Part shown: positions 1 to 64,000 of the stretch, in pieces
How the letters are laid out: every line of letters starts with the position of its first letter
Numbering within the stretch: the stretch's first letter is position 1
Source: an uncultured bacterium
Lineage (GTDB): Bacteria; Patescibacteriota; Minisyncoccia; UBA6257; 2-01-FULL-56-20
Direction of reading: 5' to 3'
Length of the DNA stretch: 64,000 nt
Assembly: GCA_963844965.1 (NCBI GenBank)
Contig: CAWJQC010000004.1
Span: 64,001 to 128,000, forward strand
Made by a program: the position numbers and the translations under genes
Notes under the pieces: generated by a model
What the model was told of the DNA's origin: nothing
Database searches by the model: none
Seen by the model: only the letters and a program-made list of their open reading frames with translations

Positions 1-1172
1 ATATTCAGGACCTGGACGCCGGTAAAGCGCTGGATGACGAGCGGCAAAACCGCGATCAAACCCAGAAACGCTGCGCCGAAAAACGTGATGCGGTTAACGA
101 TACCGGAAAAGAATTGGGTGGTCGCCTCGCCGGGCCGGATACCCGGAACGAATCCGCCACCCTTCTGGAGATTTTTGGCGACCTCTTCCGGATTGAACGT
201 AATGGCGGTGTAGAAATATGTGAAAATGAAAACCAGGGCGAAGTAGAAAATTCCGTAAAAAATCTGATTGTTCAAAAACGCCGTCACGAAGCCGTTTATT
301 TTAAGCGCGAGACTCGGAGAAAAAATGGTCGCGGCCTGAGCGATGAACTGCGGGAACAGAAGGACCGAGATCGCGAATATCAAGGGAATCATTCCGGCCT
401 GGTTCACCTTGAGCGGTAGATAGCTTTGCGCGCCGCCATACATTTTCATGCCGCGAACCCGCCGCGCGTAGGCGACGGGAATTTTCCGTTCTCCCTCGTT
501 CAGATAAACCACGCCGGCGATAAGCAAGACGGCCACTACAACGAAACCGATATACGTCGGCAAAAGCGCCGGCTGATACGAAAGAAGCGCGAGTCCGAAA
601 GACGAAGGCAGACGGCTCACGATACCCGCTAAAATTATGAGCGATATGCCGTTCCCCACCTTCTCTTCGCTTATAAGTTCTCCGAGCCACAAGGCGAGCA
701 TGGAACCCGTAACGATTACCACGACGTTCCTTATCATACTGAAAGGATCCGGCCTGTCTATGACGTTCTGGGATATGAGGAGCGTCAAAAATCCGTAAGC
801 CGAAACGACGGCCAGCGGCACGGTTATGAAACGCGAGTAGCGGTTGAACTTCGCCTGGCCGCGGGCTCCTTCCTCGTAATACATCTGCTTAAACTTCGGG
901 AAAATAATCGTGAGAAGCTGCATGATGATCGTAGCCGTGATATATGGTCCAACGCCAAGCATGACAACGGACATGTTCACAAGTCCGCCGCCCGAGAAGA
1001 AATTCAAAAATCCTAAGAGCTGATTGGAGTTGAAATAATTCTGAAGTCTAAGCGCGTCCACCCCCGGAATAGGTATCGCGGCCAGGAGCCGGTAAGCGAT
1101 CAAAAACAGTGCGACCTTCAAAATTTTGTTGCGAAGGTCCTTGATTTTAAAAATTTGGAGGAATCTGTTCAT
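1..1172 (-). CDS. secY: Preprotein translocase SecY (5' portion; gene continues past the window start)
   Basis: Minus-strand translation from the ATG (rc of CAT 1170-1172) reads MNRFLQIFKIKDLRNKILKVALFLIAYRLLAAIPIPGVD...GPYITATIIMQLLT...: the typical SecY N-terminus and TM helices. It runs off the window edge, so it is absent from the ORF track. It sits downstream of rplO as in the canonical spc operon. Confidence 0.85.
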   Translation of the reverse strand, partial: MNRFLQIFKIKDLRNKILKVALFLIAYRLLAAIPIPGVDALRLQNYFNSNQLLGFLNFFSGGGLVNMSVVMLGVGPYITATIIMQLLTIIFPKFKQMYYEEGARGQAKFNRYSRFITVPLAVVSAYGFLTLLISQNVIDRPDPFSMIRNVVVIVTGSMLALWLGELISEEKVGNGISLIILAGIVSRLPSSFGLALLSYQPALLPTYIGFVVVAVLLIAGVVYLNEGERKIPVAYARRVRGMKMYGGAQSYLPLKVNQAGMIPLIFAISVLLFPQFIAQAATIFSPSLALKINGFVTAFLNNQIFYGIFYFALVFIFTYFYTAITFNPEEVAKNLQKGGGFVPGIRPGEATTQFFSGIVNRITFFGAAFLGLIAVLPLVIQRFTGVQVLN

Positions 1173-1264
1173 CTCAATAGTAAACCGCAGAATGCGACGT
1201 ATTTAATGGTTGCTTGATCGCGGTTGTGTCAAATCCGATCATTTTACATGTCGCGTTGTCCATT

Positions 1265-1705
1265 CTACTTTATTGTGCCGCCGGCTTTTTCAATCTTCTC
1301 CTTGGCGCTTTTTGATACCCCGATGCCTTCCACCGCAACCGGCACGGTAATTTCCCCGTCACCTAAGATTTTAACATCTCCCGGGTAATTCGCCTTCAAA
1401 AGTCCGCTTTGCGCCAAAAAATCCTTGTCCAGCAAAATTTGCTTCCCGCCGCTTCCGGCGACCTTCAGAACAAGCGACAAATCGTCAAGATTGAATATCG
1501 TAGGCTTGGAACTCTTCGGTTTGTTCCTAAAACCCCGGCGTTTGGGAATGCGCAAAATCAAGTCGCGCTCCGCTGGGCGAATCCTGTGGCCAGCCCTGGA
1601 TTTTTGACCCTTCTGTCCGCGTCCGGAAGTCGTGCCGCGCTTGCCGCCGCGGCCAATGCGCTGCGCCTTCTTGTGGCTTTTAACTTGTAGTTGATGCAGT
1701 TGCAT
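1265..1705 (-). CDS. rplO: 50S ribosomal protein L15
   Basis: 146 aa, Gly/Arg/Lys-rich N-terminus (GRGGKRGTTSGRGQKGQKSRAG), L15 family; position directly after rpsE. Confidence 0.85.
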   Translation of the reverse strand: MQLHQLQVKSHKKAQRIGRGGKRGTTSGRGQKGQKSRAGHRIRPAERDLILRIPKRRGFRNKPKSSKPTIFNLDDLSLVLKVAGSGGKQILLDKDFLAQSGLLKANYPGDVKILGDGEITVPVAVEGIGVSKSAKEKIEKAGGTIK

Positions 1706-2170
1706 TTAGGCTTTAAGTTTCTTCAACGCTTCTATGGTCGCCAGGGCATTAGTCAGTTTATTTGGCGTTCTGCCGAGACATTTTGCCGTCGCGTCCTTTA
1801 CGCCGGCCAAAGACAGCACAAATCTTACCGCCCCGCCCGCCCTAAGACCGTGCCCGGCCACGGCCGGTTTGAGCAATACCTCAGCCGCGCTGAACTTCGC
1901 CGTTACTTCGTGGGCTATCGTGCGGCCGTCCTTCAGATTCACTTTCAAAATATTTTTCTTCGCCGCCGACTTTGATTTGGCGATTGCCTGCTGGACATCC
2001 GCGCCCTTGGCAACCCCTATCCCGACTCTGCCCTTCTCGTCACCAATGACCAAAGTCGCCCGGAAACGGAATCTTTTGCCTCCGGCGACAACGCGCGTCA
2101 CGCGGCGAAGGTCCAGAACCTTCTCCTTGAATTCCTCCCTTTTTGCGATTGTTTCTCTACGCTTGAACAT
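1706..2170 (-). CDS. rpsE: 30S ribosomal protein S5
   Basis: 154 aa; S5 motifs VTRVVAGGKRFRFRATLVIGDEKGRVGIGVAKG. It is followed directly by rplO with no rpmD (L30) between them. Confidence 0.9.
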   Translation of the reverse strand: MFKRRETIAKREEFKEKVLDLRRVTRVVAGGKRFRFRATLVIGDEKGRVGIGVAKGADVQQAIAKSKSAAKKNILKVNLKDGRTIAHEVTAKFSAAEVLLKPAVAGHGLRAGGAVRFVLSLAGVKDATAKCLGRTPNKLTNALATIEALKKLKA

Positions 2171-2315
2171 GTTGGCGTTAAATTTCTAATATCTAATTTC
2201 TAATTTCTAAACAATATTTGAAATTCCAATGACAAAAACTTAAAATGGTCTGTTTTCAATTTGGGACTTAGAAATTGGGGTTTGTTTAGGATTTAGAAAT
2301 TAGGAATTAGGGCTT

Positions 2316-2678
2316 TTATATCCTAAGTCCGCCCTTTCTGGCTCCTTCGGCCAGCGCTTTGACGCGACCATGGTACTTATACGCGCGGCGGTCCAACACC
2401 GCCTCCTTGACGCCCAACTCCACCGCTCTTTTCGCGATGAGTTCGCCGACCATCAGAGCTTCTTCGCTTTTGGATTTCTTCGCAGCCTTAATTTCGCGCG
2501 ACGACGCCTGGGCAAGAGTGTGCGATTTGCCATCATCGATCAGCTGAGCGTAAATGGAACGACTGCTCCGCGAAACCGCAAGACGCGGCTTCGTGGCCGT
2601 GCCAAAAATCCTGGCTCTGTTACGCGCCGTCCGCCGCACCCTTTTTTCGTTTAACAGTTTTTTCGGATTCATATCCAA
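2316..2678 (-). CDS. rplR: 50S ribosomal protein L18
   Basis: 120 aa; [29 protein letters not shown], typical L18. Confidence 0.9.
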
Positions 2679-2682
2679 AGCA

Positions 2683-3246
2683 TTATGCCGGGGCCGTTGT
2701 CGCCGCTCCGGCTTTTTTGCCGACTTTTCGCTTTATTACCTCGCCGCGATAGTGTATCCCCTTTCCCTTATATGGTTCGGGCTTCTTCAGCGCCCTGATA
2801 TTCGCGGCCACCTTGCCGACCAGATCTTTATCAATGCCGGAAATCTTTATCGCGTTCTTCTCTACCACTACGGCAATGCCTTCCGGAATTTTCAGGCGAA
2901 CCGGTTGCGCGTACCCCAAGAAAAGAACAAGCTCGTTCTTTTCGGTTTGAGCGCGATAGCCAACGCCCTCAATTTCCAGATTCTTCTCAAAGCCATTTGT
3001 GACTCCCTCAACGGAATTTTTAACCAGAGACCAAGCCGTGCCAGCAAGCGCCCGAGCGCGTCCCTCGTTGTCAGTTCCTTCGATCCGGATATCCTCACCC
3101 TCTACCTTAACACGAATTCCCGGATTGACGGCAATCTTTATTTCCCCGCGAGGTCCCTTAAAGATCAAAAAGGAACCCTCGTTTTTCACGGTAACGCCCG
3201 GCGGTAATTTGACTGGTTTTTTGATTAAACGGCTCATTGATAACAA
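2683..3246 (-). CDS. rplF: 50S ribosomal protein L6
   Basis: 187 aa; two-domain L6 pattern ([12 protein letters not shown] ... [14 protein letters not shown]). Confidence 0.9.
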
Positions 3247-3344
3247 ATGGAAAATGTAAATATCAAAATGTAAAATGACAACCCAAAATGCAAAAATTTT
3301 TAATTCTGAATTGTAATTTTGATTTTTGCATTTTAAATTTTACG

Positions 3345-3725
3345 TTACCATATTTGAAATAAATATTCCCCGCCGACTTTGTTTTTCCTGGCGGTTTTGT
3401 TACTCATTATGCCTTTAGGCGTGGAAATAATACCGACGCCGTAGCCGTGTTTTACCGGCTTCAGGCTTCTGTAATCCGCATAGATGCGCCGGCTCGGCTT
3501 GCTTAATATTTTGAAATCGTTTATGGCCGGTTTTTTACCGCCACCGGCAAGTTTAATTTCTATCGCGCCGCGCACACCGGCACTTTTCTTTTCAACGGCT
3601 TTCACGTAGCCCTCTTCGGCCAAAACTTTGGCGACGGCAAAATCAAACTTTGAGAGGGGGGTGGTGATTTTTTCTTTCCCCGAACGCTCGGCGTTTTTTA
3701 TTTTTACCAGCAGATCGTAGTACAT
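3345..3725 (-). CDS. rpsH: 30S ribosomal protein S8 (start trimmed to the internal Met MYYDLLVKIKNAERSGKEK)
   Basis: ORF track 3345..3851 overreaches into rpsZ. S8 consensus begins at MYYD.. (CAT at 3723-3725). The C-terminus GYGVGIISTPKGIMSNKTARKNKVGGEYLFQIW is S8-like. Confidence 0.85.
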   Translation of the reverse strand: MYYDLLVKIKNAERSGKEKITTPLSKFDFAVAKVLAEEGYVKAVEKKSAGVRGAIEIKLAGGGKKPAINDFKILSKPSRRIYADYRSLKPVKHGYGVGIISTPKGIMSNKTARKNKVGGEYLFQIW

Positions 3726-3733
3726 AAATTTTA

Positions 3734-3919
3734 TTACCAAGACGCCTTTTTGACCCCGGGTATTTCCTGCTGCGTTGCCATTTCCCTGAAGCAAATCCTG
3801 CAAAGATTGAATTTCCTTATGTAGCCGCGTTTTCTGCCGCAACGAAAACACCGCCGCACAATTCGCGTGGAATATTTTGGCGTTTTTTTGCTTCTTGCGA
3901 TGACAGATTCTTTGGCCAT
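3734..3919 (-). CDS. rpsZ: 30S ribosomal protein S14 type Z (zinc-binding)
   Basis: 61 aa; [20 protein letters not shown] Cys4 motif, canonical S14-Z. Confidence 0.9.
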
Positions 3920-4000
3920 GATTATAAATAAATTTTCAATTTTTAATTTTCAATTTTAAAATGTTTGGAAATTGTAAAATTGAGAATTATAAAATTGTTT

Positions 4001-4519
4001 TCATTTCTTCTTTAGCGGCAATCCTAACTCCCTAAATTTCTCTATCGCCCATTGCCGATCTTTCTTGCGCGGAACGATGCTCACTCCCAACGAAAAAGAG
4101 AGTGGCGATTCTTCCGGCTTCACTTCAGGAAAAACAAATTGTTCTTTAAAGCCGACGTTCAGAACGCCTCCGCGATCAACCGCGCCAAGATCTACCCCCC
4201 TGAAATCTCGGACCCTTGGCCATACTATCTTAACCAAGCGCTCAAAAAAATCAACCATTTTTCCGCGCCTTAATGTAGCTTTCAAGCCGACGATCTGGCC
4301 TTCGCGCACCTTGAAGCCGGATATCGATTTTTTGGCGCGCCTTACCTGAGGCTTCTGGCCCGCAATGAGCGCGATGTCGCGCGATACCTGCGGCAGCCCC
4401 CTTTCCTCAAAGTTGGGGTTTTGAGCTGCGCGACCCACGCCGGCGTCAATGACGATCTTCTCTAAAAACTGTGTTACACGCCGACTGTTCTCGGATTGTT
4501 TTGGCTGTTCGTATTTCAT
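4001..4519 (-). CDS. rplE: 50S ribosomal protein L5 (start at MKYEQPKQSE)
   Basis: L5 motifs KIVIDAGVGRA ... VGFKEQFVFPE. The ORF-track upstream extension overlaps rplX and is unlikely to be real. Confidence 0.85.
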   Translation of the reverse strand: MKYEQPKQSENSRRVTQFLEKIVIDAGVGRAAQNPNFEERGLPQVSRDIALIAGQKPQVRRAKKSISGFKVREGQIVGLKATLRRGKMVDFFERLVKIVWPRVRDFRGVDLGAVDRGGVLNVGFKEQFVFPEVKPEESPLSFSLGVSIVPRKKDRQWAIEKFRELGLPLKKK

Positions 4520-4520
4520 T

Positions 4521-4826
4521 TTATGTTGTGGCATTACATTTCTTGCAATATCGGACTTTTCGCCCAGATTCAAAACGGTAACCAACGCGCGTCGCTTTCT
4601 TGCAACCTGAACATACCAGCATCACCTTGGATGCCGGCATCGGACGCGGAACCATGACCGTTTCGCCTTTCTGCCCCTGTCTCTTCGGACGCACGCGCTT
4701 CTTATAGAGATTTAGTCCTTCAACGGTAGCGCGTCCATCGTCTGGAAAAACATTCAAAACGGTGCCGCTTTTGCCGCGATCTTTGCCGGATAATATTTTA
4801 ACTTGGTCGCCTTTCTTTATGTGCAT
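4521..4826 (-). CDS. rplX: 50S ribosomal protein L24 (with Cys4 motif)
   Basis: 101 aa; KOW-type N-terminus GDQVKILSGKDRGKSGTV; C-terminus VCSGCKK...RYCKKC. Confidence 0.85.
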   Translation of the reverse strand: MHIKKGDQVKILSGKDRGKSGTVLNVFPDDGRATVEGLNLYKKRVRPKRQGQKGETVMVPRPMPASKVMLVCSGCKKATRVGYRFESGRKVRYCKKCNATT

Positions 4827-4837
4827 GATTGAAGTTC

Positions 4838-5207
4838 TTATACAATTTCTTCGGCCATCGTCATTAATTTTTCAAAACCTTTTTCCTTGAGCTCGCGCGG
4901 TAAAGGACCGAAGATCCTGGTCGCTATCGGTTCCTTCTTGGCGTCAATCAGCACAACCGCGTTCTCGTCAAAACGCACGTAAGAACCATCCAAACGCCTT
5001 ATGGGACTCTTTCGTGCGCACGATGAGCACCCGGACGATGTCCTTTTTCTTCACGGTTTTTCTGGGCTCGGCGACCTGAACGGAGGTCACGATAACGTCA
5101 CCCACACCTCCATATCTCCTGCGCGTTGCTCCCAAAATTCTAAAGCAACGGACGATTTTCGCGCCGGAATTATCAGCAACCTTTAAAATACTCCTTTCTT
5201 GTATCAT
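4838..5207 (-). CDS. rplN: 50S ribosomal protein L14, interrupted by a 1-nt frameshift near 5010-5012
   Basis: N-terminus [28 protein letters not shown] is in the ORF-track frame. The C-terminus [56 protein letters not shown] lies in another frame ending at TAA (4838-4840). The junction is at an A3/T3 run. Confidence 0.8.
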
Positions 5208-5276
5208 TGCTTTGTAAAATGTTTACTGCGACATGTGAAATGTTTTATTTATATGATCTTTCCATGTCGCTTGTCG

Positions 5277-5537
5277 CTATTCTACTTTTGCCACGATTCT
5301 CCATCTTTTCTCTTTTGATGTCGGCCTTGTTTCCTCTATGACAACCTTATCGCCAACGCGATATTCGTTTTTCTCGTCATGCACTTTAAACCGCGCGGTG
5401 ACCCTATAGTACTTTTGGTACTTGGGATGCTTTTTAAACCTTTCTATTTCAATTACCCTCGTCTTCTGCATCTTGTCGCTTACCACCACGCCCTCAAGCT
5501 TCCTATGATTTAATTTTGCGTTGGATTTTTCCGCCAT
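5277..5537 (-). CDS. rpsQ: 30S ribosomal protein S17
   Basis: 86 aa; GVVVSDKMQKTRVIEIERFKKHPKYQKY, S17. Confidence 0.9.
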   Translation of the reverse strand: MAEKSNAKLNHRKLEGVVVSDKMQKTRVIEIERFKKHPKYQKYYRVTARFKVHDEKNEYRVGDKVVIEETRPTSKEKRWRIVAKVE

Positions 5538-5542
5538 GATAA

Positions 5543-5752
5543 TTATTTGTTGCCGTTATTTTCGGCCTCGCGCATGAAGGTAAGCACCCTCGCGATATCT
5601 CTGCGCAGTTTTCTTAATTCTTCCACGTTCTTGACCTTGCCGGCTGCCAAATCAAACTTCAAAACTCTTAGGCGCTCTCTCCACTCCTTGAGGAGTTTCG
5701 CAAGTTCCGGCATCGGCTTGGTTTTTAATTCTTGGATCTCTTTACGTTTCAT
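5543..5752 (-). CDS. rpmC: 50S ribosomal protein L29
   Basis: 69 aa helical; ELKTKPMPELAKLLKEWRERLRVLKF pattern of L29. Confidence 0.85.
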   Translation of the reverse strand: MKRKEIQELKTKPMPELAKLLKEWRERLRVLKFDLAAGKVKNVEELRKLRRDIARVLTFMREAENNGNK

Positions 5753-5756
5753 ATCG

Positions 5757-6168
5757 TTATTTACTAATGACCTTGCTTTTGAACGGCAGTTTATATCCGG
5801 CGAGGCGCAGGGCTTCCTTTGCCATATCCCCGTCCACGCCGTCTATTTCAAATATAACCCGACCGGGCTTCACGGGGAATACGTAGTGGTCAACGCTTCC
5901 TTTCCCGCCGCCCATGGTGGTTTCCGGCGGCCGCATGGTGACCGGCTTATCCGGGAAAACGCGTATCCAGAGCCGGCCGCTGCGCTTCAAGTGATTCGTA
6001 ATGGTTTTCCTCGCAGCTTCAATCTGCTTGGAATTCAACCACGACGGCTCAAGCGCCTTCAGACCGTACTCGCCGTAATTCAACCCCAAACCGCGCGTTT
6101 CCACCGGCGCGCTTGCGCGACCTGCCCTTTTGCCACTTCCTATGTTTTACTTTTTTGGGAATCAACAT
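5757..6168 (-). CDS. rplP: 50S ribosomal protein L16, interrupted by a frameshift near 6100-6125
   Basis: The canonical N-terminus [22 protein letters not shown] is encoded from ATG (rc of 6166-6168) in a different frame from the ORF-track body (V)[18 protein letters not shown]...[22 protein letters not shown]. Confidence 0.8.
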
Positions 6169-6253
6169 GGTTTTATAAATTCGAAACTTAAAAATCAAAA
6201 GGCAAAAGTGGGATTAAAAAGTTTTAAATTTTGACCTTTGATTTTGTTATTTG

Positions 6254-6937
6254 CTACTTTTTGTTTTCTGTTTTGTCTTTTTGGAATATCTCTCCTTTAT
6301 ATATCCAAACCTTGACTCCCACCGTTCCATACGTGGTGTAGGCGACGGCGTGGCCGTAATCTATATTGGCGCGGAGGGTGTGGAGCGGCAAAGAACCGCC
6401 CTGCGCCGCAAGCCACTCGCGCCTCGCAATCTCGTTGCCGTCAAGCCGGCCGGAAAGAAGCACTTTTGCGCCTTTCACTTCCTTGTTTTGTTTGACGCCT
6501 TCAAGATATTTTTTCATCGTCCTGCGGTAAGGCATGCGTTTTTCCAGATCCCAGGCGATCTGCTGCGCAACGTATTGTGCAGAAATTTCGGACCTTTTCA
6601 GTTCCTCAACGTTCACACTCAAGTTCCCGGTCAATTTCTTGACTCCCTTGAGCTTCCTTACTGCCGCCTCAATCGCCTTGTTCAGTTCTTCTATGCCTTT
6701 GCCGCCCCTGCCGATTATGAAACCCGGCCTTGCGGCTTTTATCCAAATCTTGATATTTCCGCCGGTGCGTTCTATCTCCACGGCAGCGATGCCCGCCTGC
6801 CCGATTTTATCCGTAATCACCCTTCTAACTGCTTCATCCTCTTCCAGAAATTTTGCGTAATTCTTGGAAAACCAGCGCACTGGCCAATTCTTGGTAACAC
6901 CAAGCCGATATGATAACGGATTTATTTTTTGTCCCAT
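6254..6937 (-). CDS. rpsC: 30S ribosomal protein S3
   Basis: 227 aa; MGQKINPLSYRLGVTKNW... KH domain GIAAVEIERTGG, S3. Confidence 0.9.
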   Translation of the reverse strand: MGQKINPLSYRLGVTKNWPVRWFSKNYAKFLEEDEAVRRVITDKIGQAGIAAVEIERTGGNIKIWIKAARPGFIIGRGGKGIEELNKAIEAAVRKLKGVKKLTGNLSVNVEELKRSEISAQYVAQQIAWDLEKRMPYRRTMKKYLEGVKQNKEVKGAKVLLSGRLDGNEIARREWLAAQGGSLPLHTLRANIDYGHAVAYTTYGTVGVKVWIYKGEIFQKDKTENKK

Positions 6938-6945
6938 GATTTTAT

Positions 6946-7461
6946 TTATTTGGCGAATCCAGCCTTTCTGCTGAAAATTCTCCTGAAGAAACCGGGTCTT
7001 TTCTTCGGCTCGGCGACTTCTTTTTTGGCCTTTTCAACTCTTTTCTTTTTCGCCGGTTTTTCCTCTCCCGGCGGCAACTTAACTTTTTTAGGAACAACTA
7101 TCTTGAACCGCGGCGAAGCCAGATCCGGTTTCTCCGCTAAAATCATAGTAACGTGGCTCATTTTTCTCTGTATCGGCGTGGCTGTGCCGCGCGCGCGGGG
7201 CAGATATCTTTTGAGCATGGGGCCCTGGTCAACGCGCACACTCTCAACGAGAAATCTTTCTTCGGCTAAGCGCTTATTGTTCTTGATATCGGCGACGGCG
7301 GAACGCAAAAGCTTCAAAAGCGGTACGGCGGCTCGGCGCCTTATGGACATAAGCTGCGCTTCCGCTTCGTGGATAGGCAGTCCTTTAAGCAGATCGGCAA
7401 TGGCGCGCACCTTGCGCGGAGTCATTCTAAGATAATTCAGTTTTACTGTTTGCTTATTCAT
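6946..7461 (-). CDS. rplV: 50S ribosomal protein L22 with Lys-rich C-terminal extension
   Basis: L22 core (RMTPRKVRAIADLLKG...RARGTATPIQRKMSHVTMIL) plus a ~50-aa KKVKLPPGEEKPAKKKRVEKAKK tail. Confidence 0.85.
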   Translation of the reverse strand: MNKQTVKLNYLRMTPRKVRAIADLLKGLPIHEAEAQLMSIRRRAAVPLLKLLRSAVADIKNNKRLAEERFLVESVRVDQGPMLKRYLPRARGTATPIQRKMSHVTMILAEKPDLASPRFKIVVPKKVKLPPGEEKPAKKKRVEKAKKEVAEPKKRPGFFRRIFSRKAGFAK

Positions 7462-7473
7462 GCGTAATTTTTA

Positions 7474-7806
7474 TTATTTCTTGACCTCCTTTGCCGGCGC
7501 GGCAGCCGGTGCTCCAGCGACAGCGGCGCTCGCCTCCAACTCACGCTGCATCTTGCCGCCGTGCCGCGTGAACTTCCTCGTCGGCGCGAATTCTCCCAAG
7601 CGATGGCCGACCATTTCTTCGCTCACTTTAACCTCAATGAAGATCTTGCCGTTGTGAACGCCGAAAGTGAATCCCACCATTTCCGGTGAAATCTCCGAAG
7701 CCCGCGACCATGTCTTAACAACCACCTTGTCGTCGGGCCTGAGTTTGGAAACCTTCTTAAGAAGTTTCGGGTCAACATAAGGACCTTTCTTTAGCGAGCG
7801 GCTCAT
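7474..7806 (-). CDS. rpsS: 30S ribosomal protein S19 with Ala-rich C-terminal tail
   Basis: [19 protein letters not shown]...[19 protein letters not shown]19. Confidence 0.9.
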
Positions 7807-7882
7807 AATGATAAATTTTCAATTTCCAATTTTCCAATTTCCAAACGTTTGGAAATTCTGAACTTGGAATTATTTTCTCCGT

Positions 7883-8695
7883 TTAATTATAAGTTTTGCT
7901 CGACCATTTTTTCTTATTGCGGGTCTTGTGCCCGCCGGTAACCTTACCCCACAACGTTTTTGGTTTTCTCGTGCCGCGCGGCTGTCTGCCCTCGCCGCCG
8001 CCGTAGGGATGATCAACCGGATTCATGGCTGTGCCGCGGACGGTCGGCCTCACGCCAAGCCAGCGCGAGCGGCCGGCTTTTCCTATTGTAACCAAATTAT
8101 GCTCGGGATTGGAAAGTTGTCCGATGGAAGCGAAGGAGTTCCAGGAAACCCTTCGTATCTCGCCGGAGGACAACTTCAGGTCCGTATAGCCATCGGCGTT
8201 CGCGAGGACCTCCACGTAAGAACCGGCGGAACGGGCCAGCTTCCCGCCCACGCCCGGCTTCAATTCTATATTATGTACTTGGTAGCCAACTGGAATATTC
8301 TTCAATCTTAACCTATTTCCGATTTTAAGAGGCGCGGTATCGGACGTCACGATGGTATCCCCGACCGCGAGCCCCTGAGCCGCGAGAACGTAGCGGCGCT
8401 CGCCATTGGCGTATAAAACCCTGGCGATGAATGTGGTTCTGTAAGGATCATATTCCAAAGTTTCAACCTTGGCCGGCATATCCGGGAATTCGCTCTGCAC
8501 GAAATCTACCATCCTGTACAGCTTTTTGTGACCGCCGCCCTGATGGCGCACCGTGATTCTTCCCTGCGAGTTCCTGCCCGCGTGGTCCTGAAGGCGCCTA
8601 AGCAGCGGCTTATACGGTTCTGTTTTTGTAAGCGCACCATAATCGGGTACCGTCATCTGCCTGCGTCCCGGAGTTGTTGGCTTGTAAGCTTTCAT
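7883..8695 (-). CDS. rplB: 50S ribosomal protein L2
   Basis: 270 aa; GRNSQGRITVRHQGGGHKKLYR ... MNPVDHPYGGGEGR, unmistakable L2. Confidence 0.95.
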   Translation of the reverse strand: MKAYKPTTPGRRQMTVPDYGALTKTEPYKPLLRRLQDHAGRNSQGRITVRHQGGGHKKLYRMVDFVQSEFPDMPAKVETLEYDPYRTTFIARVLYANGERRYVLAAQGLAVGDTIVTSDTAPLKIGNRLRLKNIPVGYQVHNIELKPGVGGKLARSAGSYVEVLANADGYTDLKLSSGEIRRVSWNSFASIGQLSNPEHNLVTIGKAGRSRWLGVRPTVRGTAMNPVDHPYGGGEGRQPRGTRKPKTLWGKVTGGHKTRNKKKWSSKTYN

Positions 8696-8702
8696 CGGAA
8701 AA

Positions 8703-8978
8703 TTATTGTATGTCTATTTTTTGTCCGGCCTTAAGCGTCACAATCGCTTTTTTGTATCCAGATTGTTTGCCGCGCAGGGCGCCGACGCGCTTATGCTTGG
8801 CCGGGCGATTGACGATATTGACTGCGACCGCATCGGCTTTGTAAATTTCTTTCACCGCTTTTTTGATCTCCGGCTTGGTGGCGTCATTCCTCACGAGAAA
8901 AACGTATTTGCCGAACTTGGACAAGTCGGTCGCTCTCTCTGTCACCCACGGTTTTTTTATCAAAAATACGCTGCTCAT
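8703..8978 (-). CDS. rplW: 50S ribosomal protein L23
   Basis: 91 aa; position between rplD and rplB; KYVFLVRNDATKPEIKKAVKEIY. Confidence 0.85.
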   Translation of the reverse strand: MSSVFLIKKPWVTERATDLSKFGKYVFLVRNDATKPEIKKAVKEIYKADAVAVNIVNRPAKHKRVGALRGKQSGYKKAIVTLKAGQKIDIQ

Positions 8979-9619
8979 GATTTGTAACGTTTACCCATAA
9001 TTTCAACGGCTTTTCTGTCCATGAAAATATTCTTATAGTTCAAAATGTCGTAGAGATTCAGCGACTCCGGAGGAACAGTTTTTGTCTTGACCAAATTCCG
9101 CGAGGCGCGCGCCAAATTTTTGTTTTCTTTGTTCGCGACAAGAAGTAGATCAAATTTTTTATCCTTCTTTTTCAAGTTCAAAACCGGCGCGAGCGCCGCG
9201 GCAAGAACCTTGGTTTTCGGCCGCTCCACGTTCAAATCTTCAAAAATCCTCACGTCATTGTCTTTGAGTTTGCGCGAGAGCGCGCTCACGAGAGCCAGAC
9301 GCTTCATTTTCTTGTTTATCTTCTGCGAATAATCGCGCAACTTGGAAGGTCCGTGCGCCTTGCCGCCGCCAACCCACAACGGCGAGCGGATAGAGCCATG
9401 CCTCGCGCGCCCCGTTCCCTTCTGCCGCCACGGCTTTCTGCCGCCGCCTCGGACTTCGGCGCGGGTCTTTGCGTGCGCCCACGGGCGTCTGGCGTTCGCA
9501 AGCTGGGCAACCAAAACCTGTTGCACAAGCTCCGGATTCCACTTCACGCCAAAAATCTTGTCGGGTAGTTCAATCTCGCCGACCACCTCGTTTTTTAAAT
9601 TATAAACCGCGGCTTTCAT
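8975..9619 (-). CDS. rplD: 50S ribosomal protein L4
   Basis: 214 aa; RRPWAHAKTRAEVRGGGRKPWRQKGTGRARHGSIRSPLWVGGG, L4. Confidence 0.9.
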   Translation of the reverse strand: MKAAVYNLKNEVVGEIELPDKIFGVKWNPELVQQVLVAQLANARRPWAHAKTRAEVRGGGRKPWRQKGTGRARHGSIRSPLWVGGGKAHGPSKLRDYSQKINKKMKRLALVSALSRKLKDNDVRIFEDLNVERPKTKVLAAALAPVLNLKKKDKKFDLLLVANKENKNLARASRNLVKTKTVPPESLNLYDILNYKNIFMDRKAVEIMGKRYKS

Positions 9620-9620
9620 T

Positions 9621-10172
9621 CTATTTTCTATTTTCTATTTTCTGTACTTCCAAAATCCCTCCCCTCGCTCCGGGAACCGCTCCCTTTATAAAAAGCAATC
9701 CGTTCTCTTTATCAACGCCGGCGACCTTCAAATTTTTTACCGTCACGCGCTCGTCGCCCATGTGGCCGGCCATGCGGTGGCCCGGCGTAACCCGCTGGGG
9801 CGCGGTGCTGCCGATGGAACCGCCGGCGCGGAAACGGTTTTTCTGTCCGTGTGTTTTCGGTCCGCCGGCGAAACCATGGCGCTTGACGACACCAGCAAAG
9901 CCACGTCCCTTCATCGTGCCCGACACGCGCACCACATCACCTTCCTTGAAAGCATCAACCTCTATTGCGTCACCAACTTTAAATTTCTCGCTTTCGGTTC
10001 TGAATTCCCGCTTTTGCTTTCCGAGAGCGAGCTGAACGGCTTCATATCCGTCCCGTTCGTTAGTGCGAACAAAAGTTACCTTATTCGGCTGCGCGCGAAG
10101 CACCGTCACGGGCACGACGGTTTTGTCCTTCCAAATCTGGGTCATCTTCAATTTTTTCGCCAGGATAAACAT
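9621..10172 (-). CDS. rplC: 50S ribosomal protein L3
   Basis: 183 aa; GTMKGRGFAGVVKRHGFAGGPKTHGQKNRFRAGGSIG, L3. Confidence 0.9.
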   Translation of the reverse strand: MFILAKKLKMTQIWKDKTVVPVTVLRAQPNKVTFVRTNERDGYEAVQLALGKQKREFRTESEKFKVGDAIEVDAFKEGDVVRVSGTMKGRGFAGVVKRHGFAGGPKTHGQKNRFRAGGSIGSTAPQRVTPGHRMAGHMGDERVTVKNLKVAGVDKENGLLFIKGAVPGARGGILEVQKIENRK

Positions 10173-10407
10173 AACTTAATAAAAATCCGCCCAAGCACAC
10201 CCGGGCGGTCCGGCTGTCCTTGTGAAAACGTTCTTAATTATTGTCCAGAACGTCCATTAAAGAGACAAGCTAATACTACGCCGGAATGCCTGGAACGTCA
10301 ATAGCACCCCCTCCACAAGCAAAATCGGCCTGATTTTGCCGCCTTGCCTTCTAAAATGTCGGTAAAATAAAAAGCCGGGCCGTTAGAACTTCAGCCCGGC
10401 AACTTGC

Positions 10408-11511
10408 TCACCGAAGAATGAAACGTCCCGGTTTGCTTGAGTAATCAGAGAAGAAATTCGCATACGGGAAACGCAGAACACCATAGCCGTGCGTCACGCT
10501 TTTTGAGACGAACGCGGGCCTTTCTCGTTTCCATCGCTCATACTCTTCTTCCTTGAACAGCACGACGCGTAGCGGATTGCGCGATTCATCAATAACGGCA
10601 GGAAGAGCAAACTCCCAAAACGCCATGTCGTCCTGTTCGTCGCGCGTGAAGAGCGAACGAACGTCGGCGATATCGCCTTCGGCCCAGAACGCGAATCCGC
10701 CGCAGGAAGTCAAATATATTCTCTCCAACTCTTTCGGCCGAATACCCTCCAACTTCAACAAATCAAATCTGTTACAAACAGCCAAAGGCTTTAACCGAGA
10801 ATAGTAAAAAAGTTGTCGCGCTTCCTTTCTTACACATTTGGCAAATATGTCCTCGATGTAGGCGGCGAGGAACGGGAGCTCGTGACTAATGTCGGCATCA
10901 AAACAGTTGACCGAATGTTCAACCGGCAGGGCGTATTTCCAAATGCTCGGAATCGTTTCTTGGAGAATGGCAAGTGTGTCCGGCACCGACCCGCCGATAG
11001 TACTGAGAGAATTGAGGCCGGGAACCGTTTCGCCGTGTATGAAGTGCCGGTGGCAAACCGACACATACCGGAGATATATACCCATGCCGTCGCTGTGCAT
11101 GAATTCCAGAAGACGCAGGGTTTTTTCCGGCGCGAACATAACGAGCACGCATTTCTTCGTTTTCTCAATCGGCACCGTTTCGCCGGGCAGTACGTGCCCT
11201 TTATCCCCGAGCGCGCGGAGAAGTTCTTCGGCGGCTTCATCGCAACCGTCACGCCGGAGCTGGGCATAAAAATCGGCGAGAACGCGCGCATCGCTGAAAA
11301 GTCCGTTAAGTTCGTTCAAAAACGCGGTTGGGGTGTCGGCTTTATCGGCGATATTTGCCAACGTTTCCGTCATAAATCCGAGTTTGCCGCGCCTTCGCCC
11401 AAACACTTTATGGCCGGCGAGTTTCTGAAATAACCGGTCAAATTGCTGTCCACGAAGAACCGTCTTTCCTTCAGGCACCTGTTTCATGGGAACCTCCTTG
11501 TTCCGAAACAC
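10408..11511 (-). CDS. Hypothetical protein (367 aa), no recognisable family
   Basis: Long ORF with many overlapping spurious ORFs on both strands. It sits inside the ribosomal superoperon between rplC and rpsJ. Confidence 0.5.
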   Translation of the reverse strand: MFRNKEVPMKQVPEGKTVLRGQQFDRLFQKLAGHKVFGRRRGKLGFMTETLANIADKADTPTAFLNELNGLFSDARVLADFYAQLRRDGCDEAAEELLRALGDKGHVLPGETVPIEKTKKCVLVMFAPEKTLRLLEFMHSDGMGIYLRYVSVCHRHFIHGETVPGLNSLSTIGGSVPDTLAILQETIPSIWKYALPVEHSVNCFDADISHELPFLAAYIEDIFAKCVRKEARQLFYYSRLKPLAVCNRFDLLKLEGIRPKELERIYLTSCGGFAFWAEGDIADVRSLFTRDEQDDMAFWEFALPAVIDESRNPLRVVLFKEEEYERWKRERPAFVSKSVTHGYGVLRFPYANFFSDYSSKPGRFILR

Positions 11512-11690
11512 ATCTGAAGCAACACTTCCTGGGAAATGCCTATTCGTCTGCCTTTCAGCAGACCGTCTCCTGGGAAACGTGGATTAGCGCATTTTCAAAG
11601 AACATGCACCGAACAAATCATAAGCAATGCGGACTTCTAAGTCAAGCGCATCGTAGATGCGGCCGACACCGAAAATCTTCCGTTCCCAAT

Positions 11691-12608
11691 TTACTGTGCC
11701 ACCATAAGCGTCCTCCTTATTGAGTCAAACTGATTAAGCAATGCCGTGCGGTCAAATTCATGGACAACGCCAGGCGGATAGTTATAAATATCCGTGGAGT
11801 GTATGAGATAGCGCACCGCGAGGCAGGGATTTGTGCCGGGAACGGCCCAGACTTGTTCTTCGTAAAAATTGCCCGCCGCCCCTTCGGTCGTCGTAGCAAC
11901 GGAATACTCCGCGCCGCCGTCGGTCACATTCTCTGCGACCAGATTTTGCCGGTCAAGAAAAGGAAGCGCGCTGCAATCCTTTATGTTCGGAGTTTCTTCA
12001 ACCGACACGCCCGTGTCGTAGTGTGAAAGATTGGTACCGGTCGCCATCGCGGCGGGAATAACAAATTTGACGCCGCTGATATCCTTGCCCGGGCCGAGTT
12101 CCTGATACTTATACGAAGCGTCAACGGAGTAGCCCACGGGATAACGTATGGAAAAACCCGCCGTTCCGCTTGCGTAAGTTTGCGGCAAACCGCCCGAGTC
12201 TGGCGCAAGCACAATACAGCCAACGTAATTTTTCTCTTCGTTATTCTCAAAAACGAGCGCGCCGTTGCCCTTGCCCCAGAAAACGAACGACTCGTCACTG
12301 TTGGCGTAACGTATTCCGTCCGCCGATATTGTTTGCGGCAAAGTGAATCTGCGCCCGTCGCTTAAAACCAAGGCAACGCTCCCACCGGGAACCGGCGGCT
12401 CGCCGGGCTTTACGGGCGGCGGAGTTCCCTTGTAAAAACTTGCGTCAATCGTCTTTCCGCCATTGCACAGATAGGTAACTTCATTGATAGGCGCGGGCGC
12501 CGCGGACTTTTCCGGCGCGCCGCGGCGGGCGTACCAAAACCACACGCCAAAAAACACCAAGATGACCGCGAGCACCGCAAACAATATTTTAATATTCCTA
12601 AATTCCAT
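11691..12608 (-). CDS. Membrane-anchored secreted protein with MliC-like (lysozyme-inhibitor-type) domain
   Basis: Likely start MEFRNIKILFAVLAVILVFFGVWFW (signal anchor). Segment YLCNGGKTIDASFYKG...VALVLSDGRRFTLPQTISADGIRYANSDESFVFWGKGNGALV resembles MliC/DUF306 beta-barrel domains. Confidence 0.45.
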   Translation of the reverse strand: MEFRNIKILFAVLAVILVFFGVWFWYARRGAPEKSAAPAPINEVTYLCNGGKTIDASFYKGTPPPVKPGEPPVPGGSVALVLSDGRRFTLPQTISADGIRYANSDESFVFWGKGNGALVFENNEEKNYVGCIVLAPDSGGLPQTYASGTAGFSIRYPVGYSVDASYKYQELGPGKDISGVKFVIPAAMATGTNLSHYDTGVSVEETPNIKDCSALPFLDRQNLVAENVTDGGAEYSVATTTEGAAGNFYEEQVWAVPGTNPCLAVRYLIHSTDIYNYPPGVVHEFDRTALLNQFDSIRRTLMVAQ

Positions 12609-12706
12609 GATTTTAGTTTTTAGAAACGCCCGATCCGATAAGCACAGGTGGCACTCTGTGGAGATAGCGAGAGGCACCAGTTGCAACTTCGCCAAACCAA
12701 CCGCCG

Positions 12707-13018
12707 TCAGCTGTAAGCCAAAATGATAAACACAATCGCGACGATTACGACGAGGAACGTAATGGTTGCCGCAACAAGATTTATCGCTTCCCTTTTTTTG
12801 CCGTTAAAGTACCAAAGAATCGGCCGGCCGAAGATAACAATGCCCATTACAGCCGCGGAAATCACAAAAACAAGAAGAAACGCCGAGACGACCAGCACCC
12901 CGCCCCCGGGACCGAAAACGTGGTTCGCGTTTGAAATCAAAAGAGCGACGAGCCCCACGTAGGCCGCGGCGGCAAGCGCGTTAAGCAAGCCGTAGCCGAT
13001 TATTCGTTTTGTTTTCAT
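12707..13018 (-). CDS. Small integral membrane protein (3 TM), function unknown
   Basis: 103 aa, highly hydrophobic. Confidence 0.5.
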   Translation of the reverse strand: MKTKRIIGYGLLNALAAAAYVGLVALLISNANHVFGPGGGVLVVSAFLLVFVISAAVMGIVIFGRPILWYFNGKKREAINLVAATITFLVVIVAIVFIILAYS

Positions 13019-13030
13019 TGTATAGAAATA

Positions 13031-14422
13031 TTACTGCTGGCATGCCTGGCCCGTCAGCCACGGTCCACTCGTGGCGTTGGGATCGTATGGCACGAGCGGC
13101 ACTACGCACGACCAGGAAAGGCCAGTGGATTTGAGCACGATTTTGCTATCGCTTCGGTCCGTTATTACGCTACGCAGTCCGATGGTAATTGTCGGGTCAA
13201 CGCCGGAAATGCCCATGCGGTGCACCCCCAATATTTCAATCGGGAGCATTCTCTGGGTGGTTGGTCCTAATGGGAAGGAAAACGGAACGTTAATGTTCTC
13301 TCCGCTGTGCGTGAAGGGAATAGATGGGTCAGCCGCCAGATTTTCCAGGTGATAATCGGTTGACGGATCATCAGCTACGCGCAAAACCAGCGGCGAATCG
13401 GCGACATTCAAAGCCGTGTAAGAAATATCAACGTTTAGTCCGGTAATCGTAATCTGGTTGGAATCTATATTGTTGAAAACAAGACCACCATTGTCCGTAC
13501 TTTCCTGAAGCACGGTGCTCATGGCCGACGGCGAAGTGACGATCAGTTGGCCGGGGTCGGTCGTAAAGGAAAAATTTTTGGACTGAACCCGCTGGTCGTT
13601 TCCGGAAGTCTGAGCCAAACCGATGGCACAAGCGTATGAAGTTCTCACATCGAACATCGGATTTTGGTCGGTATCGTCGGAAGACGGGATATTCGGCGGC
13701 GGATTGCAGGAGAACGAAACGAAAAAACGCGGCACCGAACCGCTGCCGCCGATGGAAGTTTCGTCCAAACCCCATATTACACTGCTTTTTGTGCCTGCGA
13801 ACGTGGTAAATTTTGCTTCGTATGGGCCGTCAAACCGTTCGTTCAAAGAAAGCGTGGTGGCGTCCAAAAACGTCCGCGCCGTAATTACCGCCGGGACGGA
13901 AGCGGCGGCTGTTGTCGGGGTCGTAGCGGATTTTGCCTGCGCTCCGGCCTTTTTACTTGTAGTTTTCCCACCGGACTGGGTGGTCGCGGCGGCCGTCGTG
14001 GCGGTCGTTGTGGAAAACGGCACATCCACGCTTGGCAATAGTCCCGCCACAATCTCCGTCTGTGCATCCAAACTCGCGACGCTTGAGGTGGCAACGCTTG
14101 AAGTAGCCGTGGAAGTTGAGAACGCAATAACACTTTGCATCATGGCAATCTCTTTCGGGACGCCTACTGCCATGCCCAGGCGTGCCTGCATGCCCATAAC
14201 TTCAATCGTCTGTTTATAGGAAACAATTTCCGTCAAAGTTTTCGCCGCGAAAACTCCTCCGAAGAGGATTGCCGCGAGCCCGACAAGAAAAGGAACTCTC
14301 GTGCTGAACAACTTCAAGATTTTTCCGGAGATATTTCCGCCGCCCAAAAAAATGGCCTTGAAGCCGCCGGGTCTGGCGGGCTTTTCACGGCGCACAATAT
14401 CTTGTACGCGCCTGTTATTCAT
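13031..14422 (-). CDS. Membrane-anchored extracellular protein with Ser/Thr-rich linker
   Basis: 463 aa; N-terminal TM (VPFLVGLAAILFGGVFAA), long low-complexity T/S/A linker, then a C-terminal globular domain. Confidence 0.5.
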   Translation of the reverse strand: MNNRRVQDIVRREKPARPGGFKAIFLGGGNISGKILKLFSTRVPFLVGLAAILFGGVFAAKTLTEIVSYKQTIEVMGMQARLGMAVGVPKEIAMMQSVIAFSTSTATSSVATSSVASLDAQTEIVAGLLPSVDVPFSTTTATTAAATTQSGGKTTSKKAGAQAKSATTPTTAAASVPAVITARTFLDATTLSLNERFDGPYEAKFTTFAGTKSSVIWGLDETSIGGSGSVPRFFVSFSCNPPPNIPSSDDTDQNPMFDVRTSYACAIGLAQTSGNDQRVQSKNFSFTTDPGQLIVTSPSAMSTVLQESTDNGGLVFNNIDSNQITITGLNVDISYTALNVADSPLVLRVADDPSTDYHLENLAADPSIPFTHSGENINVPFSFPLGPTTQRMLPIEILGVHRMGISGVDPTITIGLRSVITDRSDSKIVLKSTGLSWSCVVPLVPYDPNATSGPWLTGQACQQ

Positions 14423-14649
14423 TTGACGTATTGTTATATATTACCTCAGGACGCGTGGGGATTCAAACGTAGGCAAAATCGCAGTTTTGTTGCGGCAGGG
14501 CAAATCACCCGGAGCGCTGAAGGATTAAAAAACAAAGCCGCAACCACGACTGTTCACTTTTTATGAACAATCATTTTATCGCTTGTTAAAAATTGAAACT
14601 GCCGACCGTGGATACAAAAATCTTTCAAAAGCCCGAAAAGAAAACACCC

Positions 14650-14700
14650 CGAAAACGAATTGGCTTTCGGGGCGACTTGTTAGAAAAAAACAGGAGTCAG
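14650..14700 (-). terminator. Rho-independent terminator (CCCCGAAA...TTTCGGGG followed by a T-rich run on the minus strand)
   Basis: Perfect 8-bp stem plus T-tract immediately downstream of the minus-strand ORF ending at 14718. Confidence 0.5.
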
Positions 14701-14717
14701 GATTCTATTCTCTGGTT

Positions 14718-15162
14718 TCAATTGAGGCCCGTTGCGGCAAGAAGTGTGCGGCGAATCACCGAATCGTGTCCCATCTCATTGTATGTGGCCGCCTCTATAC
14801 GCCTCTCCAAAACAGCAGGAAGCCCAAGTATTTCTTTCTTGACCTCCCGTTCGGCAGAGCTCGCCACACCTTCCGTAATCATCGCGTATACCGCAGTCAA
14901 CGGATAGTAGTCATTTTCCGCGGTGATGATGACACCGAGCGGCGTCAGCTTCCATCGGTGGGGTCTTTGCGCAGATACTCAAGAATACGCTGTAGTCGTA
15001 GATATCGCGCCCCAACAGTGCGCCGAAGAACAGCAACAAAACACCCTGAATTCCTACGACCACGTGATGACCTTGTATTTGATCTTTTGAAAAAAGAGCG
15101 AAAGCGGTGCATATTCCACCAAACACCAGCAGCACGACAAGCGATGGCTTAGCGCCCTTCAT
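14718..15162 (-). CDS. Hypothetical membrane protein, probably frameshifted (two ORF-track pieces 14911..15162 and 14718..14900)
   Basis: Two adjacent same-strand ORFs: a TM-rich N-terminal piece and a soluble C-terminal piece. Merging them is speculative. Confidence 0.25.
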
Positions 15163-15434
15163 ATACCCCCCCTTCCTCTTTTTTATCTTTGGCCTATCCA
15201 GCTGGCCTCAACCTAACACAGCGAAAGTTATTAGTCAAATGCGGCGGCTTTTTATAACTTGCGCGCTGATCACGGCAAAAATCTGCCGCCGGCCGGGAAT
15301 GCGGGGGTTTAAACGAGGTCCAGCTGGTCCTCGGCCACAGGGTTTTAGAAAACCAATTCAAAACTGCCCTTTCCTGCGCTTCGCCGAAGGCTTCGGCAAG
15401 GCGAGCGGGCGGTGGTGAAAAAAATTACCTAGTT

Positions 15435-15782
15435 CTATTTGCCGTCGGCGCTGCTGGCCGGAAACTCGGAAGACGCGTCTCCGTCGTTCATCCATTGCCA
15501 AATTTCGGCTCGGCGCTTTTCGGCGCCGGGAAACACGTCATCGGGTATGGCAATACGCCGCAATTCTTCTTCGGTCAAGCTGCTGAGGTTAACCGACGAG
15601 GGGTCTTTGCCTAAAAGAGATTTGAGCGTTTTAAGGCTCGCTTTTATCCGTTTCGGGGCGAGAGCGTCCTTATTCCACAACTCTGAATCTTTTCTAATTG
15701 CGTCCAAATTTTCGTGCGCCAGGGCGATCCTGTCGTTCCTGGAGAGTTCGTTCCCGCCAATCTTATCTGCAGGTTCTGGCAT
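15435..15782 (-). CDS. Hypothetical protein (115 aa)
   Basis: ORF only. Confidence 0.4.
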   Translation of the reverse strand: MPEPADKIGGNELSRNDRIALAHENLDAIRKDSELWNKDALAPKRIKASLKTLKSLLGKDPSSVNLSSLTEEELRRIAIPDDVFPGAEKRRAEIWQWMNDGDASSEFPASSADGK

Positions 15783-15896
15783 AAATTTATATTACAACAA
15801 TTTAATTTCTAAGTCCAAGCCCTGAATTAACAGAGAAATTCAAAACCGCCTTTTCGGGCGGCTTTGTTTCTGCGTAATTCCGCGTAGTTCCGCGCT

Positions 15897-16226
15897 TAGA
15901 CCATTTTGATTTCCACATCTACGCCAGCCGGTAAATTCAGATTGCTCAGCGATTCCACGATTTTCTGACTGGGATTCAGTATTTCCACGAGGCGCTTGTG
16001 GACGCGGAGCTCAAACTGCTCGCGCGAGTCCTTGTGGACGAATGTTGAACGATTTACGGTGTAGCGCTTAATCTCGGTCGGCAGCGGAATCGGCCCTACG
16101 ATGCGCGCGTCCTGCCTCTCGGCGGCTTCAATAATTTGCCGCGCCGAATTATCAATCAGCTTGTGATCTGTATGACTTGATTCTCAGCCTGATTTTTTGC
16201 GGAAGGTCCGCTACTTTTTTGGCCAT
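15897..16226 (-). CDS. rpsJ: 30S ribosomal protein S10, interrupted by a 1-nt frameshift near 16165-16172
   Basis: Not in the ORF track. Minus-strand reading gives [19 protein letters not shown], then a frame change, then [90 protein letters not shown]. Textbook S10. Confidence 0.85.
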
Positions 16227-16537
16227 TATTTTTTCCTATTGAGGGAATTCATCCGGATGTTCGTCCTCGTATTTTTCAAGAAGTCCGTTGTACAGATTTA
16301 TATCCCTTTCGAGTTTGGAGCAGGATTCAAGCTCCCAGTGCCCGATATCCCCTTGACGGGACGCCGCTGGCTCGCCACTTCCGCAAATTGGCTCTCTAAT
16401 CGCTTAACCAGGGCTTTCAGTTTTTCGTAGTCCTCGTGATTTTGAGGCGGATTTTTCAACCAGCTCCTGTTGTCAAAGTTAGTTTCTTTTTCCTCACCAA
16501 GCTAATTTTGGATTCACTGCGATTTTTTTCACCCATA

Positions 16538-17740
16538 TTATTTCAGTATCTTAGTCACCGCTCCTGCGCCGACCGTCTTGCCGCCTTCGCGGATGGCAAA
16601 ACGCTGTTTTTCTTCAAGCGCGACCGGGAAATGAGTTTCACGGTGAGTTTAACGGTGTCGCCCGGCATGACCATTTCCATGCCTGCCGGCAAGGGTCACT
16701 TCGCCCGTAACATCGGTCGTCCTGATATAGAACTGCGGCTTGTAGCCGTTGAAGAACGGCGAGTGGCGGCCGCCTTCCTCTTTTGAAAGCACGTAAACCT
16801 CGCGCTCGAATTCCGTGTGCGGCGTGACGCTGCCCGGCTTCGCGACAACCTGCCCGCGCTCCACGTCTTCTTTCTTCAGGCCGCGGAGCAGAACGCCGAC
16901 GTTGTCGCCCGCCATGCCTTCGTCCAAGAGTCTTATTGAACATTTCAATGCCCGTGACGACGGTCTTCTGCCGTCGGCCTGCAGGCCGACGATCTCCACT
17001 TCTTCGTTCACTTTCACCTTGCCGCGCTCCACGCGGCCGGTCACGACCGTGCCGCGTCCTTCAATCGAGAAGATGTCTTCGATCGGCATAAGGAACGGCT
17101 TGTCGAAGTCGCGGACCGGATCGGGAATGAATGTCATCCACCGCTTTGATAAGGTCCAAGATCGGTTTCGCGTCCGGGTCGTCGGCGATTTCGCGGCCAA
17201 CGCTTTCAAAGCCGAACCGCGGATGATCGGAGTCGTGTCGCCCGGGAATTCGTATTTCTTCAAAAGCTCGCGGACTTCGGACTCAACGAGATCAATGAGT
17301 TCCGGATCGTCCACCTGATCGCACTTATTAAGAAACACGACGATGGTCGGCACGCCGACCTGGCGGGCAAGCAAAATGTGCTCGCGCGTCTGCGGCATCG
17401 GGCCGTCGGTCGCGGCGACGACCAAAATCGCGCCGTCCATCTGCGCGGCGCCCGTGATCATGTTCTTGATATAGTCGGCGTGTCCCGGCGCGTCAATGTG
17501 CGCGTAGTGGCGCTTCTCGGATTCGTACTCCGAATGGTGCAGGGCGATCGTGATGCCGCGCGCCTTTTCCTCCGGAGCGTTGTCAATTTGGTCCACTCTC
17601 TCTTCTTTCTTCGTCAGACCCTTCAAATGCAAAACGTGCATAATCGCGGCGGTCAGGGTCGTCTTGCCGTGGTCAACGTGGCCGATCGTGCCGATGTTCA
17701 TGTGCGGCTTGGCCCGGTAGAATTTTTCTTTTTCAGCCAT
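16538..17740 (-). CDS. tuf: Elongation factor Tu, carrying about four single-base frameshifts
   Basis: N-terminus [26 protein letters not shown] all intact. The stretch [23 protein letters not shown] reads in another frame as [23 protein letters not shown]. The C-terminus ...[23 protein letters not shown] / [29 protein letters not shown] is recovered in alternate frames. Confidence 0.85.
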
Positions 17741-18049
17741 GGTTTTATTATTTTATTTTTATTTATTTTTTTAGTGAGAACCTGGCCTGATGGATATCGC
17801 GTATGAAAAGCCCCAAACCAATCGACCGGGGCCGCGAACACATCATCGGACCTTATAATGCTAGATTATATACCATTCCCCCAACTGCTGTCAATTGCCA
17901 TTGTGGAATGATTGTGGACGGCGAAAGGGGGCAGGATTTGGACAAATCATAGATAGATAGCATGAATTAATTTATTACTTATTAACGGATTAACGAATTG
18001 CGAATTGAATCCGATGCGTTAATACGTTAATTCGTTAATTTTAATAGAA

Positions 18050-18095
18050 TAAAAAACCCGCCGACGCTTACACCTAACGCGCGGCGGGCTCGTTC
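18050..18095 (-). terminator. Rho-independent terminator downstream of the 18101..18904 gene
   Basis: Minus-strand CCCGCCGCGCG-loop-CGGCGGG followed by TTTTTT. Confidence 0.6.
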
Positions 18096-18100
18096 AAGAC

Positions 18101-18904
18101 TCATTTCCCTAGAGCGGAAAACGCCTCGTTGCCGGGATACTTTCTATGAAGGTAATCGTGGATATTAGCTTTGTCATCTGCGGTATATTGGCAGGCGTTT
18201 TTCTTGTCCGTGATTATCTTCAAAATCACGAACCAAACGTCGTCGGCGTACATACCGCCGTCCAGAGCCACCGATTCGAATATTAATTCCCGGCCGCGAT
18301 AGTCGTTGTTCGGAATGCCGAACAGTGTTGTCACCACGGGATGCGACGACGCCCTATAGTTCGTAAGGCCGAGAAGGAATTTCGCGCCACGGTACTTTGA
18401 GGCGGAAGCGACGGCAACGGCGGACTGCAAGGTGTTTTTTGCCGCCCACCACGAGCCGCAGCCATACAACAGAACTGCCTTGGTATATAGAAGATTCGCC
18501 TCTACATACTGATAAAAATCAATCTGCTTGCCGTTTCCTATTTTCTTATCAGCCTTGTTGATGCCCACATCAAGCAGCTTGAAAAAATCCGCGCGCGGGC
18601 CGTCCTCCAATTTAGGCGCGTCCTTTTTTTGTTCGTGCCGAAGCCGGAAAAGCCAGCTCAAAGATAGCCGCAGTTCACCGACGGGATCGTCCGGCTCCAT
18701 TTCCGCGTATTTTCTGAACTTGGCGTCGGCGCAGTTATAATCGCTGTTGTAAAAACAATTCAGGCCCGCCTCAAGCACAGCACGGCTCTCGGGCCTCATC
18801 TCACGGTCCGAGATAGAATCCGCAGAAAAAACCGGGGCAGCCGAACCCGAGAAGAGACACACCGACATAAAAAAGATGAGCATCCTCGTTCTCTTCGCGC
18901 CCAT
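18101..18904 (-). CDS. Secreted hypothetical protein (signal peptide MLIFFMSVCLFSGSAAPVFSA)
   Basis: 267 aa ORF with a Sec-type signal. Confidence 0.5.
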   Translation of the reverse strand: MGAKRTRMLIFFMSVCLFSGSAAPVFSADSISDREMRPESRAVLEAGLNCFYNSDYNCADAKFRKYAEMEPDDPVGELRLSLSWLFRLRHEQKKDAPKLEDGPRADFFKLLDVGINKADKKIGNGKQIDFYQYVEANLLYTKAVLLYGCGSWWAAKNTLQSAVAVASASKYRGAKFLLGLTNYRASSHPVVTTLFGIPNNDYRGRELIFESVALDGGMYADDVWFVILKIITDKKNACQYTADDKANIHDYLHRKYPGNEAFSALGK

Positions 18905-19044
18905 TTTTCTCCTTTCAACGGCAAAATTTCAACGCAAGCCCATCAGCTACGAAGCATTATACGGAAATACTTCATAAAAGTCAAACAAATTGCCAAATTG
19001 CCCCGAGGGCGCAAGAGAACGCGACCAGGATCTCCGGCAAAAAA

Positions 19045-21149
19045 TTACCGTTTTTTGCCTTCGATAATCAACTGCGCAATGTTCTGCGGCACTGGCTCAT
19101 AATGGTCAAATTCCATCGTGAACGCTCCCCTGCCTTGCGTCATGGAACGCAACTCGGTCGCGTAGCCGAACATTTCCGCGAGCGGAACTTTGGCGTCAAT
19201 CACTTTCACGTTGGGCCGGTCGGAAATTTCCTCAATCCTGCCGCGCTTGGAGTTCAAGTTGCCGCTCACCTCGCCCAAAAATTCTATCGGGATGATAACC
19301 TGAAGCTTCATTATCGGCTCCAATATGACCGGCTTCGCGCGCTTCGCCGCTTCCTGCAGGGCGATGGAGCCAGCAATTTTGAAAGCCGCCTCCGACGAGT
19401 CAACTTCATGGAAAGAGCCGTCATAGAGCGAAACTTCAAGGTCGGTCATCGGGTAGTGGGCAACGACCCCCTTACTCAATGCTTCCACCACACCTTTTTC
19501 CACCGCCGGGATGAATTCGTTCGGAATGATCCCTCCCTGATATCGTCTATGAAAACAAATCCCTTGCCGCGCTCCAAGGACTTCACGCGCAGCCAGACAT
19601 GTCCGTATTGTCCGCGGCCGCCGGATTGCCTGATATATTTGCCTTCCGCCTCCGCTTCGCCCATAATCGTTTCTTTATAGGCAACCTGCGGCCGCCCCAC
19701 CGAACCCTCAACACCGAACTCCCGCTTCATCCTGTCAACAATAATTTCCAGGTGCAACTCGCCCATGCCAGAAATAATCGTCTCGCCAGTTTCCAGGTCG
19801 CCCGCCACGCGGAAAGTCGGGTCTTCTTCCGCCAAGCGGTGCAGGGCAATGCTCATTTTTTCCTGGTCGGCTTTCGTCTTCGGCTCAATGCGAATGCCGA
19901 TCACCGGCTCGGGGAATATGATCTTCTCAAGCACTATCGGCGCGTCGGGACTGCAAAGCGTGTCGCCGGTCGTCGTATTCTTCAAACCGACGATCGCCGC
20001 GATATCTCCGGCATGCACTTCCTCCATTTCTTCGCGGTGGTTGGCGTGCATCCGCACCACGCGGCCGACACGTTCCTGCTGGTCCTTCTTGGAATTCAAA
20101 ACGTACGTGCCGCGCTTCAAAACGCCGGAATAATTCCGGAAATAGGTTAAAGTGCCGACGTACGGGTCTGTCGCAACCTTGAAAGCCAGCGCCGAGAACG
20201 GCTCTTCGTCCTTGGGGTGCCGCACGATATCGGCGCCGCTCTTCGGGTCAATGCCCTTAACCGGAGGAAGGTCCGTCGGCGCGGGCAAATATTCCACAAC
20301 CGAGTCAAGCATAAATTGCACGCCTTTGTTTTTCAGGGCCGAACCGCAAAGCACCGGCACAATTTTGTTGGCAATAACGGCTTTGCGCAAAACGCGGCGC
20401 AAATCTTCAATGTCAAGCTCAGTACCATCCAAATACTTGGTCATCAAGGCATCGTCATTGTCCACAATGCGTTCCACAAGTTCATGCCGCGCCTTCTTCA
20501 CGTGCACTTTCATATTTTCCGGCATCGGAATTTCTGTAATCTTTTCGCCATGTTCACCCTCCGAGCCGTACGCCTTTTCGGTTAAGAGGTCTATCATTCC
20601 CACGAATTCACCCTCAAGGCCGATGTTCAACTGCAAAGGCAGTGCGTTCGGCGTGAGCCGTTCTTTGATTGACTGCAAACTTTTTTCAAAGCTCGCACCC
20701 AAGCGGTCAAGTTTGTTAATAAAGCAAATCCGCGGCACGTGGTACTCATCGGCATAGCGCCAGTTCGTTTCCGACTGCGGCTCAACACCTGCGACGCCAT
20801 CAAAGACGACAACCGCGCCGTCCAAAACGCGGAGCGAACGCTTCACCTCCACCGTAAAGTCAATGTGCCCCGGCGTGTCAATCAAATTTATCATATGCTC
20901 AAATTTTTTGTCGCCCTTGCGGTAAGTCGGAATCCAGAACGCCGTCGTTGCGGCGGAAGTAATCGTAATTCCCCTCTCACGTTCCTGCTCCATCCAATCC
21001 ATCACCGTGTCGCCCGTGTGCACCTCGCCGATTTTGTGACTGACGCCCGTATAAAAAAGCACCCGTTCGCTCACGGTGGTTTTGCCGGCATCTATATGGG
21101 CGATGATGCCGATGTTACGGACCTTCTCGACAGGATACATTCTAGGCAT
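19045..21149 (-). CDS. fusA: Elongation factor G, split by a 1-nt deletion in a G-run near 19531-19540
   Basis: ORF-track pieces 19476..21149 (AHIDAGKTT...[10 protein letters not shown]) and 19045..19503 ([18 protein letters not shown]...) are contiguous EF-G. The correct join is ...[20 protein letters not shown]... Confidence 0.9.
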
Positions 21150-21303
21150 TGAATTTGAATAAACTTATTTTAATTCTCGCGCATATTGATGCGGGAAAGG
21201 GGTCGGGAAAACGGGAGTTTTCCCGTATAGGAAAAAGGCCGGAGGCCGAGTTAAAAACCGAGAGGTTTTTAAGGAGCGGGTTGCTGTATAGCGACTCGCG
21301 ACC

Positions 21304-21363
21304 GTCTATATGCGCGATTATTCCTATATTTCTTACTTTTTCTACTGGATATTGTCGCGGCAT
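21304..21363 (-). pseudogene. Displaced duplicate of the fusA 5' end (codons 1-20, [20 protein letters not shown]), codon-divergent from the functional copy
   Basis: ORF 21142..21363 begins with a 20-aa peptide identical (1 substitution) to the fusA N-terminus but with different synonymous codons. It then reads through a 150-bp hairpin-containing insert. Confidence 0.6.
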
Positions 21364-21371
21364 AAAATAAA

Positions 21372-21758
21372 TTATTTATCTTCTTCAACTTCCGGCAAAC
21401 CTGTTCCGCCTCTCACCCCTTGGCCGCCGCTCTCCACGTAAGACATGGTGACATCGAATGCGTTCCGGAGATAAGGAATTTTGGCGGGACTGCTGTTGCC
21501 TTCCTCTATCTCCGACCAGCTAATTTTGCCTTTTTCCAAAAGAGCGCTCAGAACTTCTATTTTTGATTTGGTGCCGAAATCCAAAACCGTTTCCGGTGGT
21601 GCATAAGCGATGTTTTTACCCTGCCGAAGCGCTTCCAATTCGTGGCGTTTCGCTCGTTCCTTATATTCTTCCAATTTTAATCGCAATTGCTTTACGCGCC
21701 GTCCGTCAGTAGGCAAAACTATCTCTAAACCACTTTTTTCGGCTTCCGGACCTTTCAT
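21372..21758 (-). CDS. Hypothetical protein (128 aa) between rpsG and fusA
   Basis: ORF only; charged and helical. Confidence 0.4.
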   Translation of the reverse strand: MKGPEAEKSGLEIVLPTDGRRVKQLRLKLEEYKERAKRHELEALRQGKNIAYAPPETVLDFGTKSKIEVLSALLEKGKISWSEIEEGNSSPAKIPYLRNAFDVTMSYVESGGQGVRGGTGLPEVEEDK

Positions 21759-21886
21759 CGTGGCAAATAATTACCGGGCGAAGTGCGCGAATGCCCTGTT
21801 CGCTTCCGCCCCCGCACCAAAGCTACGCTTGGTACGGGACTCCGCCTCTTCTAAATATCTTAAATTAAGGTGGCTACGCATTCTGT

Positions 21887-22354
21887 TTATCTGGCAAAGT
21901 GTGCAAAGGCACGATTAGCCTCAGCCATCCGGTGCATATCTAACTTCTTTTTGATTGCCGCGCCTTCATTCTTGGAAGCGGCAATGATTTCTTCCGCCAA
22001 TTTGTCGGCCATGGGCTTGCCTTTGCGGCTGCGCGCAGTGCCGATTATCCAGCGGATTGCCAAAATAAACCTGCGTTCGGGGCGCACTTCAATCGGCACT
22101 TGATAGTTCGCGCCGCCGACCCGCCGCGATTTCACCTCCAATAAAGGCGAGGCGTTTTCAACGGCTTTCTCAAAAACCTTCAGGGAATCTTCTTTCGTGA
22201 TTTCTTTCACTTTATCAAACGCGTCATAGACAATTTTTTCGGCAATTGATTTCTTGCCGTCGCGCATCACGTAATTAATAAAACGCTCCACGTCTATGCG
22301 CTCATGCTTTATGTCCGGCTTGTGATATTTTTTGTAAACTCGTTTTTTGCGCAT
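21887..22354 (-). CDS. rpsG: 30S ribosomal protein S7
   Basis: 155 aa; [22 protein letters not shown] ... [18 protein letters not shown]7. Confidence 0.9.
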
Positions 22355-22437
22355 TGTTACATATGGTTGTCATTCCGAGCTTTGCGAGGAATCTCATGAG
22401 ATCCTTCACTTCGCTCAGGATGATGCTCTGCGGAGCG

Positions 22438-22848
22438 TCATTTCGGCCGCTTTACACCGTATTTACTGCGCTGCTGTTTCCTGTTATCCACTCCGGTCGT
22501 GTCCAAAATTCCGCGGATAACGTGGTAGCGCACGCCCGGCAAGTCCTTCACGCGGCCGCCGCGCACGAGAACGATGGAGTGCTCCTGCAGGGTGTGGCCT
22601 TCGCCGGGAATATAAGCCGTGATTTCCATGCCGTTCGTGAGACGGACGCGCGCGACTTTGCGCAGAGCCGAGTTCGGTTTCTTCGGCGTTGTCGTGAAAA
22701 CCTTGAGGCAAACGCCGCGCTTGAACGGTGAGCCGGAATCCACCGGCCGATTCTTCAGCGTGTTGAAATAATAAGACAGCGCCGGCGCCTTGGTCTTTGC
22801 TTTAAGCGGCTTCCTTCCTTTTTTAATTAGTTGACGGATTGTCGGCAT
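22438..22848 (-). CDS. rpsL: 30S ribosomal protein S12
   Basis: [12 protein letters not shown]...[31 protein letters not shown]12. Confidence 0.95.
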
Positions 22849-23018
22849 CCTTAGATAATCTCCAATTTACAATACCCAATTTCCAACTAAATTTCCAGAT
22901 TAACAAAATTAGCAGCCAGCCACAGCCGCTACATTAGGAAAGTGTACAGTAAACGGCGGCCAGTGTCAAACCCACCACGCTTACCCACCGCGCCTAAGAG
23001 AGATAAAAAAAAGCCGCT

Positions 23019-23729
23019 TCAAAATCCGAAAGACTGCCCCGTGATGAGCGTGAAAAGAAACTGAATGATGGGCGCTATGAGCTGAAATCCGAAGAATACG
23101 AAAATGAGAACGAGAATCATGCCGTAGCGCTCCAGGAAATATGCCGCGCGGTAGCTCGCTTCGGTTTTCGGCAAAACGGCGAATAAAACCTTGGAGCCGT
23201 CAAGCGGCGGAATGGGAACAAGGTTGAATACGGCGAGCAGAATGTTAATAAGAGTTATCACAAAAAAAGCATATAAAATCATAGCAACTGGCGAAGTTAG
23301 TAAAGTTAAAACTAGGTCCGTTCTGCCAGAAAGCACGGCTATAGCCATATTATTTCGCAACATTTCGGATACTGGCAAAAACCGACTAGCAATTCCAAAA
23401 AAAATTGCTATTAACAAGTTTGAAGCTGGCCCAGCAACGGCGATTTTTCCAGCTCCAGAAAGAGGATCGCGCAGATTATTCGGGTTGTATGGCACGGGCT
23501 TCGCCCAACCGAAGACCATGCTGCCTCCGGTCAAAAAATAAAGAGAAACCGGCAGCAGAAACGAGCCGAAGAAATCCAGATGTTTTATGGGATTCAAAGT
23601 CAGCCGCCCGGCGAGCCGCGCCGTGGGGTCGCCCAAGTGCTCGGCGACGACGCCGTGCGAAACCTCGTGGATTACGGCGGACATTATGAGTATCGCGAGC
23701 CAAAATAAAAAAGCGATTGTGGATGTCAT
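23019..23729 (-). CDS. Site-2 protease family (peptidase M50) membrane metalloprotease
   Basis: HEVSHG zinc motif in a TM helix, a further hydrophobic core, LDGSKV motif. Start trimmed to MTSTIAFLFWLAIL. Confidence 0.7.
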   Translation of the reverse strand: MTSTIAFLFWLAILIMSAVIHEVSHGVVAEHLGDPTARLAGRLTLNPIKHLDFFGSFLLPVSLYFLTGGSMVFGWAKPVPYNPNNLRDPLSGAGKIAVAGPASNLLIAIFFGIASRFLPVSEMLRNNMAIAVLSGRTDLVLTLLTSPVAMILYAFFVITLINILLAVFNLVPIPPLDGSKVLFAVLPKTEASYRAAYFLERYGMILVLIFVFFGFQLIAPIIQFLFTLITGQSFGF

Positions 23730-23829
23730 ATCAACAATAATATCCGAAAACCGCGGTCTTTGCCAATTAAGAAAAAACAAATTAAAATGAGCATGTCGCC
23801 CTCGTGGTGAAACTTGCCCTCCCACCTTT

Positions 23830-23902
23830 GTCCCTGTAGCTCAACGGATAGAGCGTGTGGCTTCGAACCACAAGGTTGCAGGTTCAAATCCTGCCAGGGA
23901 CG
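23830..23902 (+). tRNA. tRNA-Arg (anticodon TCG)
   Basis: Hand-folded cloverleaf: acceptor GTCCCTG/CAGGGAC, D-arm GCTC-AACGGATA-GAGC, anticodon arm TGTGG-CTTCGAA-CCACA, T-arm GCAGG-TTCAAAT-CCTGC, discriminator G, no encoded CCA. It is flanked by the inverted repeat CCCACCTTTG / CAAAGGTGGG. Confidence 0.85.
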
Positions 23903-23924
23903 CAAAGGTGGGAGGGTGAAGATA

Positions 23925-23990
23925 TCATATGTGGCTTCGAACCACAGGTTCCAGGTTCGAGTCCTGGCGAGGGCACACACAACATTTCGT
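23925..23990 (+). other. Partial tRNA-Arg(TCG)-like fragment (anticodon arm plus T-arm, no 5' acceptor or D-arm)
   Basis: GTGGC-TTCGAAC-CACAG plus CCAGG-TTCGAGT-CCTGG plus CGAGGGCAC, with no complementary 5' acceptor strand upstream. Confidence 0.5.
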
Positions 23991-24072
23991 ATCGCGGCAT
24001 CGTGGGGGCCGACGCTCTAGCGCGACCCCGAGAGGCCTACCGATACGGAATATCGTCCTCCTTATTTCTCTA

Positions 24073-24324
24073 TTAAGAGCCGGCAAAAATACTTTTGATA
24101 AGGCTTGTAATGCCGCCTGCTATCAGCACGATCACAAAACCGACTGCCGCATACGTAAGGGTCTTCTTCCCTTTCGAAAATTTTTCAGGATCGCCAGCCG
24201 CCGTCATCATTTGAAACCCGCCGACAAGCACCATTATACTTGTGAGCGGCGCTGCAATATCGTAAAAAAGAAATCCCGCCACACTATTCGCGACGGACAC
24301 CAAGCTGCCCCCCCATTCGTACAA
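24073..24324 (-). CDS. Small two-TM membrane protein, TrbC/VirB2 pilin-like (tentative)
   Basis: 83 aa with two hydrophobic helices and a short charged loop; next to the serine recombinase. Confidence 0.3.
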   Translation of the reverse strand: MYEWGGSLVSVANSVAGFLFYDIAAPLTSIMVLVGGFQMMTAAGDPEKFSKGKKTLTYAAVGFVIVLIAGGITSLIKSIFAGS

Positions 24325-24491
24325 TTTGGATCGAACGGATTAAAAAGTTGGTTGGGAGGGCACGCGGCAAAAGCTAACTTCGCGACGGTTAAGGCGCTGA
24401 CTGTTATTAAAATCTTTGTTGTGCGGCGGATAATATGCATATGGATTATTATAGCATACGAGATAGCGTGGCAGAAGCCCATTTTGTTTAG

Positions 24492-25886
24492 CTATTTCTG
24501 CAAGCTCAGAATTTTATTCCTGAACGTCAACTTACTCTTGAAGCAAGATAGCAATTCGCGTTTCTCGACCGTGCTGCCCTTTTTGAGAAGATATTTTGCG
24601 TACGTTTTAAGGTCAATTTCTTTAGTGGCCGCTTTCGATCCTTCTCCCAAGACATCGTTCGCGAATTTGCGATATCGTTCCATCTCGTCTTCGAATTTCT
24701 TCTGCATCCCAATCTCACTGATATCCATCTCGTCAATGATAGCGAGAAGTTGAGCGATCAATTCCTCTTCGCGAATGTATCCGCACTTGCAATCCTTATC
24801 TTTCGAGCGTGAGCATCCATAGTACACGTACCGCGCCGTCGTTCCATCCTTGTGCGCCTTATATTTCTCGCACGCACTGATGCCCGATCCGCATAGGCCG
24901 CACGAGATCAGTTTCGTAAACGAAAATTCCTTTATCTCCGACCTGATGACAAAATCTCGGTGCAGCTGCTCCTGTACTTTATCGAACAGCTCCCGCGAAA
25001 TGATTGCTTCGTGCTTGCCGCTGTACCAGTTACCGCTCTTCAGTGGATACTCAAAGATGCCGCAGTAAAATGGATTTTTGAGGATGATATAAATATTGGA
25101 TAACGAAAGCACTTTCCCATTCTTTGTTCTGAATTTGATTTCCGACTTCAGCCAATGATAAAGCTTCCGGCCCGACCATTGTTCGTCGGCGACTTTCTGG
25201 AGCATTTGCTTGATGACGGGCGCTCGCAGGGGATCAATGATAACTTCACAAGGACGGTCGGTGCTCTTCTCGTTAAGATACCCTGTCGGTGCGATAGACG
25301 GACGCAAACCTTGTTCGCACCGCATCCGTAATCCGCGCTTCACGTTTTCCGATTTGTTATCATTCTCAAGTTTCGCTTGGCTGCACAAAATCATCAACAT
25401 GAATTTCTCGCTCGGCGAGTTCGTGAATTTCTGGCTGAAGGTTCTGATCTCGATAAGTAATTTTTGATCCATCAAGTCCACCAAGCCGCCAAGGTCGCCC
25501 GCGTTGCGGCTCAAGCGATCCGGCGCCCATGTAAGGATACCGTTGAATTCGCCGGAACGAATATCAATAAGCAACTCGTTAAAAATTTTTCGCTGGCCGA
25601 CAGCTTTTGCGGAATGGCTTTCCTTTCTAACTTCGGCGATCTCAAGGTTATCGCGCTCGGCGATTTTCAGCATCTCCTTTATCTGACTATCAATGGAAAG
25701 CACTTGCTGTTCCTCGCTCTCCGTACTTTTCCTCGCATAGAGGCAGTATTTTATTTTTATCGCTTCGGCCTTTGTCGCAGAAACGCCCGACTGATCCCAG
25801 CCCTTTGGTATATTTGTTATTTTCTCCATACCTAAGGGATGCCGCAACGGCGGAAGGAGTCCAGAGCATCCTTGTCGGTAACTCAA
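24492..25886 (-). mobile_element. Large serine recombinase (resolvase catalytic domain, recombinase domain, zinc ribbon)
   Basis: YCLYARKSTESEEQQVLSIDSQ catalytic-Ser motif, large-recombinase middle domain, C-terminal Cys cluster CGLCGSG...YGCSRSKDKDCKCGY. About 590 bp from tRNA-Arg. Confidence 0.8.
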
Positions 25887-26951
25887 AACTCGATATCAGG
25901 CGACGAAGGGGCAAAGAAGGCAAGCAGAGTGATTTCCCCAGCCACCCTCTTTAAGACCATTTATAAACGAGCTATAATAATTCTAATGTTCAGTACCAAT
26001 GCGCGACGGGTAATGTGTGTCGTTGCAGGTTTGATTTTGACTTCGCTCGCTTGGATCGGATGCGCGAATTATTTCAACTGGTACGCCGACACAATCGGTC
26101 CCGTGGCCTGGTTTGGCACCCTGTTCCTATTTGCCGCAGCAGGAGTCGGCGCCGGTCTGCTCTTCGAAAAATCGACCAGGGCTCATTATCAGTCTGCAAT
26201 GACGGCAAATCCCCAACTTAAGGAACGAATGGAAACTACTCTCGGAAGGCGCCTCAAGTTTGGCTACGTGCTTGCCGGGCTTTATGTCGCCTATAGGCTT
26301 TTCGGATATTATCTGTTTTTTGTTCTCGGCTTCTCTTTATCTCCAGCGGCCCATCTTCAACTGATTCTTTCGGCGGTCGTTGAGGCGGTTGTCGCCTTAG
26401 TGTGTTTGTTGCTTTATTGGGAGCGCGGAGAAGATGCCAGTACGGCGAATATAAAAAAGCATTTGCTTGTCTATGTTATTTTCTTCTTCGTTCTCGCAGT
26501 GGTTGACGGTGTCGCACTGCTTGTCTTGAAGCCCGCTTCGGCGGTAGTTCAAACACCCGCAACTCTCGAATCCGCGCTCGAAGCATTTTCCGCCGAGGAA
26601 TTTTCCGGGGCAGCAGCAAAAGGGGCGCAAGCGCTACAAGTAAAAGATATGGTCGGGATAGCTTCGGCGCTCCAGAAGATCAATGCTCATTTTAACCAAT
26701 CATTAACCAGCGCGGATCTTTATGACATGCGGTACACCATTAATTGGGGCTTGAATGAAGCAATTGCATATTACCAATTCGAGGCCGACGATCAATCCAT
26801 TTACGCTCTTCAGCTTACCGAAAATCTTGCGACCAGCAATATTGCCGAGAGTTATTATTCGTTTCCGGCAGGTAGCACCTCCGCTCTAACCGGACAGAGG
26901 TATCTCTTCGTGGCAAACGGATTCAAACGCGGCCGAAACTTTGTTCCTTGA
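25839..26951 (+). CDS. Polytopic membrane protein, hypothetical (likely true start near 25989 MFSTNARRV...)
   Basis: Multiple TM helices; it may continue by frameshift into 27131..27526. Confidence 0.4.
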   Translation: MPQRRKESRASLSVTQNSISGDEGAKKASRVISPATLFKTIYKRAIIILMFSTNARRVMCVVAGLILTSLAWIGCANYFNWYADTIGPVAWFGTLFLFAAAGVGAGLLFEKSTRAHYQSAMTANPQLKERMETTLGRRLKFGYVLAGLYVAYRLFGYYLFFVLGFSLSPAAHLQLILSAVVEAVVALVCLLLYWERGEDASTANIKKHLLVYVIFFFVLAVVDGVALLVLKPASAVVQTPATLESALEAFSAEEFSGAAAKGAQALQVKDMVGIASALQKINAHFNQSLTSADLYDMRYTINWGLNEAIAYYQFEADDQSIYALQLTENLATSNIAESYYSFPAGSTSALTGQRYLFVANGFKRGRNFVP

Positions 26952-27130
26952 TACTGCAGGTGCTTATCTCAACCTACCTATGCAATCTCCGATTATGAAC
27001 GAAGACCTTTATTATCCTTTAACGGCATCTGCTCCTTCGTGGACAGTGTCCGTCCTCTTTACGAGCACTACGGAGGAGGGACAACAGCAAGTTCACGCTC
27101 TATAATACCTTTGACGCGAATACCGAGCGG

Positions 27131-27526
27131 GTGACGACGAGTACTTACGTTCCCTCCGGAAACTATTTGCCCTTGTCACCACAATCGCCATCCGTGTCGA
27201 TGAACGTTGCTCCGCCTCCCTCAAATTCCTCCCTGAAAATAATTTCTCCTGCCAACGGACAGAAATTGAAGCAGGGGTCAACATACACGATTAGCTGGCA
27301 GTCGTCTGGTGATTTCAATTTTGTCGTCGGGAATATCGTCGCTCCCGTTCCGGGCGAAGGGGGTGTAGGAATATTCCAAGCCCCCGCGACTTCAAGCCGC
27401 TATAGCTGGACCGTGCCGACCGGCTTCCCACCTGGGATGTATAAACTGGGGCTTGCGGGCAGCGATCAAGATTTTGTGAATCATAATTTTGCCTCGTCCA
27501 GTGTTTCAATCTACATCATTCCGTAG
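27131..27526 (+). CDS. Hypothetical extracellular beta-rich domain protein (possibly the C-terminal part of the preceding gene)
   Basis: 131 aa, Ig-like-looking composition (ISPANGQKLKQGSTYTISWQSSGDFNFVV). Confidence 0.3.
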   Translation: MTTSTYVPSGNYLPLSPQSPSVSMNVAPPPSNSSLKIISPANGQKLKQGSTYTISWQSSGDFNFVVGNIVAPVPGEGGVGIFQAPATSSRYSWTVPTGFPPGMYKLGLAGSDQDFVNHNFASSSVSIYIIP

Positions 27527-27599
27527 TAAAACTTATTTAAGATGAGACGCGGCCTTGGGACACCCTTTTAGTGCCTCATTTGTCTCATTTGCATAAAAA

Positions 27600-28140
27600 A
27601 GCCTTATTTTATGGGCATCGATTTTTCGGAATGAGACACTGCTTTGTATAAATCGGACACGTCCAGAATGGCATTTCTGTGTCCGATTTGTCCGATTTGC
27701 CTCCAAAATGTTACACACCACAAAGTGCAAAAGTTGTGTAACATTTGTAACATTTTGAGGAAAAGCGGGGGGTTGGAACATGGGAATGGGACACGAAAAA
27801 TCGACCTCTTGTGTCCCATTTGTTCCATTTTGTAGAAATGAGCCCTGCTGCGTTACGTTTGCCGCGTTACATTCCGAACGCTCAGAAATCTTTGATTTAT
27901 CTACCTAACAGGACAGCTCCCCAAAAAAGTGCCGCCCTCTCAACTTTTCACATCGCGTTACATTTGTTACATGTTACATTTGATCCCTCCGAAAACCGCG
28001 ACCGTGAGCCTTCCAAGGGAAATTTGGGGTCGTCCTCAAAAACCCTTATACTGATTGCACAGGGAAAGTCCGCATCCGCGAGGGGGCACAACAAAACTAT
28101 ATCTTTTTAGTTACCGCACGGTTGTCGTCGAGACGCGTGA
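27600..28140. repeat. AT-rich non-coding region with iteron-like direct repeats (GT[A/T]ACATTTG) and hairpins
   Basis: Motifs tgtaacatttgtaacatttt, gtgtccgatttgtccgatttg, gtcccatttgttccattttg, cgttacatttgttacatgttacatttg; palindrome TGTTACACACC...GTTGTGTAACA. Confidence 0.5.
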
Positions 28141-28141
28141 A

Positions 28142-28178
28142 AAACAAAAAAGGAGCTTGCAGAGCTCCTCTATCTAAC
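28142..28178 (-). terminator. Rho-independent terminator (GGAGCTCTGCAAGCTCC plus T-run on the minus strand)
   Basis: Perfect hairpin followed by TTTTTTGTTTTT just downstream of the gene ending at 28189. Confidence 0.6.
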
Positions 28179-28188
28179 TCAACCTAAC

Positions 28189-28908
28189 TCAACGGGATGC
28201 GGCGGAAACATGGGACAGCACGTCCGCAATGGCGTTCACGAGAACTCTTAATCCGTCTCTCCGGTAGAAAATTTCCTCACCGTCTGCCGGTCCGAAGCGA
28301 TCAATGTGGCGGTGAGATTTTTTCCTTATGAAACGACTGTTCGAAAGAGCGTGTAAGTTTACCCTTATGTTCTCAATCATTTTCTCGTGATAAGGGTTCT
28401 CCCTGCCATGCCATTGCTCACAAAGGGCAATCTCGCCTTCGGCGGTCGTAAAAAACAACGACCGAAGGAAGTAATTAAAGTGACGCTCAACGGCAGTCTC
28501 AACCAATCTTTGCAACTCCGGCCCGCTTTTCGCGCTTCCCAAGACCGGTATCGCCGAGATATCGTTACCATACTTCTTTTTGGCCAAGTGGTCCCAGGCA
28601 TAACCAAGAGCGATGAGCCAACGTTTGCCGTGGACGGTGGCAAGGAACACGTCGCCGTACTTCATATATAACCTTTCCGAATTATTGCCGTTGACGGCAT
28701 GGTCGTCAACGATCGCGTAGACAGATGACGGAATGGGCAACTCGATTTTCCTACGGGGACGCAATCTATAATCATCCCAAAGTCCGTGAAATACCCCGTA
28801 GGTAAGTTCCTCAGGCGTAATCAACCGCCTGAACGGATGGACAATAGAACGAAGAGCACCGTGCTTTCCTTCCAGCACTTCCTTCAGGCGTTTTCTAAAA
28901 ATTTTCAT
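28189..28908 (-). CDS. Hypothetical protein (start trimmed to MKIFRKRLKE)
   Basis: ORF 28189..29013 with many antisense ORFs; no recognisable motif. Confidence 0.4.
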   Translation of the reverse strand: MKIFRKRLKEVLEGKHGALRSIVHPFRRLITPEELTYGVFHGLWDDYRLRPRRKIELPIPSSVYAIVDDHAVNGNNSERLYMKYGDVFLATVHGKRWLIALGYAWDHLAKKKYGNDISAIPVLGSAKSGPELQRLVETAVERHFNYFLRSLFFTTAEGEIALCEQWHGRENPYHEKMIENIRVNLHALSNSRFIRKKSHRHIDRFGPADGEEIFYRRDGLRVLVNAIADVLSHVSAASR

Positions 28909-29236
28909 CCGACCCCCAATCAAAAGATTTTCACTCAAACAACTGCAAGCAGTATAACGAAATTTTTTGAATTTGGCAAATTTGATATTTTTCGCCGCAG
29001 AAGCCAACGCCACTTCTCGGCCATAAAAATATCCGCAAACGGCAACCGTTTGCGGATTTCAACTTATCGCGACGCACTCTCAACGCACCTCACGCACAAA
29101 ACACGCACCTGCCGCCAAGGAATCTCGCCCTCAGCGGCGAGAAGAAAATCTCCGGCCAATATAAAGCCCATGGATTCAAGAATTCGCGCGCGGCATTTGC
29201 AACAATTCACTTTCACGCCGACCTTCCTTAGAATTT

Positions 29237-30256
29237 TCAATCGCGCCTCTTCAAAACAGGCGGCTGCTCCTCGCCCTTATTACCTTTATTCTCGCCGCCC
29301 TGCTGTGTCTGGTCGGTCGGCTCGCGCTTCTTAAGCGTCGGCTTTCCTTCGGTTACTTTCCTTCTGCTCGTCACAATTTGCAGCCGATCTTTCACGTCAT
29401 CAAACTCGGATGTAGACACGAGATACTGGTCCTTTTTCGGAAGAATTTCCTTAATCTCCTTCTCTATTTTTATAATCCTGTCACCAGTTGGCGGATGGTC
29501 GGCAAAAACGTTTGGCACGCTTCCGGGTATTCGCCTTTCTTCTTCAATAACCTTGGAAAACATACCTACGTAGGACTCCGGGTCGTAGCCCGCCTTATAC
29601 ATGTACTGCAATCCCAGATAGTCCGCCTCGGCCTCGTCGTTGCGGCTGAATTTTAAAAACGCAATAGGTATGCCAAAGTTCATGGCCTCCATAGTCGCAA
29701 TGTAAACAGGATAAGACATGGGTACGAAGATAAGAGGAATTGTGGCGTATTGGAGGAGCGTGGCTTTTGTCATCTGCGACGCCCAATGCCGGCACGCAAC
29801 GTGCGCAATCTCGTGCGCCATCACTCCGGCAACCTGACTTTCTCCATCGGCAACAAGAAGCAGGCCAGAATTAATATACAAGAACCCGCCAGGGAGAGCG
29901 AAGGCGTTGATTCCGGGCGCATCTATAACTTTCACCGTAAGAGGAACTTTCAGGTCCGAATTCCGCGCAATGTTCTGAGCGACGCGGTTGACATACTCGC
30001 CCACCACAGGGTCGGTCAAAAGTTTCGCCGATTTCTCAACTTCGGTGGAGTATTGTTTCCCGATGGCAATCTCTTTTTCAATGGAAATTATTGACTTGTG
30101 CGCGACCTTGCGGTTGCCGATTTCTTCGGGGTTGTCTTTGCTCTTCTGTCCGTCCGCCGAAGCGCCATAAGCCCTGGGAGGGCACGCCATAATGGCCAAA
30201 AGGATAGCAAGAATAATTACAAGAATCAGGTATCGTTTCTTGACCGTACCGCTCAT
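29237..30256 (-). CDS. Secreted peptidase M48 family (Zn metalloprotease, BepA/YfgC-like)
   Basis: Signal peptide; MAHEIAHVACRH HExxH motif; EAEADYLGLQYM downstream glutamate motif. Confidence 0.7.
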   Translation of the reverse strand: MSGTVKKRYLILVIILAILLAIMACPPRAYGASADGQKSKDNPEEIGNRKVAHKSIISIEKEIAIGKQYSTEVEKSAKLLTDPVVGEYVNRVAQNIARNSDLKVPLTVKVIDAPGINAFALPGGFLYINSGLLLVADGESQVAGVMAHEIAHVACRHWASQMTKATLLQYATIPLIFVPMSYPVYIATMEAMNFGIPIAFLKFSRNDEAEADYLGLQYMYKAGYDPESYVGMFSKVIEEERRIPGSVPNVFADHPPTGDRIIKIEKEIKEILPKKDQYLVSTSEFDDVKDRLQIVTSRRKVTEGKPTLKKREPTDQTQQGGENKGNKGEEQPPVLKRRD

Positions 30257-30488
30257 AAGCCACCTCCTTTTCCAGATTCAACCAACTGCTTCCACTCTAC
30301 CAAAAAGCGGGAAAAAATCCAGAACCTGTCCAAGTCGTTGCGGAAAGACGTTTTTGGATATAAAATAATAAAACCGGCCGCGAAGCCCGACATAATCAGC
30401 GCCATTCGGCTTAATAAAAATCCGCCCATAGCTCCCACCTTCGCCGAGGCTTCGGCGGGCAAGCAACTGGCCCCGCACCAAAATTTAT

Positions 30489-30561
30489 CCGCGCGTAGCT
30501 CAACTGGCAGAGCAGCTCCCTCTTAAGGAGACGGTTGCAGGTTCGACTCCTGCCGCGCGGA
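30489..30561 (+). tRNA. tRNA-Lys (anticodon CTT)
   Basis: Acceptor CCGCGCG/CGCGCGG, D-arm GCTC-AACTGGC-AGAGC, anticodon loop CTCTTAA (stem with one G.A mismatch), T-arm GCAGG-TTCGACT-CCTGC, discriminator A. Confidence 0.75.
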
Positions 30562-31231
30562 CTGGAAAAATTAAGGATAAATTTGGTGCGGGTTAGACGC
30601 CGCAGCTCTCCTCTTACAACCGCGTAGCGAGGCGAGGATAAAAATCGCCAATTTTTATTTTCGCCGAGCGAGCGGGTGGCGAAACAGGTTTTCGCAGGAA
30701 AAGGTTCCAGGTTCAAGTCCCTGCTTGCCAGCAGGCAGGCAGGTGGGCGGACACAGAATCGAGGATCTCCGGCAGCTCACCTCTTTTTTATTGACAACAC
30801 ACACGTTATTTTTTAATCTAAACAGTAGCGTCTGTTAAAAATTAAAAATCGGGAGCGGCAATGTATAGTCTGTTTGGAAGATTCGAGCGGATAGGCGAAG
30901 CGAAATATTCCGCCGAGGAAATCTGTCTTTTCCGGTTAATCGACCTTCTATTACATCGCGGATGGAGATTCCTGGGATGCCTGTGGAACGGCAAAAAATA
31001 TAAGATAAAAATAAAAAATCTCCGCACCGGCAAAAAACGCTCTTTCAAATCAGGACGCCCATATTGGCTCTCAAGCGATGCCGACGGAAATTTATTCTAA
31101 CCCCACCGAATGAACAGGTGGGTTTTTGTTTTGGGGTAAATTTGGTATAATATGTGCGCGATGTGCTTGGCTCATATTGGGAAAACGTGGCGCCGGACAC
31201 CGAACAAATTCCGTTCTATGTATAAATCATT

Positions 31232-33913
31232 ATGAGTGGGATAAAAATAAATCTTTCTCTCAGCGAAATCCCAGGCATCGGCCCGCGTTTTCTGGAACGG
31301 CTGGGAAAACTCGGCATAAAAACCGTCCGTGATCTCATTTATCATTTTCCGGCCCGCTACGAGGATTTCTCCCAGATATACAAAATTTCCGACGTTGAGC
31401 CGGGGGAACAGGTAACAATACGTGGCGTTGTTGAAGACACCAAACTGCGGCGGACTTGGAGAAAACACATGACAATCGCCGAAGCCCTGATCCGCGACGA
31501 TTCCGGAACGATACGCGCCATCTGGTTCAACCAACCATATGTTTTGAACACTCTGCGGGTCGGGCGCACGGCGAATTTCGCAGGCAAAATATCCATATCG
31601 GACGAGGACGAAATTTATTTGAGCCACCCGGCTTATGAAATCGTCGGCAGTCGGGAGTCGGGAACGGAGAAGCAAGAAACAAAACATACAGCGCGGCTCG
31701 TCCCCATTTATCCCGAAACGCGCGGCCTCACATCCAAGGGGTTGAGATATCTGATCCAGCCAATTCTGAAAAACAGCGAACAGCTGGAGGAATGGCTGCC
31801 GCCGGAAGTTCTGCGCGAAAATAATTTTCCCGAAATAAACCTTGCGCTCAGATCCATACACTTCCCCGAAAAAACCGAGGATGCTCTTGTCGCGAAAAAA
31901 CGCTTCACTTTTGAAAACCTGTTCCTGCTGCAACTCGCCAATCTTGAACAAAAATTGAAACTCGCGCGCGAAAAAGCGCCAGTGATCAAAACCGACATAG
32001 AACACCTGAAAAAAATGATCTCGGAACTGCCATACGAACTCACGTTTTCGCAAAAGAAATCATTGTGGGAAATCATCCAGGACCTCGCCAAAAAACAGCC
32101 GATGAACCGCCTGCTCCAGGGCGACGTGGGCTCCGGCAAGACGGTTGTCGCGGCGCTCGCCGCGGTAATTACCGCGGAAAACGGGCTGCAGACCGCGTTT
32201 ATGGCGCCAACCGAGGTTCTCGCGAGACAGCATTTTGAAACATTGAAAAAATTATTCGCCGGAATTCCCTCGATCCATCAACCCGTAGTTGGGCTTCTCA
32301 CGTCAAGCGAAGCAAAAATCCTCTACGCGACAGACCTTGAATCAAAAATCAAAAAACCGGAGTTGCAGGAAAAAATAAAAAACGGCGAGGTAAAAATAGC
32401 CATCGGCACGCACGCTTTGATACAAAAAGACGTGGCGTTCGGCAATCTTGCCTTTATCATCATTGACGAACAGCATAGATTCGGCGTCTCACAACGAGCT
32501 GCGCTCGTTCGCGGACAGACGCAGAATGATAATACGCGGACAGACGCTGAACAACTACTATACGAAAAAACGACGTTTGAGATAAGAAAAAGTCTGTTTG
32601 AGGTGAGAAAACAACTGGGCCTTGGTCATAAAGAAGTGGTGTATCAGAAAGCATTGGAGGAGGAGTTCAAGAAATCCGGTGTAATATTTGAGAAAGAAAA
32701 GAAAATTCCTGTCGTTTATAACAAGAAAAAGATTGGCGTTTATCAACCGGATTTTGTCATAGATAATGAAGTAATTTTGGAACTTAAGGCTCTTCCCTTT
32801 ATCGGCGGCATCGAAAAAAAACAGCTGTGGAATTATTTGAGGGGTTCGGATTACAAACTCGCGCTTATGGCAAACTTTGGACCGGAAAGATTATCCATAG
32901 AGCGGGTAGTATACGATATTGCGCGGAGTCGGCGGCTGTCAGCGTCCGGTCAGCAACTGTCCGCGCCTATCCCCCACCTCCTCTCAATGTCCGCCACGCC
33001 AATCCCACGCACGCTCATGCTCACCGTCTTCGGCGATTTGGATATATCGCTCATCACCGAACTTCCCGCCGGCAGAAAAAATATCGTAACAAAAATAATC
33101 CCCCCACGGGGCAGGAGCGAAGCCTATGAATTCATCCGCGGCGAAGTGAGGGCCAGCCGGCAGGTTTTTGTCATCTGCCCCCGCATTGACAAACCGCAGA
33201 CAGGCGCAGACCACACGCAGACAAACGCAGACAAGACACAGACAGACGCAGACAATTTTCAGCGGCTGTCTGCGTCAAGTCAGCGACTGTCCGCGTTAAG
33301 TCCACGTAAGTCCGCGTTAGTGTGGGAAGTAAGATCCGTGAAAGAAGAATTTGAAAAATTATCCAAGAAAATTTTTCCGGATTTGCGCGTCGCCATGCTC
33401 CACGGCCAGCTCAAGCCAAAAGAAAAAGCGGGTATCATGAAGGACTTCCGCAACTACAAAATAGATATTCTCGTTTCAACTTCCGTCGTGGAAGTTGGCG
33501 TGGACGTGCCGAACGCAACAATAATGATGATTGAAGGCGCCGATCGCTTCGGGCTGGCTCAGATCTACCAATTCCGCGGACGCGTGGGGCGCGGCGAACA
33601 CCAATCCTATTGCTTCCTGTTCACGGATTCGTCCGCCAAAACTACGCGCGAGCGGCTGCAGGCCGTCCTTGAAGCCAAGAACGGCTTTGAGCTCGCCGAG
33701 AAGGACCTGAAGATCCGCGGTCCCGGCGAATTCCTCGGCACGGCGCAGACCGGCTTTCCCGACACGGCGATGAGCGGCCTCATGAACCCGGAGCTCGTGA
33801 AAGCAAGCCGCGAAGCGGCGGCAAAAATCGTCCAAAAAGATCCGCTTTTCAAAAATTATCCGCTCCTGAAAACCAAATTAAACGAGTTCCGGAAGGAAAT
33901 CCACTTGGAGTAG
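31232..33913 (+). CDS. recG: ATP-dependent DNA helicase RecG carrying an inserted GxxExxY/PD-(D/E)XK nuclease-like domain (about 32500-32990) and a second short repeat-encoded insert (33180-33310)
   Basis: Wedge/OB N-terminus; helicase motifs GDVGSGKT, DEQHRFG, QxxGRxGR (YQFRGRVGRGEHQSY). Internal segment GHKEVVYQKALEEEF...YQPDFVIDNEVILELKA matches GxxExxY plus D-x(n)-ExK. Confidence 0.85.
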   Translation: MSGIKINLSLSEIPGIGPRFLERLGKLGIKTVRDLIYHFPARYEDFSQIYKISDVEPGEQVTIRGVVEDTKLRRTWRKHMTIAEALIRDDSGTIRAIWFNQPYVLNTLRVGRTANFAGKISISDEDEIYLSHPAYEIVGSRESGTEKQETKHTARLVPIYPETRGLTSKGLRYLIQPILKNSEQLEEWLPPEVLRENNFPEINLALRSIHFPEKTEDALVAKKRFTFENLFLLQLANLEQKLKLAREKAPVIKTDIEHLKKMISELPYELTFSQKKSLWEIIQDLAKKQPMNRLLQGDVGSGKTVVAALAAVITAENGLQTAFMAPTEVLARQHFETLKKLFAGIPSIHQPVVGLLTSSEAKILYATDLESKIKKPELQEKIKNGEVKIAIGTHALIQKDVAFGNLAFIIIDEQHRFGVSQRAALVRGQTQNDNTRTDAEQLLYEKTTFEIRKSLFEVRKQLGLGHKEVVYQKALEEEFKKSGVIFEKEKKIPVVYNKKKIGVYQPDFVIDNEVILELKALPFIGGIEKKQLWNYLRGSDYKLALMANFGPERLSIERVVYDIARSRRLSASGQQLSAPIPHLLSMSATPIPRTLMLTVFGDLDISLITELPAGRKNIVTKIIPPRGRSEAYEFIRGEVRASRQVFVICPRIDKPQTGADHTQTNADKTQTDADNFQRLSASSQRLSALSPRKSALVWEVRSVKEEFEKLSKKIFPDLRVAMLHGQLKPKEKAGIMKDFRNYKIDILVSTSVVEVGVDVPNATIMMIEGADRFGLAQIYQFRGRVGRGEHQSYCFLFTDSSAKTTRERLQAVLEAKNGFELAEKDLKIRGPGEFLGTAQTGFPDTAMSGLMNPELVKASREAAAKIVQKDPLFKNYPLLKTKLNEFRKEIHLE

Positions 33914-34179
33914 TGCCTTCGGTAAAAATGCTTTTCGGTAAAACTCGTTTTCAAACGACCGTCCGCTCATTCCGACAATCAATAGGCGGTAGCAGTGCCG
34001 CAAACGCCGTTCAGATAATTTTGAAGCGTTGCTTCCCAAGCATAATCGTTGCCAGCGGCGCAGAAGTGGGACAAGTGGCTCCACTTGTTACCTATTTCAC
34101 ATAAGCCTGCGTTTCCTTCCGATGCTCTGCCGGATTCTTTTGATCGGCTCTCGCTATTTTCGTGGAACTTGTTATGTCA

Positions 34180-36625
34180 CTACTGCTCCATATGACCGAC
34201 AAGGGTGCATGTATAAAAGTTACCAGTGCATTGGGATGAATTAGTAACATCCCAACAAGTTGAATAAGTCTCCAGCGCGCCACTACAAGGAGTGGTATTA
34301 GCGCATGAACTGTTGTAGTAACGAATATAAGTCATATACTGCGGGCAGAAGTAAATCGGCGTCCCGCCTGTAACTTTAAGAGTGCCGGGAATGATGACGT
34401 TGCCGTTTGCTAGAACCTGTATAGCTGCTCCGGTTGTAGTAGCTGTACCAGTATTCGGCATACTGCCGCCAATACCGACGTTGCCGGCATAGTTGATGAC
34501 TAATTTATTTGATTCTGCCGCACTAGGATAATTTCCCACCATAAGCATGGCGCCCTGATTAACATCGCCCACATCGAGCAGCACCGCATCCGCATTGGTC
34601 GTAGCCGCGGTGCCGTAGAACGTGCCGGTATTGGTATCCCTGTTCTGCTCGAACTGGGTGCCGTAATCACCGGTGTTATACAAGAACGAATAGGTGGGAT
34701 TACTAAAATCGCTGTACATCTCAAGGCCGGGGCCGGTACCGGCAGTATTTGAATATGCATAAAATTGATAGTTGGCGGGCGCCGCCGCTCCCACCCCGAT
34801 TCCGGAGGTGAATAAACCTCCTCCAGTTACCGTCAGTTTCTGGGTCGGCGCCGTATTCCCGATGCCGACGTTGCCGGAGGAATTCCAAATACCGGTGCCA
34901 GGCATCGTAACGTTGCCAGTAAAGGTCGGGCTCGCTAAAAGCGCCGCTCCGGTAACCTGCGCTACCCCGTAGTCACCAGATGCCGCCACCACGGCTCCGG
35001 TTCCGCCAAATACCGAGGTGACGCCGCCGCTCGGCCAAGCCGTGATGCAATTCGCCCCGGAGATGCAATATTGAGTGGCGTTTGCGGTAACCGTTGACGT
35101 ACAGAGCGTACCCTCCGCCTGAGTTTGTGAAATACCCACCGTAGCCGCCGGAGTTGGTGGCTAATCCATAAACTCCTACGCCGTTACCTGCCGCTGACTG
35201 TCCGGCAACCCCTACCCAGTAAGAAGCGCCGACCTGTCCGCCGAGAATCCCATTCGTTGTGGCGTTGCTATTATTTCCCGTTACCGAGCCGACCCATGAT
35301 GAATTGACGGCGCTCGTGAAACTGCCTACGCCAGCAACAACCAACGGATATGCCGGCGTCGTCGTCCCGATGCCGACGTTGCCGTTCGTGATGGAGAAAT
35401 ATGGACCACCCCCCATCCCAGTGCCAAGCGCCAAATTGAGGCCATAAGATTGTGACGTCAAATCAGCGTATGTAAATGCTCCGTTGCTGGTGGTGAACTT
35501 TATCCAATCTACGTTTGACCCGTTTGTATTGTCTAGCCGTAAGGTAGACGTACTTCCACTCTGAATATCAAGTTTTGCGACCGGCGCCGTGTTCCCGATG
35601 CCGACGTTGCCGTTGTTATTTATAAACAAGGCGGGTGACGCGCCGGATGAGTCAGAACCCTGAGTCAAAAAGGCCATTGGAGAACCGTTACTGCCGATCC
35701 GGGCCCAGTTCGCAACTGCTGCCGGTCCAAGCTGTAGCAAGGCATCGGTACCGTTAGATGTCAAGTCAAACTTGGCGAATTTTGACCCGTTCACGACATG
35801 CAACGTCGTTGCCGGCGACGCCGTCCCGATGCCGACGTTGCCGCCATATGCAAGCGTCATTATTTGGGAGTACCAACTGCTGGGGTTCTGATACCCAATC
35901 GTCAAGACCGAATTATCTGACGCTGGTGCAAAAACATACCCATTATTACTGCCAGCCATATCGCGGAGCTTGAAGGCTCCAAAGACATCAAGTGTATTTT
36001 GTGGTGACGGCGTCCCGATGCCGACCGAGCCCGAGAAATACCCGCCGCCGTAGACGGAGAGGGCCTGCGGCAAGTTGCTGGCGGAGGATGTGGTAACGCC
36101 CAGAGCGGAAGAAACAAACACACTGTGGGGGAACCCGTAGGGAACGCCGGAATCGGCCTCTAGAGAATTGAACACCGCGGGCGTGACATAGCCGGCGTTG
36201 ACGGTCCCGTTAAAATTGCCGTGGATCGTGCCGTTCACGTCAAGCTGGTAGCCAGGCGACGCCGTCCCGATGCCGACAGAACCGTCATTGCGCACGACAA
36301 GTATGGGCGACGAATTCGGATAAAGGATCTTCAATGTGTAATTCGCGGCATCAGCGGACGAAGAAGCAACGATGAGGAGTTTGGTTTCCGGCAGAGGCGT
36401 GGGCGTACCAACGCCCAGATTCCCAGCCGCATTAGTGCTTACCGCTCCCGAACCGAAACCGGGGGTGGGAGGAGGAGAGGCAAACGCGTAGTAGGTAGTA
36501 GGTAGTAGGTAGTAGGTAGTAGCGAGAATGACGAAAAACAAAACGTGCGGCGCAAAACTCGGACGCACACCGTAAAACTTGCGGCGGAGCTTTTGCTGTT
36601 TTTGGAACAAATCTGCGTCCATCAT
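34180..36625 (-). CDS. Giant Sec-secreted fibre-like surface protein 1 (about 815 aa; frameshift near 35100-35160 joins ORF-track pieces 34973..36625 and 34180..35139)
   Basis: Signal peptide MMDADLFQKQQKLRRKFYG...VLFFVILATTYYLLPTTYYAFA; dozens of GNVGIGT(A/T)xP repeats; Cys-rich C-terminal domain; N-terminus and a ~150-aa internal block identical to the 40555..43680 paralog. Confidence 0.7.
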
Positions 36626-36859
36626 AATAATTTACTACCTACTACCTACTACCTACCGCTTTTAATTGTTTCGGGGCGACAATCTCATAGCTTTATTATA
36701 TAAGAACAGGGAAAGATATGTAGAAAGGGGTGTGCATAGGCGCGAAAACTGCCCGAGCGGCGGCCGCAAATTTCCCGGCCATCCGGGATATAAAAAAGGC
36801 TCTCGCGAGGAATTGCGAATTGCGAATCCTCACGAGAGCCAAACATACCGGAGGGGAAT

Positions 36860-37567
36860 CTAGTGGCCGACGATGGGTGGAAGACCGGCCTGGTAGCGGC
36901 GGTAATTCCCCATGTACCGGTCCGCCACCTGAATATTCCGCACGCCGTACCAAACGTGAACCGTGCTAAGGTAACCGGCAAAGCCGATGCTTGCGAGACG
37001 CTCGGCCCTCACCATTCTCCTGCCCCACTTATGTCCCCCCCATTTATGCTCTGTCCAGCGAGGGATAGCCGAAGAAAAGTAGGAAAAAACGACATCGAAC
37101 GCCGAGGCGCTCCCTAACACCCCAGCAATATTGCGATTGCCAAATTGGGTATATAGGGAGTCCGTCTCACGGGGGCCCTGCTGGCTAGCATAACGCAAAC
37201 CGTTGCTAGCGACGTACTCTGGAATAAAGGGTGGCGTAGAGAGGGAACGGAACGTGGTTATGTTGTCAAACGCAAATGGCCCGCGCTCAACACCCCACAT
37301 CCAAGCCTGTGTCCTCTCAAGCTTGCTCTGGTCCCGGTTTAACTTGCCGCCAGGCCAAGCCATAACCCTAAACACCTTATCAAAGGTTGATGGCTCAACC
37401 GGTGCCGCCGAACGCAAGGGCGAGATAGCGGGTGCGAGTGCCGGTGCAGACGCGGCGGATGCCGCCACGGGCGTTGACGCTAAGGGCAGTTCGGTAAGAC
37501 CGTCTGCCGGAAACGCGCGAACCGAAATGATTGTCAAGATTGTCAACAAAAGCACCAGTCGCTTCAT
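36860..37567 (-). CDS. Secreted hypothetical protein (start at MKRLVLLLTILTIISVRAFPA)
   Basis: Signal peptide plus Ala/Pro-rich linker; the ORF-track upstream extension overlaps a palindrome. Confidence 0.45.
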   Translation of the reverse strand: MKRLVLLLTILTIISVRAFPADGLTELPLASTPVAASAASAPALAPAISPLRSAAPVEPSTFDKVFRVMAWPGGKLNRDQSKLERTQAWMWGVERGPFAFDNITTFRSLSTPPFIPEYVASNGLRYASQQGPRETDSLYTQFGNRNIAGVLGSASAFDVVFSYFSSAIPRWTEHKWGGHKWGRRMVRAERLASIGFAGYLSTVHVWYGVRNIQVADRYMGNYRRYQAGLPPIVGH

Positions 37568-38045
37568 AACGACCTCCTCAAAAAGATTTAATTTAATTGC
37601 GCAAAGCAATTTGGCTACTCCCAAGAATAACCAAATCGCTTTGCGCAAGCAATATATTCATTTTTCAAGATACTTGCCTATCTATGCTAATTATAGCACA
37701 AATAAACAACCTGTCAACCCCCACCTTTTTCCGAAAAGGTGGGGGTCAAGTGGCCGCGGCGGCTGACCCGCTGAAGCGACGATACCCTACAACTCATAAA
37801 TCTCATCTCGCTTGCCTATTTTGAGTATATAAATTGCGCCATTTCTAACGTCAAATACCAACCTATAATCGCCCACGCGAAATCTGAACTCCCCGCCGCG
37901 GTTGTCAGCCAAACGCTTGGCAAACCTCAACGGATTATCCTCTGACGCATAAATGCGCATCTTCTTTGCTTTGCGATGCGCACTTGAACTTCTCTCGGCA
38001 GGGATTCCAACTGCTTAGCCGCCCGCTTGGCATAGAAAATCTTCG

Positions 38046-38222
38046 TTACAATCCCAACTTCTTAAACAGCTTATCCTGCGATATAGTTTTTTTTGCCTTG
38101 ATTTCTTTTCTCGCTTCGCGGACATCCAAAATATGCGCGAGGTAGCCAAGCAGGGCGCCGAAGCGAGCATCCGTTTTCCTCAAACGCTCGTATTCTTGTT
38201 TTGGTATAGTAACCGTGGTCAT
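38046..38222 (-). CDS. Antitoxin-like small protein (58 aa, MTTVTIPKQEYERLRKTDARFGALLGYLAHILDVREARKEIKAKK...), copy 1; its partner toxin is decayed
   Basis: Identical to the antitoxin at 40066..40242. The downstream RelE-like ORF in this copy has lost its ATG (CGT) and carries a 5-nt insertion. Confidence 0.5.
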   Translation of the reverse strand: MTTVTIPKQEYERLRKTDARFGALLGYLAHILDVREARKEIKAKKTISQDKLFKKLGL

Positions 38223-38345
38223 ATAAGTGCATTATAGTAAACCGGCGGCGGATATCAACCCCCACACCAAACGAGGACTTTCCGGGTCCCGCGCCGAAGG
38301 CGCATGTCCTCGTTAGGATTCTCGATAGGAATTGCCGGTGCGACA

Positions 38346-38564
38346 TTACAACAGAGAAACAAACTGCTCCGGTGCAAGTTCGGCATCACGTAGTATTTTG
38401 CGAAGCAGAGAAACATCCACTGCCTTATAGTTCGGCACCGTTACGGATTTCTTGCCGGGACAGGACAAACGAATATGGCTGCCGCGCTGGCGAACTTCGC
38501 GATAACCGAACTTTGCCAAAGCAGAAATAATCTTGCGGCCGGAGATAACAGGCAGTTTAGACAT
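38346..38564 (-). CDS. hicA: HicA-family toxin (mRNA interferase)
   Basis: 72 aa; REVRQRGSHIRLSCPGKKSVTVPNY, the HicA GSH motif. Confidence 0.65.
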   Translation of the reverse strand: MSKLPVISGRKIISALAKFGYREVRQRGSHIRLSCPGKKSVTVPNYKAVDVSLLRKILRDAELAPEQFVSLL

Positions 38565-38570
38565 GACGAG

Positions 38571-38840
38571 CTATACGGCAATTGTATGTAAGCTGATTTC
38601 CTGCGGCTTGTAATCCTGCAAAATTTGCCTGGACTGCTTTTCTTCCAAAATAAGCATTATAACCTCTCGGATATTGCGGAGCGCCTCGTCAATCGTCTTG
38701 CCCTGCGCATAACATCCTTCAAAAACAGGGCATTCAACAACATAAAACCCGCTCTCTCCTTTTTCGGCGAGGAGCGGCAATTGCCGGCCGCGGCCTATAA
38801 ATTTTGCTCTTGTTCTTGCCATAGTGAAATAATACCACAA
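38571..38840 (-). CDS. hicB: HicB-family antitoxin (UPF0150)
   Basis: GFYVVECPVFEGCYAQGKTIDEALRNIREVIMLILEE, HicB N-terminal RNase-H-like fold signature. Confidence 0.6.
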   Translation of the reverse strand: MWYYFTMARTRAKFIGRGRQLPLLAEKGESGFYVVECPVFEGCYAQGKTIDEALRNIREVIMLILEEKQSRQILQDYKPQEISLHTIAV

Positions 38841-39101
38841 CCCTTTAGGCGGTCAAGTGAAATTGGTAGCCAAAATCGCCCTGCCACACTAAAACCCCTT
38901 TAAATTCTTCCAGCAAGCAAACTGCCCGCGCTTTTCCGCGCGGGCTTTTTTTAAATCCCCGCTGAATACCCAGCCGAGACGTGGCGGAGACGAAACAGTG
39001 AGATATCTTTCTTTCCTCGCTTCGCAAGAAATCTTGCCGTTCCTCCGCGAGCCAATATCTACGGCCCCCGGCTGGAGGGATGAAATGAAATGGACGCTCA
39101 A

Positions 39102-39296
39102 CTATTTCTGTTTAATCTCTCTAATACCGAGGTCCCGGCAGATTTTCTTTGCCAAAAATTCATTGATTTCGCTATGGCGGGGCACCGTAGACGAACGTCT
39201 GACTTTGGGGTTAAAAAAGACGCTGTGCTTGGCGCCTTCCCGAACAAAAACACACCCCTCATGCTCAATGTGGCAAATTAAAACAACTCGCTTCAT
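39102..39296 (-). CDS. HicA-like toxin, second copy (divergent)
   Basis: 64 aa; ...STVPRHSEINEFLAKKICRDLGI resembles the HicA C-terminus; paired with the upstream HicB-like gene. Confidence 0.45.
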   Translation of the reverse strand: MKRVVLICHIEHEGCVFVREGAKHSVFFNPKVRRSSTVPRHSEINEFLAKKICRDLGIREIKQK

Positions 39297-39299
39297 TCA

Positions 39300-39545
39300 T
39301 CAAACTGTAAGCAGCTGCCGCGTCAACTTCTGTTTGCCGGCCTCGGCATCAGCCAGCGCCCGGTTGGTTTCCAAAATTAGCCGAAGCGCTTCTTTAAGAT
39401 TTTCTTTTACTTCCTTCACGCTTTTCCCTTGAGTATTTACCCCGGGCACTTCCTCTATCCAGCCGACATACCATTTACCGCTTTTTTTAAACACGGCTGT
39501 AAATTTGTATTTCATGACTGCCATACATTTAAGATAATCCCAAAG
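39300..39545 (-). CDS. HicB-like antitoxin, second copy (start MAVMKYKFTAVFKKSGKWYVGWIEEVPGVNTQGKSVKEVKENLKEALRLILE)
   Basis: UPF0150/HicB signature; trimmed from ORF 39300..39626. Confidence 0.55.
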   Translation of the reverse strand, partial: LWDYLKCMAVMKYKFTAVFKKSGKWYVGWIEEVPGVNTQGKSVKEVKENLKEALRLILETNRALADAEAGKQKLTRQLLTV

Positions 39546-39811
39546 CATGTAGCTGTCAACTCCTCTCAACTCCCGAGAAAACCCAGATGGCGAGCTTCTC
39601 CCTGCCTCGATAGGGTAGAAAAACAACTCAAACAGCCCAACGAAATTCGTTGGGCTGGATTTTTTTAACCAATGGCGTCACCCGCCGTTGAATTCCTTAA
39701 TATCTTTTGGCGAACACCGTTTAAACTACCTGTCAACCCCCACCTTTTTTCCGAAAAGGCGGGGGTCAAGCGGCCGCGGCGGCTGACCCGCTGAGCTGAA
39801 GCGACGATACC

Positions 39812-40066
39812 CTACAACTCATAAATCTCATCTCGCTTGCCTATTTTGAGTATATAAATTGCGCCATTTCTAACGTCAAATACCAACCTATAATCGCCCA
39901 CGCGAAATCTGAACTCCCCGCCGCGGTTATCAGCCAAACGCTTGGCAAACCTCAACGGATTATCCTCTGACGCATAAAAGCGCATCTTCTTCGCGATGCG
40001 CATTTGAACTTCTCTCGGCAGGGATTCCAACCGCTTAGCCGCCCGCTTGGCATAGAAAATCTTCAT
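39812..40066 (-). CDS. RelE/ParE-family toxin
   Basis: 84 aa; FYAKRAAKRLESLPREVQMRIAKKM...EFRFRVGDYRLVFDVRNGAIYILKIGKRDEIY, typical RelE/ParE. Confidence 0.7.
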   Translation of the reverse strand: MKIFYAKRAAKRLESLPREVQMRIAKKMRFYASEDNPLRFAKRLADNRGGEFRFRVGDYRLVFDVRNGAIYILKIGKRDEIYEL

Positions 40067-40242
40067 TACAATCCCAACTTCTTAAACAGCTTATCCTGCG
40101 ATATAGTTTTTTTTGCCTTGATTTCTTTTCTCGCTTCGCGGACATCCAAAATATGCGCGAGGTAGCCAAGCAGGGCGCCGAAGCGAGCATCCGTTTTCCT
40201 CAAACGCTCGTATTCTTGTTTTGGTATAGTAACCGTGGTCAT
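40066..40242 (-). CDS. Antitoxin partner of the RelE/ParE toxin (58 aa; stop overlaps the toxin ATG as TAATG)
   Basis: Not in the ORF track (under 60 aa). MTTVTIPKQEYERLRKTDARF...; translationally coupled to the toxin. Confidence 0.55.
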   Translation of the reverse strand: MTTVTIPKQEYERLRKTDARFGALLGYLAHILDVREARKEIKAKKTISQDKLFKKLGL

Positions 40243-40554
40243 ATTAAGTGCATTATAGCAAACCGGCGGCGGATGTCAACCCCCACACCAAACGAGGACG
40301 CGCGCCTTCGGCGCAGGACCCGGAAAGTCCTCGTTTGGTGTGGGGGTAAATTATGCCGAAAAAGCCGGAAGGAAAGATGCGATCTATGTTTCTCCCGCAA
40401 GAATACCCCCGCCGCAGGCGGGGGATGAATTGCGGTTCGAGAAACATAAACCCCGCCGATGGCGGGGTGAACTACCACCTAACATGCTGCATGTGCTAAG
40501 TATTTCGTGCGCAGCACGGCAGTTGAGATACCACCGCTGTGAGGCGGTGGTAGT

Positions 40555-43500
40555 TCATTTCAGAAGAGCGTCAACTTTTTCTTGGAGCGCGGCGTTCTGC
40601 GCCTGAAGAGCGCTGATCTCTTGTTGCTGCTCCTTGATGGATTCTATCATCGGCGCGATAAGCCCAGTATAATCCAGACCAAGGGTTCCGCTCGCGTCAG
40701 TTTCCACCAACTGCGGGAAAACCGTCTGTACATTCTGCGCGGTTAAACCGAGCTGCTCTCCACTGCCCATCAGTTTTGTATCTTTCCATTCAAAGGAAAC
40801 CGGCGTCAGTAACTCAAGCTCCGCAAGCGAACCCGACAGTGGAACTATATTCTTCTTCAAACGCTCGTCGGAGCTATTTATCCACTGCCCAGCATTGTTT
40901 GTATACTCGCCGTGGGCTCCCTGAAAGTCATACGTACTGCCGGAACCATAGACGCCGATTGCAGCAGTTGAAAACACCCCATACCCTGCGGGATTACCGA
41001 AGTATCCAGCGGAACCGTTCGCGCCCGCGGTATCCGAATATCCTTCCACCCCAACCCCAGTACCAGCGTTGTAGCCATAGACGGCGGGAAGACCATTACC
41101 AGTACCGTAGCCATAGACCCCATACCCAGTCGCACCAGCAGTGCCATAGACACCATACATAGAGCCGGTGCCATAAATCCCTGCCCCAGCTTGCCCGGCG
41201 CCACCGACGCTTAATGTTGACGCCGGTGCCGTCGTCCCGATGCCGACGTTGCCGTTCGTGATGGAGAAATATGGACCACCCCCCATCCCAGTGCCAAGCG
41301 CCAAATTGAGGCCATAAGATTGTGACGTCAAATCAGCGTATGTAAATGCTCCGTTGCTGGTGGTGAACTTTATCCAATCTACGTTTGACCCGTTTGTTTT
41401 GTCTAGCCGTAAGGTAGACGTACTTCCACTCTGAATATCAAGTTTTGCGACCGGCGCCGTGTTCCCGATGCCGACGTTGCCGTTCGTGATGGAGAAATAT
41501 GGACCACCCCCCATCCCAGTGCCAAGCGCCAAATTGAGGCCATAAGATTGTGACGTCAAATCAGCGTATGTAAATGCTCCGTTGCTGGTGGTGAACTTTA
41601 TCCAATCTACGTTTGACCCGTTTGTATTGTCTAGCCGTAAGGTAGACGTACTTCCACTCTGAATATCAAGTTTTGCGACCGGCGCCGTGTTCCCGATGCC
41701 GACGTTGCCGTTGTTATTTATAAACAAGGCGGGTGACGCGCCGGATGAGTCAGAACCCTGAGTCAAAAAGGCCATTGGAGAACCGTTACTGCCGATCCGG
41801 GCCCAGTTCGCAACTGCTGCCGGTCCAAGCTGTAGCAAGGCATCGGTACCGTTAGATGTCAAGTCAAACTTGGCGAATTTTGACCCGTTCACGACATGCA
41901 ACGTCGTTGCCGGCGACGCCGTCCCGATGCCGACGTTGCCGGAACCTAAAATTGTCACGAGATCCGTTTTCGAAGAAGCGCCCGTTTTTTCACTAAACTG
42001 GAAAGCGGTGGTGGGATTGTTATAAACATTATAAAAATCAACTTCTGCATTTCCTCCCGTATAATTCCAACCGACGGCCAGACCACCAAGGCCATCACTC
42101 ACCGGTAAAGATTGCGTGTTATATGAAGTTTTCAGGAACCCACCCTCAACATCGAGCTTGTAACCTGGTGCCGCCGTCCCGATGCCGACCGAGCCCGTGA
42201 AATATCCGCCGCCGTAGACGGAAAGCGCCTGCGGACCTACGGCACTGCCCGAAGTGGCAACCGCCAACGAAGAGGAAACGACGACGCTGGCCGGGAAAAG
42301 ATAATTGCCCGTGCTGACAACGTTTGAACCGAAATACCCGGCCGCCACGTTGCTGGCGTTCACGGTGCCACCCGAAGAAGCGCAGTCGGAACCGGTGCCA
42401 GAAACAACGCCCGCAGCGCTTACGTGCAAACACTGGATAGAACCGCTGATTCCAGAAACAGTAAGGGTGTTGGCACTTGCGCCACTGCTGAAAGTTTGAA
42501 GCGCGGTCCAGGTGTTCGCATGTCCAAGATTCAATGCGGCGGACACGGCGCCCGCGGTTGGAGATATCGTTAGAGTTCCGACGCCGCTGTCGCTGACCGA
42601 GGTTACGCTGCCGCCTGCCGCAGACCAAGAAAGCGTGCCAGCGCCGTTGTTCGTGAGCACAGTACTTGCACCGCCTTGCGCGGCCGGCCAGGAATAAGTG
42701 ATACTGTTGATTTTCGCGATGTTGCCGTTATTGTCAACCTGGAATTGACTGCTCGCGCCGACGCTAAAAAGCGACGCTGGCCCCGTCGTCCCGATGCCGA
42801 CGTTGCCGCCCGCAGTTATCCTCATTCTCTCAGCAGCTCCAGCTGAAGTGTCAACCCTAAATATAAGACCATTCGTCGCAGCGCTCGCCTTGACATCTAT
42901 AAACCCTCCCCCAGAAGAATCACTACTGAAAAGTCTCATGCCGTTAACACCGACGCTCGTATCACCTCCAAAGAATAGGTTGCCGTTGACGTTGCCTGCT
43001 GCCATAGGCAAAAGCATATTTGACGTAAGCTGAAGCTGTTGAGTTGGGTTCGCCGTCCCGATGCCGACGTTGCCGCTGAAATACCCGCCGCCGTAGACGG
43101 AGAGGGCCTGCGGCAGATTGCTCGCGGTTGTCGTTGTGATTCCAAGACCGGAAGTGATAAACACGCTGTGGGGAAACCCGTAGGGAACGCCGGAATCGAG
43201 TTGGAGAGAGTTAAACACCCCGGGCGAGATGTTGCCGGCGCTTACGAGACCGCTCACGCTGCCATAAATGGACATGCCGCTGGCGAGATTCACACTGCCG
43301 GCATTAGTAAGATTTGAAGTGCCGATACCGACGGTGCCATCGTTGCGCACGACGAGAAGCGGAACAGCAGAGCCGGGCTGGACAACCTGCAGAGCGAAAT
43401 TTGAGCTGTCGGTTGACGAAGCCACAATCAGAAGCCTCACGTTGGCGGAGGGTGTTGACGTTCCAATGCCCAGATTGCCCGCGGCGTTAACGCTTATCGC

Positions 43501-43680
43501 TCCCGAACCGTAACCGGGAGTGGGAGGAGGAGAAGCAAACGCATAGTAGGTAGTAGGTAGTAGGTAGTAGGTAGTAGCGAGAATGACGAAAAACAAAACG
43601 CGCGGCGCAAAACTCGGACACGCACCGTAAAACTTGCGGCGGAGCTTTTGCTGTTTTTGGAACAAACCTGCGTCCATCAT
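40555..43680 (-). CDS. Giant Sec-secreted fibre-like surface protein 2 (1041 aa) with peptidase-S74-type C-terminal intramolecular chaperone domain
   Basis: Same signal peptide as protein 1; GNVGIGT repeats; in-frame tandem 237-bp (79-aa) duplication at about 41237-41710; C-terminus NSSDERLKKNIVPLSG...GLDYTGLIAPMIESIKEQQQEISALQAQNAALQEKV, the S74 autoproteolysis motif SDxRLK plus a coiled coil. Confidence 0.75.
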   Translation of the reverse strand: MMDAGLFQKQQKLRRKFYGACPSFAPRVLFFVILATTYYLLPTTYYAFASPPPTPGYGSGAISVNAAGNLGIGTSTPSANVRLLIVASSTDSSNFALQVVQPGSAVPLLVVRNDGTVGIGTSNLTNAGSVNLASGMSIYGSVSGLVSAGNISPGVFNSLQLDSGVPYGFPHSVFITSGLGITTTTASNLPQALSVYGGGYFSGNVGIGTANPTQQLQLTSNMLLPMAAGNVNGNLFFGGDTSVGVNGMRLFSSDSSGGGFIDVKASAATNGLIFRVDTSAGAAERMRITAGGNVGIGTTGPASLFSVGASSQFQVDNNGNIAKINSITYSWPAAQGGASTVLTNNGAGTLSWSAAGGSVTSVSDSGVGTLTISPTAGAVSAALNLGHANTWTALQTFSSGASANTLTVSGISGSIQCLHVSAAGVVSGTGSDCASSGGTVNASNVAAGYFGSNVVSTGNYLFPASVVVSSSLAVATSGSAVGPQALSVYGGGYFTGSVGIGTAAPGYKLDVEGGFLKTSYNTQSLPVSDGLGGLAVGWNYTGGNAEVDFYNVYNNPTTAFQFSEKTGASSKTDLVTILGSGNVGIGTASPATTLHVVNGSKFAKFDLTSNGTDALLQLGPAAVANWARIGSNGSPMAFLTQGSDSSGASPALFINNNGNVGIGNTAPVAKLDIQSGSTSTLRLDNTNGSNVDWIKFTTSNGAFTYADLTSQSYGLNLALGTGMGGGPYFSITNGNVGIGNTAPVAKLDIQSGSTSTLRLDKTNGSNVDWIKFTTSNGAFTYADLTSQSYGLNLALGTGMGGGPYFSITNGNVGIGTTAPASTLSVGGAGQAGAGIYGTGSMYGVYGTAGATGYGVYGYGTGNGLPAVYGYNAGTGVGVEGYSDTAGANGSAGYFGNPAGYGVFSTAAIGVYGSGSTYDFQGAHGEYTNNAGQWINSSDERLKKNIVPLSGSLAELELLTPVSFEWKDTKLMGSGEQLGLTAQNVQTVFPQLVETDASGTLGLDYTGLIAPMIESIKEQQQEISALQAQNAALQEKVDALLK

Positions 43681-43735
43681 AATAATTTACTATCTACTAC
43701 TTACTACCTACCACCTACTACCTACTACCTACTAC

Positions 43736-44200
43736 TTACTGCTTCGCAGGCGGTCCCTGGATGGTGCCGCTTGCCACTTGCGAAGGAAGCTGCTGCGAAG
43801 GAAGTTGCTGTCCCGATGACTGAAGCGAAGAAGGGTTGGCGAATGCCTGCACAAGCTGACTGTCGTTGCGCAGGCTCGTCCAGAAAATCACCTGCTTGGC
43901 GTTCAAATGGACCTCGTCAACCGGGCCCCAGAAAGCGTTCTTGAGGGCGGAGAGTCCGAGCTGTGCCTGATTCTGCTGATTGACGCTCCTCTGCAGGAAC
44001 CAGACGTTTGTCAGACGCAGGGACGGGAACCAGCTCAGTTTGCCGAAATAGATATCACCGGTCGTAAGATAGACCGCCGAATACTCGGAAGGGCCAGCCG
44101 GATTTTTGGGAGACATGAGTTTCAAGCCGAGCCACAGGCCGAAAATCAGGACGACGAGCACAATGAGAACCAGGACAGCGATTAATTTTTTGGGCAACAT
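43736..44200 (-). CDS. Membrane-anchored hypothetical protein with Gln-rich C-terminus
   Basis: N-terminal TM LIAVLVLIVLVVLIFGLWLGL; SSGQQLPSQQLPSQ tail. Confidence 0.45.
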   Translation of the reverse strand: MLPKKLIAVLVLIVLVVLIFGLWLGLKLMSPKNPAGPSEYSAVYLTTGDIYFGKLSWFPSLRLTNVWFLQRSVNQQNQAQLGLSALKNAFWGPVDEVHLNAKQVIFWTSLRNDSQLVQAFANPSSLQSSGQQLPSQQLPSQVASGTIQGPPAKQ

Positions 44201-44319
44201 GAACTATGATACTAATATACAAATTGTACTAATGATACGAATGAATACAAATTCGTATCATTTGTATCATTAGCATGATTAGTATATTGGTATCGCAATT
44301 ACTTGTGTTTACGACTTTT

Positions 44320-44853
44320 TTATTGTTTTGGGGCGACAACGAGGTAACCGATGGGACCTTTTTCCGGACCGCCGCAGGAAGCGCAGTAAAAGGTAAACTT
44401 GCCTTCAAGATAGGCCTGGAACTGGAACGTTTTGCTTGTCCCCTTTGGGGCAGAGAGATTCAGACCGTAATCGGGCTGGGTAAGGTCATAATTTCCGTCA
44501 ACCGCGTTCACGGTCAGGTTTATGACATCAAACTTGCGGACGATGATGGTGTCCGGTGTAAAGGCGTTGGCTTCAATCTTTATGGAAAAGTCGCGGTTGC
44601 TCGCGCTTGAGACCTGGCTCGCGGGGCTCACGGTCTGCGGAATGGCAACACCCTGCGGGACATTCTGGGAGTTCTGGTTGGGCACGACGATGTTCTGAGG
44701 CGCCACTTCGCGGGTCGCGGTAGCGTTGGGCTTGGCGTTGCCGCCGGCCTGAATGGCCGAGGTTCCGGGCTGGCGTTCTACGAGAAGGAAGATGCCCACA
44801 AAGACCACGACCACGACAACCGCCACAATGGCAATTATTTTGTTTTTGCTCAT
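44320..44853 (-). CDS. Membrane-anchored cupredoxin-like domain protein (start MSKNKIIAIVAVVVVVV)
   Basis: TM anchor, Pro/Gln-rich linker, C-terminal ~90-aa beta domain (FTPDTIIVRKFDVINLTVNAVDG...KFTFYCASCGG) that reads as cupredoxin-like; tentative. Confidence 0.35.
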   Translation of the reverse strand: MSKNKIIAIVAVVVVVVFVGIFLLVERQPGTSAIQAGGNAKPNATATREVAPQNIVVPNQNSQNVPQGVAIPQTVSPASQVSSASNRDFSIKIEANAFTPDTIIVRKFDVINLTVNAVDGNYDLTQPDYGLNLSAPKGTSKTFQFQAYLEGKFTFYCASCGGPEKGPIGYLVVAPKQ

Positions 44854-44933
44854 AGCTTTATTATATAAGAACAGGGAAAGACATGTAAAAGGGGGGTGTG
44901 CATAAGTGCGGAAACCGCGGCGGGGGCTACTGC

Positions 44934-45797
44934 TTAGGTACAAGAAACGCTTGAAGTCGCAATCATGCCGCTGCCCGTAATATAAAGCCGATAGCAGGAA
45001 GCACCATTCTTCAGGATTATGCCGGACGCGCTATTGCTTATATATATATCTCCCCCGGCGACCTGAAGCGCCTGCGTCGGCTGCGAACCCATGTTCACGC
45101 CGGCGTAGCCGGTAAAATAAACATTATTTGAGCCGGGTAAGCCGAAATTGAGCACGCCGTTGACGTTACTCCAGTATTGCGTGGCAGTTCCAAGCGGCAG
45201 GCCGGTGGTTGACGATGGAAACACACCGGTATCAAAAGTCGCCGCATTCACGCGCGCAATCGCCGTCTGCAGTGCCTCCGAAAATTGCTGTGTCGCGTTC
45301 TGCGTATTGTTGGCCACAACGAATGAAACGCTCACGGAGTCGTGCCCCGGCGCGTTGGAACGCTTTATAAAAGTGAGGGAAGTAACGTTCACCCTCGGAG
45401 TTGTAAGCGGCTGCGGCGTGCCGGTAGCGGTCTGTTGCAAATATACCGTGCCAGGCGTACCGGAAGACAGATAAATGTAGGTCGGGTCCAACGAACTGGC
45501 TGCCATCCGCAACTTTAGGGTGCTCGTAGCGATATCCTGGTTTAACTCAACAAGACTTGAGCGTTCTATGTAATATTGGATCTGCTGCAACAGGAACTGG
45601 CTTTCTTGGTTCACCTCGGCGGCAGCCGACTGGCGGGATTGGATACGTATGACGGCGACCATCATCGTTATAAACGCAACCATGACTATTGCGAAGATCG
45701 CCGAAAAAGCAAGAAGTTCAATGATGGTGAAACCCTTCTTTGAACGGTAGGTGTAGTAAGTGGTAGGTGGTAAGTGGTAGGTGGTAAATTTCTTCAT
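44934..45797 (-). CDS. Type IV pilin-like / pseudopilin protein with extended heptamer-encoded leader
   Basis: KKGFTIIELLAFSAIFAIVMVAF is the class III signal (G-F-T-x-x-E) plus hydrophobic helix. It is preceded by TTYHLPPTTYYTYRS encoded by a (GGTAGTA)-type heptamer tract. Confidence 0.7.
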   Translation of the reverse strand: MKKFTTYHLPPTTYYTYRSKKGFTIIELLAFSAIFAIVMVAFITMMVAVIRIQSRQSAAAEVNQESQFLLQQIQYYIERSSLVELNQDIATSTLKLRMAASSLDPTYIYLSSGTPGTVYLQQTATGTPQPLTTPRVNVTSLTFIKRSNAPGHDSVSVSFVVANNTQNATQQFSEALQTAIARVNAATFDTGVFPSSTTGLPLGTATQYWSNVNGVLNFGLPGSNNVYFTGYAGVNMGSQPTQALQVAGGDIYISNSASGIILKNGASCYRLYITGSGMIATSSVSCT

Positions 45798-45806
45798 ATT
45801 AACTAA

Positions 45807-46187
45807 TTATAACACTTGGGCGCCTAATGCGCTTATTGCCTTATTTATCATCCACATGATTTCATCTAAATCTTCGGCCAATTTCCTGTATGTTTCGGGG
45901 TTCAAATATTTTAATTCATAGACAATCTCTAACTGAGTTTCCAGCTCTGCGCCGGAACTATATGCGTTTCTCAAAAATTGTAATTTTTCTTTTTTGGAAC
46001 TTCTCCGAAAACCCTCGGCAATATTAGACGGCATAGAAATCGCCGCTCGCCGCATTTGACTTGTTAGACCATATAGTTCCGACGGTGGAAATTTTTCGGT
46101 AACTCCGTATATCAGAACCGCATACGATTTTGTGCGTTTCCAAATGTTCAAATCTCTGTAAGATTTAATGGCTGAATTTTCCGCCAT
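45807..46187 (-). CDS. Four-helix-bundle protein (TIGR02436-like)
   Basis: 126 aa; ...YGLTSQMRRAAISMPSNIAEGFRRSSKKEKLQFLRNAYSSGAELETQLEI..., characteristic of that family. Confidence 0.6.
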   Translation of the reverse strand: MAENSAIKSYRDLNIWKRTKSYAVLIYGVTEKFPPSELYGLTSQMRRAAISMPSNIAEGFRRSSKKEKLQFLRNAYSSGAELETQLEIVYELKYLNPETYRKLAEDLDEIMWMINKAISALGAQVL

Positions 46188-46331
46188 GTCTAAATTCTAC
46201 TATATCATACTACCTACCACCTACTACATACTACTTACCGTGTCCGACCACCTCTCGCGTTTTCGGCGTTACCCAAAAGCGTCGCTCGCCTACGCTCGCT
46301 CCCTCACAACCTCTCGGTTTTGAGTAATTTC

Positions 46332-48005
46332 CTACACGGGAAAACTCCCGTTTTCCCGACCCCTTTCCCTGATTTTGGGCGTCACCCAAAATCCCAACCG
46401 CCATTTCCCTCCCAACATCAATCTGGTCTGCGCTTCAAGACCTGGCAACGCGCCAAAGATTATGAGCGTCAGCGGTATAAAAATCCACTGAAGAAAATAA
46501 ATGAGGTAGTGCCGCGCGCGGAACCAGCGCGGGCGCGGAGGCAAGAGCAGAATACCTAAAATCGCCGAACTTGCGATGCCTATCATGGAAAGCGAGACGA
46601 TGAAACGCGCGACTTGCGGCAGACTGTAAGAAAGGAGCGTGTAGTTGAAACGCCTGCCGCCGATGAACACCGGCAGCCACCCCAACGCGAAGATCATGAG
46701 GGAATTCGTCGCCCAAGAATGGAAACCTTCAAGGATATTGAAGGACCAATACCATTTTTTTCTTTTCGGAATTTCCGGGTCGCGCCGGAAGCCGTCCAGA
46801 AGATACGGAATATTTTCCGCGCCCCATCCCCAGCGCCGCTGTTGCCTGTAGATATTTTTCATCGTGGCCCAGAAAGTCGGCGCCGCGGGCGCGTCCATGG
46901 AAACCGGGTAAAGAAGGGGCTCAACGCGAAAATCGCCGTGATAGTGGAGATAGCACTGCCAAAAAATCCTTGAGTCCTCGGAGACAACGTCCTTATGCCA
47001 AAAACCGACGTCAATCAGCGTTTTCAGGGGAATTGACTGCGAAGAAAAAGAGGTCAGACGTTCCGGGCGCGACTGCTGCATCATCTGCCAGAAGGTTGAC
47101 GAAAAAGAAACGACGCGCGCCAAAGCCGGCGTCTCGTAAACGTTGTTCATGAAAAGCGGCACCGGCTGGTAAATCGCACGCTCGCGATCCTCCGAAGACA
47201 AAAAAACGTAGGCAAGCCGCCCGAAATATTCCGGGAAAACCTGCGTGTCAATGTCAAAAACCGACACTAAGATATTTTCATATCTTAACGCGGACTTACG
47301 CGGACTTAACGCGGAACTACGCGGAAAAACTTCTGCATTAGTCTGCACTTGCCCGCCTAAATTTCCTTCGGAAACTTTGGCGGGTAAATCTGCGTTAGTC
47401 TGCGCATTGACCAATGGGTCAATTATTAATTCTTTGGCGTGTGCCGCCGCCCACGCCTCATTGGAACCTTTGCCGGGAATTTCACCGGCTAAATTCCGCG
47501 GATGGACAGTGACAAGAAACCTGAAAAATTTATCGGCGAATTCTTTTTTTATTTTTTCGGCGACCGCTCTGGCGTCTTCCCCACCCGCTTCCTCCGTCGC
47601 CAGCACGACCAAAAGCTTATCCAGCGGATAATTCACGCGAACCAAGCTCTCAAAACTTCCGCGAACCACTTCATAGGGCTCTTTGTACATCGGAAGAATA
47701 ATAAGGTGATACACTTCCGACCATGACAATGACTTATGACGATGACCGCTCAAATTATTGTTATCGTTATTGTCATTTGTCATAGTCCGCAATTTTTCCA
47801 GCCAATCCACTCTCAGGTTTTTCCTCATCGCCGAAAAAGTTGAGCGCAAGTGCAGAGAGAGATAAATCGTTTTCAGGAGCCAGTAGATGTCAAAGAGTAT
47901 GATAAAAACCGCGACGGCGGCGGGCAGCTTCCACGACAGAAAGACCATCAAAAATAAAGTGAGCCAGGCAAGACCTCCGGGAAGAATTTCAAAAAAACGG
48001 TGCAT
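46332..48005 (-). CDS. Membrane glycosyltransferase family 2 (processive-type, QxxRW motif) with an in-frame repeat-element insert at about 47270-47420
   Basis: N-terminal TMs; LVVLATEEAGGED, FDIDTQ (DxD-like), QQRRWGWG, C-terminal TMs. The insert encodes QTNADLPAKVSEGNLGGQVQTNAEVFPRSSALSPRKSAL. Confidence 0.65.
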   Translation of the reverse strand: MHRFFEILPGGLAWLTLFLMVFLSWKLPAAVAVFIILFDIYWLLKTIYLSLHLRSTFSAMRKNLRVDWLEKLRTMTNDNNDNNNLSGHRHKSLSWSEVYHLIILPMYKEPYEVVRGSFESLVRVNYPLDKLLVVLATEEAGGEDARAVAEKIKKEFADKFFRFLVTVHPRNLAGEIPGKGSNEAWAAAHAKELIIDPLVNAQTNADLPAKVSEGNLGGQVQTNAEVFPRSSALSPRKSALRYENILVSVFDIDTQVFPEYFGRLAYVFLSSEDRERAIYQPVPLFMNNVYETPALARVVSFSSTFWQMMQQSRPERLTSFSSQSIPLKTLIDVGFWHKDVVSEDSRIFWQCYLHYHGDFRVEPLLYPVSMDAPAAPTFWATMKNIYRQQRRWGWGAENIPYLLDGFRRDPEIPKRKKWYWSFNILEGFHSWATNSLMIFALGWLPVFIGGRRFNYTLLSYSLPQVARFIVSLSMIGIASSAILGILLLPPRPRWFRARHYLIYFLQWIFIPLTLIIFGALPGLEAQTRLMLGGKWRLGFWVTPKIRERGRENGSFPV

Positions 48006-48101
48006 GCAAAAGTCAATTAAAAAAATTTTAGTGTTACCTATCTATTATACACCTGCAACCGCTTTTGACTTTTAGGGTTTAGTTTTTTATCTTACTTATA
48101 A

Positions 48102-48176
48102 GGCCCTGTCGTCTAGTCTGGCCTAGGACACAGGCTTTTCAAGCCTGGTACACGGGTTCGAATCCCGTCGGGGCTG
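48102..48176 (+). tRNA. tRNA-Glu (anticodon TTC)
   Basis: Near-collinear with E. coli tRNA-Glu: TCGTCTAG-TCTGGCCTAGGAC D-arm, CAGGC-TTTTCAA-GCCTG anticodon arm, ACGGG-TTCGAAT-CCCGT T-arm. The acceptor has two G.U pairs (a possible indel). Confidence 0.75.
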
Positions 48177-48265
48177 CCGTGAAATAAAAACTCCGGGCGT
48201 TGTAGCGCGCCGCGGAGTTTCGGTTCCGCCCGAAAATCGGCCCGGCTCTGCCGTGATGCATGAGA

Positions 48266-48712
48266 TCAATTGACTCTGTCTTTATGTCCTTCTCGCTGTA
48301 GTTCCCCATACGACAGTTCTCCCTCGCCCTCAAAGTCCGGTGACGCTTCGCAACCCGCGCGCGAATAGGCCTCGTAAGCCATCACAAGCTGGCGCGCCCG
48401 CAAAAATACATCCCACAATCTCGCGCCGCTTACTGCACGCGCCTCAATAATCCCCCTCAAAACATTGTTCTGACAATCTTCGGGTAGTCGCCTGAATGCC
48501 AAACATAGGTCTCTCATCTCATCCAGCGTCACGATAAGTTCGGCACCGCAGAATTGACGTACGCTCTCCGTGTAAACATTCATGGTTGCCAGACTGACGA
48601 GGTATTCGCTTTCCACCTCGCGCTCTTGTCTGCGTCGGCGTCTTTGCCGCCGCAAGAATCTTTTCCAATCGCCATGACGGTTTTCAACCGCCACCTTATC
48701 TTCTTTTCTCAT
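48266..48712 (-). CDS. Hypothetical protein (148 aa), Arg-rich N-terminus
   Basis: ORF only. Confidence 0.35.
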   Translation of the reverse strand: MRKEDKVAVENRHGDWKRFLRRQRRRRRQEREVESEYLVSLATMNVYTESVRQFCGAELIVTLDEMRDLCLAFRRLPEDCQNNVLRGIIEARAVSGARLWDVFLRARQLVMAYEAYSRAGCEASPDFEGEGELSYGELQREGHKDRVN

Positions 48713-48862
48713 CCTTCACCAACCCGTTCCTTGACAAAAATTTCTATTAGAATCATATAACACAACATTGCCTCCCACAACCGGAGGCAACGGCTCCATA
48801 AACTACGAGGTGAGACAAGAATAAAAAATCCCGCTTGCCAATCAGGCAACGGGATGAACAAC

Positions 48863-50158
48863 TCAGGCAGGCCGGATCAACACCCGCGCGTAATTTTTCG
48901 TGAAATATTTGTTGGCAACATCGCGCAATCTTTTCAATTTCAGACCTTTCATGCGCTTCTCAAAGTCGTGCAACCGCACAAGCTCTTCGTCGCCGTTCGA
49001 GGCGGCCATAACAATCGTATCGGCCAGACAATCGGGCAATCTGTGGAACATTTCATAGTACTCATCGAGCATTCTTTCCCTTGTGTCCGCAAATTGTCGT
49101 TCGTCCACCAGATCCGTTTTCAGTTTCCCAATCTCTTCAAGTGTGGCCCTTTCACCGTACGCAGCGAAGTCGCTACTTGCCGTGGCAAAACCCACGTAAA
49201 TCATGCCGTTAACAAAAGTCCGCGGTGTCTCAACGGAAACCCTGTACACGCCGCCATTGAAGTCGGTATTCTCATTCCGTAGGCGGCGATAGAGCCGCCG
49301 CTCTAGAATCCTTGCCAATACGTCAATCGTTTCAGCATCCGGACTAAGATAGGACTCCGTCGGAAAACCAATGCCGCAATAAAACAACTTGATGTCCCGG
49401 ACGATCTCCAGCGGCCTTATTTCATTGAGAACCGGCAAGTCGTCTAAATGGTCATAGTCCAGCTCGGGCGGTTCCGTGGCGCAATTCCAATCGCCGAAAT
49501 ATCTCTCGGCAATTTCCTTAACTCCCTGAAATGGCGGGCCGAGAATAATCAGAAACACGTTCTTCGGCACATAGTACCGATTCACGAATTTTCTCATAGC
49601 GTACGGAGTAATCTTGCGCAGAAGTTCCGGCTCGCAATCAATGCGGTAGCGGACAGGATTCTTCTCGTACATAAGCGCGTATACGGAATCTCGGAGAAGT
49701 TCTTTCATATCTTCAACGCCATACTCAAGATATTCCTTATACGCCGCCGCCATTTCAGACAGAGAAATCTTTCCCTGGTCAATAAGGCGATGGTCCTGAT
49801 GGACAAAGCTCGTCAGAATATCAAAAACTTCTTTCATGTATCTTTCCCGCCGGATGCTCGCGTGTCCGTAAAATGTGCACGTTCTCGTGGTGAATATGTT
49901 CCAGTCGCCGCTGTAATCGCCCAGATATCTCCAAAACTTGGACTCAACATCGTCGGCGCTATATTTGCGCGACTTGGTACAAATGACGTGTTCGGTGAAA
50001 TGCGCCATGCCGCCGTTCATGTGTATCGCTCCAACCTTCACGCCGACCCCGGAAAGCCAGGTCGTATGGGACGAATCATACTGCCCATAATAACGCATCC
50101 CGTTGCCGAGGACGTCGGTCTTGACCTTCAGTGATTCTCTCATCGGCGATTTCTCCAT
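48863..50158 (-). CDS. Peptidase M16 (insulinase/pitrilysin) family protein
   Basis: Inverted zinc motif HFTEH (HxxEH) near the N-terminus; length and composition fit M16. Confidence 0.6.
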   Translation of the reverse strand: MEKSPMRESLKVKTDVLGNGMRYYGQYDSSHTTWLSGVGVKVGAIHMNGGMAHFTEHVICTKSRKYSADDVESKFWRYLGDYSGDWNIFTTRTCTFYGHASIRRERYMKEVFDILTSFVHQDHRLIDQGKISLSEMAAAYKEYLEYGVEDMKELLRDSVYALMYEKNPVRYRIDCEPELLRKITPYAMRKFVNRYYVPKNVFLIILGPPFQGVKEIAERYFGDWNCATEPPELDYDHLDDLPVLNEIRPLEIVRDIKLFYCGIGFPTESYLSPDAETIDVLARILERRLYRRLRNENTDFNGGVYRVSVETPRTFVNGMIYVGFATASSDFAAYGERATLEEIGKLKTDLVDERQFADTRERMLDEYYEMFHRLPDCLADTIVMAASNGDEELVRLHDFEKRMKGLKLKRLRDVANKYFTKNYARVLIRPA

Positions 50159-50278
50159 CGTGATGTAAAAAACTAAAAGTATCCTAAGTCAAATATGTAA
50201 AAAGTCAAATAATTCGGCGGGGATATTTCTCGCGATTTTTTCAGAACAAAACGGAGCGGCCAAGCCGCTCCGACACAC

Positions 50279-51970
50279 CTAATTTCCCGCCTTTTCTCGC
50301 AACGCAAGTTCTTTCTTCATCAAGCTGACTGGAATTGAGCCGAAGGAAAGGATCAGATCGTGGAACTCTTTAAGAGTCATGCCCTTCGCCAGACATTCCT
50401 CGCGCCATTTCAGTATCTCGCGCCTGCCCAGGAGATAACACATCGGATAGCCGGGTATCTCAGTATACATGCAAATTTCCCGCTTGGCGCGTTGCGGACT
50501 CCAACCAAGTTCGTCTATATAAATCTTCTGAGCTTCCTCGGGACTAATCTTCTTTGTGTGCAAACCGATGTCTATAATTACCCGGTATGACCTCCAGAGC
50601 TGGTCAACAAGATTCTGCATCTTAAGATACGGGTCGGTTATCAAGCCGACTTCTTCGGCGAGCTGTTCCACGTAAAACCCCCACCCCTCAATAAAGATGG
50701 TGAACGCGTTCAGCCGGCGTACGATACTCGGGTGTTTATGTGCAAGTGTCATCTGCAAATGGTGACCAGGATACGTTTCGTGGCAAGCGACCGGCACTAG
50801 TCCGAAGTGATCCTTGTATTGTTCCTGCTTCCGACGTTCGTCCGAATATCTGTCACCGGCAGGGTCCGAAACAAGGAAAAACGCCCATTTTTCTCTCTCA
50901 AAAGGTCCGCAAGGCCAATAGGCAGCTGTCGGTATAAGCGTCCGCCAAAAGCACGGGGTTGGCACAACGTCAACGCCTTCTTCTATCTTCGGCACCACCG
51001 AACCACGGTTGAAAAATCTTTCAACCTGAGCCGCGGCTTCCTTGTACAGTCGCATAAGATTTGACTCGTCAAAGCCGTGCGATTCAATCCGCCGCAGATA
51101 CAGTTCTCGCCATGTCTTGGATGGATCTATGCTCTTCGCAAGCTCTCCCAGTTTCGCCTTAGTTTCTCCAACGGCCTGCCAAGCAATTTCTTCAAGCTCC
51201 TCAAGGGAATACGGCAGGAAATGCCATTCGCGGACGATCTCCTGAAGCACTTCCCTGCCGGCGGCAAAATCTCCATTGGCGAGCGGTTTTATTTTGGCGA
51301 GCCACACTTCGTACACGTCAAGCGCGCGGCGCGCCTTCCGAATCGCTTCCCTGAAACAGTTACGCAGCCTCGGATAAAGAGCCGAAAATTTTCCCTCAAA
51401 CTCGTCAAAGAAACGCCGCGCGTTCTGAACTTCGTCTTCGGCCATTTCAACCCAAATGAGCGGCGGGTTAGCGATGGTCCGGCGGGCGCTTCGCAACACG
51501 GCGGGGATATGTCTCACGCGCCAGAGTATGCACCGCGCAACCAATTTTTGCGTACGGCGGGTCATAGTCACGAGCGGCACGTAGGTTGCGAAAACTGACC
51601 ACTCCAGGGGTATCACTGGATCCTTATCGTGAAACTTCTTGTCAACCAGCCAGCGATACAAGTTCAAGCAATGTTTCTGTTCCGCGACGGCAATTTCATA
51701 ATCCACCGTGCCCGTCGGAGAGAAAGCGGCCGGGGGAAGATATTCCCCAACAAGCTCCAAAAACCTGAGGCGGGCTTTATATGCCTTTAACCAAAACTTG
51801 TTTGACCCAACGGATTGTTGGGAGAGCATGTGGTCGTAATCGTGTATGCCGTAGCACGTTGCCAATTCGGGCTCCAGCGGCAGATCATGTAAAAACCAGG
51901 AATAATAGTGCCGATAAAATTCATCCTCAAACCGAGACGCCGACTCCGGAATTCTGACCATCCACTTCAT
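50279..51970 (-). CDS. DUF885-type putative metallopeptidase
   Basis: 563 aa; CHETYPGHHLQ motif (HExxPGHH), as in DUF885 family proteins. Confidence 0.5.
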   Translation of the reverse strand: MKWMVRIPESASRFEDEFYRHYYSWFLHDLPLEPELATCYGIHDYDHMLSQQSVGSNKFWLKAYKARLRFLELVGEYLPPAAFSPTGTVDYEIAVAEQKHCLNLYRWLVDKKFHDKDPVIPLEWSVFATYVPLVTMTRRTQKLVARCILWRVRHIPAVLRSARRTIANPPLIWVEMAEDEVQNARRFFDEFEGKFSALYPRLRNCFREAIRKARRALDVYEVWLAKIKPLANGDFAAGREVLQEIVREWHFLPYSLEELEEIAWQAVGETKAKLGELAKSIDPSKTWRELYLRRIESHGFDESNLMRLYKEAAAQVERFFNRGSVVPKIEEGVDVVPTPCFWRTLIPTAAYWPCGPFEREKWAFFLVSDPAGDRYSDERRKQEQYKDHFGLVPVACHETYPGHHLQMTLAHKHPSIVRRLNAFTIFIEGWGFYVEQLAEEVGLITDPYLKMQNLVDQLWRSYRVIIDIGLHTKKISPEEAQKIYIDELGWSPQRAKREICMYTEIPGYPMCYLLGRREILKWREECLAKGMTLKEFHDLILSFGSIPVSLMKKELALREKAGN

Positions 51971-52317
51971 CTGTTCTCGCCTCCTCTTTTCAAATAACCA
52001 CTGGATTAGAGTTTACACAAAAAAGAGAATTTGGCAATAGAAAAGGATTTTAGAAGATTCCGCAAAAATGAGCCGCCCATCAGCGGCGATTTACAACCGC
52101 GTCGTATTTTCCTATCATAAGCACCATGATTATCCTGGGAATTGAAACGAGCTGCGAGGGCTACGATTTTCCTTTTCGAGGGACGGCTCGCTTCGCTCCA
52201 GCGGCGAAGCGGCGCTGTATCTCAATGCAGCGGTCGCCTTCGGCGAACCAAGCCCGCCGCATTTCCGATAACCCCTCAAAAAAGAAAATCTCCGCTTAAG
52301 AAAAATTAACTAATTCA

Positions 52318-53361
52318 ATGAAGATATTAGCTATAGAAACCAGCTGTGATGAAACCGGGCTTGCCATTGTTGAGGCAAGCGGTGGTTTGCGCTCACCGCG
52401 GTTCAAGGTTTTGAAAAACCTGGTTGCTTCGCAAATCAAAATCCATCGTCCTTTTGGCGGCGTCGTTCCCAATCTCGCCAAGCGAGAACATCTGAAAAAT
52501 CTGCCGATCCTTTACAAGAAAATTGAAAATTCTAAGTTGAAAATTGAAAATTGTGACCTGGTCGTGGTAACTGTCGGTCCCGGACTGGAACCAGCCCTTT
52601 GGACCGGGATAGAATTTGCGAAAAACTTACCTGCCACCTGCCACCCACCACCCACCAAACTTGTCGGCACCAGTCACTTGGAGGGACATCTCTACAGTTT
52701 TTTGCTGCCCACGAAATCCACGAGCGGCTACGCTTCGGCACTCCTGCCGAAAGCCGTTTTTCCAGCTATAGCACTCATCGTCTCGGGCGGACACACTATA
52801 CTCTTATACATGGAATCGTTCTCCAAGTGGAAGCGGCTCGGCGAAACGCGCGATGACGCCGCGGGCGAGGCGTTTGACAAGGTCGCGCGCCTTCTTGAGC
52901 TTCCTTACCCCGGCGGGCCGGAGATAGAAAAGCTCGCAGCGAGAGGAAATCCATTCGCCATCACGTTCCCGCGCCCGATGCTTGACCAGAAAAATTACGA
53001 CTTCAGTTTCTCGGGGCTCAAAACTTCCGTCCTATACTACCTGAGAGACAATCCTCGCGCGAACAAAGCCGACGTTGCCGCGGGATTTGAGCAGGCGGTC
53101 GTTGATGTTCTCGTCGCGAAAGCCAAACGTGCCGCGCAGGAATACGGCGCCGAATCCATACTCCTCTCCGGCGGCGTCGCAGCGAACAAGCACTTGCGCA
53201 GGGCGCTCGCGCGCGCGGCTGAACTCATCGGCGCCAATTTCTTCGTTCCCGATTTCAAATACAACGCGGACAACGCCGTGATGATTGCGGCCGCCGGATA
53301 TATGGCGTATTTACGTAAGAAAAAATATAAACTTGAAGCACGGGGAAATTTAGAGATATAA
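52318..53361 (+). CDS. tsaD: tRNA N6-adenosine threonylcarbamoyltransferase TsaD (Kae1/Gcp family) with a short repeat-encoded insert
   Basis: MKILAIETSCDETGLAIVE... HLEGHLYS ... VSGGHTIL ... GGVAANKHLR. Insert LPATCHPPPT is encoded by ACCTGCC/ACCCACC heptamer-like repeats at 52621-52650. Confidence 0.8.
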   Translation: MKILAIETSCDETGLAIVEASGGLRSPRFKVLKNLVASQIKIHRPFGGVVPNLAKREHLKNLPILYKKIENSKLKIENCDLVVVTVGPGLEPALWTGIEFAKNLPATCHPPPTKLVGTSHLEGHLYSFLLPTKSTSGYASALLPKAVFPAIALIVSGGHTILLYMESFSKWKRLGETRDDAAGEAFDKVARLLELPYPGGPEIEKLAARGNPFAITFPRPMLDQKNYDFSFSGLKTSVLYYLRDNPRANKADVAAGFEQAVVDVLVAKAKRAAQEYGAESILLSGGVAANKHLRRALARAAELIGANFFVPDFKYNADNAVMIAAAGYMAYLRKKKYKLEARGNLEI

Positions 53362-53375
53362 ATAAAGAACCCAAA

Positions 53376-53648
53376 TTAATGGGTTCGGTTTTGCGTAGCT
53401 CCAAGCTTCAAAAGATAGGTGTCCTGCATTGAAGGATAGAACTTGCAACGTTCACAGTAAGAACTGAATCCCGCTGGGCGGACCACAACTTGGAGTGGTT
53501 CATCGCATTCCGCGCAATACAATATCGATTCCACGTTCGTTATGTTGCTTCTTTTACACTCTGGGCAGTATATTCCTCTGCCATTTGTCATCTGTAAAAG
53601 TTGGCAGCATTTAGCGCAGTACAACATGTACAACCGTCCTTTGGTCAC
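53376..53648 (-). CDS. Cys-rich zinc-ribbon small protein
   Basis: 90 aa with CAKCC, CPEC, CAEC, CERC pairs. Confidence 0.4.
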   Translation of the reverse strand: MTKGRLYMLYCAKCCQLLQMTNGRGIYCPECKRSNITNVESILYCAECDEPLQVVVRPAGFSSYCERCKFYPSMQDTYLLKLGATQNRTH

Positions 53649-53755
53649 ATAAACCAGGATCCATGTTCCCCCCCTCCTAAAAAACTGATTTGATTGTATG
53701 AAAAGAACTTAATTTAGTCAAACAATAGCTGGAGGCGCAAGGAGTATCTAAGAAT

Positions 53756-54220
53756 TTAAATAAAAAAACAATTGGGTTGGAGCGCGCGCTCCAACCCATT
53801 AGAAATAACCACGACAATGTCGGGATGCAAACTTTCACGGTCCGCTCCCTTGAAAAAGCCGCCGTTGATGAGCACGTATCGGAAAATATCGCCGTCGTTT
53901 GGGTCGCAAAATGTGGCTACGTGCTCTTCTTCCCCGGTCCAACCGACGGCAAACGTCTTGCCGTCGCGCACAAGGTTTGTTTGTATTCCTAAACTGCAAA
54001 CAAACCTGCCGCTCTTCGGGTTCCAACGGAAAGAACCGAAGTGCCAATTACCGTCGTTCACGTTCTCCCACTCGCTAGAATTCACTTCGGCAAGCACCAT
54101 GCCGCCCCTCATCAACCTTAACGTGACCGGCGTCCTAACAATATTGAAAAACCAATCATTGATCTTCCGATAAAGCTTCCTCAGCATAAACATAAGCTCC
54201 TCCCAAATCATACTTAACAA
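53756..54220 (-). CDS. Hypothetical protein (154 aa)
   Basis: ORF only. Confidence 0.35.
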   Translation of the reverse strand: MLSMIWEELMFMLRKLYRKINDWFFNIVRTPVTLRLMRGGMVLAEVNSSEWENVNDGNWHFGSFRWNPKSGRFVCSLGIQTNLVRDGKTFAVGWTGEEEHVATFCDPNDGDIFRYVLINGGFFKGADRESLHPDIVVVISNGLERALQPNCFFI

Positions 54221-54306
54221 ATAAAAACTAACTAAATCTTACTCGGCCGGGATATTGATGTCAAGTTTTTGTGGAAAAAATTCGGAAAATGGCATAGAAT
54301 AACTTC

Positions 54307-57104
54307 ATGCCCGAAGAATTTCCTACGCGCTACGACATAAAGGAAGTTGAAACGAAAATCTACGACCTATGGGAAAAGTCTGGGTTTTTCAATCCCGATG
54401 TTTGCGTTGAAAAAGGCGCGACGAAACCGGACGCCGAACCTTTTTCCATCGTCCTGCCGCCGCCGAACGTAACCGGCACCTTGCACATCGGCCACGCCTT
54501 TGAGGACGCGATCCAAGACACCGTTGTCCGCTACGAGCGCATGCGCGGCAAGCGGACGCTCTGGGTTCCCGGGACCGACCACGCCGCCATCGCCACGCAG
54601 GCGAAAGTGGAGGAACTTCTGCGCAAGGAAGGGAAAACGAAATACGACCTCGGCCGGGAGGAATTCCTGCGGCGCGTGAACGAGTTCGCCAAAAATTCTC
54701 ATGACATCATAATCCGCCAGATAAAACGGCTCGGCGCTTCGCTTGATTGGGGCCGCGAGGCATATACGCTTGATGAAAAACGAAATCTCGCCGTCCGCAC
54801 CGCCTTTAAAAAAATGTACGACCTCGGCCTCATTTACCGCGGCGATCGTATCGTGAACTGGGACCCGAAGCTACAGACCACCGTCTCCGACGACGAGGTG
54901 GAATGGATAGACGAAACGACGCCTTTCTACTATCTGAAATATGGGCCGTTCGTCATCGGCACGGCAAGACCGGAAACGAAGTTTGGCGACAAATACGTCG
55001 TCATGCATCCGGACGACGAACGCTATAAAAAATATAAACACGGCGAAAAGATAGAACTTGAATGGATAAACGGGTCGGTCACGGCAACAATTATCAAGGA
55101 TAAGGTCATTGACGTGAATTTCGGCACGGGCGTGATGACAATCACACCATGGCACGACATGACGGACTTTGACATCGCGGAAAGGCATCGCCTGGATAGG
55201 GAGCAGATAATCGACCTGCGCGGCAAACTGCTGCCCATCGCCGGCGAATTCGCCGGAACGCCTATCGCCAAGGCCCGGCCGCTCATTATTGAAAAACTAA
55301 GAACAAAGGGTCTCGTGGAAAAGATTGACGAACATTACGCCCATCGCGTCGCCACGAACAGCCGCGGCGGCGGCCTCATCGAACCGCAGATCCTCAAACA
55401 ATGGTTCGTCAAGGTAAACTCCAAGTTCCAAATCCCAATTTCCAACCTAAAAGGGATAAAAAGCGGCCAAGAGGTGACGCTCAAGGAACTTATGAAAAAA
55501 GTCGTGGAGTCGGGGCAAATAAAAATCATACCCGGACAGTTTGAAAAAATTTACTATCATTGGATAGACAACCTGCGCGACTGGTGCATCTCGCGCCAGC
55601 TTTGGTTCGGGCACAGAATTCCGGTGTGGTATTGCCTCGCCTGCGGCGAGCCGCAAGTTGAACCGAAAATAAAATCGCGATGGTTCCTGGTGCGGCACGG
55701 AGAAACAGACTGGATCAAAGAGGGGCGGCACATGGGACATAAAGAGGTTCCCATGAATGAAACCGGCAAGCAGCAAGCGATGGTAGCCGGCGAACGGCTC
55801 GCAAACGAAAAAATTGATCTGATAATTTCTTCCACCACCATGCGCTGCAAAGAAACCGCCGAAATTATCGCGAAAAAACTGGGTGTCAAAATTATTTTTG
55901 ACGAACGTCTGCGCGAGCGCGGCAGTGGCGAATGGGAAGGACTGCTGCATGCGGAAATCAGGGAAAAATACAAACCTCTGGAGCAAAAATATGGACCGAG
56001 GAGTGGAACAAGCGCGCGCGCTATGAATTCAAACCGCCGGGAGGAGAAAATTGGCTGGAACTTGAAAAGCGCGTAATTCAATCGTTCAAAGAGCACAAAC
56101 TTCGATACGCCGACAAAAATATCGCGATTGTCACCCACGCCGGTCCGATCAGGATCCTGGAAAAAAATCTTAAAAACAAATCATTTGAAGAAGTGGTGGG
56201 ATTAATACCCGAGAATGCCGAGATTGCTAAGCTTTCAATCGCAACTGCTTCCTGTAAAAAATGTGGCAGTGATACTTACGAGCAGGATCCCGATACTCTG
56301 GATACCTGGTTCTCCTCCGCTATGTGGACGTTCTCAACTCTCGGCTGGCCTGAAAAAACCTCCGACCTCAGAACCTACCATCCAACCTCTTTGATGGCGC
56401 CGGGGTATGAAATCCTTTTCTTCTGGGTGGCGCGGATGATACTCATGAGCGGCTGTCTTTTGGGAGAAATCCCCTTCCGCACGGTTTATCTCCACGGCAT
56501 TGTGCGCGACAAGCAGGGCAAGAAATTCAGCAAATCCAGCGGTCACGCGCTTGACCCCCTGGAACTAGCCGACAAATACGGAGCGGACGCCCTGCGCATG
56601 GCTTTAATTGCCGGAGCGGCGCCGGGAAACGACGTGCAATTTGACGAGAATAGGGTCAAGGGCTACAGGAATTTTTCAACCAAGATATGGAACGTAGCGC
56701 GGTTTGTTTTACTAAACAAACCGCCGCAGACAGACGCTGACAAGACGCGGACAGCCGCGGACATTGCTGGCCGACCAGAGATAAAGGAGTTTGAGGCAAT
56801 TAAATCGGAAATAACGAAACATCTTGATGAATACGAACTGCATCTCGCAAGCGAAAAGATTTACCACTACTTCTGGCACACTTTCGCCGACAAAATAATT
56901 GAACAGGAAAAAGCCAACCTGCGGACAGCCGCCGACAAGACGCAGACAGACGCAGACATTGCGAGACGGGCAGAATCCTATGCCCTACTGGGATACATTC
57001 TCGTCGGTTCGCTTAAACTACTCCACCCTTTCATGCCGTTCGTAACAGAAGAGATTTATCAAAAATTTGAACTAAATAAGCTTCTCTTGACCGAAAAATG
57101 GTAA
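54307..57104 (+). CDS. valS: Valyl-tRNA synthetase with an inserted histidine-phosphatase (PGAM-like) domain; 1-nt deletion in an A6 run near 55987-55993 splits it into two ORF-track pieces
   Basis: PPPNVTGTLHIGHA (HIGH), GKKFSKSSGH (KMSKS), VLDTWFSS. Between WYCLACGE and CKKCGSD lies a ~190-aa block: FLVRHGETDW...SSTTMRCKETA...GSGEWEG...AIVTHAGPIRIL, the RHG histidine-phosphatase signature. Frame repair CAAAAATATGG to CAAAAAATATGG restores ...KPLEQKIWTEEW... Confidence 0.85.
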
Positions 57105-57167
57105 ACGTTGACAAATTATGAATAGTGTGCTAGCATTGCATTAGCTTGCCACAAGGAGGGCTTTGCA

Positions 57168-57509
57168 ATGCAAATCTGGAAATGGAACAAAGAAGGGACG
57201 GGGTTGGTGAAATCGCGGTTCATGGCTTTCCCGCCGAGGAGAACTACTCTTCAAGAATTACTTCTCGGTCACCTCAAGAAAAATGATGGCAGGGGACAAT
57301 ATTGGATTGTATTCACAGAAAAAGAGGAGGGTGCAATCCGCAAGATGATATCTCCGTTTTTCCCCAAAACAATCCCGACCAGCGAAATACTTAACGCGCT
57401 TCTGTCTCCCGTGAGGAAAATATGGGCTGGCCCGCTTACCGCAACATATATTACCAAGAGTGGTATATTGGACGGCACACCTACTTTCCTAGCGATCATG
57501 ATTGACTAG
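57168..57509 (+). CDS. Hypothetical protein (113 aa)
   Basis: ORF only. Confidence 0.35.
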   Translation: MQIWKWNKEGTGLVKSRFMAFPPRRTTLQELLLGHLKKNDGRGQYWIVFTEKEEGAIRKMISPFFPKTIPTSEILNALLSPVRKIWAGPLTATYITKSGILDGTPTFLAIMID

Positions 57510-57619
57510 CACATCATGCATTCTGCTGTGTAATACACAGACGGCACAGGGCCCGAGCGCGTTCTCACTCTTGGGCCCTTTTACTTTAAAAATCTTCCAA
57601 TTATATATAAAATGATTAT

Positions 57620-58297
57620 GTGAGTATTCTGACACTCATCCTCGCTCTTCTTCCCGGCTTCGCCTGGCTTCTTTTTTATCTGGAAGAAGACCTTCATCCG
57701 GAGCCGAAGCGGCTCATCGCCTACACATTTGTGATAGGAATGGCCTCGGCTTTTTTCGCGCTCGCCATAGAAATATTTTTCAAGTCTATTTTCAATAACG
57801 CGGGCGTCGCGGAACTTTCCCTGCTCCCGCTGCTCGTCTTCGCCTTTGTGGAAGAGATCATCAAATTCGGGGCAGCTTACCTGGCCGTTCACAAAAATCC
57901 TGCTTTTGACGAACCGGTGGACGCCATGATCTACTGCGTGGTCGCGGCCCTTGGATTCGCCACCGTGGAAAACATCGGTGCCTTGACCGGCGGTTATTCA
58001 GCGCAAACGGCGCTTTTAAGCCAGGTCTTCGCCGCGACCTCAACCCGATTCGTAGGCGCCACGCTTCTACATTCTCTCGCCTCGGCACTGGTCGGCTATT
58101 ATTGGGCGGTCGGCATCAGGGATATGCGGGTCAAAAAATATGTTCTATGGGGATTGCTCATCGCCACCGTCTTGCACGCCATTTTCAACTATCTTATAAT
58201 TATCTATGGAAACGTGGCCTACGTAGCTGTGTTTCTTTTAGTAATAGGTTTCTTTGTTCTCAGCGATTTTGAGAAATTAAAAAGAAGGTCGATATAA
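57620..58297 (+). CDS. PrsW-family intramembrane metalloprotease
   Basis: Conserved EExxK (VEEIIKFG), FATVEN and HAIFN motifs in TM helices. Confidence 0.65.
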   Translation: MSILTLILALLPGFAWLLFYLEEDLHPEPKRLIAYTFVIGMASAFFALAIEIFFKSIFNNAGVAELSLLPLLVFAFVEEIIKFGAAYLAVHKNPAFDEPVDAMIYCVVAALGFATVENIGALTGGYSAQTALLSQVFAATSTRFVGATLLHSLASALVGYYWAVGIRDMRVKKYVLWGLLIATVLHAIFNYLIIIYGNVAYVAVFLLVIGFFVLSDFEKLKRRSI

Positions 58298-58398
58298 TAA
58301 AAAATTAAAAATTTAAAAATCAAAAATAAAAATGACTGAGTTCGCGAAGCGAACATCTGCATTTTACATTTTGATGTTTACATTTTAAATTTCCTATC

Positions 58399-58884
58399 AT
58401 GGACGACGAAAAGTTTTTTGAAGAATTAGCCAGCGGAAAATCCGCGGCCGACGAAGAATACAAGGTTGAACTCGCAAAGGCCGAATCCGTTCCCGCAAAA
58501 AAAATGCAAAAAGAACTAAAAGAGTCAAAGAACGAGGTGCCGGACAGCGAATCCGAGGGACAGCTCACAATTGACGTCTATCAAACACCGTCGGACATAG
58601 TGGTGGAGTCGGCGATAGCCGGAGTCAATCCCGACGACATAGACATAGACGTAACCAACGATTCCATCACCATAAAGGGCTCGCGTCATAGGGATAAAGA
58701 AGTTAAGGATGAAGATTATTTCTACCAAGAATGTTACTGGGGAAGATTTTCCCGCTCTGTGATACTGCCACAGGAGGTTGACCCTGAAAGCGCGGACGTA
58801 AAATTCAAAAACGGGATTCTCACGGTGCGCCTGCCGAAGCTGATCAAACAGAAATCCAAGAAACTAAAGGTCAAGGTGGAATAG
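58399..58884 (+). CDS. Small heat-shock protein (Hsp20/alpha-crystallin family)
   Basis: alpha-crystallin domain: LTIDVYQTPSDIVVESAIAGVNPDDIDIDVTNDSITIKGSR...GILTVRLPK. Confidence 0.75.
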   Translation: MDDEKFFEELASGKSAADEEYKVELAKAESVPAKKMQKELKESKNEVPDSESEGQLTIDVYQTPSDIVVESAIAGVNPDDIDIDVTNDSITIKGSRHRDKEVKDEDYFYQECYWGRFSRSVILPQEVDPESADVKFKNGILTVRLPKLIKQKSKKLKVKVE

Positions 58885-58980
58885 GAACGGCCGCCGGGTA
58901 TTGCAAATTTCGGCGAACGATGCTAATATACGCGTTGTTAGCGGGAGTTTAATGTTACCTGCCGGCAGGCAGATTCACAA

Positions 58981-59178
58981 ATGTTTCCCATGAGACAATG
59001 CTCCATTTGCGGCAAGGGTTCGCAAATCGGAGGAAAAAGGATCCTTCTCCGCGGACACTACAATCCGACCAACAAATCCAGAAAATATCCCAATCTTCAG
59101 TGGGCGCGTGTTGAGGGCGTCCGGAAACTTATCTGCACGAATTGCCTGAAGACATTGCATAAAAATATCTCAAAATAA
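58981..59178 (+). CDS. rpmB: 50S ribosomal protein L28
   Basis: 65 aa; CSICGKGSQIGGKRILLRGHYNPTNKSRKYPNLQWARV...CTNCLK, L28 Zn-ribbon form. Confidence 0.8.
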   Translation: MFPMRQCSICGKGSQIGGKRILLRGHYNPTNKSRKYPNLQWARVEGVRKLICTNCLKTLHKNISK

Positions 59179-60014
59179 TGGCCTACCGCCCAGAACTTGT
59201 AAAATTGGTTTCGGAACGGGAAACCGAGGAGAAAGTGAAAAAACTCAGAAAGTTCATAGAAAACGCCGCAGCCGCGGATCGAAAAGAGGGTGTCCCAGTC
59301 GACACGGAGGGGCGGGTTGACATGCGGGCATTTCGCGGCCTGTATGCCGACGTTGAAAAAGACCGGGCAAACGTGCAAATGTGGTTTAAAGAAGAATTCT
59401 CCAAGAAACAGCCCGGTCAATCAGAAGGCCAATTTACGCGCGACGGAGAAAAATTGGAGCTGCTTATCCACGCCATTCTGTATAAAAATCTCCGCTCGGA
59501 ATACATCGTCGCGCGTTCAGCGCTTTTTGACGATATACATGGGGGTATAGATAACGGTCTTTTTGATAAAGAAACCGGCAGTCCGATTTGCGTGTTTGAC
59601 GATGTTGGCGATACTAACGATGAAAGATACAGGGACAAACAAAGTGGCGTTAAGAAACTCAACCTTGAAAAAGGGGGTGCCGACCTGAAATATGGGCTGA
59701 GGATGGAGAACGTGGGTGGTAAGAAAAAAATCGTGCCAAGCGCCGTTAGCAATATTCCTATTTTCTACATTGCCCTCCCCAAGGTTATGATCGATAGGGG
59801 CTTGAAGGAATTTGCTCCGTCACCAACAGAACAATCGGAATTTGAGAAAAAATTATTTGAATATATCTTGAAAGCTATGATGATTCAAATCAAAGATCTT
59901 GAAGTGTATATGCACAGCGGACGTCTCAATCAAAATCTGAGCGACAGGATCGCCGCCTTCAAAAAGACAATCATATCTCTCCAGGCCGCGAAAAGTTATC
60001 AGGCCGCGGCATAA
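59178..60014 (+). CDS. Hypothetical protein (278 aa)
   Basis: ORF only; start overlaps the rpmB stop. Confidence 0.4.
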   Translation: MAYRPELVKLVSERETEEKVKKLRKFIENAAAADRKEGVPVDTEGRVDMRAFRGLYADVEKDRANVQMWFKEEFSKKQPGQSEGQFTRDGEKLELLIHAILYKNLRSEYIVARSALFDDIHGGIDNGLFDKETGSPICVFDDVGDTNDERYRDKQSGVKKLNLEKGGADLKYGLRMENVGGKKKIVPSAVSNIPIFYIALPKVMIDRGLKEFAPSPTEQSEFEKKLFEYILKAMMIQIKDLEVYMHSGRLNQNLSDRIAAFKKTIISLQAAKSYQAAA

Positions 60015-60085
60015 CGGCGGTCAAAAACGGAGTATCGTATAATGGTAGTGCCTGCCGGCAGGCAGGCACATGCATGGCCCAGCAC

Positions 60086-60154
60086 TAAAATTTTCGGGCT
60101 GTAGTATAGCGGCAGTACGCACCCTTGGGGTGGGTGTAGACCGGGTTCGACTCC
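60086..60154 (+). tRNA. tRNA-Pro (anticodon GGG)
   Basis: Acceptor GGGCTGT/GCAGCCC, anticodon arm CACCC-TTGGGGT-GGGTG, T-arm CCGGG-TTCGACT-CCCGG (one nucleotide short, possibly an indel), discriminator G. Its last two nucleotides overlap the start of a 159-bp inverted repeat. Confidence 0.7.
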
Positions 60155-60311
60155 CGGCAGCCCGACATAACGGAACTTGCATCAACTTTTTCAAAATCAA
60201 CGCGCTCGCTTCGCTCGCTGTCTTTATGCACGAGGGGCAAATGGAGAAGCAAATCCGTAACTACTTTCCATTCGTCTTTCCAATCCCAAAAAATTTCCCT
60301 GTCCCGCAGGC

Positions 60312-61686
60312 GGCGGTTCGTTCCGATTTTCCCCGCAAAGGATTTTATGGCGTCGAATTCTTCGGACGAAGCCAGTTTTGCCGCGTGAAACGCGGATATA
60401 ATCCATTCCCGCAATGGTTCGATCCAATAGTTTCCCCTCCGCCCGCAATCATCATTCTGCTTGGACAAGGAAACTTTAGTTTTGATAAGCTCGTCCTTTT
60501 TGGCAAGATAGATTTCTTTTTCAATTGAGCCGTCCAAAAAGGCGTTCACGAGCTTGTCTAATTTCTGCTCGGTTTCCTTGAGTTGGGTTTCGAGATTGCG
60601 GGCGGAATTCTCCGAAGATTGGATGCCTTCTTTTTCCCACGCTTCCACTTGAACCAGCATTTTCTCTTTCCAATCTTCGGGGATGGCGACCTCCGAGATT
60701 TTCTCTTTGAGCTGTTGCACGAGTAAATCTTCGCGCAGATAGCTTTGTGAACACGGGCCAAGCCGTTTCGTACAGCGATAATACTTGTAGAGGCCGCCGT
60801 TCCCTTTCGCGTATTGGGCGGTGATGGCCGCGCCGCACTCGCCGCAGGTGAGCAATCCGGTGAACGGGAAATAATGACGCTTCTTGGAGTGGCGCGGCTT
60901 GGCTTTGTTCCTCAAAACCTCCTGCACTTTCTTGAAGGTCGCCTCGGGAACTATCGGCAGGAAATTGCCGACATAGCTCTCGCCGTTGTGTTTTATCACT
61001 CCGAGATAGGCGGAGTTCGTGAGCATCCGTTGGAGCGTGGCCTTCGGCATGGGATTTCCCGTACCGCTCACGATGCCGAAAAACTGGAAGCGGGCGGCGA
61101 GCGTCTTTAGGGTGTGCCTCCCTTCGGCGTATTCCTCAAAAACTTTTCTGATGATTCTCGCCCGCACGGGGTCGGGTTCGATGTTCCGCGTCTTGGGATT
61201 GTTGAGGTAACCGAAGGGGGCTTTGGTCGGCCACTCGCCGCGCCGCAATTTCTGCCGGATGCCGCGCTTCACGTTCTCGGAAAGGTTATCGCTGTAATAC
61301 TTGGACTGGCCGAAGGCGACCTGCAACATGAAAAGTCCCTGCGGGGTCGGCTCAAACCAGAACGTCGGGAACTTCAGCGAGGCAATCTTCTGGGTATCGA
61401 TGAGGTAGATGATTTGGCCGCCGTCTATGGAGTTGCGAGCCAATCGGTCGGGATGCCACGCCAATATGCCGACGGGTTCTTTGCTCTCGTGAATTTTCTT
61501 GATAAGGTCGCCGAACACTTCCCTGCCCGGACTTTTCGCGCTCTTGCTCTCGATGAAGGTCTCGATAATCTTTATATGTTCCCGTTTAGCGAACTCGGCA
61601 AGCTCCGCGAGTTGGGCTTCAATGCTCATCACCTGCCGTTCCTCGTCCTCGGTGGACTTGCGGGCATAGAGGAAATATGGGGTCAT
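60312..61686 (-). CDS. Large serine recombinase (body; the C-terminus continues into the left IR, and the annotated tail beyond 60153 is read-through antisense to tRNA-Pro)
   Basis: YARKSTEDEERQVMSIEAQ catalytic motif, recombinase domain, zinc ribbon CGECGAAITAQY...YYRCTKR, coiled-coil C-terminus. Confidence 0.8.
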
Positions 61687-61759
61687 ATCAATATTATAGC
61701 GTCATCACGCCATATAGCGCAATAGTGCCCTGCCTGATACGATATTCATAAGAATACTC

Positions 61760-61963
61760 ATGGATATAGCGGCTAAATTCGGACAGAAGATAAAGAGGTT
61801 GCGATTGAGCGGAAAGATGTCTCAAGGTGGCCTCGCCAAGAAGCTCGGCGTTGGTGCTTCCTATGTCAGCAAGATAGAGCGTGGCATACAAAACGTATCT
61901 CTTAAGGGCGTGGAGAAATTAGCCGATGCGTTGGGCGTACCACCCGACCGCCTCTTGAAATAA
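61760..61963 (+). CDS. XRE-family helix-turn-helix transcriptional regulator
   Basis: 67 aa; IKRLRLSGKMSQGGLAKKLGVGASYVSKIERGIQNVSLKGVEKLADALGV, a classic HTH_3 domain. Confidence 0.7.
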   Translation: MDIAAKFGQKIKRLRLSGKMSQGGLAKKLGVGASYVSKIERGIQNVSLKGVEKLADALGVPPDRLLK

Positions 61964-62719
61964 CTGGCCTCGTCCGAAAGTTTCGGATAGATAAAATCCG
62001 CAAGGGAAAAATCGGGACAAAGATTCTTTCTTGTCGCAATTCACTTGCGACGAACCGCCGCCTGCGGGACAGGGAAATTTTTTGGGATTGGAAAGACGAA
62101 TGGAAAGTAGTTACGGATTTGCTTCTCCATTTGCCCCTCGTGCATAAAGACAGCGAGCGAAGCGAGCGCGTTGATTTTGAAAAAGTTGATGCAAGTTCCG
62201 TTATGTCGCAGTTGCTGAACGCTGTACGAACCTATTTTATCGAAAATCCGAGGGATTAGCCACCGGATTTACCCCTTCATTCACCCCTTCATTCGGGTAT
62301 GCTCGGAATGAAGGGGTAGCAAGTCCTGATTGCCCTGAAAACGCTGGGCTTTTTGACTCTCGCCGGACAAAACCAGAAGTCCTACTTCACTCCGGTTTGC
62401 CTAGTCAATCACCCCGTCAATCACGATTGACTACCCTGACGGCCATTCCGCCCTTACGAGACCTCGCTTTTCTCAAAAATCCTGACCCCCGACAATACCC
62501 CTAAACGGGTCTGTGCTCAGCCCCTCAGCCGCTCACTGTTGTTCGGGCTTCGGGGCTTCGCGTATGGCGCGCCCAAATTCCTCCCCCAACCCCTCCTTTG
62601 GGGCGCGCCGAGGGCGGTTGCGGCAACCCTTGGAACAGGGTATGGTTGAGATATCCACGCATAGGCGATGAAGCTCGCCGCAACCGCCCTTAGGGGCTGA
62701 TAGCTTCTATCTCAAAAAG

Positions 62720-62923
62720 ATGGAAGTTTTTTATTTATTGCTCATCATAGGATTAATCTTCGGCTCGCTCGGTGCGCTCATGGCCTACCTCATCACCTAC
62801 AAGGAATGGATGCATCATTACACATCGCCGAAGATTCCCCGACGTATAGCTCTTGAGACGGCGGTGTTCACACTCGTCTTTTTCATTGTGGTCGCCATGC
62901 TCGTCGGGGCATTCGTCAAATAG
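62720..62923 (+). CDS. Small two-TM membrane protein
   Basis: 67 aa, hydrophobic. Confidence 0.35.
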   Translation: MEVFYLLLIIGLIFGSLGALMAYLITYKEWMHHYTSPKIPRRIALETAVFTLVFFIVVAMLVGAFVK

Positions 62924-62959
62924 CGGTTTCTTGCCTCCAGCCCCCCGATACGCTACGAC

Positions 62960-63919
62960 TTACAATATCGCGTTGAATAGATAGCCCGTAAAGACAATCC
63001 CTAACGCTACGATGCCAGCGAAAATGAGTATGAGTTTCGGCTTCATCACCTTTTTCAAAATCATGAACTCCGGCAGGGATAGCGCGGTAACGGACATCAT
63101 AAAAGCAAGTGTGGTGCCCATCGCCACGCCTTTTTCGGTTAATGCGCTCACGAGCGGAATAACGCCTGCGGCGTTGGAATAAAGCGGAATACCGATAAGG
63201 ACGGCGAGCGGCACGGCATACCACGTTCCGCCTCCTGCGTAGCGGGCGATGAGTGAGGCGGGGACGTATCCGTGAATCCACGCACCCACGCCGATGCCGA
63301 CAACGACGTACAACCAGACCCTTTTCAAAATATTCAGAACGTAATCCTTGGCGTAGACGACCCGCTCCTTCCTCGTCATGTGGGGCGAATCAAAGTTCCC
63401 ATTCGCGGCATTTTGATAGATAAACGGCTCGACCAGATTCTCCATTTTCATTTTGCCAATGATTGCTCCCGAAAGCATGGCGATGACAAGACCGCTCGTT
63501 ATATAGATTGCCGCTATCTTCCAACCGAAAAGACCAAGGAGCATCACGAGCGCAACCTCGTTAATCATCGGCGAGGCGACGAGGAAAGAGAAAGTTGTTC
63601 CTAAGGGCACGCCCGCCTGCACGAATCCCAAAAACAACGGGATGGCCGAGCAGGAGCAGAACGGCGTGACGATGCCGAGGAGCGAAGCAAGCACGTTTCC
63701 GACGTACTGTTTTTTATGCGCCAAGACCGCACGCACTTTCTCCGGCGGCAAATAGGAACGGACGATGGACACGGCGAAGATGATGACCGCAAGGAGTAGA
63801 AATATCTTCGTCGTATCAAGGATAAAGAAATCTACCGCGCTTCCAAGGAGTGTGTTCGGCGCGATGCGGAACAGGCCATAAGTCATCCAGTCGGCCAATA
63901 ACTGGAGGGGGTAAAACAT
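62960..63919 (-). CDS. Predicted permease (DUF318/ArsP-like family, CSCS motif)
   Basis: 319 aa, about 8 TM; TPFCSCSAIP motif typical of the UPF0718/ArsP permease family. Confidence 0.55.
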   Translation of the reverse strand: MFYPLQLLADWMTYGLFRIAPNTLLGSAVDFFILDTTKIFLLLAVIIFAVSIVRSYLPPEKVRAVLAHKKQYVGNVLASLLGIVTPFCSCSAIPLFLGFVQAGVPLGTTFSFLVASPMINEVALVMLLGLFGWKIAAIYITSGLVIAMLSGAIIGKMKMENLVEPFIYQNAANGNFDSPHMTRKERVVYAKDYVLNILKRVWLYVVVGIGVGAWIHGYVPASLIARYAGGGTWYAVPLAVLIGIPLYSNAAGVIPLVSALTEKGVAMGTTLAFMMSVTALSLPEFMILKKVMKPKLILIFAGIVALGIVFTGYLFNAIL

Positions 63920-64000
63920 CGTTATTTTATATTTTGGGAGATTATCTGCCTTATCTTGTCTTTGTCGGGAACCGACCCGACCAATACCGCCTTGCCATCC

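What the first reader, a model, noticed from the sequence alone, without database searches (positions are those of the whole stretch)
27600..28140. Iteron-like direct repeats in a 550-bp AT-rich non-coding region inside the putative island
The region carries at least six copies of GT(A/T)ACATTTG-type motifs in tandem pairs (tgtaacatttgtaacatttt, cgttacatttgttacatgttacatttg), other tandem 8-9-mers (gtccgatttgtccgatttg, gtcccatttgttccatttt) and a 10-bp-arm palindrome. Such iterons typically mark plasmid or phage replication origins or partition sites, which would fit an integrated replicon remnant downstream of the serine recombinase.
Basis: seen in the sequence. Interest (0 to 1): 0.5.

Follow-up and report, generated by a model that had tools for sequence, protein, structure and literature searches.

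The report
Three-arm repeat modules of recombinase island
The repeats are real: five small DNA modules, each holding one inverted and two tandem copies of its own 9-base word, lie near one end of a 4-kb mobile island carried by a serine recombinase. The same module design recurs in over a hundred ultra-small (CPR/Patescibacteria) genomes and looks like protein docking or control sites, not a replication origin.

Summary
Window 27540-27983 holds five modules on one strand. Each is AAT-xyz-ACAC, then 16-22 nt, then GTGT-x'y'z'-ATTT plus a second tandem copy 9 bp on. The central triplet differs between modules (CTC, CCG, AAC, CCC, TAC) but is shared by all arms of a module.

A pattern written from these modules hits at least 119 loci in the genome collection, nearly all CPR/Patescibacteria and mostly the GAG/CTC type. 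In 19 of 20 loci that also carry a homologue of the window's large serine recombinase, that gene lies on the single-arm side and reads away from the module.

A syntenic relative (L207) lacks the whole 4.6-kb stretch after tRNA-Arg. The modules are therefore island cargo. They end about 80-105 bp inside the mapped right junction.

No Rep or Par gene, DnaA box, skew change, or plasmid, phage or Rfam match was found.

Best reading: cis-acting protein-binding control modules of the island. The binder is not identified. An att-like docking role and a hairpin role remain open. The origin/partition reading is not supported. The module family appears undescribed.

The parts
27540..27593 (+). Module A (CTC/GAG type, imperfect): inverted arm AGATGAGACG 27540-27549, tandem pair CCTCATTT-GTCTCATTT 27573-27590
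   Evidence: (D1, D7). The word matches the canonical CPR-wide module AAATGAGACAAATGAGACAC...GTGTCTCATT.
27630..27639 (+). Extra inverted arm AATGAGACAC, complementary to 27581-27589
   Evidence: I12: 9 nt, 100%, 40 nt apart. The same extra arm follows the tandem pair in many related loci.
27650..27699 (+). Module B (CCG type): AAATCGGACAC, 18 nt, GTGTCCGATTT-GTCCGATTTG
   Evidence: (I8, I11).
27704..27757 (+). Module C (AAC type): CAAAATGTTACACA, 17 nt, TGTGTAACATTT-GTAACATTTTG
   Evidence: (I4, I6). The AAC type recurs with matching arms in L007, L021, L025, L033, L056 and L063.
27774..27833 (+). Module D (CCC/TCC type): TGGAACAtggGAATGGGACAC, 16 nt, GTGTCCCATTT-GTTCCATTTTG. The left side also carries two arms.
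   Evidence: I10; DNA fold -15.1 kcal/mol, z -4.55.
27846..27873 (+). Module E, left part: two 14-nt direct repeats TGCTGCGTTACGTT / TGCCGCGTTACATT
   Evidence: D8. Conserved at 73-77% in L015 and L033.
27956..27983 (+). Module E, right part (TAC type): CGTTACATTT-GTTACAT-GTTACATTTG, three direct copies
   Evidence: (D2, D3). Conserved in L015 and L033.
27996..28010 (+). 'GACC piece' CCGCGACCGTGAGCC, the counterpart of GCCCCGACCGAGAGGC that follows the module in most related loci
   Evidence: The hairpin test was inconclusive. A second copy lies at the left island end, 24022-24037.
28040..28089 (+). Island right end: AAACCCTTATACTG..., then a degenerate tRNA 3'-half look-alike GGGAAAGTCCGCATCCGCGAGGGGGCAC. 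This is the inferred attR (P half-site).
   Evidence: It resembles the tRNA-Arg 3' end GGCGAGGGCAC at 23966-23976. The flank after it resembles the flank of a GGGGGCAC fragment in the empty site L207. The same logic holds in L042, L068/L124 and L118.
23917..23976 (+). 3' part of the outer tRNA-Arg(TCG). Its 3' end is the left island junction (inferred attL).
   Evidence: 95% identical to the intact tRNA-Arg of L207. Similarity stops at 23976.
24492..25886 (-). Large serine recombinase (464 aa): Resolvase + Recombinase + Zn_ribbon_recom domains
   Evidence: (phrog_95 integrase, 7e-65). Homologues of 50-69% identity lie next to modules in other loci.
23977..28089 (.). Inferred island (about 4.1 kb): pilin-like ORF, recombinase, 370-aa membrane ORF, 131-aa Ig-like ORF, modules, GACC unit
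   Evidence: Absent from the syntenic locus L207. The 274-aa orphan at 28189-29013 is also absent there and may be a separate insertion.

Best explanation
The region is an array of five cis-acting 'three-arm' DNA modules. They belong to a small island that a large serine recombinase inserted at the 3' end of a tRNA-Arg gene. The modules end about 80-105 bp inside the island's right junction.

Each module presents one 9-10-bp word three times: one inverted copy, a 16-22-nt spacer that starts A-rich, then two head-to-tail copies 9 bp apart. The modules are variants of a motif family found across CPR/Patescibacteria. The canonical member is AATGAGACAC-N17-21-GTGTCTCATTTGTCTCATTT.

Most likely mechanism (inferred, not shown):
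- The arms are recognition sites in double-stranded DNA for a sequence-specific binding protein. A pair of protomers would sit on the inverted arms and a further protomer on the tandem copy.
- The central triplet sets which member of a binder family is recognised.
- Binding gates transcription at the island end, and possibly the attR/attP complex.
- In canonical loci the tandem pair occupies the -35/spacer position of an outward-facing -10 element that has no good -35. This suggests a factor-dependent promoter reading across the junction.
- A row of different modules would let one island answer to several binders supplied in trans by phages or other elements.

The best candidate binder is a Zn-ribbon plus winged-HTH protein family encoded directly beside such modules elsewhere. 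The window encodes none.
For: Shown:
1. The three-arm layout and triplet concordance are non-random. In the window, 3 pattern matches against 0.00 expected.
2. Across all loci, 19 of 50 non-CTC/CTT modules have an identical triplet in the inverted arm (permutation mean 3.0, maximum 9 of 2000). 42 of 50 are within one mismatch.
3. The family is widespread and lineage-restricted: at least 119 loci, nearly all CPR. 62 of 124 hits have all three triplets equal.
4. Triplet types form a small recurring alphabet: CTC 90, CCC 12, CTT 10, AAC 9, CCA 4, GCC 4. This is expected for cognate binders, not for free stems.
5. GAG/AAG differences between arms occur about equally in both directions (my count from the list). 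There is thus no G-U strand bias, which argues for duplex DNA rather than an RNA hairpin.
6. The modules are island-borne. The empty site L207 lacks them. The recombinase lies on the single-arm side and reads away in 19 of 20 loci. tRNA genes lie beyond the recombinase.
7. -10-like hexamers peak 5-7 nt after the tandem pair: 32 of 109 loci, against about 2-3 per other offset.
8. The Zn-ribbon/wHTH gene starts 20-30 nt after the single arm in L008 and L030. It follows a module closely in L127, L130, L132, L133, L135, L139 and L165. In phage contig L003 it lies 133-149 nt downstream, after a 41-aa ORF.
9. A second recombinase island in the window ends in other '2 direct + 1 inverted' modules next to an XRE regulator gene.
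Against: - No binder is identified for the window. There is no Zn-ribbon/wHTH homologue in 64 kb.
- That family sits beside only a minority of modules: 9 of 119 genome loci.
- No sigma-70-like promoter is called inside 27527-28188 on either strand.
- The -10 peak holds for only about 30% of related loci.
- Arm-to-arm spacing varies from 15 to 22 nt, which is loose for a rigid operator.
- About 80% of loci show a module and GACC unit with no recombinase in the 8-kb locus, some beside housekeeping genes. The unit may therefore have a life of its own.
- Five specificities in one array would need five binders, and none has been seen.
Confidence: 0.45

Rival explanations
1. The modules are recombination-related sites for large serine recombinases. 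They could be secondary att-like docking sites that capture or shuffle DNA, or accessory sites that shape the attP/attR synapse and set directionality.
For: - The recombinase is the only protein shared by the islands and keeps a fixed position and orientation relative to the module.
- Module geometry (10-bp inverted arms around 16-22 bp, 38-50 bp in all) resembles serine-integrase att sites. The attP I reconstructed by eye has CCGCGA-N23-TCGCGG.
- The order of module types differs among relatives, as if cassettes were shuffled: window CTC-CCG-AAC-CCC-TAC; L033 CTC-CCC-GCC-AAC-TAC-CCG; L015 CTC-CCG-like-GCC-TAA-TAC.
- The second recombinase island in the window has its own set of 2+1 modules.
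Against: - The island junction maps 80-105 bp beyond the last module, at the tRNA-like 3' end, not inside a module.
- Known large serine recombinases need only about 40-50 bp att sites and no accessory sites (established knowledge).
- The module arms do not resemble the arms of the inferred att core.
- Phage contig L003 carries a module with no recombinase homologue in the 12.5 kb held for that locus.
- Differences between arm triplets are spread evenly over the three arms, with no sign of hybrid sites.
Confidence: 0.2
2. The modules act as nucleic-acid hairpins: an array of RNA stem-loops (a processed non-coding RNA or decoy array), or single-stranded DNA hairpins recognised by shape, in the manner of integron attC or REP elements. 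The second tandem copy would offer an alternative pairing register.
For: - Arms differ between modules but stay complementary within each, which is the classic sign of pairing.
- Both pairing registers are perfect in modules B and C (I6/I4 and I8/I11).
- Folding z-scores run from -2.2 to -4.6.
- The spacer length is variable, as loops usually are.
Against: - No G-U strand bias among imperfect modules (my count).
- The triplet alphabet is small and shared across genomes rather than free.
- The tandem copy is conserved although it is unpaired in any one register.
- No Rfam family matches at gathering or relaxed thresholds, in the window or in 17 + 3 related loci.
- No HUH, Y1 or integron-type enzyme was found nearby.
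- Perfect Watson-Crick arms give no information on strand.
Confidence: 0.12
3. One reading: iterons of a plasmid or phage replication origin, or a partition site, left by an integrated replicon.
For: - Clustered short direct repeats lie in a non-coding, mildly AT-richer stretch of a mobile island.
- Two neighbouring ORFs (274 aa and 370 aa) have no recognisable family, so an unknown initiator cannot be excluded.
Against: - The repeats are 9 bp long, in five sequence types, always as 1 inverted + 2 tandem, and not phased 17-22-bp iterons.
- No Rep or Par family hit.
- No DnaA box and no marked AT-rich stretch.
- No skew change.
- No match to 72,556 plasmids or 50,697 phage records.
- In related islands the only shared gene is the recombinase.
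- The 274-aa orphan has no homologue in 5.8 billion proteins apart from its own sequence.
Confidence: 0.07
4. The repeats are non-functional debris: slippage duplications and quasi-palindrome correction in decaying island DNA.
For: - Modules A and E are imperfect.
- Templated correction can make short inverted repeats perfect (established knowledge).
- Many related loci look like remnants with no recombinase.
Against: - The same 20-nt tandem word and its inverted copy are conserved exactly across distant CPR phyla.
- The layout, strand and position relative to the GACC unit are invariant.
- Variant types recur in several genomes with all arms matching.
Confidence: 0.03

Closest known systems
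Iterons of theta-replicating plasmids and lambdoid phage origins (for example lambda ori/O protein, pSC101 RepA)
   Same: Clustered short repeats in non-coding DNA of a mobile element. Individual lambda iterons are themselves small dyads.
   Different: Iterons are 17-22 bp, near-identical, helically phased, and lie next to their initiator gene and an AT-rich unwinding element. Here the word is 9 bp, comes in five types, and has a fixed 1 inverted + 2 tandem layout. No initiator, DnaA box or AT-rich block was found.
Ogr/Delta-dependent late promoters of phage P2 and satellite P4 (a Zn-finger activator binding a TGT-N12-ACA dyad upstream of promoters with a poor -35; recalled from the literature)
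   Same: - A dyad with TGT/ACA-type ends.
- A -10 element without a recognisable -35 in canonical loci.
- A small Zn-binding candidate factor encoded by phage-like elements.
- The idea that an island without the factor responds to one supplied in trans.
   Different: The dyad is inverted (ACAC...GTGT) with 16-22 nt between the arms. An extra tandem copy is present. The site overlaps the -35/spacer rather than lying at -55. The candidate factor carries a winged-HTH and is unrelated by sequence. No activation has been shown.
Excisionase/RDF binding sites in the P arm next to attR (lambda Xis X1-X1.5-X2; mycobacteriophage L5 gp36; recalled from the literature)
   Same: Tandem direct repeats about 100 bp inside the attR junction. 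The candidate binder gives a weak HTH_17 (excisionase-type) signal.
   Different: Those systems use tyrosine integrases. Known RDFs of large serine integrases act by protein-protein contact, not by binding DNA. An inverted arm and several specificities are unknown for Xis sites.
Accessory sites of small serine resolvases (Tn3/gamma-delta res sites I-III; Sin site II with direct repeats; recalled from the literature)
   Same: A serine recombinase context. Several copies of a 9-12-bp word occur in inverted and direct orientation. By recollection, the gamma-delta consensus TGTCYNNTA resembles TGTCTCATT.
   Different: The enzyme here is a large serine recombinase. The modules lie 80 bp or more from the junction. 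The TGT end faces inward, not outward. The subsites of one res share a single word, whereas these modules differ.
Integron attC sites and REP/BIME elements (hairpins recognised by shape in single-stranded DNA)
   Same: Arrays of imperfectly related inverted repeats whose arms co-vary.
   Different: No integron integrase or RAYT was found. There are no cassettes between the sites. The tandem third arm and the small shared triplet alphabet have no counterpart in those elements.

Membership tests
Iteron-type replication origin | Three or more near-identical direct repeats of about 17-22 bp, spaced in phase with the DNA helix | tested here: not met
   The units are 9 bp, occur in pairs, come in five sequence types, and each pair has an inverted partner.
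Iteron-type replication origin | An initiator (Rep) gene adjacent to the repeats | tested here: not met
   No Rep family in Pfam, PHROGs, PADLOC or NCBIfam for the island ORFs. Two orphans remain uncharacterised.
Iteron-type replication origin | An AT-rich unwinding element and/or DnaA boxes beside the repeats | tested here: not met
   No TTATCCACA-like site (up to 1 mismatch) in 26-30 kb. The lowest-G+C 40-mer is 27.5%. The region is 45.5% G+C against 50.4% overall.
Iteron-type replication origin | Sequence similarity to a known plasmid or phage origin | tested here: not met
   No blastn match (words of 11) in PLSDB plasmids or INPHARED phages.
Partition site (parS/parC) | A ParA/ParB or ParM/ParR operon next to arrays of one repeated binding word | tested here: not met
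   No Par family hit in the neighbours. The words differ between modules.
Large-serine-recombinase att site | An imperfect inverted repeat of about 40-50 bp around a central crossover | tested here: inconclusive
   The geometry fits: 10-bp arms and a 16-22-bp spacer. Geometry alone is not specific.
Large-serine-recombinase att site | The site lies exactly at the island/host junction | tested here: not met
   Comparison with the empty site L207 puts the junctions at 23976/23977 and about 28089. The last module ends at 27983.
Resolvase res-type accessory sites | Several subsites sharing one binding word, adjacent to the crossover site of a small serine resolvase | tested here: not met
   The enzyme has the Recombinase and Zn_ribbon_recom domains of the large class. 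The words differ between modules, and the modules lie 80 bp or more from the junction.
Factor-dependent promoter/operator | A -10 element at a fixed distance from the binding sites, and a cognate regulator gene | tested here: inconclusive
   A -10 peak lies 5-7 nt after the tandem pair in 32 of 109 related loci. No promoter is called inside the window region. A candidate regulator sits beside modules elsewhere but not in the window.
Described structured RNA (Rfam 15) | A match to a covariance model | tested here: not met
   Nothing at gathering score. Only chance-level hits at E up to 10. Nothing at the homologous position in 17 + 3 related loci.
CPR three-arm module (family defined here) | AAATnnnACAAATnnnACAC-N14-22-GTGTnnnATT, followed on the tandem side by the GACC piece and a tRNA-3'-like end | tested here: met
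   Modules B, C and D match exactly. The GACC piece and tRNA-like end follow at 27996-28089 and align with 40 related loci.

The most novel reading that the evidence does not exclude
The triplet-coded modules form a 'bar-code' sensing array. Each module would be the cognate site of a different phage- or element-encoded Zn-ribbon/winged-HTH factor. A tiny recombinase island in a CPR bacterium could then detect several distinct invaders or helpers and switch on transcription or excision, in the manner of a satellite and its helper phage. Alternatively, the modules are orthogonal docking sites that let serine recombinases assemble and shuffle DNA cassettes, an integron-like system built on serine rather than tyrosine recombinases.
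Probability: 0.15. Interest if true: 0.8.

Novelty: new variant of a known kind. Interest (0 to 1): 0.55.

Why it matters
CPR/Patescibacteria make up a large part of bacterial diversity, yet almost nothing is known about their mobile elements or gene control.

This work defines three things:
- A compact, widely spread family of tRNA-targeting serine-recombinase islands.
- A sharply conserved 50-bp DNA module that travels with them. It is identical across distant CPR phyla.
- Variant modules in which a 3-bp core changes in concert in all three arms.

If the core sets binder specificity, the modules give a natural set of orthogonal protein-DNA pairs and a handle on regulation in organisms that are barely cultivable. 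If the modules are recombinase docking sites, they point to a new way of building gene arrays.

In either case the finding yields testable reagents: defined sites, a candidate binder family, and a mapped attL, attR and empty site for a serine integrase.

Tried and rejected
- Rfam on the window, the region and 20 related loci: nothing relevant.
- Literature search for the module sequence and for CPR serine-recombinase islands: no paper holds the sequence, and nothing on point was found. The paper on CPR tRNA group I introns is unrelated.
- Homologues of the 274-aa neighbour: none apart from its own sequence. Its AlphaFold model was unusable at pLDDT 36.7, so no fold search was run.
- I first took the roughly 100-nt stretch after the modules for a small RNA gene. 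RNAalifold gave no consensus structure. The GACC 'hairpin' is not clearly better than a shuffled control, 25% against 17% with a stem of 4 or more. Its 3' part is better explained as a tRNA-3'-half-like att arm.
- I considered that the modules themselves are the att sites. The empty-site comparison argues against this.
- I looked for a protein shared by the islands besides the recombinase. There is none.
- I tested the Zn-ribbon/wHTH family as a universal partner. It is adjacent in only a minority of loci, and 80 metagenome homologues mostly lack modules. One GGG-type site sits beside a homologue with an altered helix (RRWINEG against RKLVRQG). That is a single case, so it carries no weight.
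- The search on the M48 peptidase was meant to find syntenic relatives. It returned only hits of about 70% identity, some labelled Terriglobia. Synteny was instead obtained through the S7 protein cluster.
- A viral-contig scan with the recombinase gave only another integrated copy.
Full report
**What is in the sequence.**
The stretch 27527-28188 lies between two convergent ORFs, 27131-27526(+) and 28189-29013(-). On the + strand there are five modules. Each consists of an inverted arm AAT-xyz-ACAC, a spacer of 16-22 nt, a direct arm GTGT-x'y'z'-ATTT, and a second direct copy exactly 9 bp further on.
- Module A: 27540-27593, core CTC, imperfect, with an extra inverted arm at 27630-27639.
- Module B: 27650-27699, core CCG.
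- Module C: 27704-27757, core AAC.
- Module D: 27774-27833, core CCC/TCC, with two arms on the left side as well.
- Module E: 27846-27873 plus 27956-27983, core TAC, with a long spacer.

The flanks of the word (GT...ATTT, ACAC/GTGT) are constant. The central triplet differs between modules but is the same in all arms of a module.

**Is it more than chance?**
- The full pattern AAATNNNACAAATNNNACAC-N14-22-GTGTNNNATT matches three times in the window, all here, against 0.00 in 100 shuffles.
- The tandem-pair pattern matches four times against 0.10.
- Seven of the eleven GTGTNNNATT words of the window lie in 27630-27820.
- Two of the three perfect tandem 9-mers in 64 kb are here.
- The region is only mildly AT-richer than the window: 45.5% against 50.4% G+C, the 9th percentile.

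**The modules belong to a large family.**
Nearly all are labelled Patescibacteria/CPR: Saccharibacteria, Parcubacteria groups, Uhrbacteria, Peregrinibacteria, Roizmanbacteria and others. Half of the hits (62 of 124) have all three triplets identical. The dominant form is AAATGAGACAAATGAGACAC...GTGTCTCATT, the same word as module A.

Most loci have one module. About 15 have arrays of two to five different modules, always on one strand. Over all loci, non-canonical modules keep the triplet in the inverted arm far more often than permutation allows: 19 of 50 identical against a mean of 3.0 and a maximum of 9, and 42 of 50 within one mismatch. The types form a small recurring alphabet (CTC, CCC, CTT, AAC, CCA, GCC, TGC).

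Four viral contigs also match. One of them (L003) has a perfect GAG module just upstream of a ribosome-binding site and a small operon. No Rfam family matches, in the window or at the homologous place in 20 loci. No paper in the library holds the sequence.

**What always accompanies a module.**
In the window's orientation, the tandem pair is followed in most loci by three elements:
- a short A-rich stretch, often TAGCTTAAAAT or TGCTAGAAT;
- a conserved 'GACC piece', GCCCCGACCGAGAGGC;
- about 50 nt later, CCCTTA(A/T) and a degenerate look-alike of a tRNA T-arm plus acceptor 3' strand, often followed by a terminator.

The window has all of these at 27996-28089. -10-like hexamers peak 5-7 nt after the tandem pair (32 of 109 loci, against 2-3 at other offsets). 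This places the tandem pair at the -35/spacer position of an outward-facing promoter-like element with no recognisable -35.

On the other, single-arm side, 20 genome loci carry a homologue (50-69% identity) or a fragment of the window's large serine recombinase. In 19 of them it lies on that side and reads away from the module, 56 nt to 4.5 kb off (L124 is consistent through its second pattern hit). A tRNA gene (Ser, Lys, Gly, His, Arg, Asp) lies just beyond the recombinase's 3' end, in the same orientation as the tRNA-like end next to the module. The recombinase is the only protein these islands share.

**The module is island cargo, not the junction.**
The S7 protein cluster led to a contig from a relative (L207, GCA_040960625.1). 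It is collinear with the window through EF-G, S7/S12, the M50 protease, tRNA-Arg, the M48 peptidase, tRNA-Lys and RecG, at 71-95% nucleotide identity. Between the tRNA-Arg 3' end and the M48 gene it has 671 nt, where the window has 5261 nt. The recombinase, the two cargo ORFs, the modules, the GACC unit and the 274-aa orphan are all missing, and no GTnnnATTT tandem is present there.

Similarity stops at 23976 (...GGCGAGGGCAC). The island's right end repeats this as ...CGCGAGGGGGCAC at 28078-28089, and its flank resembles the flank of a GGGGGCAC fragment in L207. The same attL/attR resemblance, extending into the trailer, is seen in other islands. Examples are L042 (tRNA-Ser) and the tRNA-Lys ends of L068/L124 compared with the tRNA-like end of L118. 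The last module therefore ends about 105 bp inside attR, or about 80 bp from the start of the tRNA-like arm. A second GACC piece lies just inside attL at 24022-24037, as in L046 and L060.

**Origin or partition site?**
Nothing supports this reading.
- The words are 9 bp, heterogeneous, and arranged as 1 inverted + 2 tandem copies.
- There is no Rep or Par family in the island or beside it.
- There is no DnaA box and no marked AT-rich block.
- The skew does not change.
- There is no match in plasmid or phage collections.

Two neighbouring ORFs are orphans, so an unknown initiator cannot be formally excluded. However, such ORFs are not conserved in related islands.

**How it most likely works.**
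Three readings fit the anatomy.

(a) Duplex DNA sites for sequence-specific proteins.
- For: the small shared alphabet of triplets.
- For: the conservation of the third, unpaired arm.
- For: GAG/AAG differences between arms occur equally in both directions, so there is no G-U bias (my count).
- For: the fixed position of the tandem pair relative to a -10 element.
- For: a second recombinase island in the same window ends in other '2 direct + 1 inverted' modules next to an XRE regulator.
- Candidate binder: a Zn-ribbon plus winged-HTH family with CxxC...CxxC and a weak HTH_17 signal. Its gene starts 20-30 nt after the single arm in L008 and L030. It follows a module closely in seven of the closest metagenome homologues. 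In phage contig L003 it lies 133-149 nt downstream, after a 41-aa ORF.
- Against: the window encodes no such protein, and most modules elsewhere have none nearby.

(b) Recombinase-related sites. The geometry is att-like, the recombinase is the constant partner, and the order of modules is shuffled among relatives. However, the junction is elsewhere, and known large serine recombinases need no accessory sites.

(c) Hairpins in RNA or single-stranded DNA. The arms co-vary and both registers pair perfectly. However, there is no strand bias, no RNA family and no hairpin-handling enzyme.

I rank (a) first at 0.45, (b) at 0.20, (c) at 0.12, origin/partition at 0.07 and neutral debris at 0.03. What is shown: the anatomy, the family, the island membership and the position. 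What is inferred: that a protein binds, which protein it is, and that binding controls transcription or excision.

**Open points.**
- About 80% of related loci show a module and GACC unit with no recombinase, and often no tRNA, in the 8-kb locus. Some lie beside housekeeping genes such as YceG or LexA, yet their modules are perfect. They may be ends of larger islands, remnants, trans-mobilised mini-elements or an autonomous unit. I could not decide.
- The GACC 'hairpin' is not established.
- Whether five different modules mean five binders is unknown.

**Comparison and novelty.**
The nearest known things are iterons, Xis/RDF sites in the P arm, resolvase res subsites, Ogr/Delta-type activator sites of P2/P4, and attC/REP hairpins. 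The modules share one or two traits with each and fail a defining feature of each that could be tested (see the membership table).

The module family, its triplet-coded variants, and its link to tRNA-targeting serine-recombinase islands of CPR bacteria appear undescribed in Rfam and in the searchable literature. I file it as a new variant of a known kind: cis-acting repeat sites of an integrative element. It is of moderate interest as it stands. It would be of high interest if the triplet proves to be a specificity code.

Noticed in passing
window 23800-23976: A tRNA inside a tRNA. In L207 the tRNA-Arg(TCG) gene is intact. In the window it is split in its D-loop (5' part 23800-23814, remainder 23917-23976). 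The insert is a complete second tRNA-Arg(TCG) at 23830-23903, held between perfectly complementary 14-nt arms CCCTCCCACCTTTG / CAAAGGTGGGAGGG (I3, 44, 75-77).
   Followed up: partly
window 60085-62500: A second serine-recombinase island: a 533-aa recombinase at 60085-61686(-) beside tRNA-Pro, and an XRE-type HTH ORF at 61760-61963(+). A non-coding stretch follows with other '2 direct + 1 inverted' modules at 62270-62318 (ACCCCTTCATTC x2 + GAATGAAGGGGT) and 62402-62433 (GTCAATCAC x2 + GATTGAC), then GACCCCCGAC near 62485.
   Followed up: partly
window 24073-24324 (-): An 83-aa ORF between the tRNA and the recombinase resembles the Mbov_0395 family of pilin-like conjugal transfer proteins (E 1.3e-8, 34.4 bits, just under the cut-off of 40).
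   Followed up: no
window 29237-30256 (-): The best database relatives of the M48 peptidase are about 70% identical. The few that carry a name are labelled Terriglobia/Acidobacteria. Yet the gene is syntenic in the relative L207. This suggests either an old transfer or mislabelled bins.
   Followed up: partly
window 30702-30720: A tRNA T-arm fragment AGGTTCCAGGTTCAAGTCC lies 140 nt after tRNA-Lys. It is 95% identical to the T-arm of the outer tRNA-Arg at 23946-23964 (D1). It could be the scar of another integration.
   Followed up: no
window 19026-21149 (-): The EF-G reading frame listed is 557 aa, whereas the syntenic gene in L207 encodes 701 aa and nucleotide similarity runs on to 19026. This points to a frameshift or an assembly error near 19476.
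   Followed up: no
window 31232-33913 (+): The RecG-like helicase (893 aa) seems, by eye, to carry an inserted GxxExxY / PD-(D/E)XK-like segment and low-complexity tracts in mid-protein. L207 has a free-standing PDDEXK_3 gene between S7 and EF-G.
   Followed up: no
L015 about 6010-7050; also L049, L069, L121: A 345-aa reverse transcriptase with a DGR-like LGNLTSQ motif (judged by eye) ends 2-106 nt before the single arm of the module in four loci.
   Followed up: no
L125 positions 7304-7100 (read on the - strand): Just inside the tRNA-Asp junction of another island there are arm-like words in tandem: GACACATTT, then GACCGATTT-GCCCCATTT with a period of 9. Module-like words can therefore also occur at the left end of an island.
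   Followed up: no

What the first reader, a model, noticed from the sequence alone, without database searches (positions are those of the whole stretch)
32500..32995. recG carries an in-frame GxxExxY / PD-(D/E)XK nuclease domain bounded by inverted arms of a 9-nt tandem repeat
Inside RecG, between helicase motifs and without breaking the frame, lies about 130 aa: GHKEVVYQKALEEEF...GVYQPDFVIDNEVILELKALPF...LWNYLRGSDYKLALMANF. This carries the GxxExxY signature and a D...ExK catalytic triad. The insert is flanked upstream by CAGACGCAGAATGATAATACGCGGACAGACGCTGAAC (encoding QTQNDNTRTDAEQ) and downstream by the reverse-oriented version GCGGCTGTCAGCGTCCGGTCAGCAACTGTCCGCG (encoding RRLSASGQQLSAP). 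The organisation is terminal inverted repeats plus a nuclease cargo, always translated in-frame. That resembles an intein-free, in-frame mobile insertion domain rather than an intein (no Cys/Ser-Asn splice junctions) or an intron.
Basis: partly seen in the sequence, partly recalled or inferred. Interest (0 to 1): 0.85.

Follow-up and report, generated by a model that had tools for sequence, protein, structure and literature searches.

The report
In-frame mobile nuclease cassette inside RecG
The DNA-repair helicase gene recG of this Patescibacteria (candidate phyla radiation) genome carries a small nuclease gene, bounded by inverted repeat arrays and translated straight through as an extra protein domain. 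The same cassette sits in many unrelated essential genes of related bacteria and comes and goes between near-identical genes, so it behaves like a mobile element that needs neither an intron nor an intein.

Summary
RecG (31232-33913, 893 aa) carries a complete GxxExxY / PD-(D/E)XK domain (TIGR04256 E=1.5e-29) in the loop between helicase motifs II and III, flanked by inverted DNA arms. One correction: the arms are arrays of the motif CGC(A/G)GA spaced 10-11 nt apart (21-nt double period), not a 9-nt repeat.

- The same arms-plus-nuclease unit lies in frame in RecG, LepA, GatB, RtcB, DHFR, transketolase, glycosyltransferases and other proteins of Patescibacteria.
- It is present or absent between RecGs that are 90-93% identical.
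- It was swapped as a block, with sharp DNA boundaries at the outermost motifs, between RecGs that are 94% identical.
- Cassette relatedness does not follow host relatedness.
- Catalytic residues are kept in about 99% of copies.

The arms are a DNA-level feature. Over 80 cassettes there are 215 forward and 0 reverse motifs upstream, and 164 reverse and 6 forward downstream, in all three codon phases. In the protein the arms are predicted to be disordered linkers. Cargo-less hairpin versions occur in the same RecG and in other genes of this window.

No intein, intron or published description was found. Mobility and nuclease activity are inferred, not shown.

The parts
31232..33913 (+). Host gene recG (893 aa), one uninterrupted reading frame through both insertions
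   Evidence: ORF list. NCBIfam RecG equivalog NF008168, 765 bits above the 718 cut-off, and Pfam RecG_wedge, DEAD, Helicase_C, RecG_dom3_C. The AF2 model keeps the helicase domains confident.
32510..32551 (+). N arm: two CGCGGACAGACGC(A/T)GA units, i.e. forward CGC(A/G)GA motifs 10 nt apart. Encodes the linker ...GQTQNDNTRTDAEQ.
   Evidence: the repeat finder D3 and I5/I8; motif scan. Predicted disordered, pLDDT below 50 at aa 429-440.
32552..32917 (+). Cargo: GxxExxY / PD-(D/E)XK nuclease domain (aa 441-562). Motifs GHKEVVY and PDF...ELK.
32929..32965 (+). C arm: reverse-complement units (TCGGCGGCTGTCAGCG ... TCAGCAACTGTCCGCG). Encodes ...SRRLSASGQQLSA.
   Evidence: the repeat finder D1, I5, I8. 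Predicted disordered at aa 564-577.
33188..33316 (+). Second element in the same RecG, without cargo: three forward 21-nt units directly followed by three reverse units (aa ~653-695, PQTGADHTQTNADKTQTDADNFQRLSASSQRLSALSPRKSAL)
   Evidence: TRF period 21. Inverted repeat I1, 47-nt arms. ssDNA hairpin -29.3 kcal/mol, z=-4.8. Disordered at aa 653-690. Present and variable in most relatives, including those without the cassette.
47284..47408 (-). Cargo-less arms inside a membrane glycosyltransferase-like gene (46332-48005, minus strand), at the exact site where the orthologue P0135 carries the full cassette
   Evidence: Hairpin z=-4.2. BLASTP alignment with P0135, 70% identity over the aligned C-terminal segment.
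56725..56763 (+). Solo forward motif array, in frame in the C-terminal part of the valyl-tRNA-synthetase-like gene (QTDADKTRTAAD)
56921..56958 (+). Second solo forward array in the same gene (RTAADKTQTDAD)
15868..15894 (+). Solo reverse-orientation array in an intergenic spacer next to a terminator-like hairpin

Best explanation
This is a selfish, in-frame DNA cassette. The unit has three parts: an array of CGC(A/G)GA motifs at 10-11-nt spacing, a 122-codon GxxExxY PD-(D/E)XK nuclease gene with no start or stop codon of its own, and the reverse-complement array.

It sits in surface loops of conserved genes, here the motif II-III loop of RecG. It is not removed at the RNA or the protein level. 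The ribosome reads through it. The arms become disordered linkers, and the nuclease folds as a separate domain hanging off a still-functional host protein.

Shown by comparison: the unit is gained, lost and exchanged as a block at fixed sites between near-identical host genes. It occurs in many unrelated host genes. It keeps its catalytic residues. It leaves or co-exists with cargo-less hairpin derivatives made of arms only, which resemble MITEs or Rickettsia palindromic elements.

Inferred: the nuclease makes the DNA break that starts copying, either at empty sites or at the arm-arm junction or cruciform of cargo-less hairpins. Recombinational repair from a filled copy then spreads the cassette. 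The arms serve as cis recognition and/or homology sequences. Their 21-nt period keeps any change in repeat number in frame.
For: Anatomy in the window:
- Searches give the reading frame, the domain and the arms.

The same unit splits other host domains:
- Hosts include GT2, Wzy_C, RtcB, DHFR, GatB_N, LepA GTPase, AsnB, P-type ATPase and transketolase.
- 79 of the 80 best loci from GTDB species genomes are embedded in long open frames.

Turnover:
- 47 of 120 RecG homologues carry it at the same loop and about 70 do not.
- At least 16 gain/loss steps are needed on the host tree.
- It is present or absent between hosts that are 91%, 93% and 90% identical.
- P0033 and P0036 hosts are 94% identical, but their cassettes and arms are 59% identical. 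At the DNA level identity drops from about 90% to 50-70% exactly between TTCGCGGA and TCCGCAT.
- Host and cassette identities are uncorrelated: Spearman 0.05-0.06, Mantel p=0.07, and nearest neighbours agree in only 8 of 44 cases.
- A GatB cassette is 78% identical to LepA-type cassettes.

The arms are a DNA-level feature:
- Over 80 cassettes there are 215 forward and 0 reverse motifs upstream, and 6 forward and 164 reverse downstream. Control regions 400 nt further out hold 2, 6, 11 and 18.
- The motif occupies all three codon phases, and different peptides are encoded (TQTNAD, ADKRGL, RINADE).

The nuclease is kept intact:
- Catalytic residues at D67, K79, E77 and E28 are retained in 87-88 of 88 RecG copies, 42-43 of 43 LepA copies and 32 of 32 in other hosts.

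The insertion looks tolerated:
- The full-length RecG model has a confident helicase and a confident cassette, with arms below pLDDT 50.

Cargo-less forms occupy orthologous sites:
- P0083 in RecG and the window's glycosyltransferase-like gene against P0135.
- A stand-alone intergenic copy still carries arm remnants.
Against: - No target-site duplication and no clean excision footprint could be defined.
- Cassettes mostly cluster by host site: the nearest neighbour is in the same host class for 83 of 88 RecG and 35 of 43 LepA copies. Two cassettes in one genome are only 57% identical. Movement is therefore mainly between orthologous sites, and ordinary homologous recombination after DNA uptake could achieve that without the nuclease.
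- Near-universal retention of the active site is unusual for a purely selfish homing gene and could mean host benefit. The set is also biased towards well-scoring copies.
- Cassette GC follows host GC (r=0.79), which implies long residence.
- No PD-(D/E)XK protein of this size is known to act alone as a transposase.
- Translation through the insert, nuclease activity and DNA cleavage specificity are all untested.
Confidence: 0.7

Rival explanations
1. Ancient fixed domain fusion. A nuclease domain was recruited once into RecG for a repair function, giving a helicase-nuclease, was inherited vertically and was lost repeatedly. The arms are merely linkers.
Against: - The same cassette with the same arms splits LepA, GatB, RtcB, DHFR, transketolase, glycosyltransferases and a P-type ATPase, where a repair role makes no sense.
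- Host and cassette divergence are uncorrelated.
- A block was replaced between hosts that are 94% identical.
- Sister RecGs that are 90-93% identical differ in presence.
- A RecG that is 90% identical carries the cassette in the wedge domain instead.
Confidence: 0.06
2. Passive passenger. The cassette is an inert, tolerated insertion that spreads between orthologous genes only by ordinary homologous recombination or transformation. The nuclease plays no part in its own spread, and the arms arise from slippage-prone low-complexity DNA.
For: Cassettes form site-specific lineages and same-genome copies are divergent. GC has drifted towards that of the host. No target-site duplication was found.
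Against: - An inert passenger should accumulate active-site and nonsense mutations, yet about 99% keep E, D, E and K.
- Exchange boundaries coincide with the outermost arm motifs rather than falling at random points in flanking host DNA.
- The arm motif, its orientation rule and its spacing are conserved across phylum-level diversity and across host genes, which slippage alone does not explain.
- Jumps to new host genes have occurred.
Confidence: 0.15
3. Domesticated module. The cassette began as a mobile element but is now kept because the embedded nuclease or the hairpin DNA benefits the cell, for example in defence, regulated inactivation of the host gene, or recombination hot spots that diversify loops.
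For: The active site is conserved very strongly. Insertion sites recur in RecG and LepA across many lineages. The loop content at these sites is hypervariable.
Against: There is no match to known defence families. The element is dispensable in the closest relatives. No associated partner genes were seen. The host genes share no common function.
Confidence: 0.08
4. An intein, an intron or a translational-bypass element that is removed before a mature RecG is made.
For: Like inteins, it is inserted in frame next to a highly conserved motif of an essential gene.
Against: - Pfam finds no Hint or intein domain. There is no Cys/Ser at the N junction and no His-Asn followed by Cys/Ser/Thr at the C junction.
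- No group I or II intron or other Rfam family matches.
- The RNA fold of the whole insert is not unusual, z=0.23.
- The frame is open and the codons are under protein-level constraint throughout.
Confidence: 0.01

Closest known systems
Rickettsia palindromic elements (RPEs) and other in-frame intragenic MITEs (reviewed in PMC10969869; Ogata et al. 2000, from my own knowledge)
   Same: Short palindromic repeat elements inserted in frame into many unrelated, often essential, protein-coding genes. They are translated as extra peptide segments in tolerated surface positions and are multi-copy within a genome. The cargo-less hairpins here (33188-33316; 47284-47408) behave in this way.
   Different: RPEs carry no enzyme and no autonomous partner is known. 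Here an apparently autonomous form carries an intact nuclease gene between the arms. The arms are arrays of a 6-nt motif at helical-repeat spacing rather than a unique ~100-150-bp palindrome. The lineage is Patescibacteria, and there is no sequence relationship.
Inteins with homing endonuclease domains
   Same: An in-frame selfish insertion next to conserved motifs of essential genes, carrying a nuclease. Distribution among close relatives is sporadic, lineages are site-specific, and element and host phylogenies disagree.
   Different: There is no Hint splicing domain and there are no splice-junction residues. The insert stays in the mature protein. The nuclease is a minimal PD-(D/E)XK domain rather than LAGLIDADG or HNH. 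The insert is bounded by inverted DNA repeat arrays.
Free-standing and intron-borne homing endonuclease genes, including PD-(D/E)XK ones such as I-Ssp6803I (my own knowledge; review PMC3943268)
   Same: A small nuclease gene that appears to propagate itself into a defined site of a conserved gene. The proposed spread by a double-strand break followed by recombinational repair is the same logic.
   Different: Known homing endonuclease genes avoid damaging the host gene by residing in a self-splicing intron or intein, or between genes. This one relies on being a tolerated in-frame domain. No cleavage data exist, and no significant sequence match to any solved homing endonuclease was found.
REP/REPIN sequences with their RAYT transposase
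   Same: A single-gene enzyme flanked by inverted copies of a short repeat that is also dispersed through the genome as enzyme-less inverted pairs.
   Different: REPINs are extragenic and RAYTs are HUH tyrosine transposases with their own expression signals. Here the repeats and the enzyme are intragenic and translated in frame, and the enzyme is a PD-(D/E)XK nuclease.
GxxExxY protein family (TIGR04256 / Pfam PDDEXK_3, PF13366)
   Same: The cargo is a bona fide member: full-length HMM match, signature motifs and the expected fold.
   Different: The family is annotated as small stand-alone proteins of unknown function (PMC3424549 lists it as 'Unknown'). The embedded Patescibacteria copies form a tight subgroup, about 55% identical to each other and about 41% to stand-alone copies, with no start or stop codons of their own.

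Membership tests
GxxExxY / PDDEXK_3 (TIGR04256, PF13366) | Full-length profile match above the curated cut-off | tested here: met
   TIGR04256: 102.7 bits against a cut-off of 35, profile positions 3-116 of 116. PF13366: 97.5 bits against a cut-off of 22.
GxxExxY / PDDEXK_3 (TIGR04256, PF13366) | GxxExxY motif and the PD...(D/E)xK catalytic residues | tested here: met
   GHKEVVY and PDFVIDNEVILELK are present in the window. E28, P66, D67, E77 and K79 are invariant in 30 cassettes and kept in about 99% of 165 embedded copies.
GxxExxY / PDDEXK_3 (TIGR04256, PF13366) | Restriction-endonuclease-like alpha/beta fold | tested here: met
GxxExxY / PDDEXK_3 (TIGR04256, PF13366) | Nuclease activity | not testable with these tools
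   No biochemical data for any family member was found in the searchable literature.
RecG helicase (host) | Equivalog HMM above cut-off, plus wedge domain and SF2 helicase motifs | tested here: met
   NF008168: 765 bits against a cut-off of 718. RecG_wedge, DEAD, Helicase_C and RecG_dom3_C are present. Motifs GSGKT, DEQH, SAT and QxxGRxGR are invariant in alignment A2.
Intein | Hint domain (splicing blocks A, B, F, G) | tested here: not met
   No Hint or intein Pfam family among the 11 hits on RecG or the 2 on the insert. The fold of the insert is a nuclease only.
Intein | Cys/Ser at the N junction and His-Asn followed by Cys/Ser/Thr at the C junction | tested here: not met
   The junctions read ...VRGQ|TQND... 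and ...QLSA|PIPH.... No such residues are conserved in 47 RecG carriers.
Group I / group II intron | Ribozyme RNA structure, with the host frame interrupted | tested here: not met
   No Rfam match at E<=1 apart from sub-threshold miRNA-like hairpin hits on the cargo-less element. The frame is continuous.
In-frame palindromic repeat element (RPE / intragenic MITE type) | Palindromic or terminal-inverted-repeat structure | tested here: met
   Inverted arms. ssDNA hairpins with z=-4.8 and -4.2 for the cargo-less copies. Orientation rule: 215/0 upstream and 6/164 downstream over 80 cassettes.
In-frame palindromic repeat element (RPE / intragenic MITE type) | Multiple copies inserted in frame in unrelated genes of one genome | tested here: met
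   In the window: RecG (two sites), the glycosyltransferase-like gene, the ValRS-like gene (two arrays) and one intergenic array. That is 6 arrays of at least 3 motifs, against 0.01 in shuffles. All 5 cargo-less pairs found in other loci lie in open frames.
In-frame palindromic repeat element (RPE / intragenic MITE type) | Non-autonomous: no enzyme encoded | tested here: not met
   The RecG copy at 32510-32965 encodes an intact nuclease. Only the cargo-less derivatives fit this feature.
In-frame palindromic repeat element (RPE / intragenic MITE type) | Target-site duplication | tested here: inconclusive
   No duplication is visible when filled, empty and cargo-less RecG sites are compared. The flanks are too diverged for a firm negative.
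Homing endonuclease gene | Sporadic presence at one defined site of a conserved gene, with element and host phylogenies in disagreement | tested here: met
Homing endonuclease gene | Cleaves the empty allele and is copied by repair | not testable with these tools
   Requires biochemistry or genetics.
Homing endonuclease gene | Neutralised by residence in a self-splicing intron or intein, or between genes | tested here: not met
   The cassette is embedded in frame without any splicing element. One stand-alone intergenic relative exists, L080.
Terminal-inverted-repeat DNA transposon | Encodes a recognised transposase (DDE, HUH, serine or tyrosine type) | tested here: not met
   The only encoded function is a 122-aa PD-(D/E)XK domain.

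The most novel reading that the evidence does not exclude
This may be a third way, besides introns and inteins, for a self-propagating nuclease gene to live inside essential protein-coding genes. The cassette is never removed. It is built to be translated through: it has no start or stop codon, its arm arrays have a 21-nt (7-codon) period so they stay in frame and encode disordered linkers, and the nuclease is a compact self-folding domain. It drives its own copying by cutting empty sites or the arm-arm junction of cargo-less hairpins. Those hairpins would then be both its decay products and its landing pads. This would make it a previously unrecognised class of mobile element that is widespread in Patescibacteria and that shapes loop insertions across their proteomes.
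Probability: 0.45. Interest if true: 0.9.

Novelty: new variant of a known kind. Interest (0 to 1): 0.8.

Why it matters
- Known mobile elements that sit inside genes avoid killing the host gene by RNA splicing (introns), by protein splicing (inteins), or by being tiny and enzyme-less (Rickettsia palindromic elements, MITEs). A nuclease-carrying cassette that simply stays in the protein would be a different solution.
- It would help explain why proteins of candidate-phyla-radiation bacteria contain many unexplained loop insertions.
- It would give a first functional context to the large, uncharacterised GxxExxY family: 6,896 cluster representatives at E<=1e-3.
- It offers a natural system of self-inserting, linker-flanked domains, and possibly a compact nuclease specific for a sequence or a DNA structure.
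- It matters for annotation. NCBI names several of these RecG proteins 'GxxExxY protein', which hides an essential repair helicase.

Tried and rejected
- **Target-site duplication or excision footprint.** I compared filled (window, L083, L084, L085), empty (L081) and cargo-less (L082) RecG sites at the DNA level. No duplication could be defined.
- **RNA-level removal.** The insert as a whole does not fold unusually (z=0.23). Only the terminal arms pair. There are no Rfam families.
- **Solved homologues by sequence.** Only non-significant T7 endonuclease I matches, E=0.28-0.4. Fold searches give generic PD-(D/E)XK neighbours (Cas4, Dna2, lambda exonuclease, Hjc) that do not fix a substrate.
- **Defence-system membership.** No PADLOC match. 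PHROGs gives only a weak 'endonuclease' hit, E=6e-4.
- **Phage carriage.** IMG/VR holds only distant relatives, at most 40% identity.
- **Base composition as a sign of foreign origin.** The cassette has lower GC than the host in 77 of 77 loci, but it follows host GC (r=0.79) and is Lys/Glu/Ile-rich, so this is not diagnostic.
- **Uptake-signal idea for the motif.** The hexamer GCGGAC/GTCCGC is only about twice as frequent as expected in the window, and much of the excess lies in the arrays. Rejected.
- **Internal start codon that would give a free nuclease.** The only ATG in the N arm is out of frame (read directly).
- **Literature.** Eight searches found no description of the cassette (GxxExxY, PDDEXK_3, PF13366/TIGR04256, and in-frame, palindromic or homing terms combined with CPR, Patescibacteria or Parcubacteria).
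Full report
**What is in the window**

One open reading frame, 31232-33913 on the + strand, encodes an 893-aa RecG. It scores above the curated cut-off of an NCBIfam RecG equivalog (NF008168, 765 bits against 718). It has the wedge, DEAD, Helicase_C and RecG C-terminal domains.

Close relatives have a 23-46-residue loop between helicase motif II (DEQHRFGV) and motif III (SMSATPIPRT). This protein has about 149 extra residues there. The centre of the insert (aa 441-562, nt 32552-32917) is a full-length GxxExxY / PDDEXK_3 domain. TIGR04256 gives E=1.5e-29 over profile positions 3-116 of 116, and PF13366 gives E=8.5e-28. The motifs GHKEVVY and PDF...ELK are present.

The domain is flanked by 32510-32551 (CGCGGACAGACGCAGA ... 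CGCGGACAGACGCTGA) and by the reverse-complement units at 32929-32965. The repeat is not 9 nt: it is the motif CGC(A/G)GA recurring every 10-11 nt, giving a 21-nt, 7-codon double period. The whole insert is about 149 aa, not about 130.

**Not an intein and not an intron**

Pfam finds no Hint or intein domain. The junctions (...VRGQ|TQND......QLSA|PIPH...) lack the Cys/Ser and His-Asn-Cys/Ser/Thr residues. No Rfam family matches the region apart from sub-threshold microRNA-like hits on a neighbouring hairpin. The RNA fold of the insert as a whole is unremarkable, z=0.23.

**More copies of the arms in the same window**

The same RecG holds a second element at 33188-33316. It has three forward 21-nt units directly followed by three reverse units and carries no cargo. 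As single-stranded DNA it folds into a long hairpin of -29.3 kcal/mol, z=-4.8.

A membrane glycosyltransferase-like gene (46332-48005, minus strand) has arms without cargo at 47284-47408, with hairpin z=-4.2. The C-terminal part of a ValRS-like gene has two solo forward arrays at 56725-56763 and 56921-56958. One solo array lies in an intergenic spacer at 15868-15894.

Arrays of at least three motifs occur 6 times in 64 kb, against 0.01 in shuffled sequence. There is only one GxxExxY gene in the window.

**The same unit in other genes and genomes**

An exhaustive HMMER search with the insert found 6,896 cluster representatives at E<=1e-3. Many of the best 150 are long proteins with the match in the interior. 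Reading them and scanning ten against Pfam shows host domains split in two by the cassette: glycosyltransferase family 2, O-antigen ligase, RtcB, dihydrofolate reductase, GatB, LepA, asparagine synthase, a P-type ATPase and transketolase. In each case arms of the same kind flank the domain: N side ...TQTNAD..., C side ...SQRESAS....

A scan of one genome per GTDB species found at least 477 relatives. All but one of the 80 best loci are embedded in long open frames, mostly RecG (motif II-III loop) and LepA (G domain, before LIDTPGH). By record title they come predominantly from Patescibacteria metagenome-assembled genomes. One of the 80 is a stand-alone copy between nusG and rplK that still carries arm remnants and uses an ATG inside the N arm.

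**The arms are a DNA-level feature, not a peptide-level one**

I counted motifs in the 120 nt on either side of 80 cassettes:

| Region | CGC(A/G)GA forward | Reverse complement |
|---|---|---|
| Upstream flank | 215 | 0 |
| Downstream flank | 6 | 164 |
| Control, 400 nt further upstream | 2 | 6 |
| Control, 400 nt further downstream | 11 | 18 |

The motif falls in all three codon phases in the N arm (73, 55 and 87 occurrences). The encoded peptides accordingly differ between insertions (TQTNAD, ADKRGL, RINADE, MNADE).

Other arm families exist, and each pairs with its own reverse complement. One encodes SELxEK ... FGxFGxNSGxSDR. Another is built on GACGAC/GTCGTC.

In an AlphaFold model of the full RecG, the helicase and the cassette core are confident. 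The arms (aa 429-440 and 564-577) and the cargo-less element (aa 653-690) are below pLDDT 50, consistent with disordered linkers and a disordered loop.

**Evidence for turnover**

- Among the 120 nearest RecG homologues, 47 carry the cassette at this loop and about 70 do not. Two carry it in the wedge domain instead.
- On a neighbour-joining tree of the host part only, at least 16 changes of state are needed. Random labels need 36 on average.
- Carriers and non-carriers can be 91% (P0014/P0019), 93% (P0076/P0129) or 90% (P0042/P0053) identical in the host part.
- The window's closest host relatives, P0019 (79%) and P0034 (75%), lack the cassette.
- Among 44 carriers, host identity and cassette identity are essentially uncorrelated: Spearman 0.06, Mantel p=0.07. 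The nearest host neighbour is the nearest cassette neighbour in only 8 cases.
- The clearest case is P0033 against P0036. The hosts are 94% identical, but the cassettes with their arms are 57-60% identical. At the DNA level identity is about 90% up to TTCGCGGA, falls to 50-70% through arms and cargo, and returns to over 90% after TCCGCAT. In the same pair the second, cargo-less hairpin has also been exchanged, for one from a different motif family.
- Cargo-less or half forms occupy the RecG site in P0083, P0040 and P0084.
- The window's glycosyltransferase-like gene has arms only, exactly where its orthologue P0135 has the full cassette.

**Limits on that reading**

Cassettes cluster mostly by host site. 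The nearest neighbour is in the same host class for 83 of 88 RecG copies and 35 of 43 LepA copies. LepA cassettes reach 80% identity across genomes. The RecG and LepA cassettes of one genome are only 57% identical. Movement is therefore mainly between orthologous sites, as in homing. Jumps to new genes are occasional: a GatB cassette is 78% identical to LepA-type cassettes.

Mean identity within the RecG class (0.55) equals that between the RecG and LepA classes (0.55). Both classes are well separated from stand-alone family members at about 0.41. No target-site duplication could be defined. Cassette GC is below host GC in 77 of 77 loci but correlates with it (r=0.79), so composition does not settle the question.

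**The nuclease**

An alignment of 30 cassettes from different hosts has invariant E28, P66, D67, E77 and K79. Over 165 embedded copies these residues are kept in about 99%. The set is biased towards well-scoring sequences.

**Most likely mechanism**

Shown by comparison:
- A discrete unit (arm array, nuclease, inverted arm array) resides in frame in surface loops of conserved genes.
- It is gained, lost and replaced as a block.
- It keeps an intact active site.
- It co-exists with cargo-less hairpins.

Inferred:
- It is read through by the ribosome, because it has no start or stop codon of its own and the only ATG in the N arm is out of frame.
- The nuclease starts copying by breaking empty sites or the arm-arm junction or cruciform of cargo-less hairpins.
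- Repair from a filled copy spreads it, with the arms acting as recognition or homology sequences.
- The 21-nt period keeps expansions and contractions of the arms in frame.

I put about 0.85 on 'mobile or recently mobile in-frame element' and about 0.4 on the specific nuclease-driven route. Overall confidence in the stated explanation is 0.7. The rivals are a fixed functional fusion, a passive passenger moved by ordinary recombination, a domesticated module, and an intein or intron. They are weighed in their own entries.

**Comparison with what is known**

The cargo-less hairpins work like Rickettsia palindromic elements and other in-frame MITEs (PMC10969869). The cassette works like an intein-borne or free-standing homing endonuclease gene, but it lacks any splicing device. 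The pairing of an enzyme gene flanked by inverted repeats with dispersed enzyme-less repeat pairs recalls RAYT/REPIN. The cargo is a true member of the GxxExxY family, which the PD-(D/E)XK survey lists as of unknown function (PMC3424549).

Eight literature searches found no description of this arrangement. The library lacks most subscription-journal papers, so prior description cannot be excluded. I rate it a new variant of known kinds (in-frame palindromic elements, homing nuclease genes). There is a substantial chance that it deserves to be called a class of its own.

Noticed in passing
window 54307-57104 (+): The ValRS-like gene is split into two overlapping ORFs, 54307-56076 and 55932-57104. 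Between ...VWYCLACGEPQVEPKIKS and CKKCGSDTYEQDPDTLDTWFSS... it contains what reads like a histidine-phosphatase (PGAM-like) domain (RWFLVRHGETD ... THAGPIR). That domain is itself broken by the frame change. This would be another domain insertion in an essential gene, with no CGCRGA arms, and either a frameshift or a sequencing error.
   Followed up: no
L086 3560-3860 (contig carrying P0003): A LepA gene carrying the cassette has an in-frame TAA directly after the C arm (...[19 protein letters not shown]...). The gene was therefore called as two ORFs. This could be a pseudogene, an error, or a split or read-through gene.
   Followed up: partly
window 32556-32565 and 32907-32916: The first and last codons of the nuclease core form a 10-nt direct repeat, TACTATACGA / TAGTATACGA, encoding LLYE and VVYD. 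Both peptide ends are conserved family-wide, so this may be protein-level conservation rather than a duplication.
   Followed up: no
P0053 and P0069 (RecG homologues), aa ~160-281: These two RecGs lack the cassette in the motif II-III loop but carry one, with arms, in the wedge domain before ...KHTGRLVPVYPET. P0053 is 90% identical in the host part to P0042, which has the cassette at the usual site.
   Followed up: partly
window 47335-47405 (-), L082 (P0083 RecG loop): Cargo-less elements are not just arm against arm. They contain an extra central hairpin: CCCGCCTAAATTTCCTTCGGAAACTTTGGCGGG in the window's glycosyltransferase-like gene, and CCCTGCCTGCCGGCAGGCAGG in L082.
   Followed up: no
RecG homologues, region aligned to window aa 643-716; L084 against L085 nt ~1960-2100 of the gene: The second RecG loop carries hairpin elements from at least three different motif families in different relatives: CGCRGA, GACGAC/GTCGTC, and one encoding SELxEK...FGxFGxNSGxSDR. 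These are swapped between genes that are about 90% identical. A further low-identity patch lies at nt ~901-960 of the L084/L085 alignment.
   Followed up: partly
window 36488-36522 / 36633-36656, 43544-43577 / 43688-43740, 45746-45786 / 46208-46238: Perfect heptanucleotide tandem repeats (GTAGTAG / TAGTAGG) are paired about 100-450 nt away with TACTACC runs, at the 5' ends of large repetitive surface-protein genes (encoding ...TTYYLLPTTYY...). They are possible slippage or phase-variation tracts.
   Followed up: no
window 41223-41712: A 228-nt tandem repeat, 2.1 copies, 98% identical, in the region of the repetitive Gly/Thr/Asn-rich surface-protein genes.
   Followed up: no
hits P0164, P0177, P0193, P0206 and others: Many family members of about 250-275 aa consist of two GxxExxY domains in tandem, apparently outside the embedded Patescibacteria subgroup. 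This suggests the domain works as a dimer.
   Followed up: no
name column: Several cassette-bearing RecG proteins are named 'GxxExxY protein' in NCBI and JGI records. The insert therefore masks the annotation of an essential helicase.
   Followed up: no

What the first reader, a model, noticed from the sequence alone, without database searches (positions are those of the whole stretch)
33180..33310. 'Empty' copy of the same inverted-arm repeat element inserted in-frame in the recG C-terminal helicase domain
CAGACAGGCGCAGACCACACGCAGACAAACGCAGACAAGACACAGACAGACGCAGACAA (9-nt CGCAGACAA units encoding TGADHTQTNADKTQTDADN) is followed after 6 nt by the inverted arm CTGTCTGCGTCAAGTCAGCGACTGTCCGCGTTAAGTCCACGTAAGTCCGCG (encoding LSASSQRLSALSPRKSAL). 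Together they form a ~40-aa insert between RecG motifs VFVICPRIDKPQ and VWEVRSVKEEFEKL. It behaves like a cargo-less MITE that is tolerated because the 9-nt periodicity keeps it in-frame and stop-free.
Basis: seen in the sequence. Interest (0 to 1): 0.8.

Follow-up and report, generated by a model that had tools for sequence, protein, structure and literature searches.

The report
Cargo-less foldback repeat translated inside recG
A 134-base hairpin-forming repeat sitting in frame inside the recG helicase gene of a tiny (Patescibacteria) bacterium is the empty shell of a widespread, apparently undescribed selfish element whose full form carries a small nuclease gene and lives, unspliced, inside the coding sequence of many essential enzymes.

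Summary
Window 33188-33321 is a ~60-bp imperfect hairpin (6 CGCAGAC units, a 12-nt loop, 5 inverted GTCYGCG units) read in frame in recG. It adds ~40 residues where T. maritima RecG has a 4-residue loop. The unit period is 10/11 nt (21 nt = 7 codons), not 9.

The "empty MITE-like copy" reading is largely right. The same arms flank a complete, catalytically intact GxxExxY (PF13366, PD-(D/E)XK) nuclease domain 330 nt upstream in the same gene. They also occur in a GT2 gene and twice in valS within the window.

The evidence for a selfish element family:
- RecG orthologues carry full, empty, solo-arm or no element at two sites, patchily distributed.
- A second arm family (TCCGAA/TTCGGG) occupies the same sites in some orthologues.
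- The GT2 site is empty here and full in another genome.
- CGCAGAC arms also flank free-standing GxxExxY genes and their deletion derivatives in Desulfobacterota, at a strict 10-nt period and in non-coding DNA.
- Of 80 metagenomic GxxExxY loci, nearly all have inverted ~10-nt-unit arms, and 52 are embedded in frame in housekeeping genes.

I found no description of this in Rfam, PADLOC or the searchable literature. How the element moves is inferred, not shown.

The parts
31232..33913 (+). Host gene recG (893 aa), which carries two element insertions
   Evidence: ORF list. NCBIfam RecG equivalogs and Pfam RecG_wedge, DEAD, Helicase_C and RecG_dom3_C. Aligns to T. maritima RecG 1GM5.
33188..33255 (+). 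Element B, left arm: 6 tandem units with core CGCAGAC, spaced 10/11 nt, translated as (P)QTGADHTQTNADKTQTDADN
33256..33267 (+). Element B, hairpin loop / centre (AATTTTCAGCGG); no cargo
   Evidence: Fold. The 42-nt indel relative to the orthologue L120 is centred here.
33268..33321 (+). Element B, right arm: 5 inverted units (GTCTGCG, GTCAGCG, GTCCGCG, GTCCACG, GTCCGCG), translated as LSASSQRLSALSPRKSAL
   Evidence: It shares 32 of 33 nt with the right arm of element C.
32510..32551 (+). Element A, left arm (CGCGGACAGACGCAGA ... CGCGGACAGACGCTGA), translated as RGQTQNDNTRTDAEQ
32552..32920 (+). Element A cargo: a complete GxxExxY / PF13366 PD-(D/E)XK nuclease domain, in frame between RecG helicase motifs II (DEQH) and III (SAT)
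32921..32965 (+). Element A, right arm (inverted units GTCGGCG, GTCAGCG, GTCCGCG), translated as ARSRRLSASGQQLSAP
47284..47404 (-). Element C: an empty copy with an extra central hairpin, in frame in the GT2 glycosyltransferase ORF 46332..48005 (NAQTNAD...VQTNAEVFPRSSALSPRKSAL)
   Evidence: The same site holds a full GxxExxY element in L043 and a short empty one in L121.
56725..56762 (+). Element D1: a solo left-type arm (4 units) in frame in the valS anticodon-binding domain (PQTDADKTRTAAD)
56913..56958 (+). Element D2: a second solo left-type arm (about 4-5 units) in frame in valS (RTAADKTQTDAD)

Best explanation
Window 33188-33321 is a cargo-less derivative of a selfish 'foldback'-type element.

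The complete element consists of two inverted arms, each an array of ~10-bp tandem units (core CGCAGAC in this family), flanking a ~120-aa GxxExxY PD-(D/E)XK nuclease gene. In Patescibacteria these elements sit in frame in surface loops of housekeeping proteins and are translated with the host protein rather than spliced out. The arms become disordered hydrophilic linkers (TQTNADK-type on the 5' side, S[L/P/Q]RKSA-type on the 3' side). When cargo is present, the nuclease folds as an extra domain.

Copy B has lost its cargo, or never had one. It adds a ~40-residue disordered loop between a beta-strand and a helix of RecG helicase domain 2. It is inherited vertically, at least since the split from the nearest sampled relative, while its unit number changes symmetrically at the hairpin tip.

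Shown here: the anatomy, in-frame translation as judged by ORF integrity and amino-acid-level selection, the family relationship to GxxExxY elements, the patchy distribution across orthologues, and the cross-phylum occurrence.

Inferred, not shown: that the GxxExxY nuclease mobilises the elements, whether by homing-like double-strand-break repair or by cutting the arms or a cruciform, and that the ~10.5-bp unit spacing presents binding sites on one face of the DNA helix.
For: **1. Same arms with and without cargo.**
- Element A in the same gene carries a full GxxExxY between identical-type arms.
- The GT2 site that is empty in the window is full in L043 and short-empty in L121.
- At RecG site A, 45 of 120 homologues are full, and P0071 (empty) and P0028 (solo right arm) were read by eye; the automatic count gives 4 short inserts and 71 none.

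**2. Multi-copy.** There are four loci in 64 kb.

**3. Patchy distribution.**
- The nearest RecG relatives by core identity are P0007 at 78% (site A none, site B family 1), P0022 at 74.5% (none, none) and P0002 at 73% (site A full, site B family 2).
- 39 of 120 nearest-neighbour pairs differ in state at site A, and 46 of 120 at site B.
- A second arm family (TCCGAA/TTCGGG, peptides SELSEK/FGSFGS), which travels with a distinct GxxExxY subtype, occupies the same two sites in some orthologues.

**4. Arms and cargo travel as a unit.**
- Among 80 metagenomic GxxExxY loci, nearly all have periodic units upstream whose reverse complement recurs downstream.
- The core differs between groups (CGCRGA, GCAGAA, GCGAAW, GCTGAT, ACGGAY).
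- GxxExxY proteins with the same core are more alike: 61% against 52% identity, with 0 of 2000 permutations reaching that difference. For free-standing copies alone it is 75% against 55%.

**5. Cross-phylum occurrence.**
- A scan for three CGCAGAC units found more than 119 loci, dominated by Desulfobacterota and Patescibacteria.
- These include free-standing GxxExxY genes between arms (L024, L069) and many 140-280-bp empties that keep inner hairpins and a small palindrome (tgcccttcgggca) that, in the full copies L024 and L069, lies at the 3' end of the GxxExxY gene.

**6. Signs of adaptation to coding sequence.**
- In Patescibacteria, 24 of 25 arrays lie in ORFs of at least 293 aa, and two successive spacings sum to 21 nt in 35 of 42 cases.
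- In Desulfobacterota the spacing is 10 nt in 200 of 206 cases, and arrays are mostly outside long ORFs.

**7. Translation is real.**
- Position 4 of the heptamer is asymmetric between the arms in coding copies (chi-square p = 3e-4), in the direction Leu/Cys to Pro/Gln/Arg/Ser.
- It is symmetric in non-coding copies (p = 0.79).

**8. Structure.**
- In the AF2 RecG model, insert B (residues 654-691) and the arm peptides of A have pLDDT below 50, while the GxxExxY and RecG domains are confident.
- In 1GM5 the site is a 4-residue loop.

**9. Host range.** 20 of 20 long proteins with a GxxExxY hit are housekeeping enzymes split by the domain: LepA-type GTPase, GatB, AsnB, GT1/GT4, Wzy, RecG, transketolase, RtcB and LeuRS.
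Against: - No target-site duplication was found. The bases just outside the arms (TTARC...GYTAA in Desulfobacterota) co-vary as part of the inverted repeat rather than as a direct repeat.
- No strain-level insertion polymorphism could be examined. B is shared with the nearest sampled relative at the same boundaries, so recent mobility of this copy is not shown.
- The GxxExxY family has no assigned function (PMC3424549), and no nuclease activity on the arms is known.
- Co-divergence of arms and cargo is expected from common descent alone and does not prove recognition.
- Recurrence at the same two RecG loops could reflect selection for permissive sites rather than targeting.
- Some copies are solo arms (valS), which a simple cut-and-paste model does not predict.
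Confidence: 0.75

Rival explanations
1. A functional RNA or DNA hairpin of recG itself, for example an RNase III site, a translational pause, or an antisense RNA, maintained for regulating this gene rather than as selfish DNA.
For: - The hairpin is very stable (z -5.5 to -9.2).
- The antisense strand folds better than the sense strand in 7 of 7 coding empties (sign test p = 0.008).
- Arm complementarity is kept while the arm sequence changes between lineages.
Against: - The same arms occur in unrelated genes (GT2, valS, LepA, GatB and others), in intergenic DNA of another phylum, and around a nuclease gene.
- Many close RecG orthologues lack the feature altogether.
- No Rfam family matches.
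- The sense/antisense asymmetry is explained by amino-acid selection on the right arm.
Confidence: 0.07
2. Local low-complexity expansion: a variable surface loop of RecG that grew by replication slippage and template switching, with no relation to a mobile element.
For: - Unit number varies by multiples of 21 nt between orthologues.
- The loop is variable in length in all RecG homologues, 17-64 residues.
- The encoded peptide is predicted to be disordered.
Against: - Slippage does not explain an inverted second arm.
- It does not explain the same heptamer core and spacers in four unrelated loci of the window (32 of 33 nt shared between B and C).
- It does not explain the identical arm type around GxxExxY in the same gene and in other phyla.
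Confidence: 0.05
3. An intervening sequence that is removed after transcription or translation, that is, an intron-like stem excised and religated, or an atypical intein, so that mature RecG lacks the insert.
For: - The arms would bring the two exon ends together in a long stem.
- RtcB occurs in these bacteria.
Against: - 24 of 25 arrays in the Patescibacteria pattern-scan loci lie in ORFs of at least 293 aa, and 52 of the 80 metagenomic GxxExxY loci are embedded in frame with the downstream host sequence. That would be unnecessary if the elements were spliced out.
- There is amino-acid-level selection on the arms.
- No Hint/intein domain and no conserved nucleophile at the junctions.
- The catalytic residues are the metal-binding D..ExK of DNases, not the Tyr-His-Lys of splicing endonucleases.
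Confidence: 0.05
4. Assembly artefact (collapsed or chimeric repeat).
For: Short repeats and palindromes are error-prone in metagenome assembly. The window comes from a single MAG contig (one member, one contig).
Against: - The ORF is intact across the element.
- Independent assemblies from JGI, ENA, NCBI and Logan show the same kind of element at the same codon position in orthologues.
Confidence: 0.02

Closest known systems
Rickettsia palindromic elements (RPEs)
   Same: Short palindromic repeats inserted many times in frame into unrelated housekeeping ORFs of a reduced genome. They are translated as extra peptide segments at positions compatible with the protein fold (review PMC10969869; Ogata et al. 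2000 from my own knowledge).
   Different: - RPEs have no known autonomous partner or cargo, and their arms are not arrays of ~10-bp tandem units.
- They occur in a different phylum, and no sequence relation is expected.
- Here a nuclease-carrying full form exists, and the family also occurs intergenically in Desulfobacterota.
[quoted passage not shown]
   Same: Small, cargo-less, multi-copy elements with terminal inverted repeats shared with a larger protein-coding element. Empties look like internal-deletion derivatives.
   Different: - No target-site duplication was found.
- The protein of the full element is a 120-aa PD-(D/E)XK nuclease, not a recognised transposase.
- Transposition was not demonstrated.
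Foldback (FB) transposons of Drosophila and other eukaryotes
   Same: Long inverted arms built from short tandem repeats (10-, 20- and 31-bp periods in FB, from my own knowledge). TRF reports periods of 10, 21 and 31 for the left arm here. Arm length is variable and there are cargo-less forms.
   Different: FB elements are eukaryotic, much longer and non-coding in context, and a homologous relationship is not expected. The resemblance is architectural only.
Inteins and homing-endonuclease genes; the non-splicing 'ShiLan' HNH insertion in a phage methylase
   Same: A nuclease gene embedded within conserved housekeeping genes, patchily distributed among orthologues. ShiLan is likewise stop-free in the host frame, has no splicing domains, and is predicted to loop out of the host protein (PMC11855218).
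   Different: - There is no Hint domain and no splice junctions.
- The nuclease is PD-(D/E)XK and is read in the host frame, whereas ShiLan's HNH is out of frame.
- The element has periodic inverted arms and abundant cargo-less derivatives, which inteins and homing-endonuclease genes lack.
GxxExxY protein family (TIGR04256 / Pfam PF13366 PDDEXK_3)
   Same: The cargo of the full element is a typical full-length member.
   Different: The family is listed with function unknown (PMC3424549). Its flanking periodic inverted arms and its in-frame residence in host genes are not part of any description I could find.

Membership tests
MITE | Small size (under ~500 bp) and no coding capacity of its own | tested here: met
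   Element B is 134 nt and consists only of arms and a 12-nt loop.
MITE | Terminal inverted repeats | tested here: met
   Arms of 47+ nt that are 72% complementary. The stretch folds as a single hairpin.
MITE | Multiple copies in the genome | tested here: met
   Four loci (five arm sets) in 64 kb. Only 64 kb of the genome was seen.
MITE | Target-site duplication flanking the element | tested here: inconclusive
   In coding copies the boundaries are blurred by divergence. In Desulfobacterota the flanking TTARC/GYTAA bases co-vary as an inverted repeat, not as a direct repeat.
MITE | A related autonomous element with the same ends that encodes the mobilising enzyme | tested here: inconclusive
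   A larger element with the same arms and a nuclease gene exists. Whether the nuclease mobilises it cannot be tested here.
Rickettsia palindromic elements | Palindromic repeat inserted in frame in ORFs and translated | tested here: met
   Intact ORFs run across all the window copies. The arms show amino-acid-level selection.
Rickettsia palindromic elements | Sequence homology to one of the RPE families | not tested
   No RPE sequences were compared. The different phylum and a unit structure unlike RPEs make this an analogy only.
Intein | Hint domain with an N-terminal Cys/Ser/Thr and a C-terminal His-Asn followed by a nucleophile | tested here: not met
   Pfam finds only RecG domains and PF13366. 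Junction residues vary freely among orthologues.
Homing endonuclease gene | Nuclease ORF inside a host gene, patchily distributed among orthologues | tested here: met
   This holds for the full element (A). 45 of 120 RecG homologues have it, and 39 of 120 nearest-neighbour pairs differ in state.
Homing endonuclease gene | The enzyme cleaves the empty allele at the insertion site | not testable with these tools
   Needs biochemistry.
GxxExxY / PF13366 (cargo of the full element) | Full-length match above the curated cut-off, with the GxxExxY motif and D..ExK catalytic residues | tested here: met
   This applies to element A only. TIGR04256 scores 108.9 bits against a cut-off of 35. The invariant E28, Y31, D67, E77 and K79 are present. 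Element B has no cargo.
Foldback transposon | Inverted arms composed of short tandem repeats, with variable arm length | tested here: met
   TRF periods of 10, 21 and 31. A 42-nt difference in arm length between orthologues. This is an architectural resemblance only.
Any Rfam RNA family | Covariance-model match | tested here: not met
   There is no match at the element in the window at gathering scores, and no match in six Desulfobacterota loci at E <= 1.

The most novel reading that the evidence does not exclude
GxxExxY genes with their periodic inverted arms form a previously unrecognised, cross-phylum class of bacterial foldback mobile elements.

A ~120-aa PD-(D/E)XK nuclease would recognise arrays of ~10.5-bp units, as duplex on one helical face or as an extruded cruciform, and drive homing or transposition. 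In Patescibacteria these elements would have colonised surface loops of essential enzymes (RecG, LepA, GatB, aaRS, RtcB, transketolase, glycosyltransferases) as unspliced in-frame inserts.

That would make them functionally an 'intein niche without splicing'. The arm period would be retuned from 10 nt to 10/11 nt (7 codons), and the elements would leave many cargo-less relics such as the one in recG.
Probability: 0.45. Interest if true: 0.85.

Novelty: new variant of a known kind. Interest (0 to 1): 0.68.

Why it matters
If this reading holds, four things follow.

- **A function for an orphan family.** A very large protein family of unknown function gets a biological context as the cargo of a selfish element with a distinctive, easily searchable DNA signature. 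The family has about 30,000 clusters at 50% identity.
- **A third way to live inside an essential gene.** Introns and inteins splice themselves out. This element would instead simply be translated, with flexible linkers encoded by its own terminal repeats.
- **An explanation for odd Patescibacteria proteins.** Many puzzling 'insertions' and 'GxxExxY protein' mis-annotations of housekeeping enzymes in Patescibacteria MAGs would be accounted for, for example RecG annotated as 'GxxExxY protein'. The elements would also contribute low-complexity loops to proteins in some of the smallest bacterial genomes.
- **A natural experiment.** The contrast between the 10-nt period in non-coding DNA and the 21-nt period in coding DNA shows how a DNA element adapts to living in coding sequence.

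For this particular locus the practical consequence is modest: a ~40-residue disordered loop in RecG.

Tried and rejected
- **Nine-nucleotide periodicity.** Rejected: TRF and direct spacing counts give 10/11.
- **Known RNA family.** Rfam gives no match at gathering scores over the whole window and none at E <= 1 over six Desulfobacterota loci.
- **Defence-system protein.** No PADLOC hit. PHROGs gives only a weak 'endonuclease' hit at E = 3.7e-4.
- **Phage origin.** The three-unit pattern gives only 13 hits in IMG/VR, mostly of the 11+11 spacing type that looks unrelated.
- **Literature.** Searches for GxxExxY, PF13366, the arm peptides and arm DNA, and for in-frame nuclease insertions in Patescibacteria found no description. 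PARCELs (PMC2996958) are a different 25-residue amphipathic repeat.
- **Target-site duplication.** None recognisable.
- **Antisense-RNA reading.** The sense/antisense folding asymmetry is better explained by amino-acid selection on the right arm.
- **Actinobacterial hits of the pattern.** Their spacing is 11+11 or 10+10 and no inverted arm partner was evident among the arrays listed. I treated them as unrelated and did not analyse them further.
- **Two mis-framed translations** (L043 and L114) were discarded.
Full report
**1. The observation**

- The left arm has six tandem units with the heptamer core CGCAGAC (one is CACAGAC), starting at 33195, 33205, 33216, 33226, 33237 and 33247.
- A 12-nt centre follows.
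- The right arm has five inverted units: GTCTGCG, GTCAGCG, GTCCGCG, GTCCACG and GTCCGCG, at 33268-33316.
- Tandem Repeats Finder gives periods of 10, 21 and 31 nt, not 9. The units alternate between 10 and 11 nt.
- The stretch folds as one long hairpin. The RNA sense strand gives -55.9 kcal/mol (z -5.5), the antisense strand -77.6 (z -9.2), and DNA -29.3 (z -4.1). None of 200 shuffles does as well.
- Adjacent-unit patterns occur 11 and 7 times in the window, against about 0.5 expected each.
- The element lies in frame in an 893-aa ORF that is unambiguously RecG.
- Against T. maritima RecG (1GM5), the anchors ...IVYPLIEE (residue 590) and NVKSAVEMYEYL (residue 595) are 4 residues apart. In the window they are 44 apart.

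**2. The same arms elsewhere in the window**

- **Element A.** 330 nt upstream in the same gene, arms of the same type (32510-32551 and 32921-32965) flank a complete GxxExxY / PF13366 domain (32552-32920). It sits in frame between helicase motifs II and III.
- **Element C.** An empty copy with an extra central hairpin lies in frame in a GT2 glycosyltransferase on the minus strand (47284-47404).
- **Elements D1 and D2.** Two solo left-type arms lie in frame in valS (56725-56762 and 56913-56958).
- The right arms of B and C share 32 of 33 nt including the spacers.
- No other GxxExxY copy is in the window.

**3. RecG orthologues**

120 RecG homologues, mostly labelled Patescibacteria (Liptonbacteria, Paceibacterota, Wolfebacteria), were aligned.

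At site A:
- 45 carry a GxxExxY domain, always bracketed by arm-encoded peptides.
- By eye in the alignment, P0071 has an empty element and P0028 a solo right arm; the automatic count gives 4 short inserts.
- 71 have only a ~18-residue linker.

At site B:
- 28 have both arms of the TQTNAD / S[LP]RKSA type, and 6 have one arm.
- 4 have a different palindromic insert (SELSEK...FGSFGWNSG).
- 82 have none.

The DNA of three orthologues confirms this.
- L120 (78% core identity, the closest) has the element at identical boundaries. It differs from the window by a 42-nt (2 x 21) indel centred on the hairpin tip.
- L121 and L122 have, at the same codon position, a hairpin built from ~10-nt units with core TCCGAA/TTCGGG.
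- This second arm family goes with a distinct GxxExxY subtype (KIVDKDLSY) at site A in P0079, P0090 and P0064.

The states are patchy with respect to RecG core identity. The nearest relatives are none/family 1, none/none and full/family 2. 39 of 120 nearest-neighbour pairs differ at site A and 46 of 120 at site B.

At the GT2 site, the window is empty, L043 has a full GxxExxY element, and L121 has a short empty one.

**4. Beyond Patescibacteria**

- In Desulfobacterota the arms bracket free-standing GxxExxY genes with their own start codon (L024, L069; L069 has an internal stop).
- More often they bracket 140-280-bp stretches that keep two inner hairpins and a small palindrome (tgcccttcgggca) that, in the full copies L024 and L069, lies at the 3' end of the GxxExxY gene. 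These are internal-deletion derivatives.
- The bases just outside the arrays (TTARC ... GYTAA) co-vary as part of the inverted repeat. I saw no direct target duplication.

Unit spacing separates the two settings.
- Desulfobacterota: 10 nt in 200 of 206 spacings, with arrays mostly outside long ORFs (median covering frame ~82 aa).
- Patescibacteria: two successive spacings sum to 21 nt in 35 of 42 cases, and 24 of 25 arrays lie in ORFs of at least 293 aa.

**5. Generality of the arm-cargo unit**

A profile-guided scan of metagenomes returned 80 GxxExxY loci.
- 52 are embedded in frame in long ORFs: RecG site A, a third RecG site in the wedge domain, LepA between G2 and G3, ValRS, and glycosyltransferases.
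- 28 are free-standing.
- Nearly all have ~10-nt periodic units upstream whose reverse complement recurs downstream, but the core differs: CGCRGA, GCAGAA, GCGAAW, GCTGAT or ACGGAY (examples read directly).
- Proteins sharing a core are more similar than those with different cores. The figures are 61% against 52%, and 75% against 55% among free-standing copies, with 0 of 2000 permutations reaching either difference.
- The Desulfobacterota CGCAGAC-armed proteins are closer to the Patescibacteria CGCAGAC-armed ones than to the second family.

So arms and cargo are inherited as one unit. This alone does not prove that the protein recognises the arms.

A profile search of 1.84 billion representatives gives 30,362 clusters at E <= 1e-3.
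- Roughly a third of the top 150 are long proteins with an internal hit.
- Roughly another third are ~265-aa tandem double domains.
- All 20 long ones examined are housekeeping enzymes split by PF13366: EF-Tu-type GTPases, GatB, asparagine synthase, GT1/GT4, Wzy, RecG, transketolase, RtcB and LeuRS.

**6. The cargo protein**

- The AF2 model of the window domain is confident (pLDDT 95).
- E28 and Y31 of the GxxExxY motif and D67, E77 and K79 are invariant in the family and present in the RecG-embedded copy. An active nuclease is therefore plausible.
- The family is listed with unknown function (PMC3424549).
- It is not in PADLOC.

**7. Is the insert translated?**

- Every coding copy continues in frame into the downstream host sequence, including the empties. 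That would be unnecessary if the element were spliced out of the RNA.
- There is no Hint domain and no conserved junction nucleophile.
- Position 4 of the heptamer differs between the arms in coding copies. The left arm has A 57%, G 30%, T 8%, C 5%. The right arm has T 33%, C 36%, A 25%, G 6% (chi-square p = 3e-4). The non-coding Desulfobacterota copies are symmetric (p = 0.79).
- The changes turn Leu and Cys codons into Pro, Gln, Arg and Ser codons. This is selection on the peptide.
- The same asymmetry explains why the antisense RNA folds better than the sense RNA in 7 of 7 coding empties, so no antisense function need be invoked.
- In the AF2 model of the whole RecG, insert B (residues 654-691) and the arm peptides of element A have pLDDT below 50, while the GxxExxY domain and the helicase domains are confident.

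**8. Interpretation**

Element B is a cargo-less member of a family of foldback-type selfish elements whose full form carries a GxxExxY nuclease.

- It is old enough to be shared with the nearest sampled relative.
- Its arms lengthen and shorten symmetrically at the hairpin tip.
- It is tolerated because it sits in a surface loop and encodes a hydrophilic, disordered peptide.
- The 21-nt double unit keeps one heptapeptide register.

How the family moves is not shown. My preferred guess is nuclease-initiated double-strand-break repair (homing between orthologous alleles, with occasional ectopic insertion), with the ~10.5-bp-spaced units acting as a binding array or a cruciform substrate.

**9. 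Comparison with known systems**

- **Closest in behaviour:** Rickettsia palindromic elements, which are in-frame palindromes in housekeeping genes (PMC10969869), and MITEs.
- **Closest in architecture:** eukaryotic foldback transposons, whose arms are made of 10/20/31-bp tandem repeats (my own knowledge).
- **Closest in niche:** inteins and homing-endonuclease genes, and the recently described non-splicing ShiLan HNH insertion (PMC11855218).
- It is not a member of any of these by their defining features. See the membership table.
- I found no prior description of GxxExxY elements with periodic inverted arms, or of their in-frame residence in host genes. The search covered only Rfam, PADLOC and the open-access literature, so an existing description elsewhere cannot be excluded.

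**10. Verdict**

This locus is a minor relic, but it is the visible tip of a widespread and apparently undescribed element family. I rate it a new variant of a known kind (selfish palindromic or MITE-like elements with a nuclease-bearing parent), with moderately high interest.

Noticed in passing
window 36488-36522 / 36633-36656; also 43544-43577 / 43688-43740 and 45746-45787 / 46208-46238: A different inverted pair of heptamer arrays, (GTAGTAGG)x5 and (TACTACC)x3-7, lies ~110 nt apart and brackets the start codon of large surface-protein-like ORFs. The inner array is read as ATTYYLLPTTYY in the signal-peptide region.
   Followed up: no
window 54307-57104: The valS-like gene is split into two overlapping ORFs (54307..56076 and 55932..57104). 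A His_Phos_1 (PF00300) domain is inserted between the two CxxC pairs of the ValRS zinc knuckle, and the frameshift lies inside that inserted domain. No repeat arms flank it.
   Followed up: partly
L181:943-3363 (metagenome contig Ga0210017_1000734): A third RecG insertion site. A full GxxExxY element with TQTEAD / ESVSS arms sits in the wedge domain, between ...ICLSHPTHEL and KHTGRLVPVYPET.
   Followed up: no
proteins P0187-P0318: About 45 of the 150 best GxxExxY profile hits are ~260-275-aa proteins with two GxxExxY stretches in tandem. These are possible single-chain pseudo-dimers of the nuclease.
   Followed up: no
P0225 and P0232: GxxExxY splits the RtcB RNA ligase in P0225. LeuRS P0232 carries both a GxxExxY and a NUDIX domain as inserts.
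   Followed up: no
L069:1451-1840: The Desulfobacteraceae free-standing GxxExxY between CGCAGAC arms has an internal stop codon (GFL*KVYES), so it is a decaying full element.
   Followed up: no
window 62655-62716: A fluoride riboswitch (RF01734, 47.8 bits). Six matches to the tRNA model were also found, at 23830, 23915 (30.2 bits, just above the 29-bit cut-off), 30489, 48102 and 60095.
   Followed up: no
window 41223-41712: A 228-nt unit repeated 2.1 times at 98% identity inside the surface-protein gene region.
   Followed up: no
names given by sources: Several full-length RecG helicases are annotated in public records simply as 'GxxExxY protein' because of the embedded domain. One is labelled Spirochaetia and another Nanoarchaeota.
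   Followed up: no
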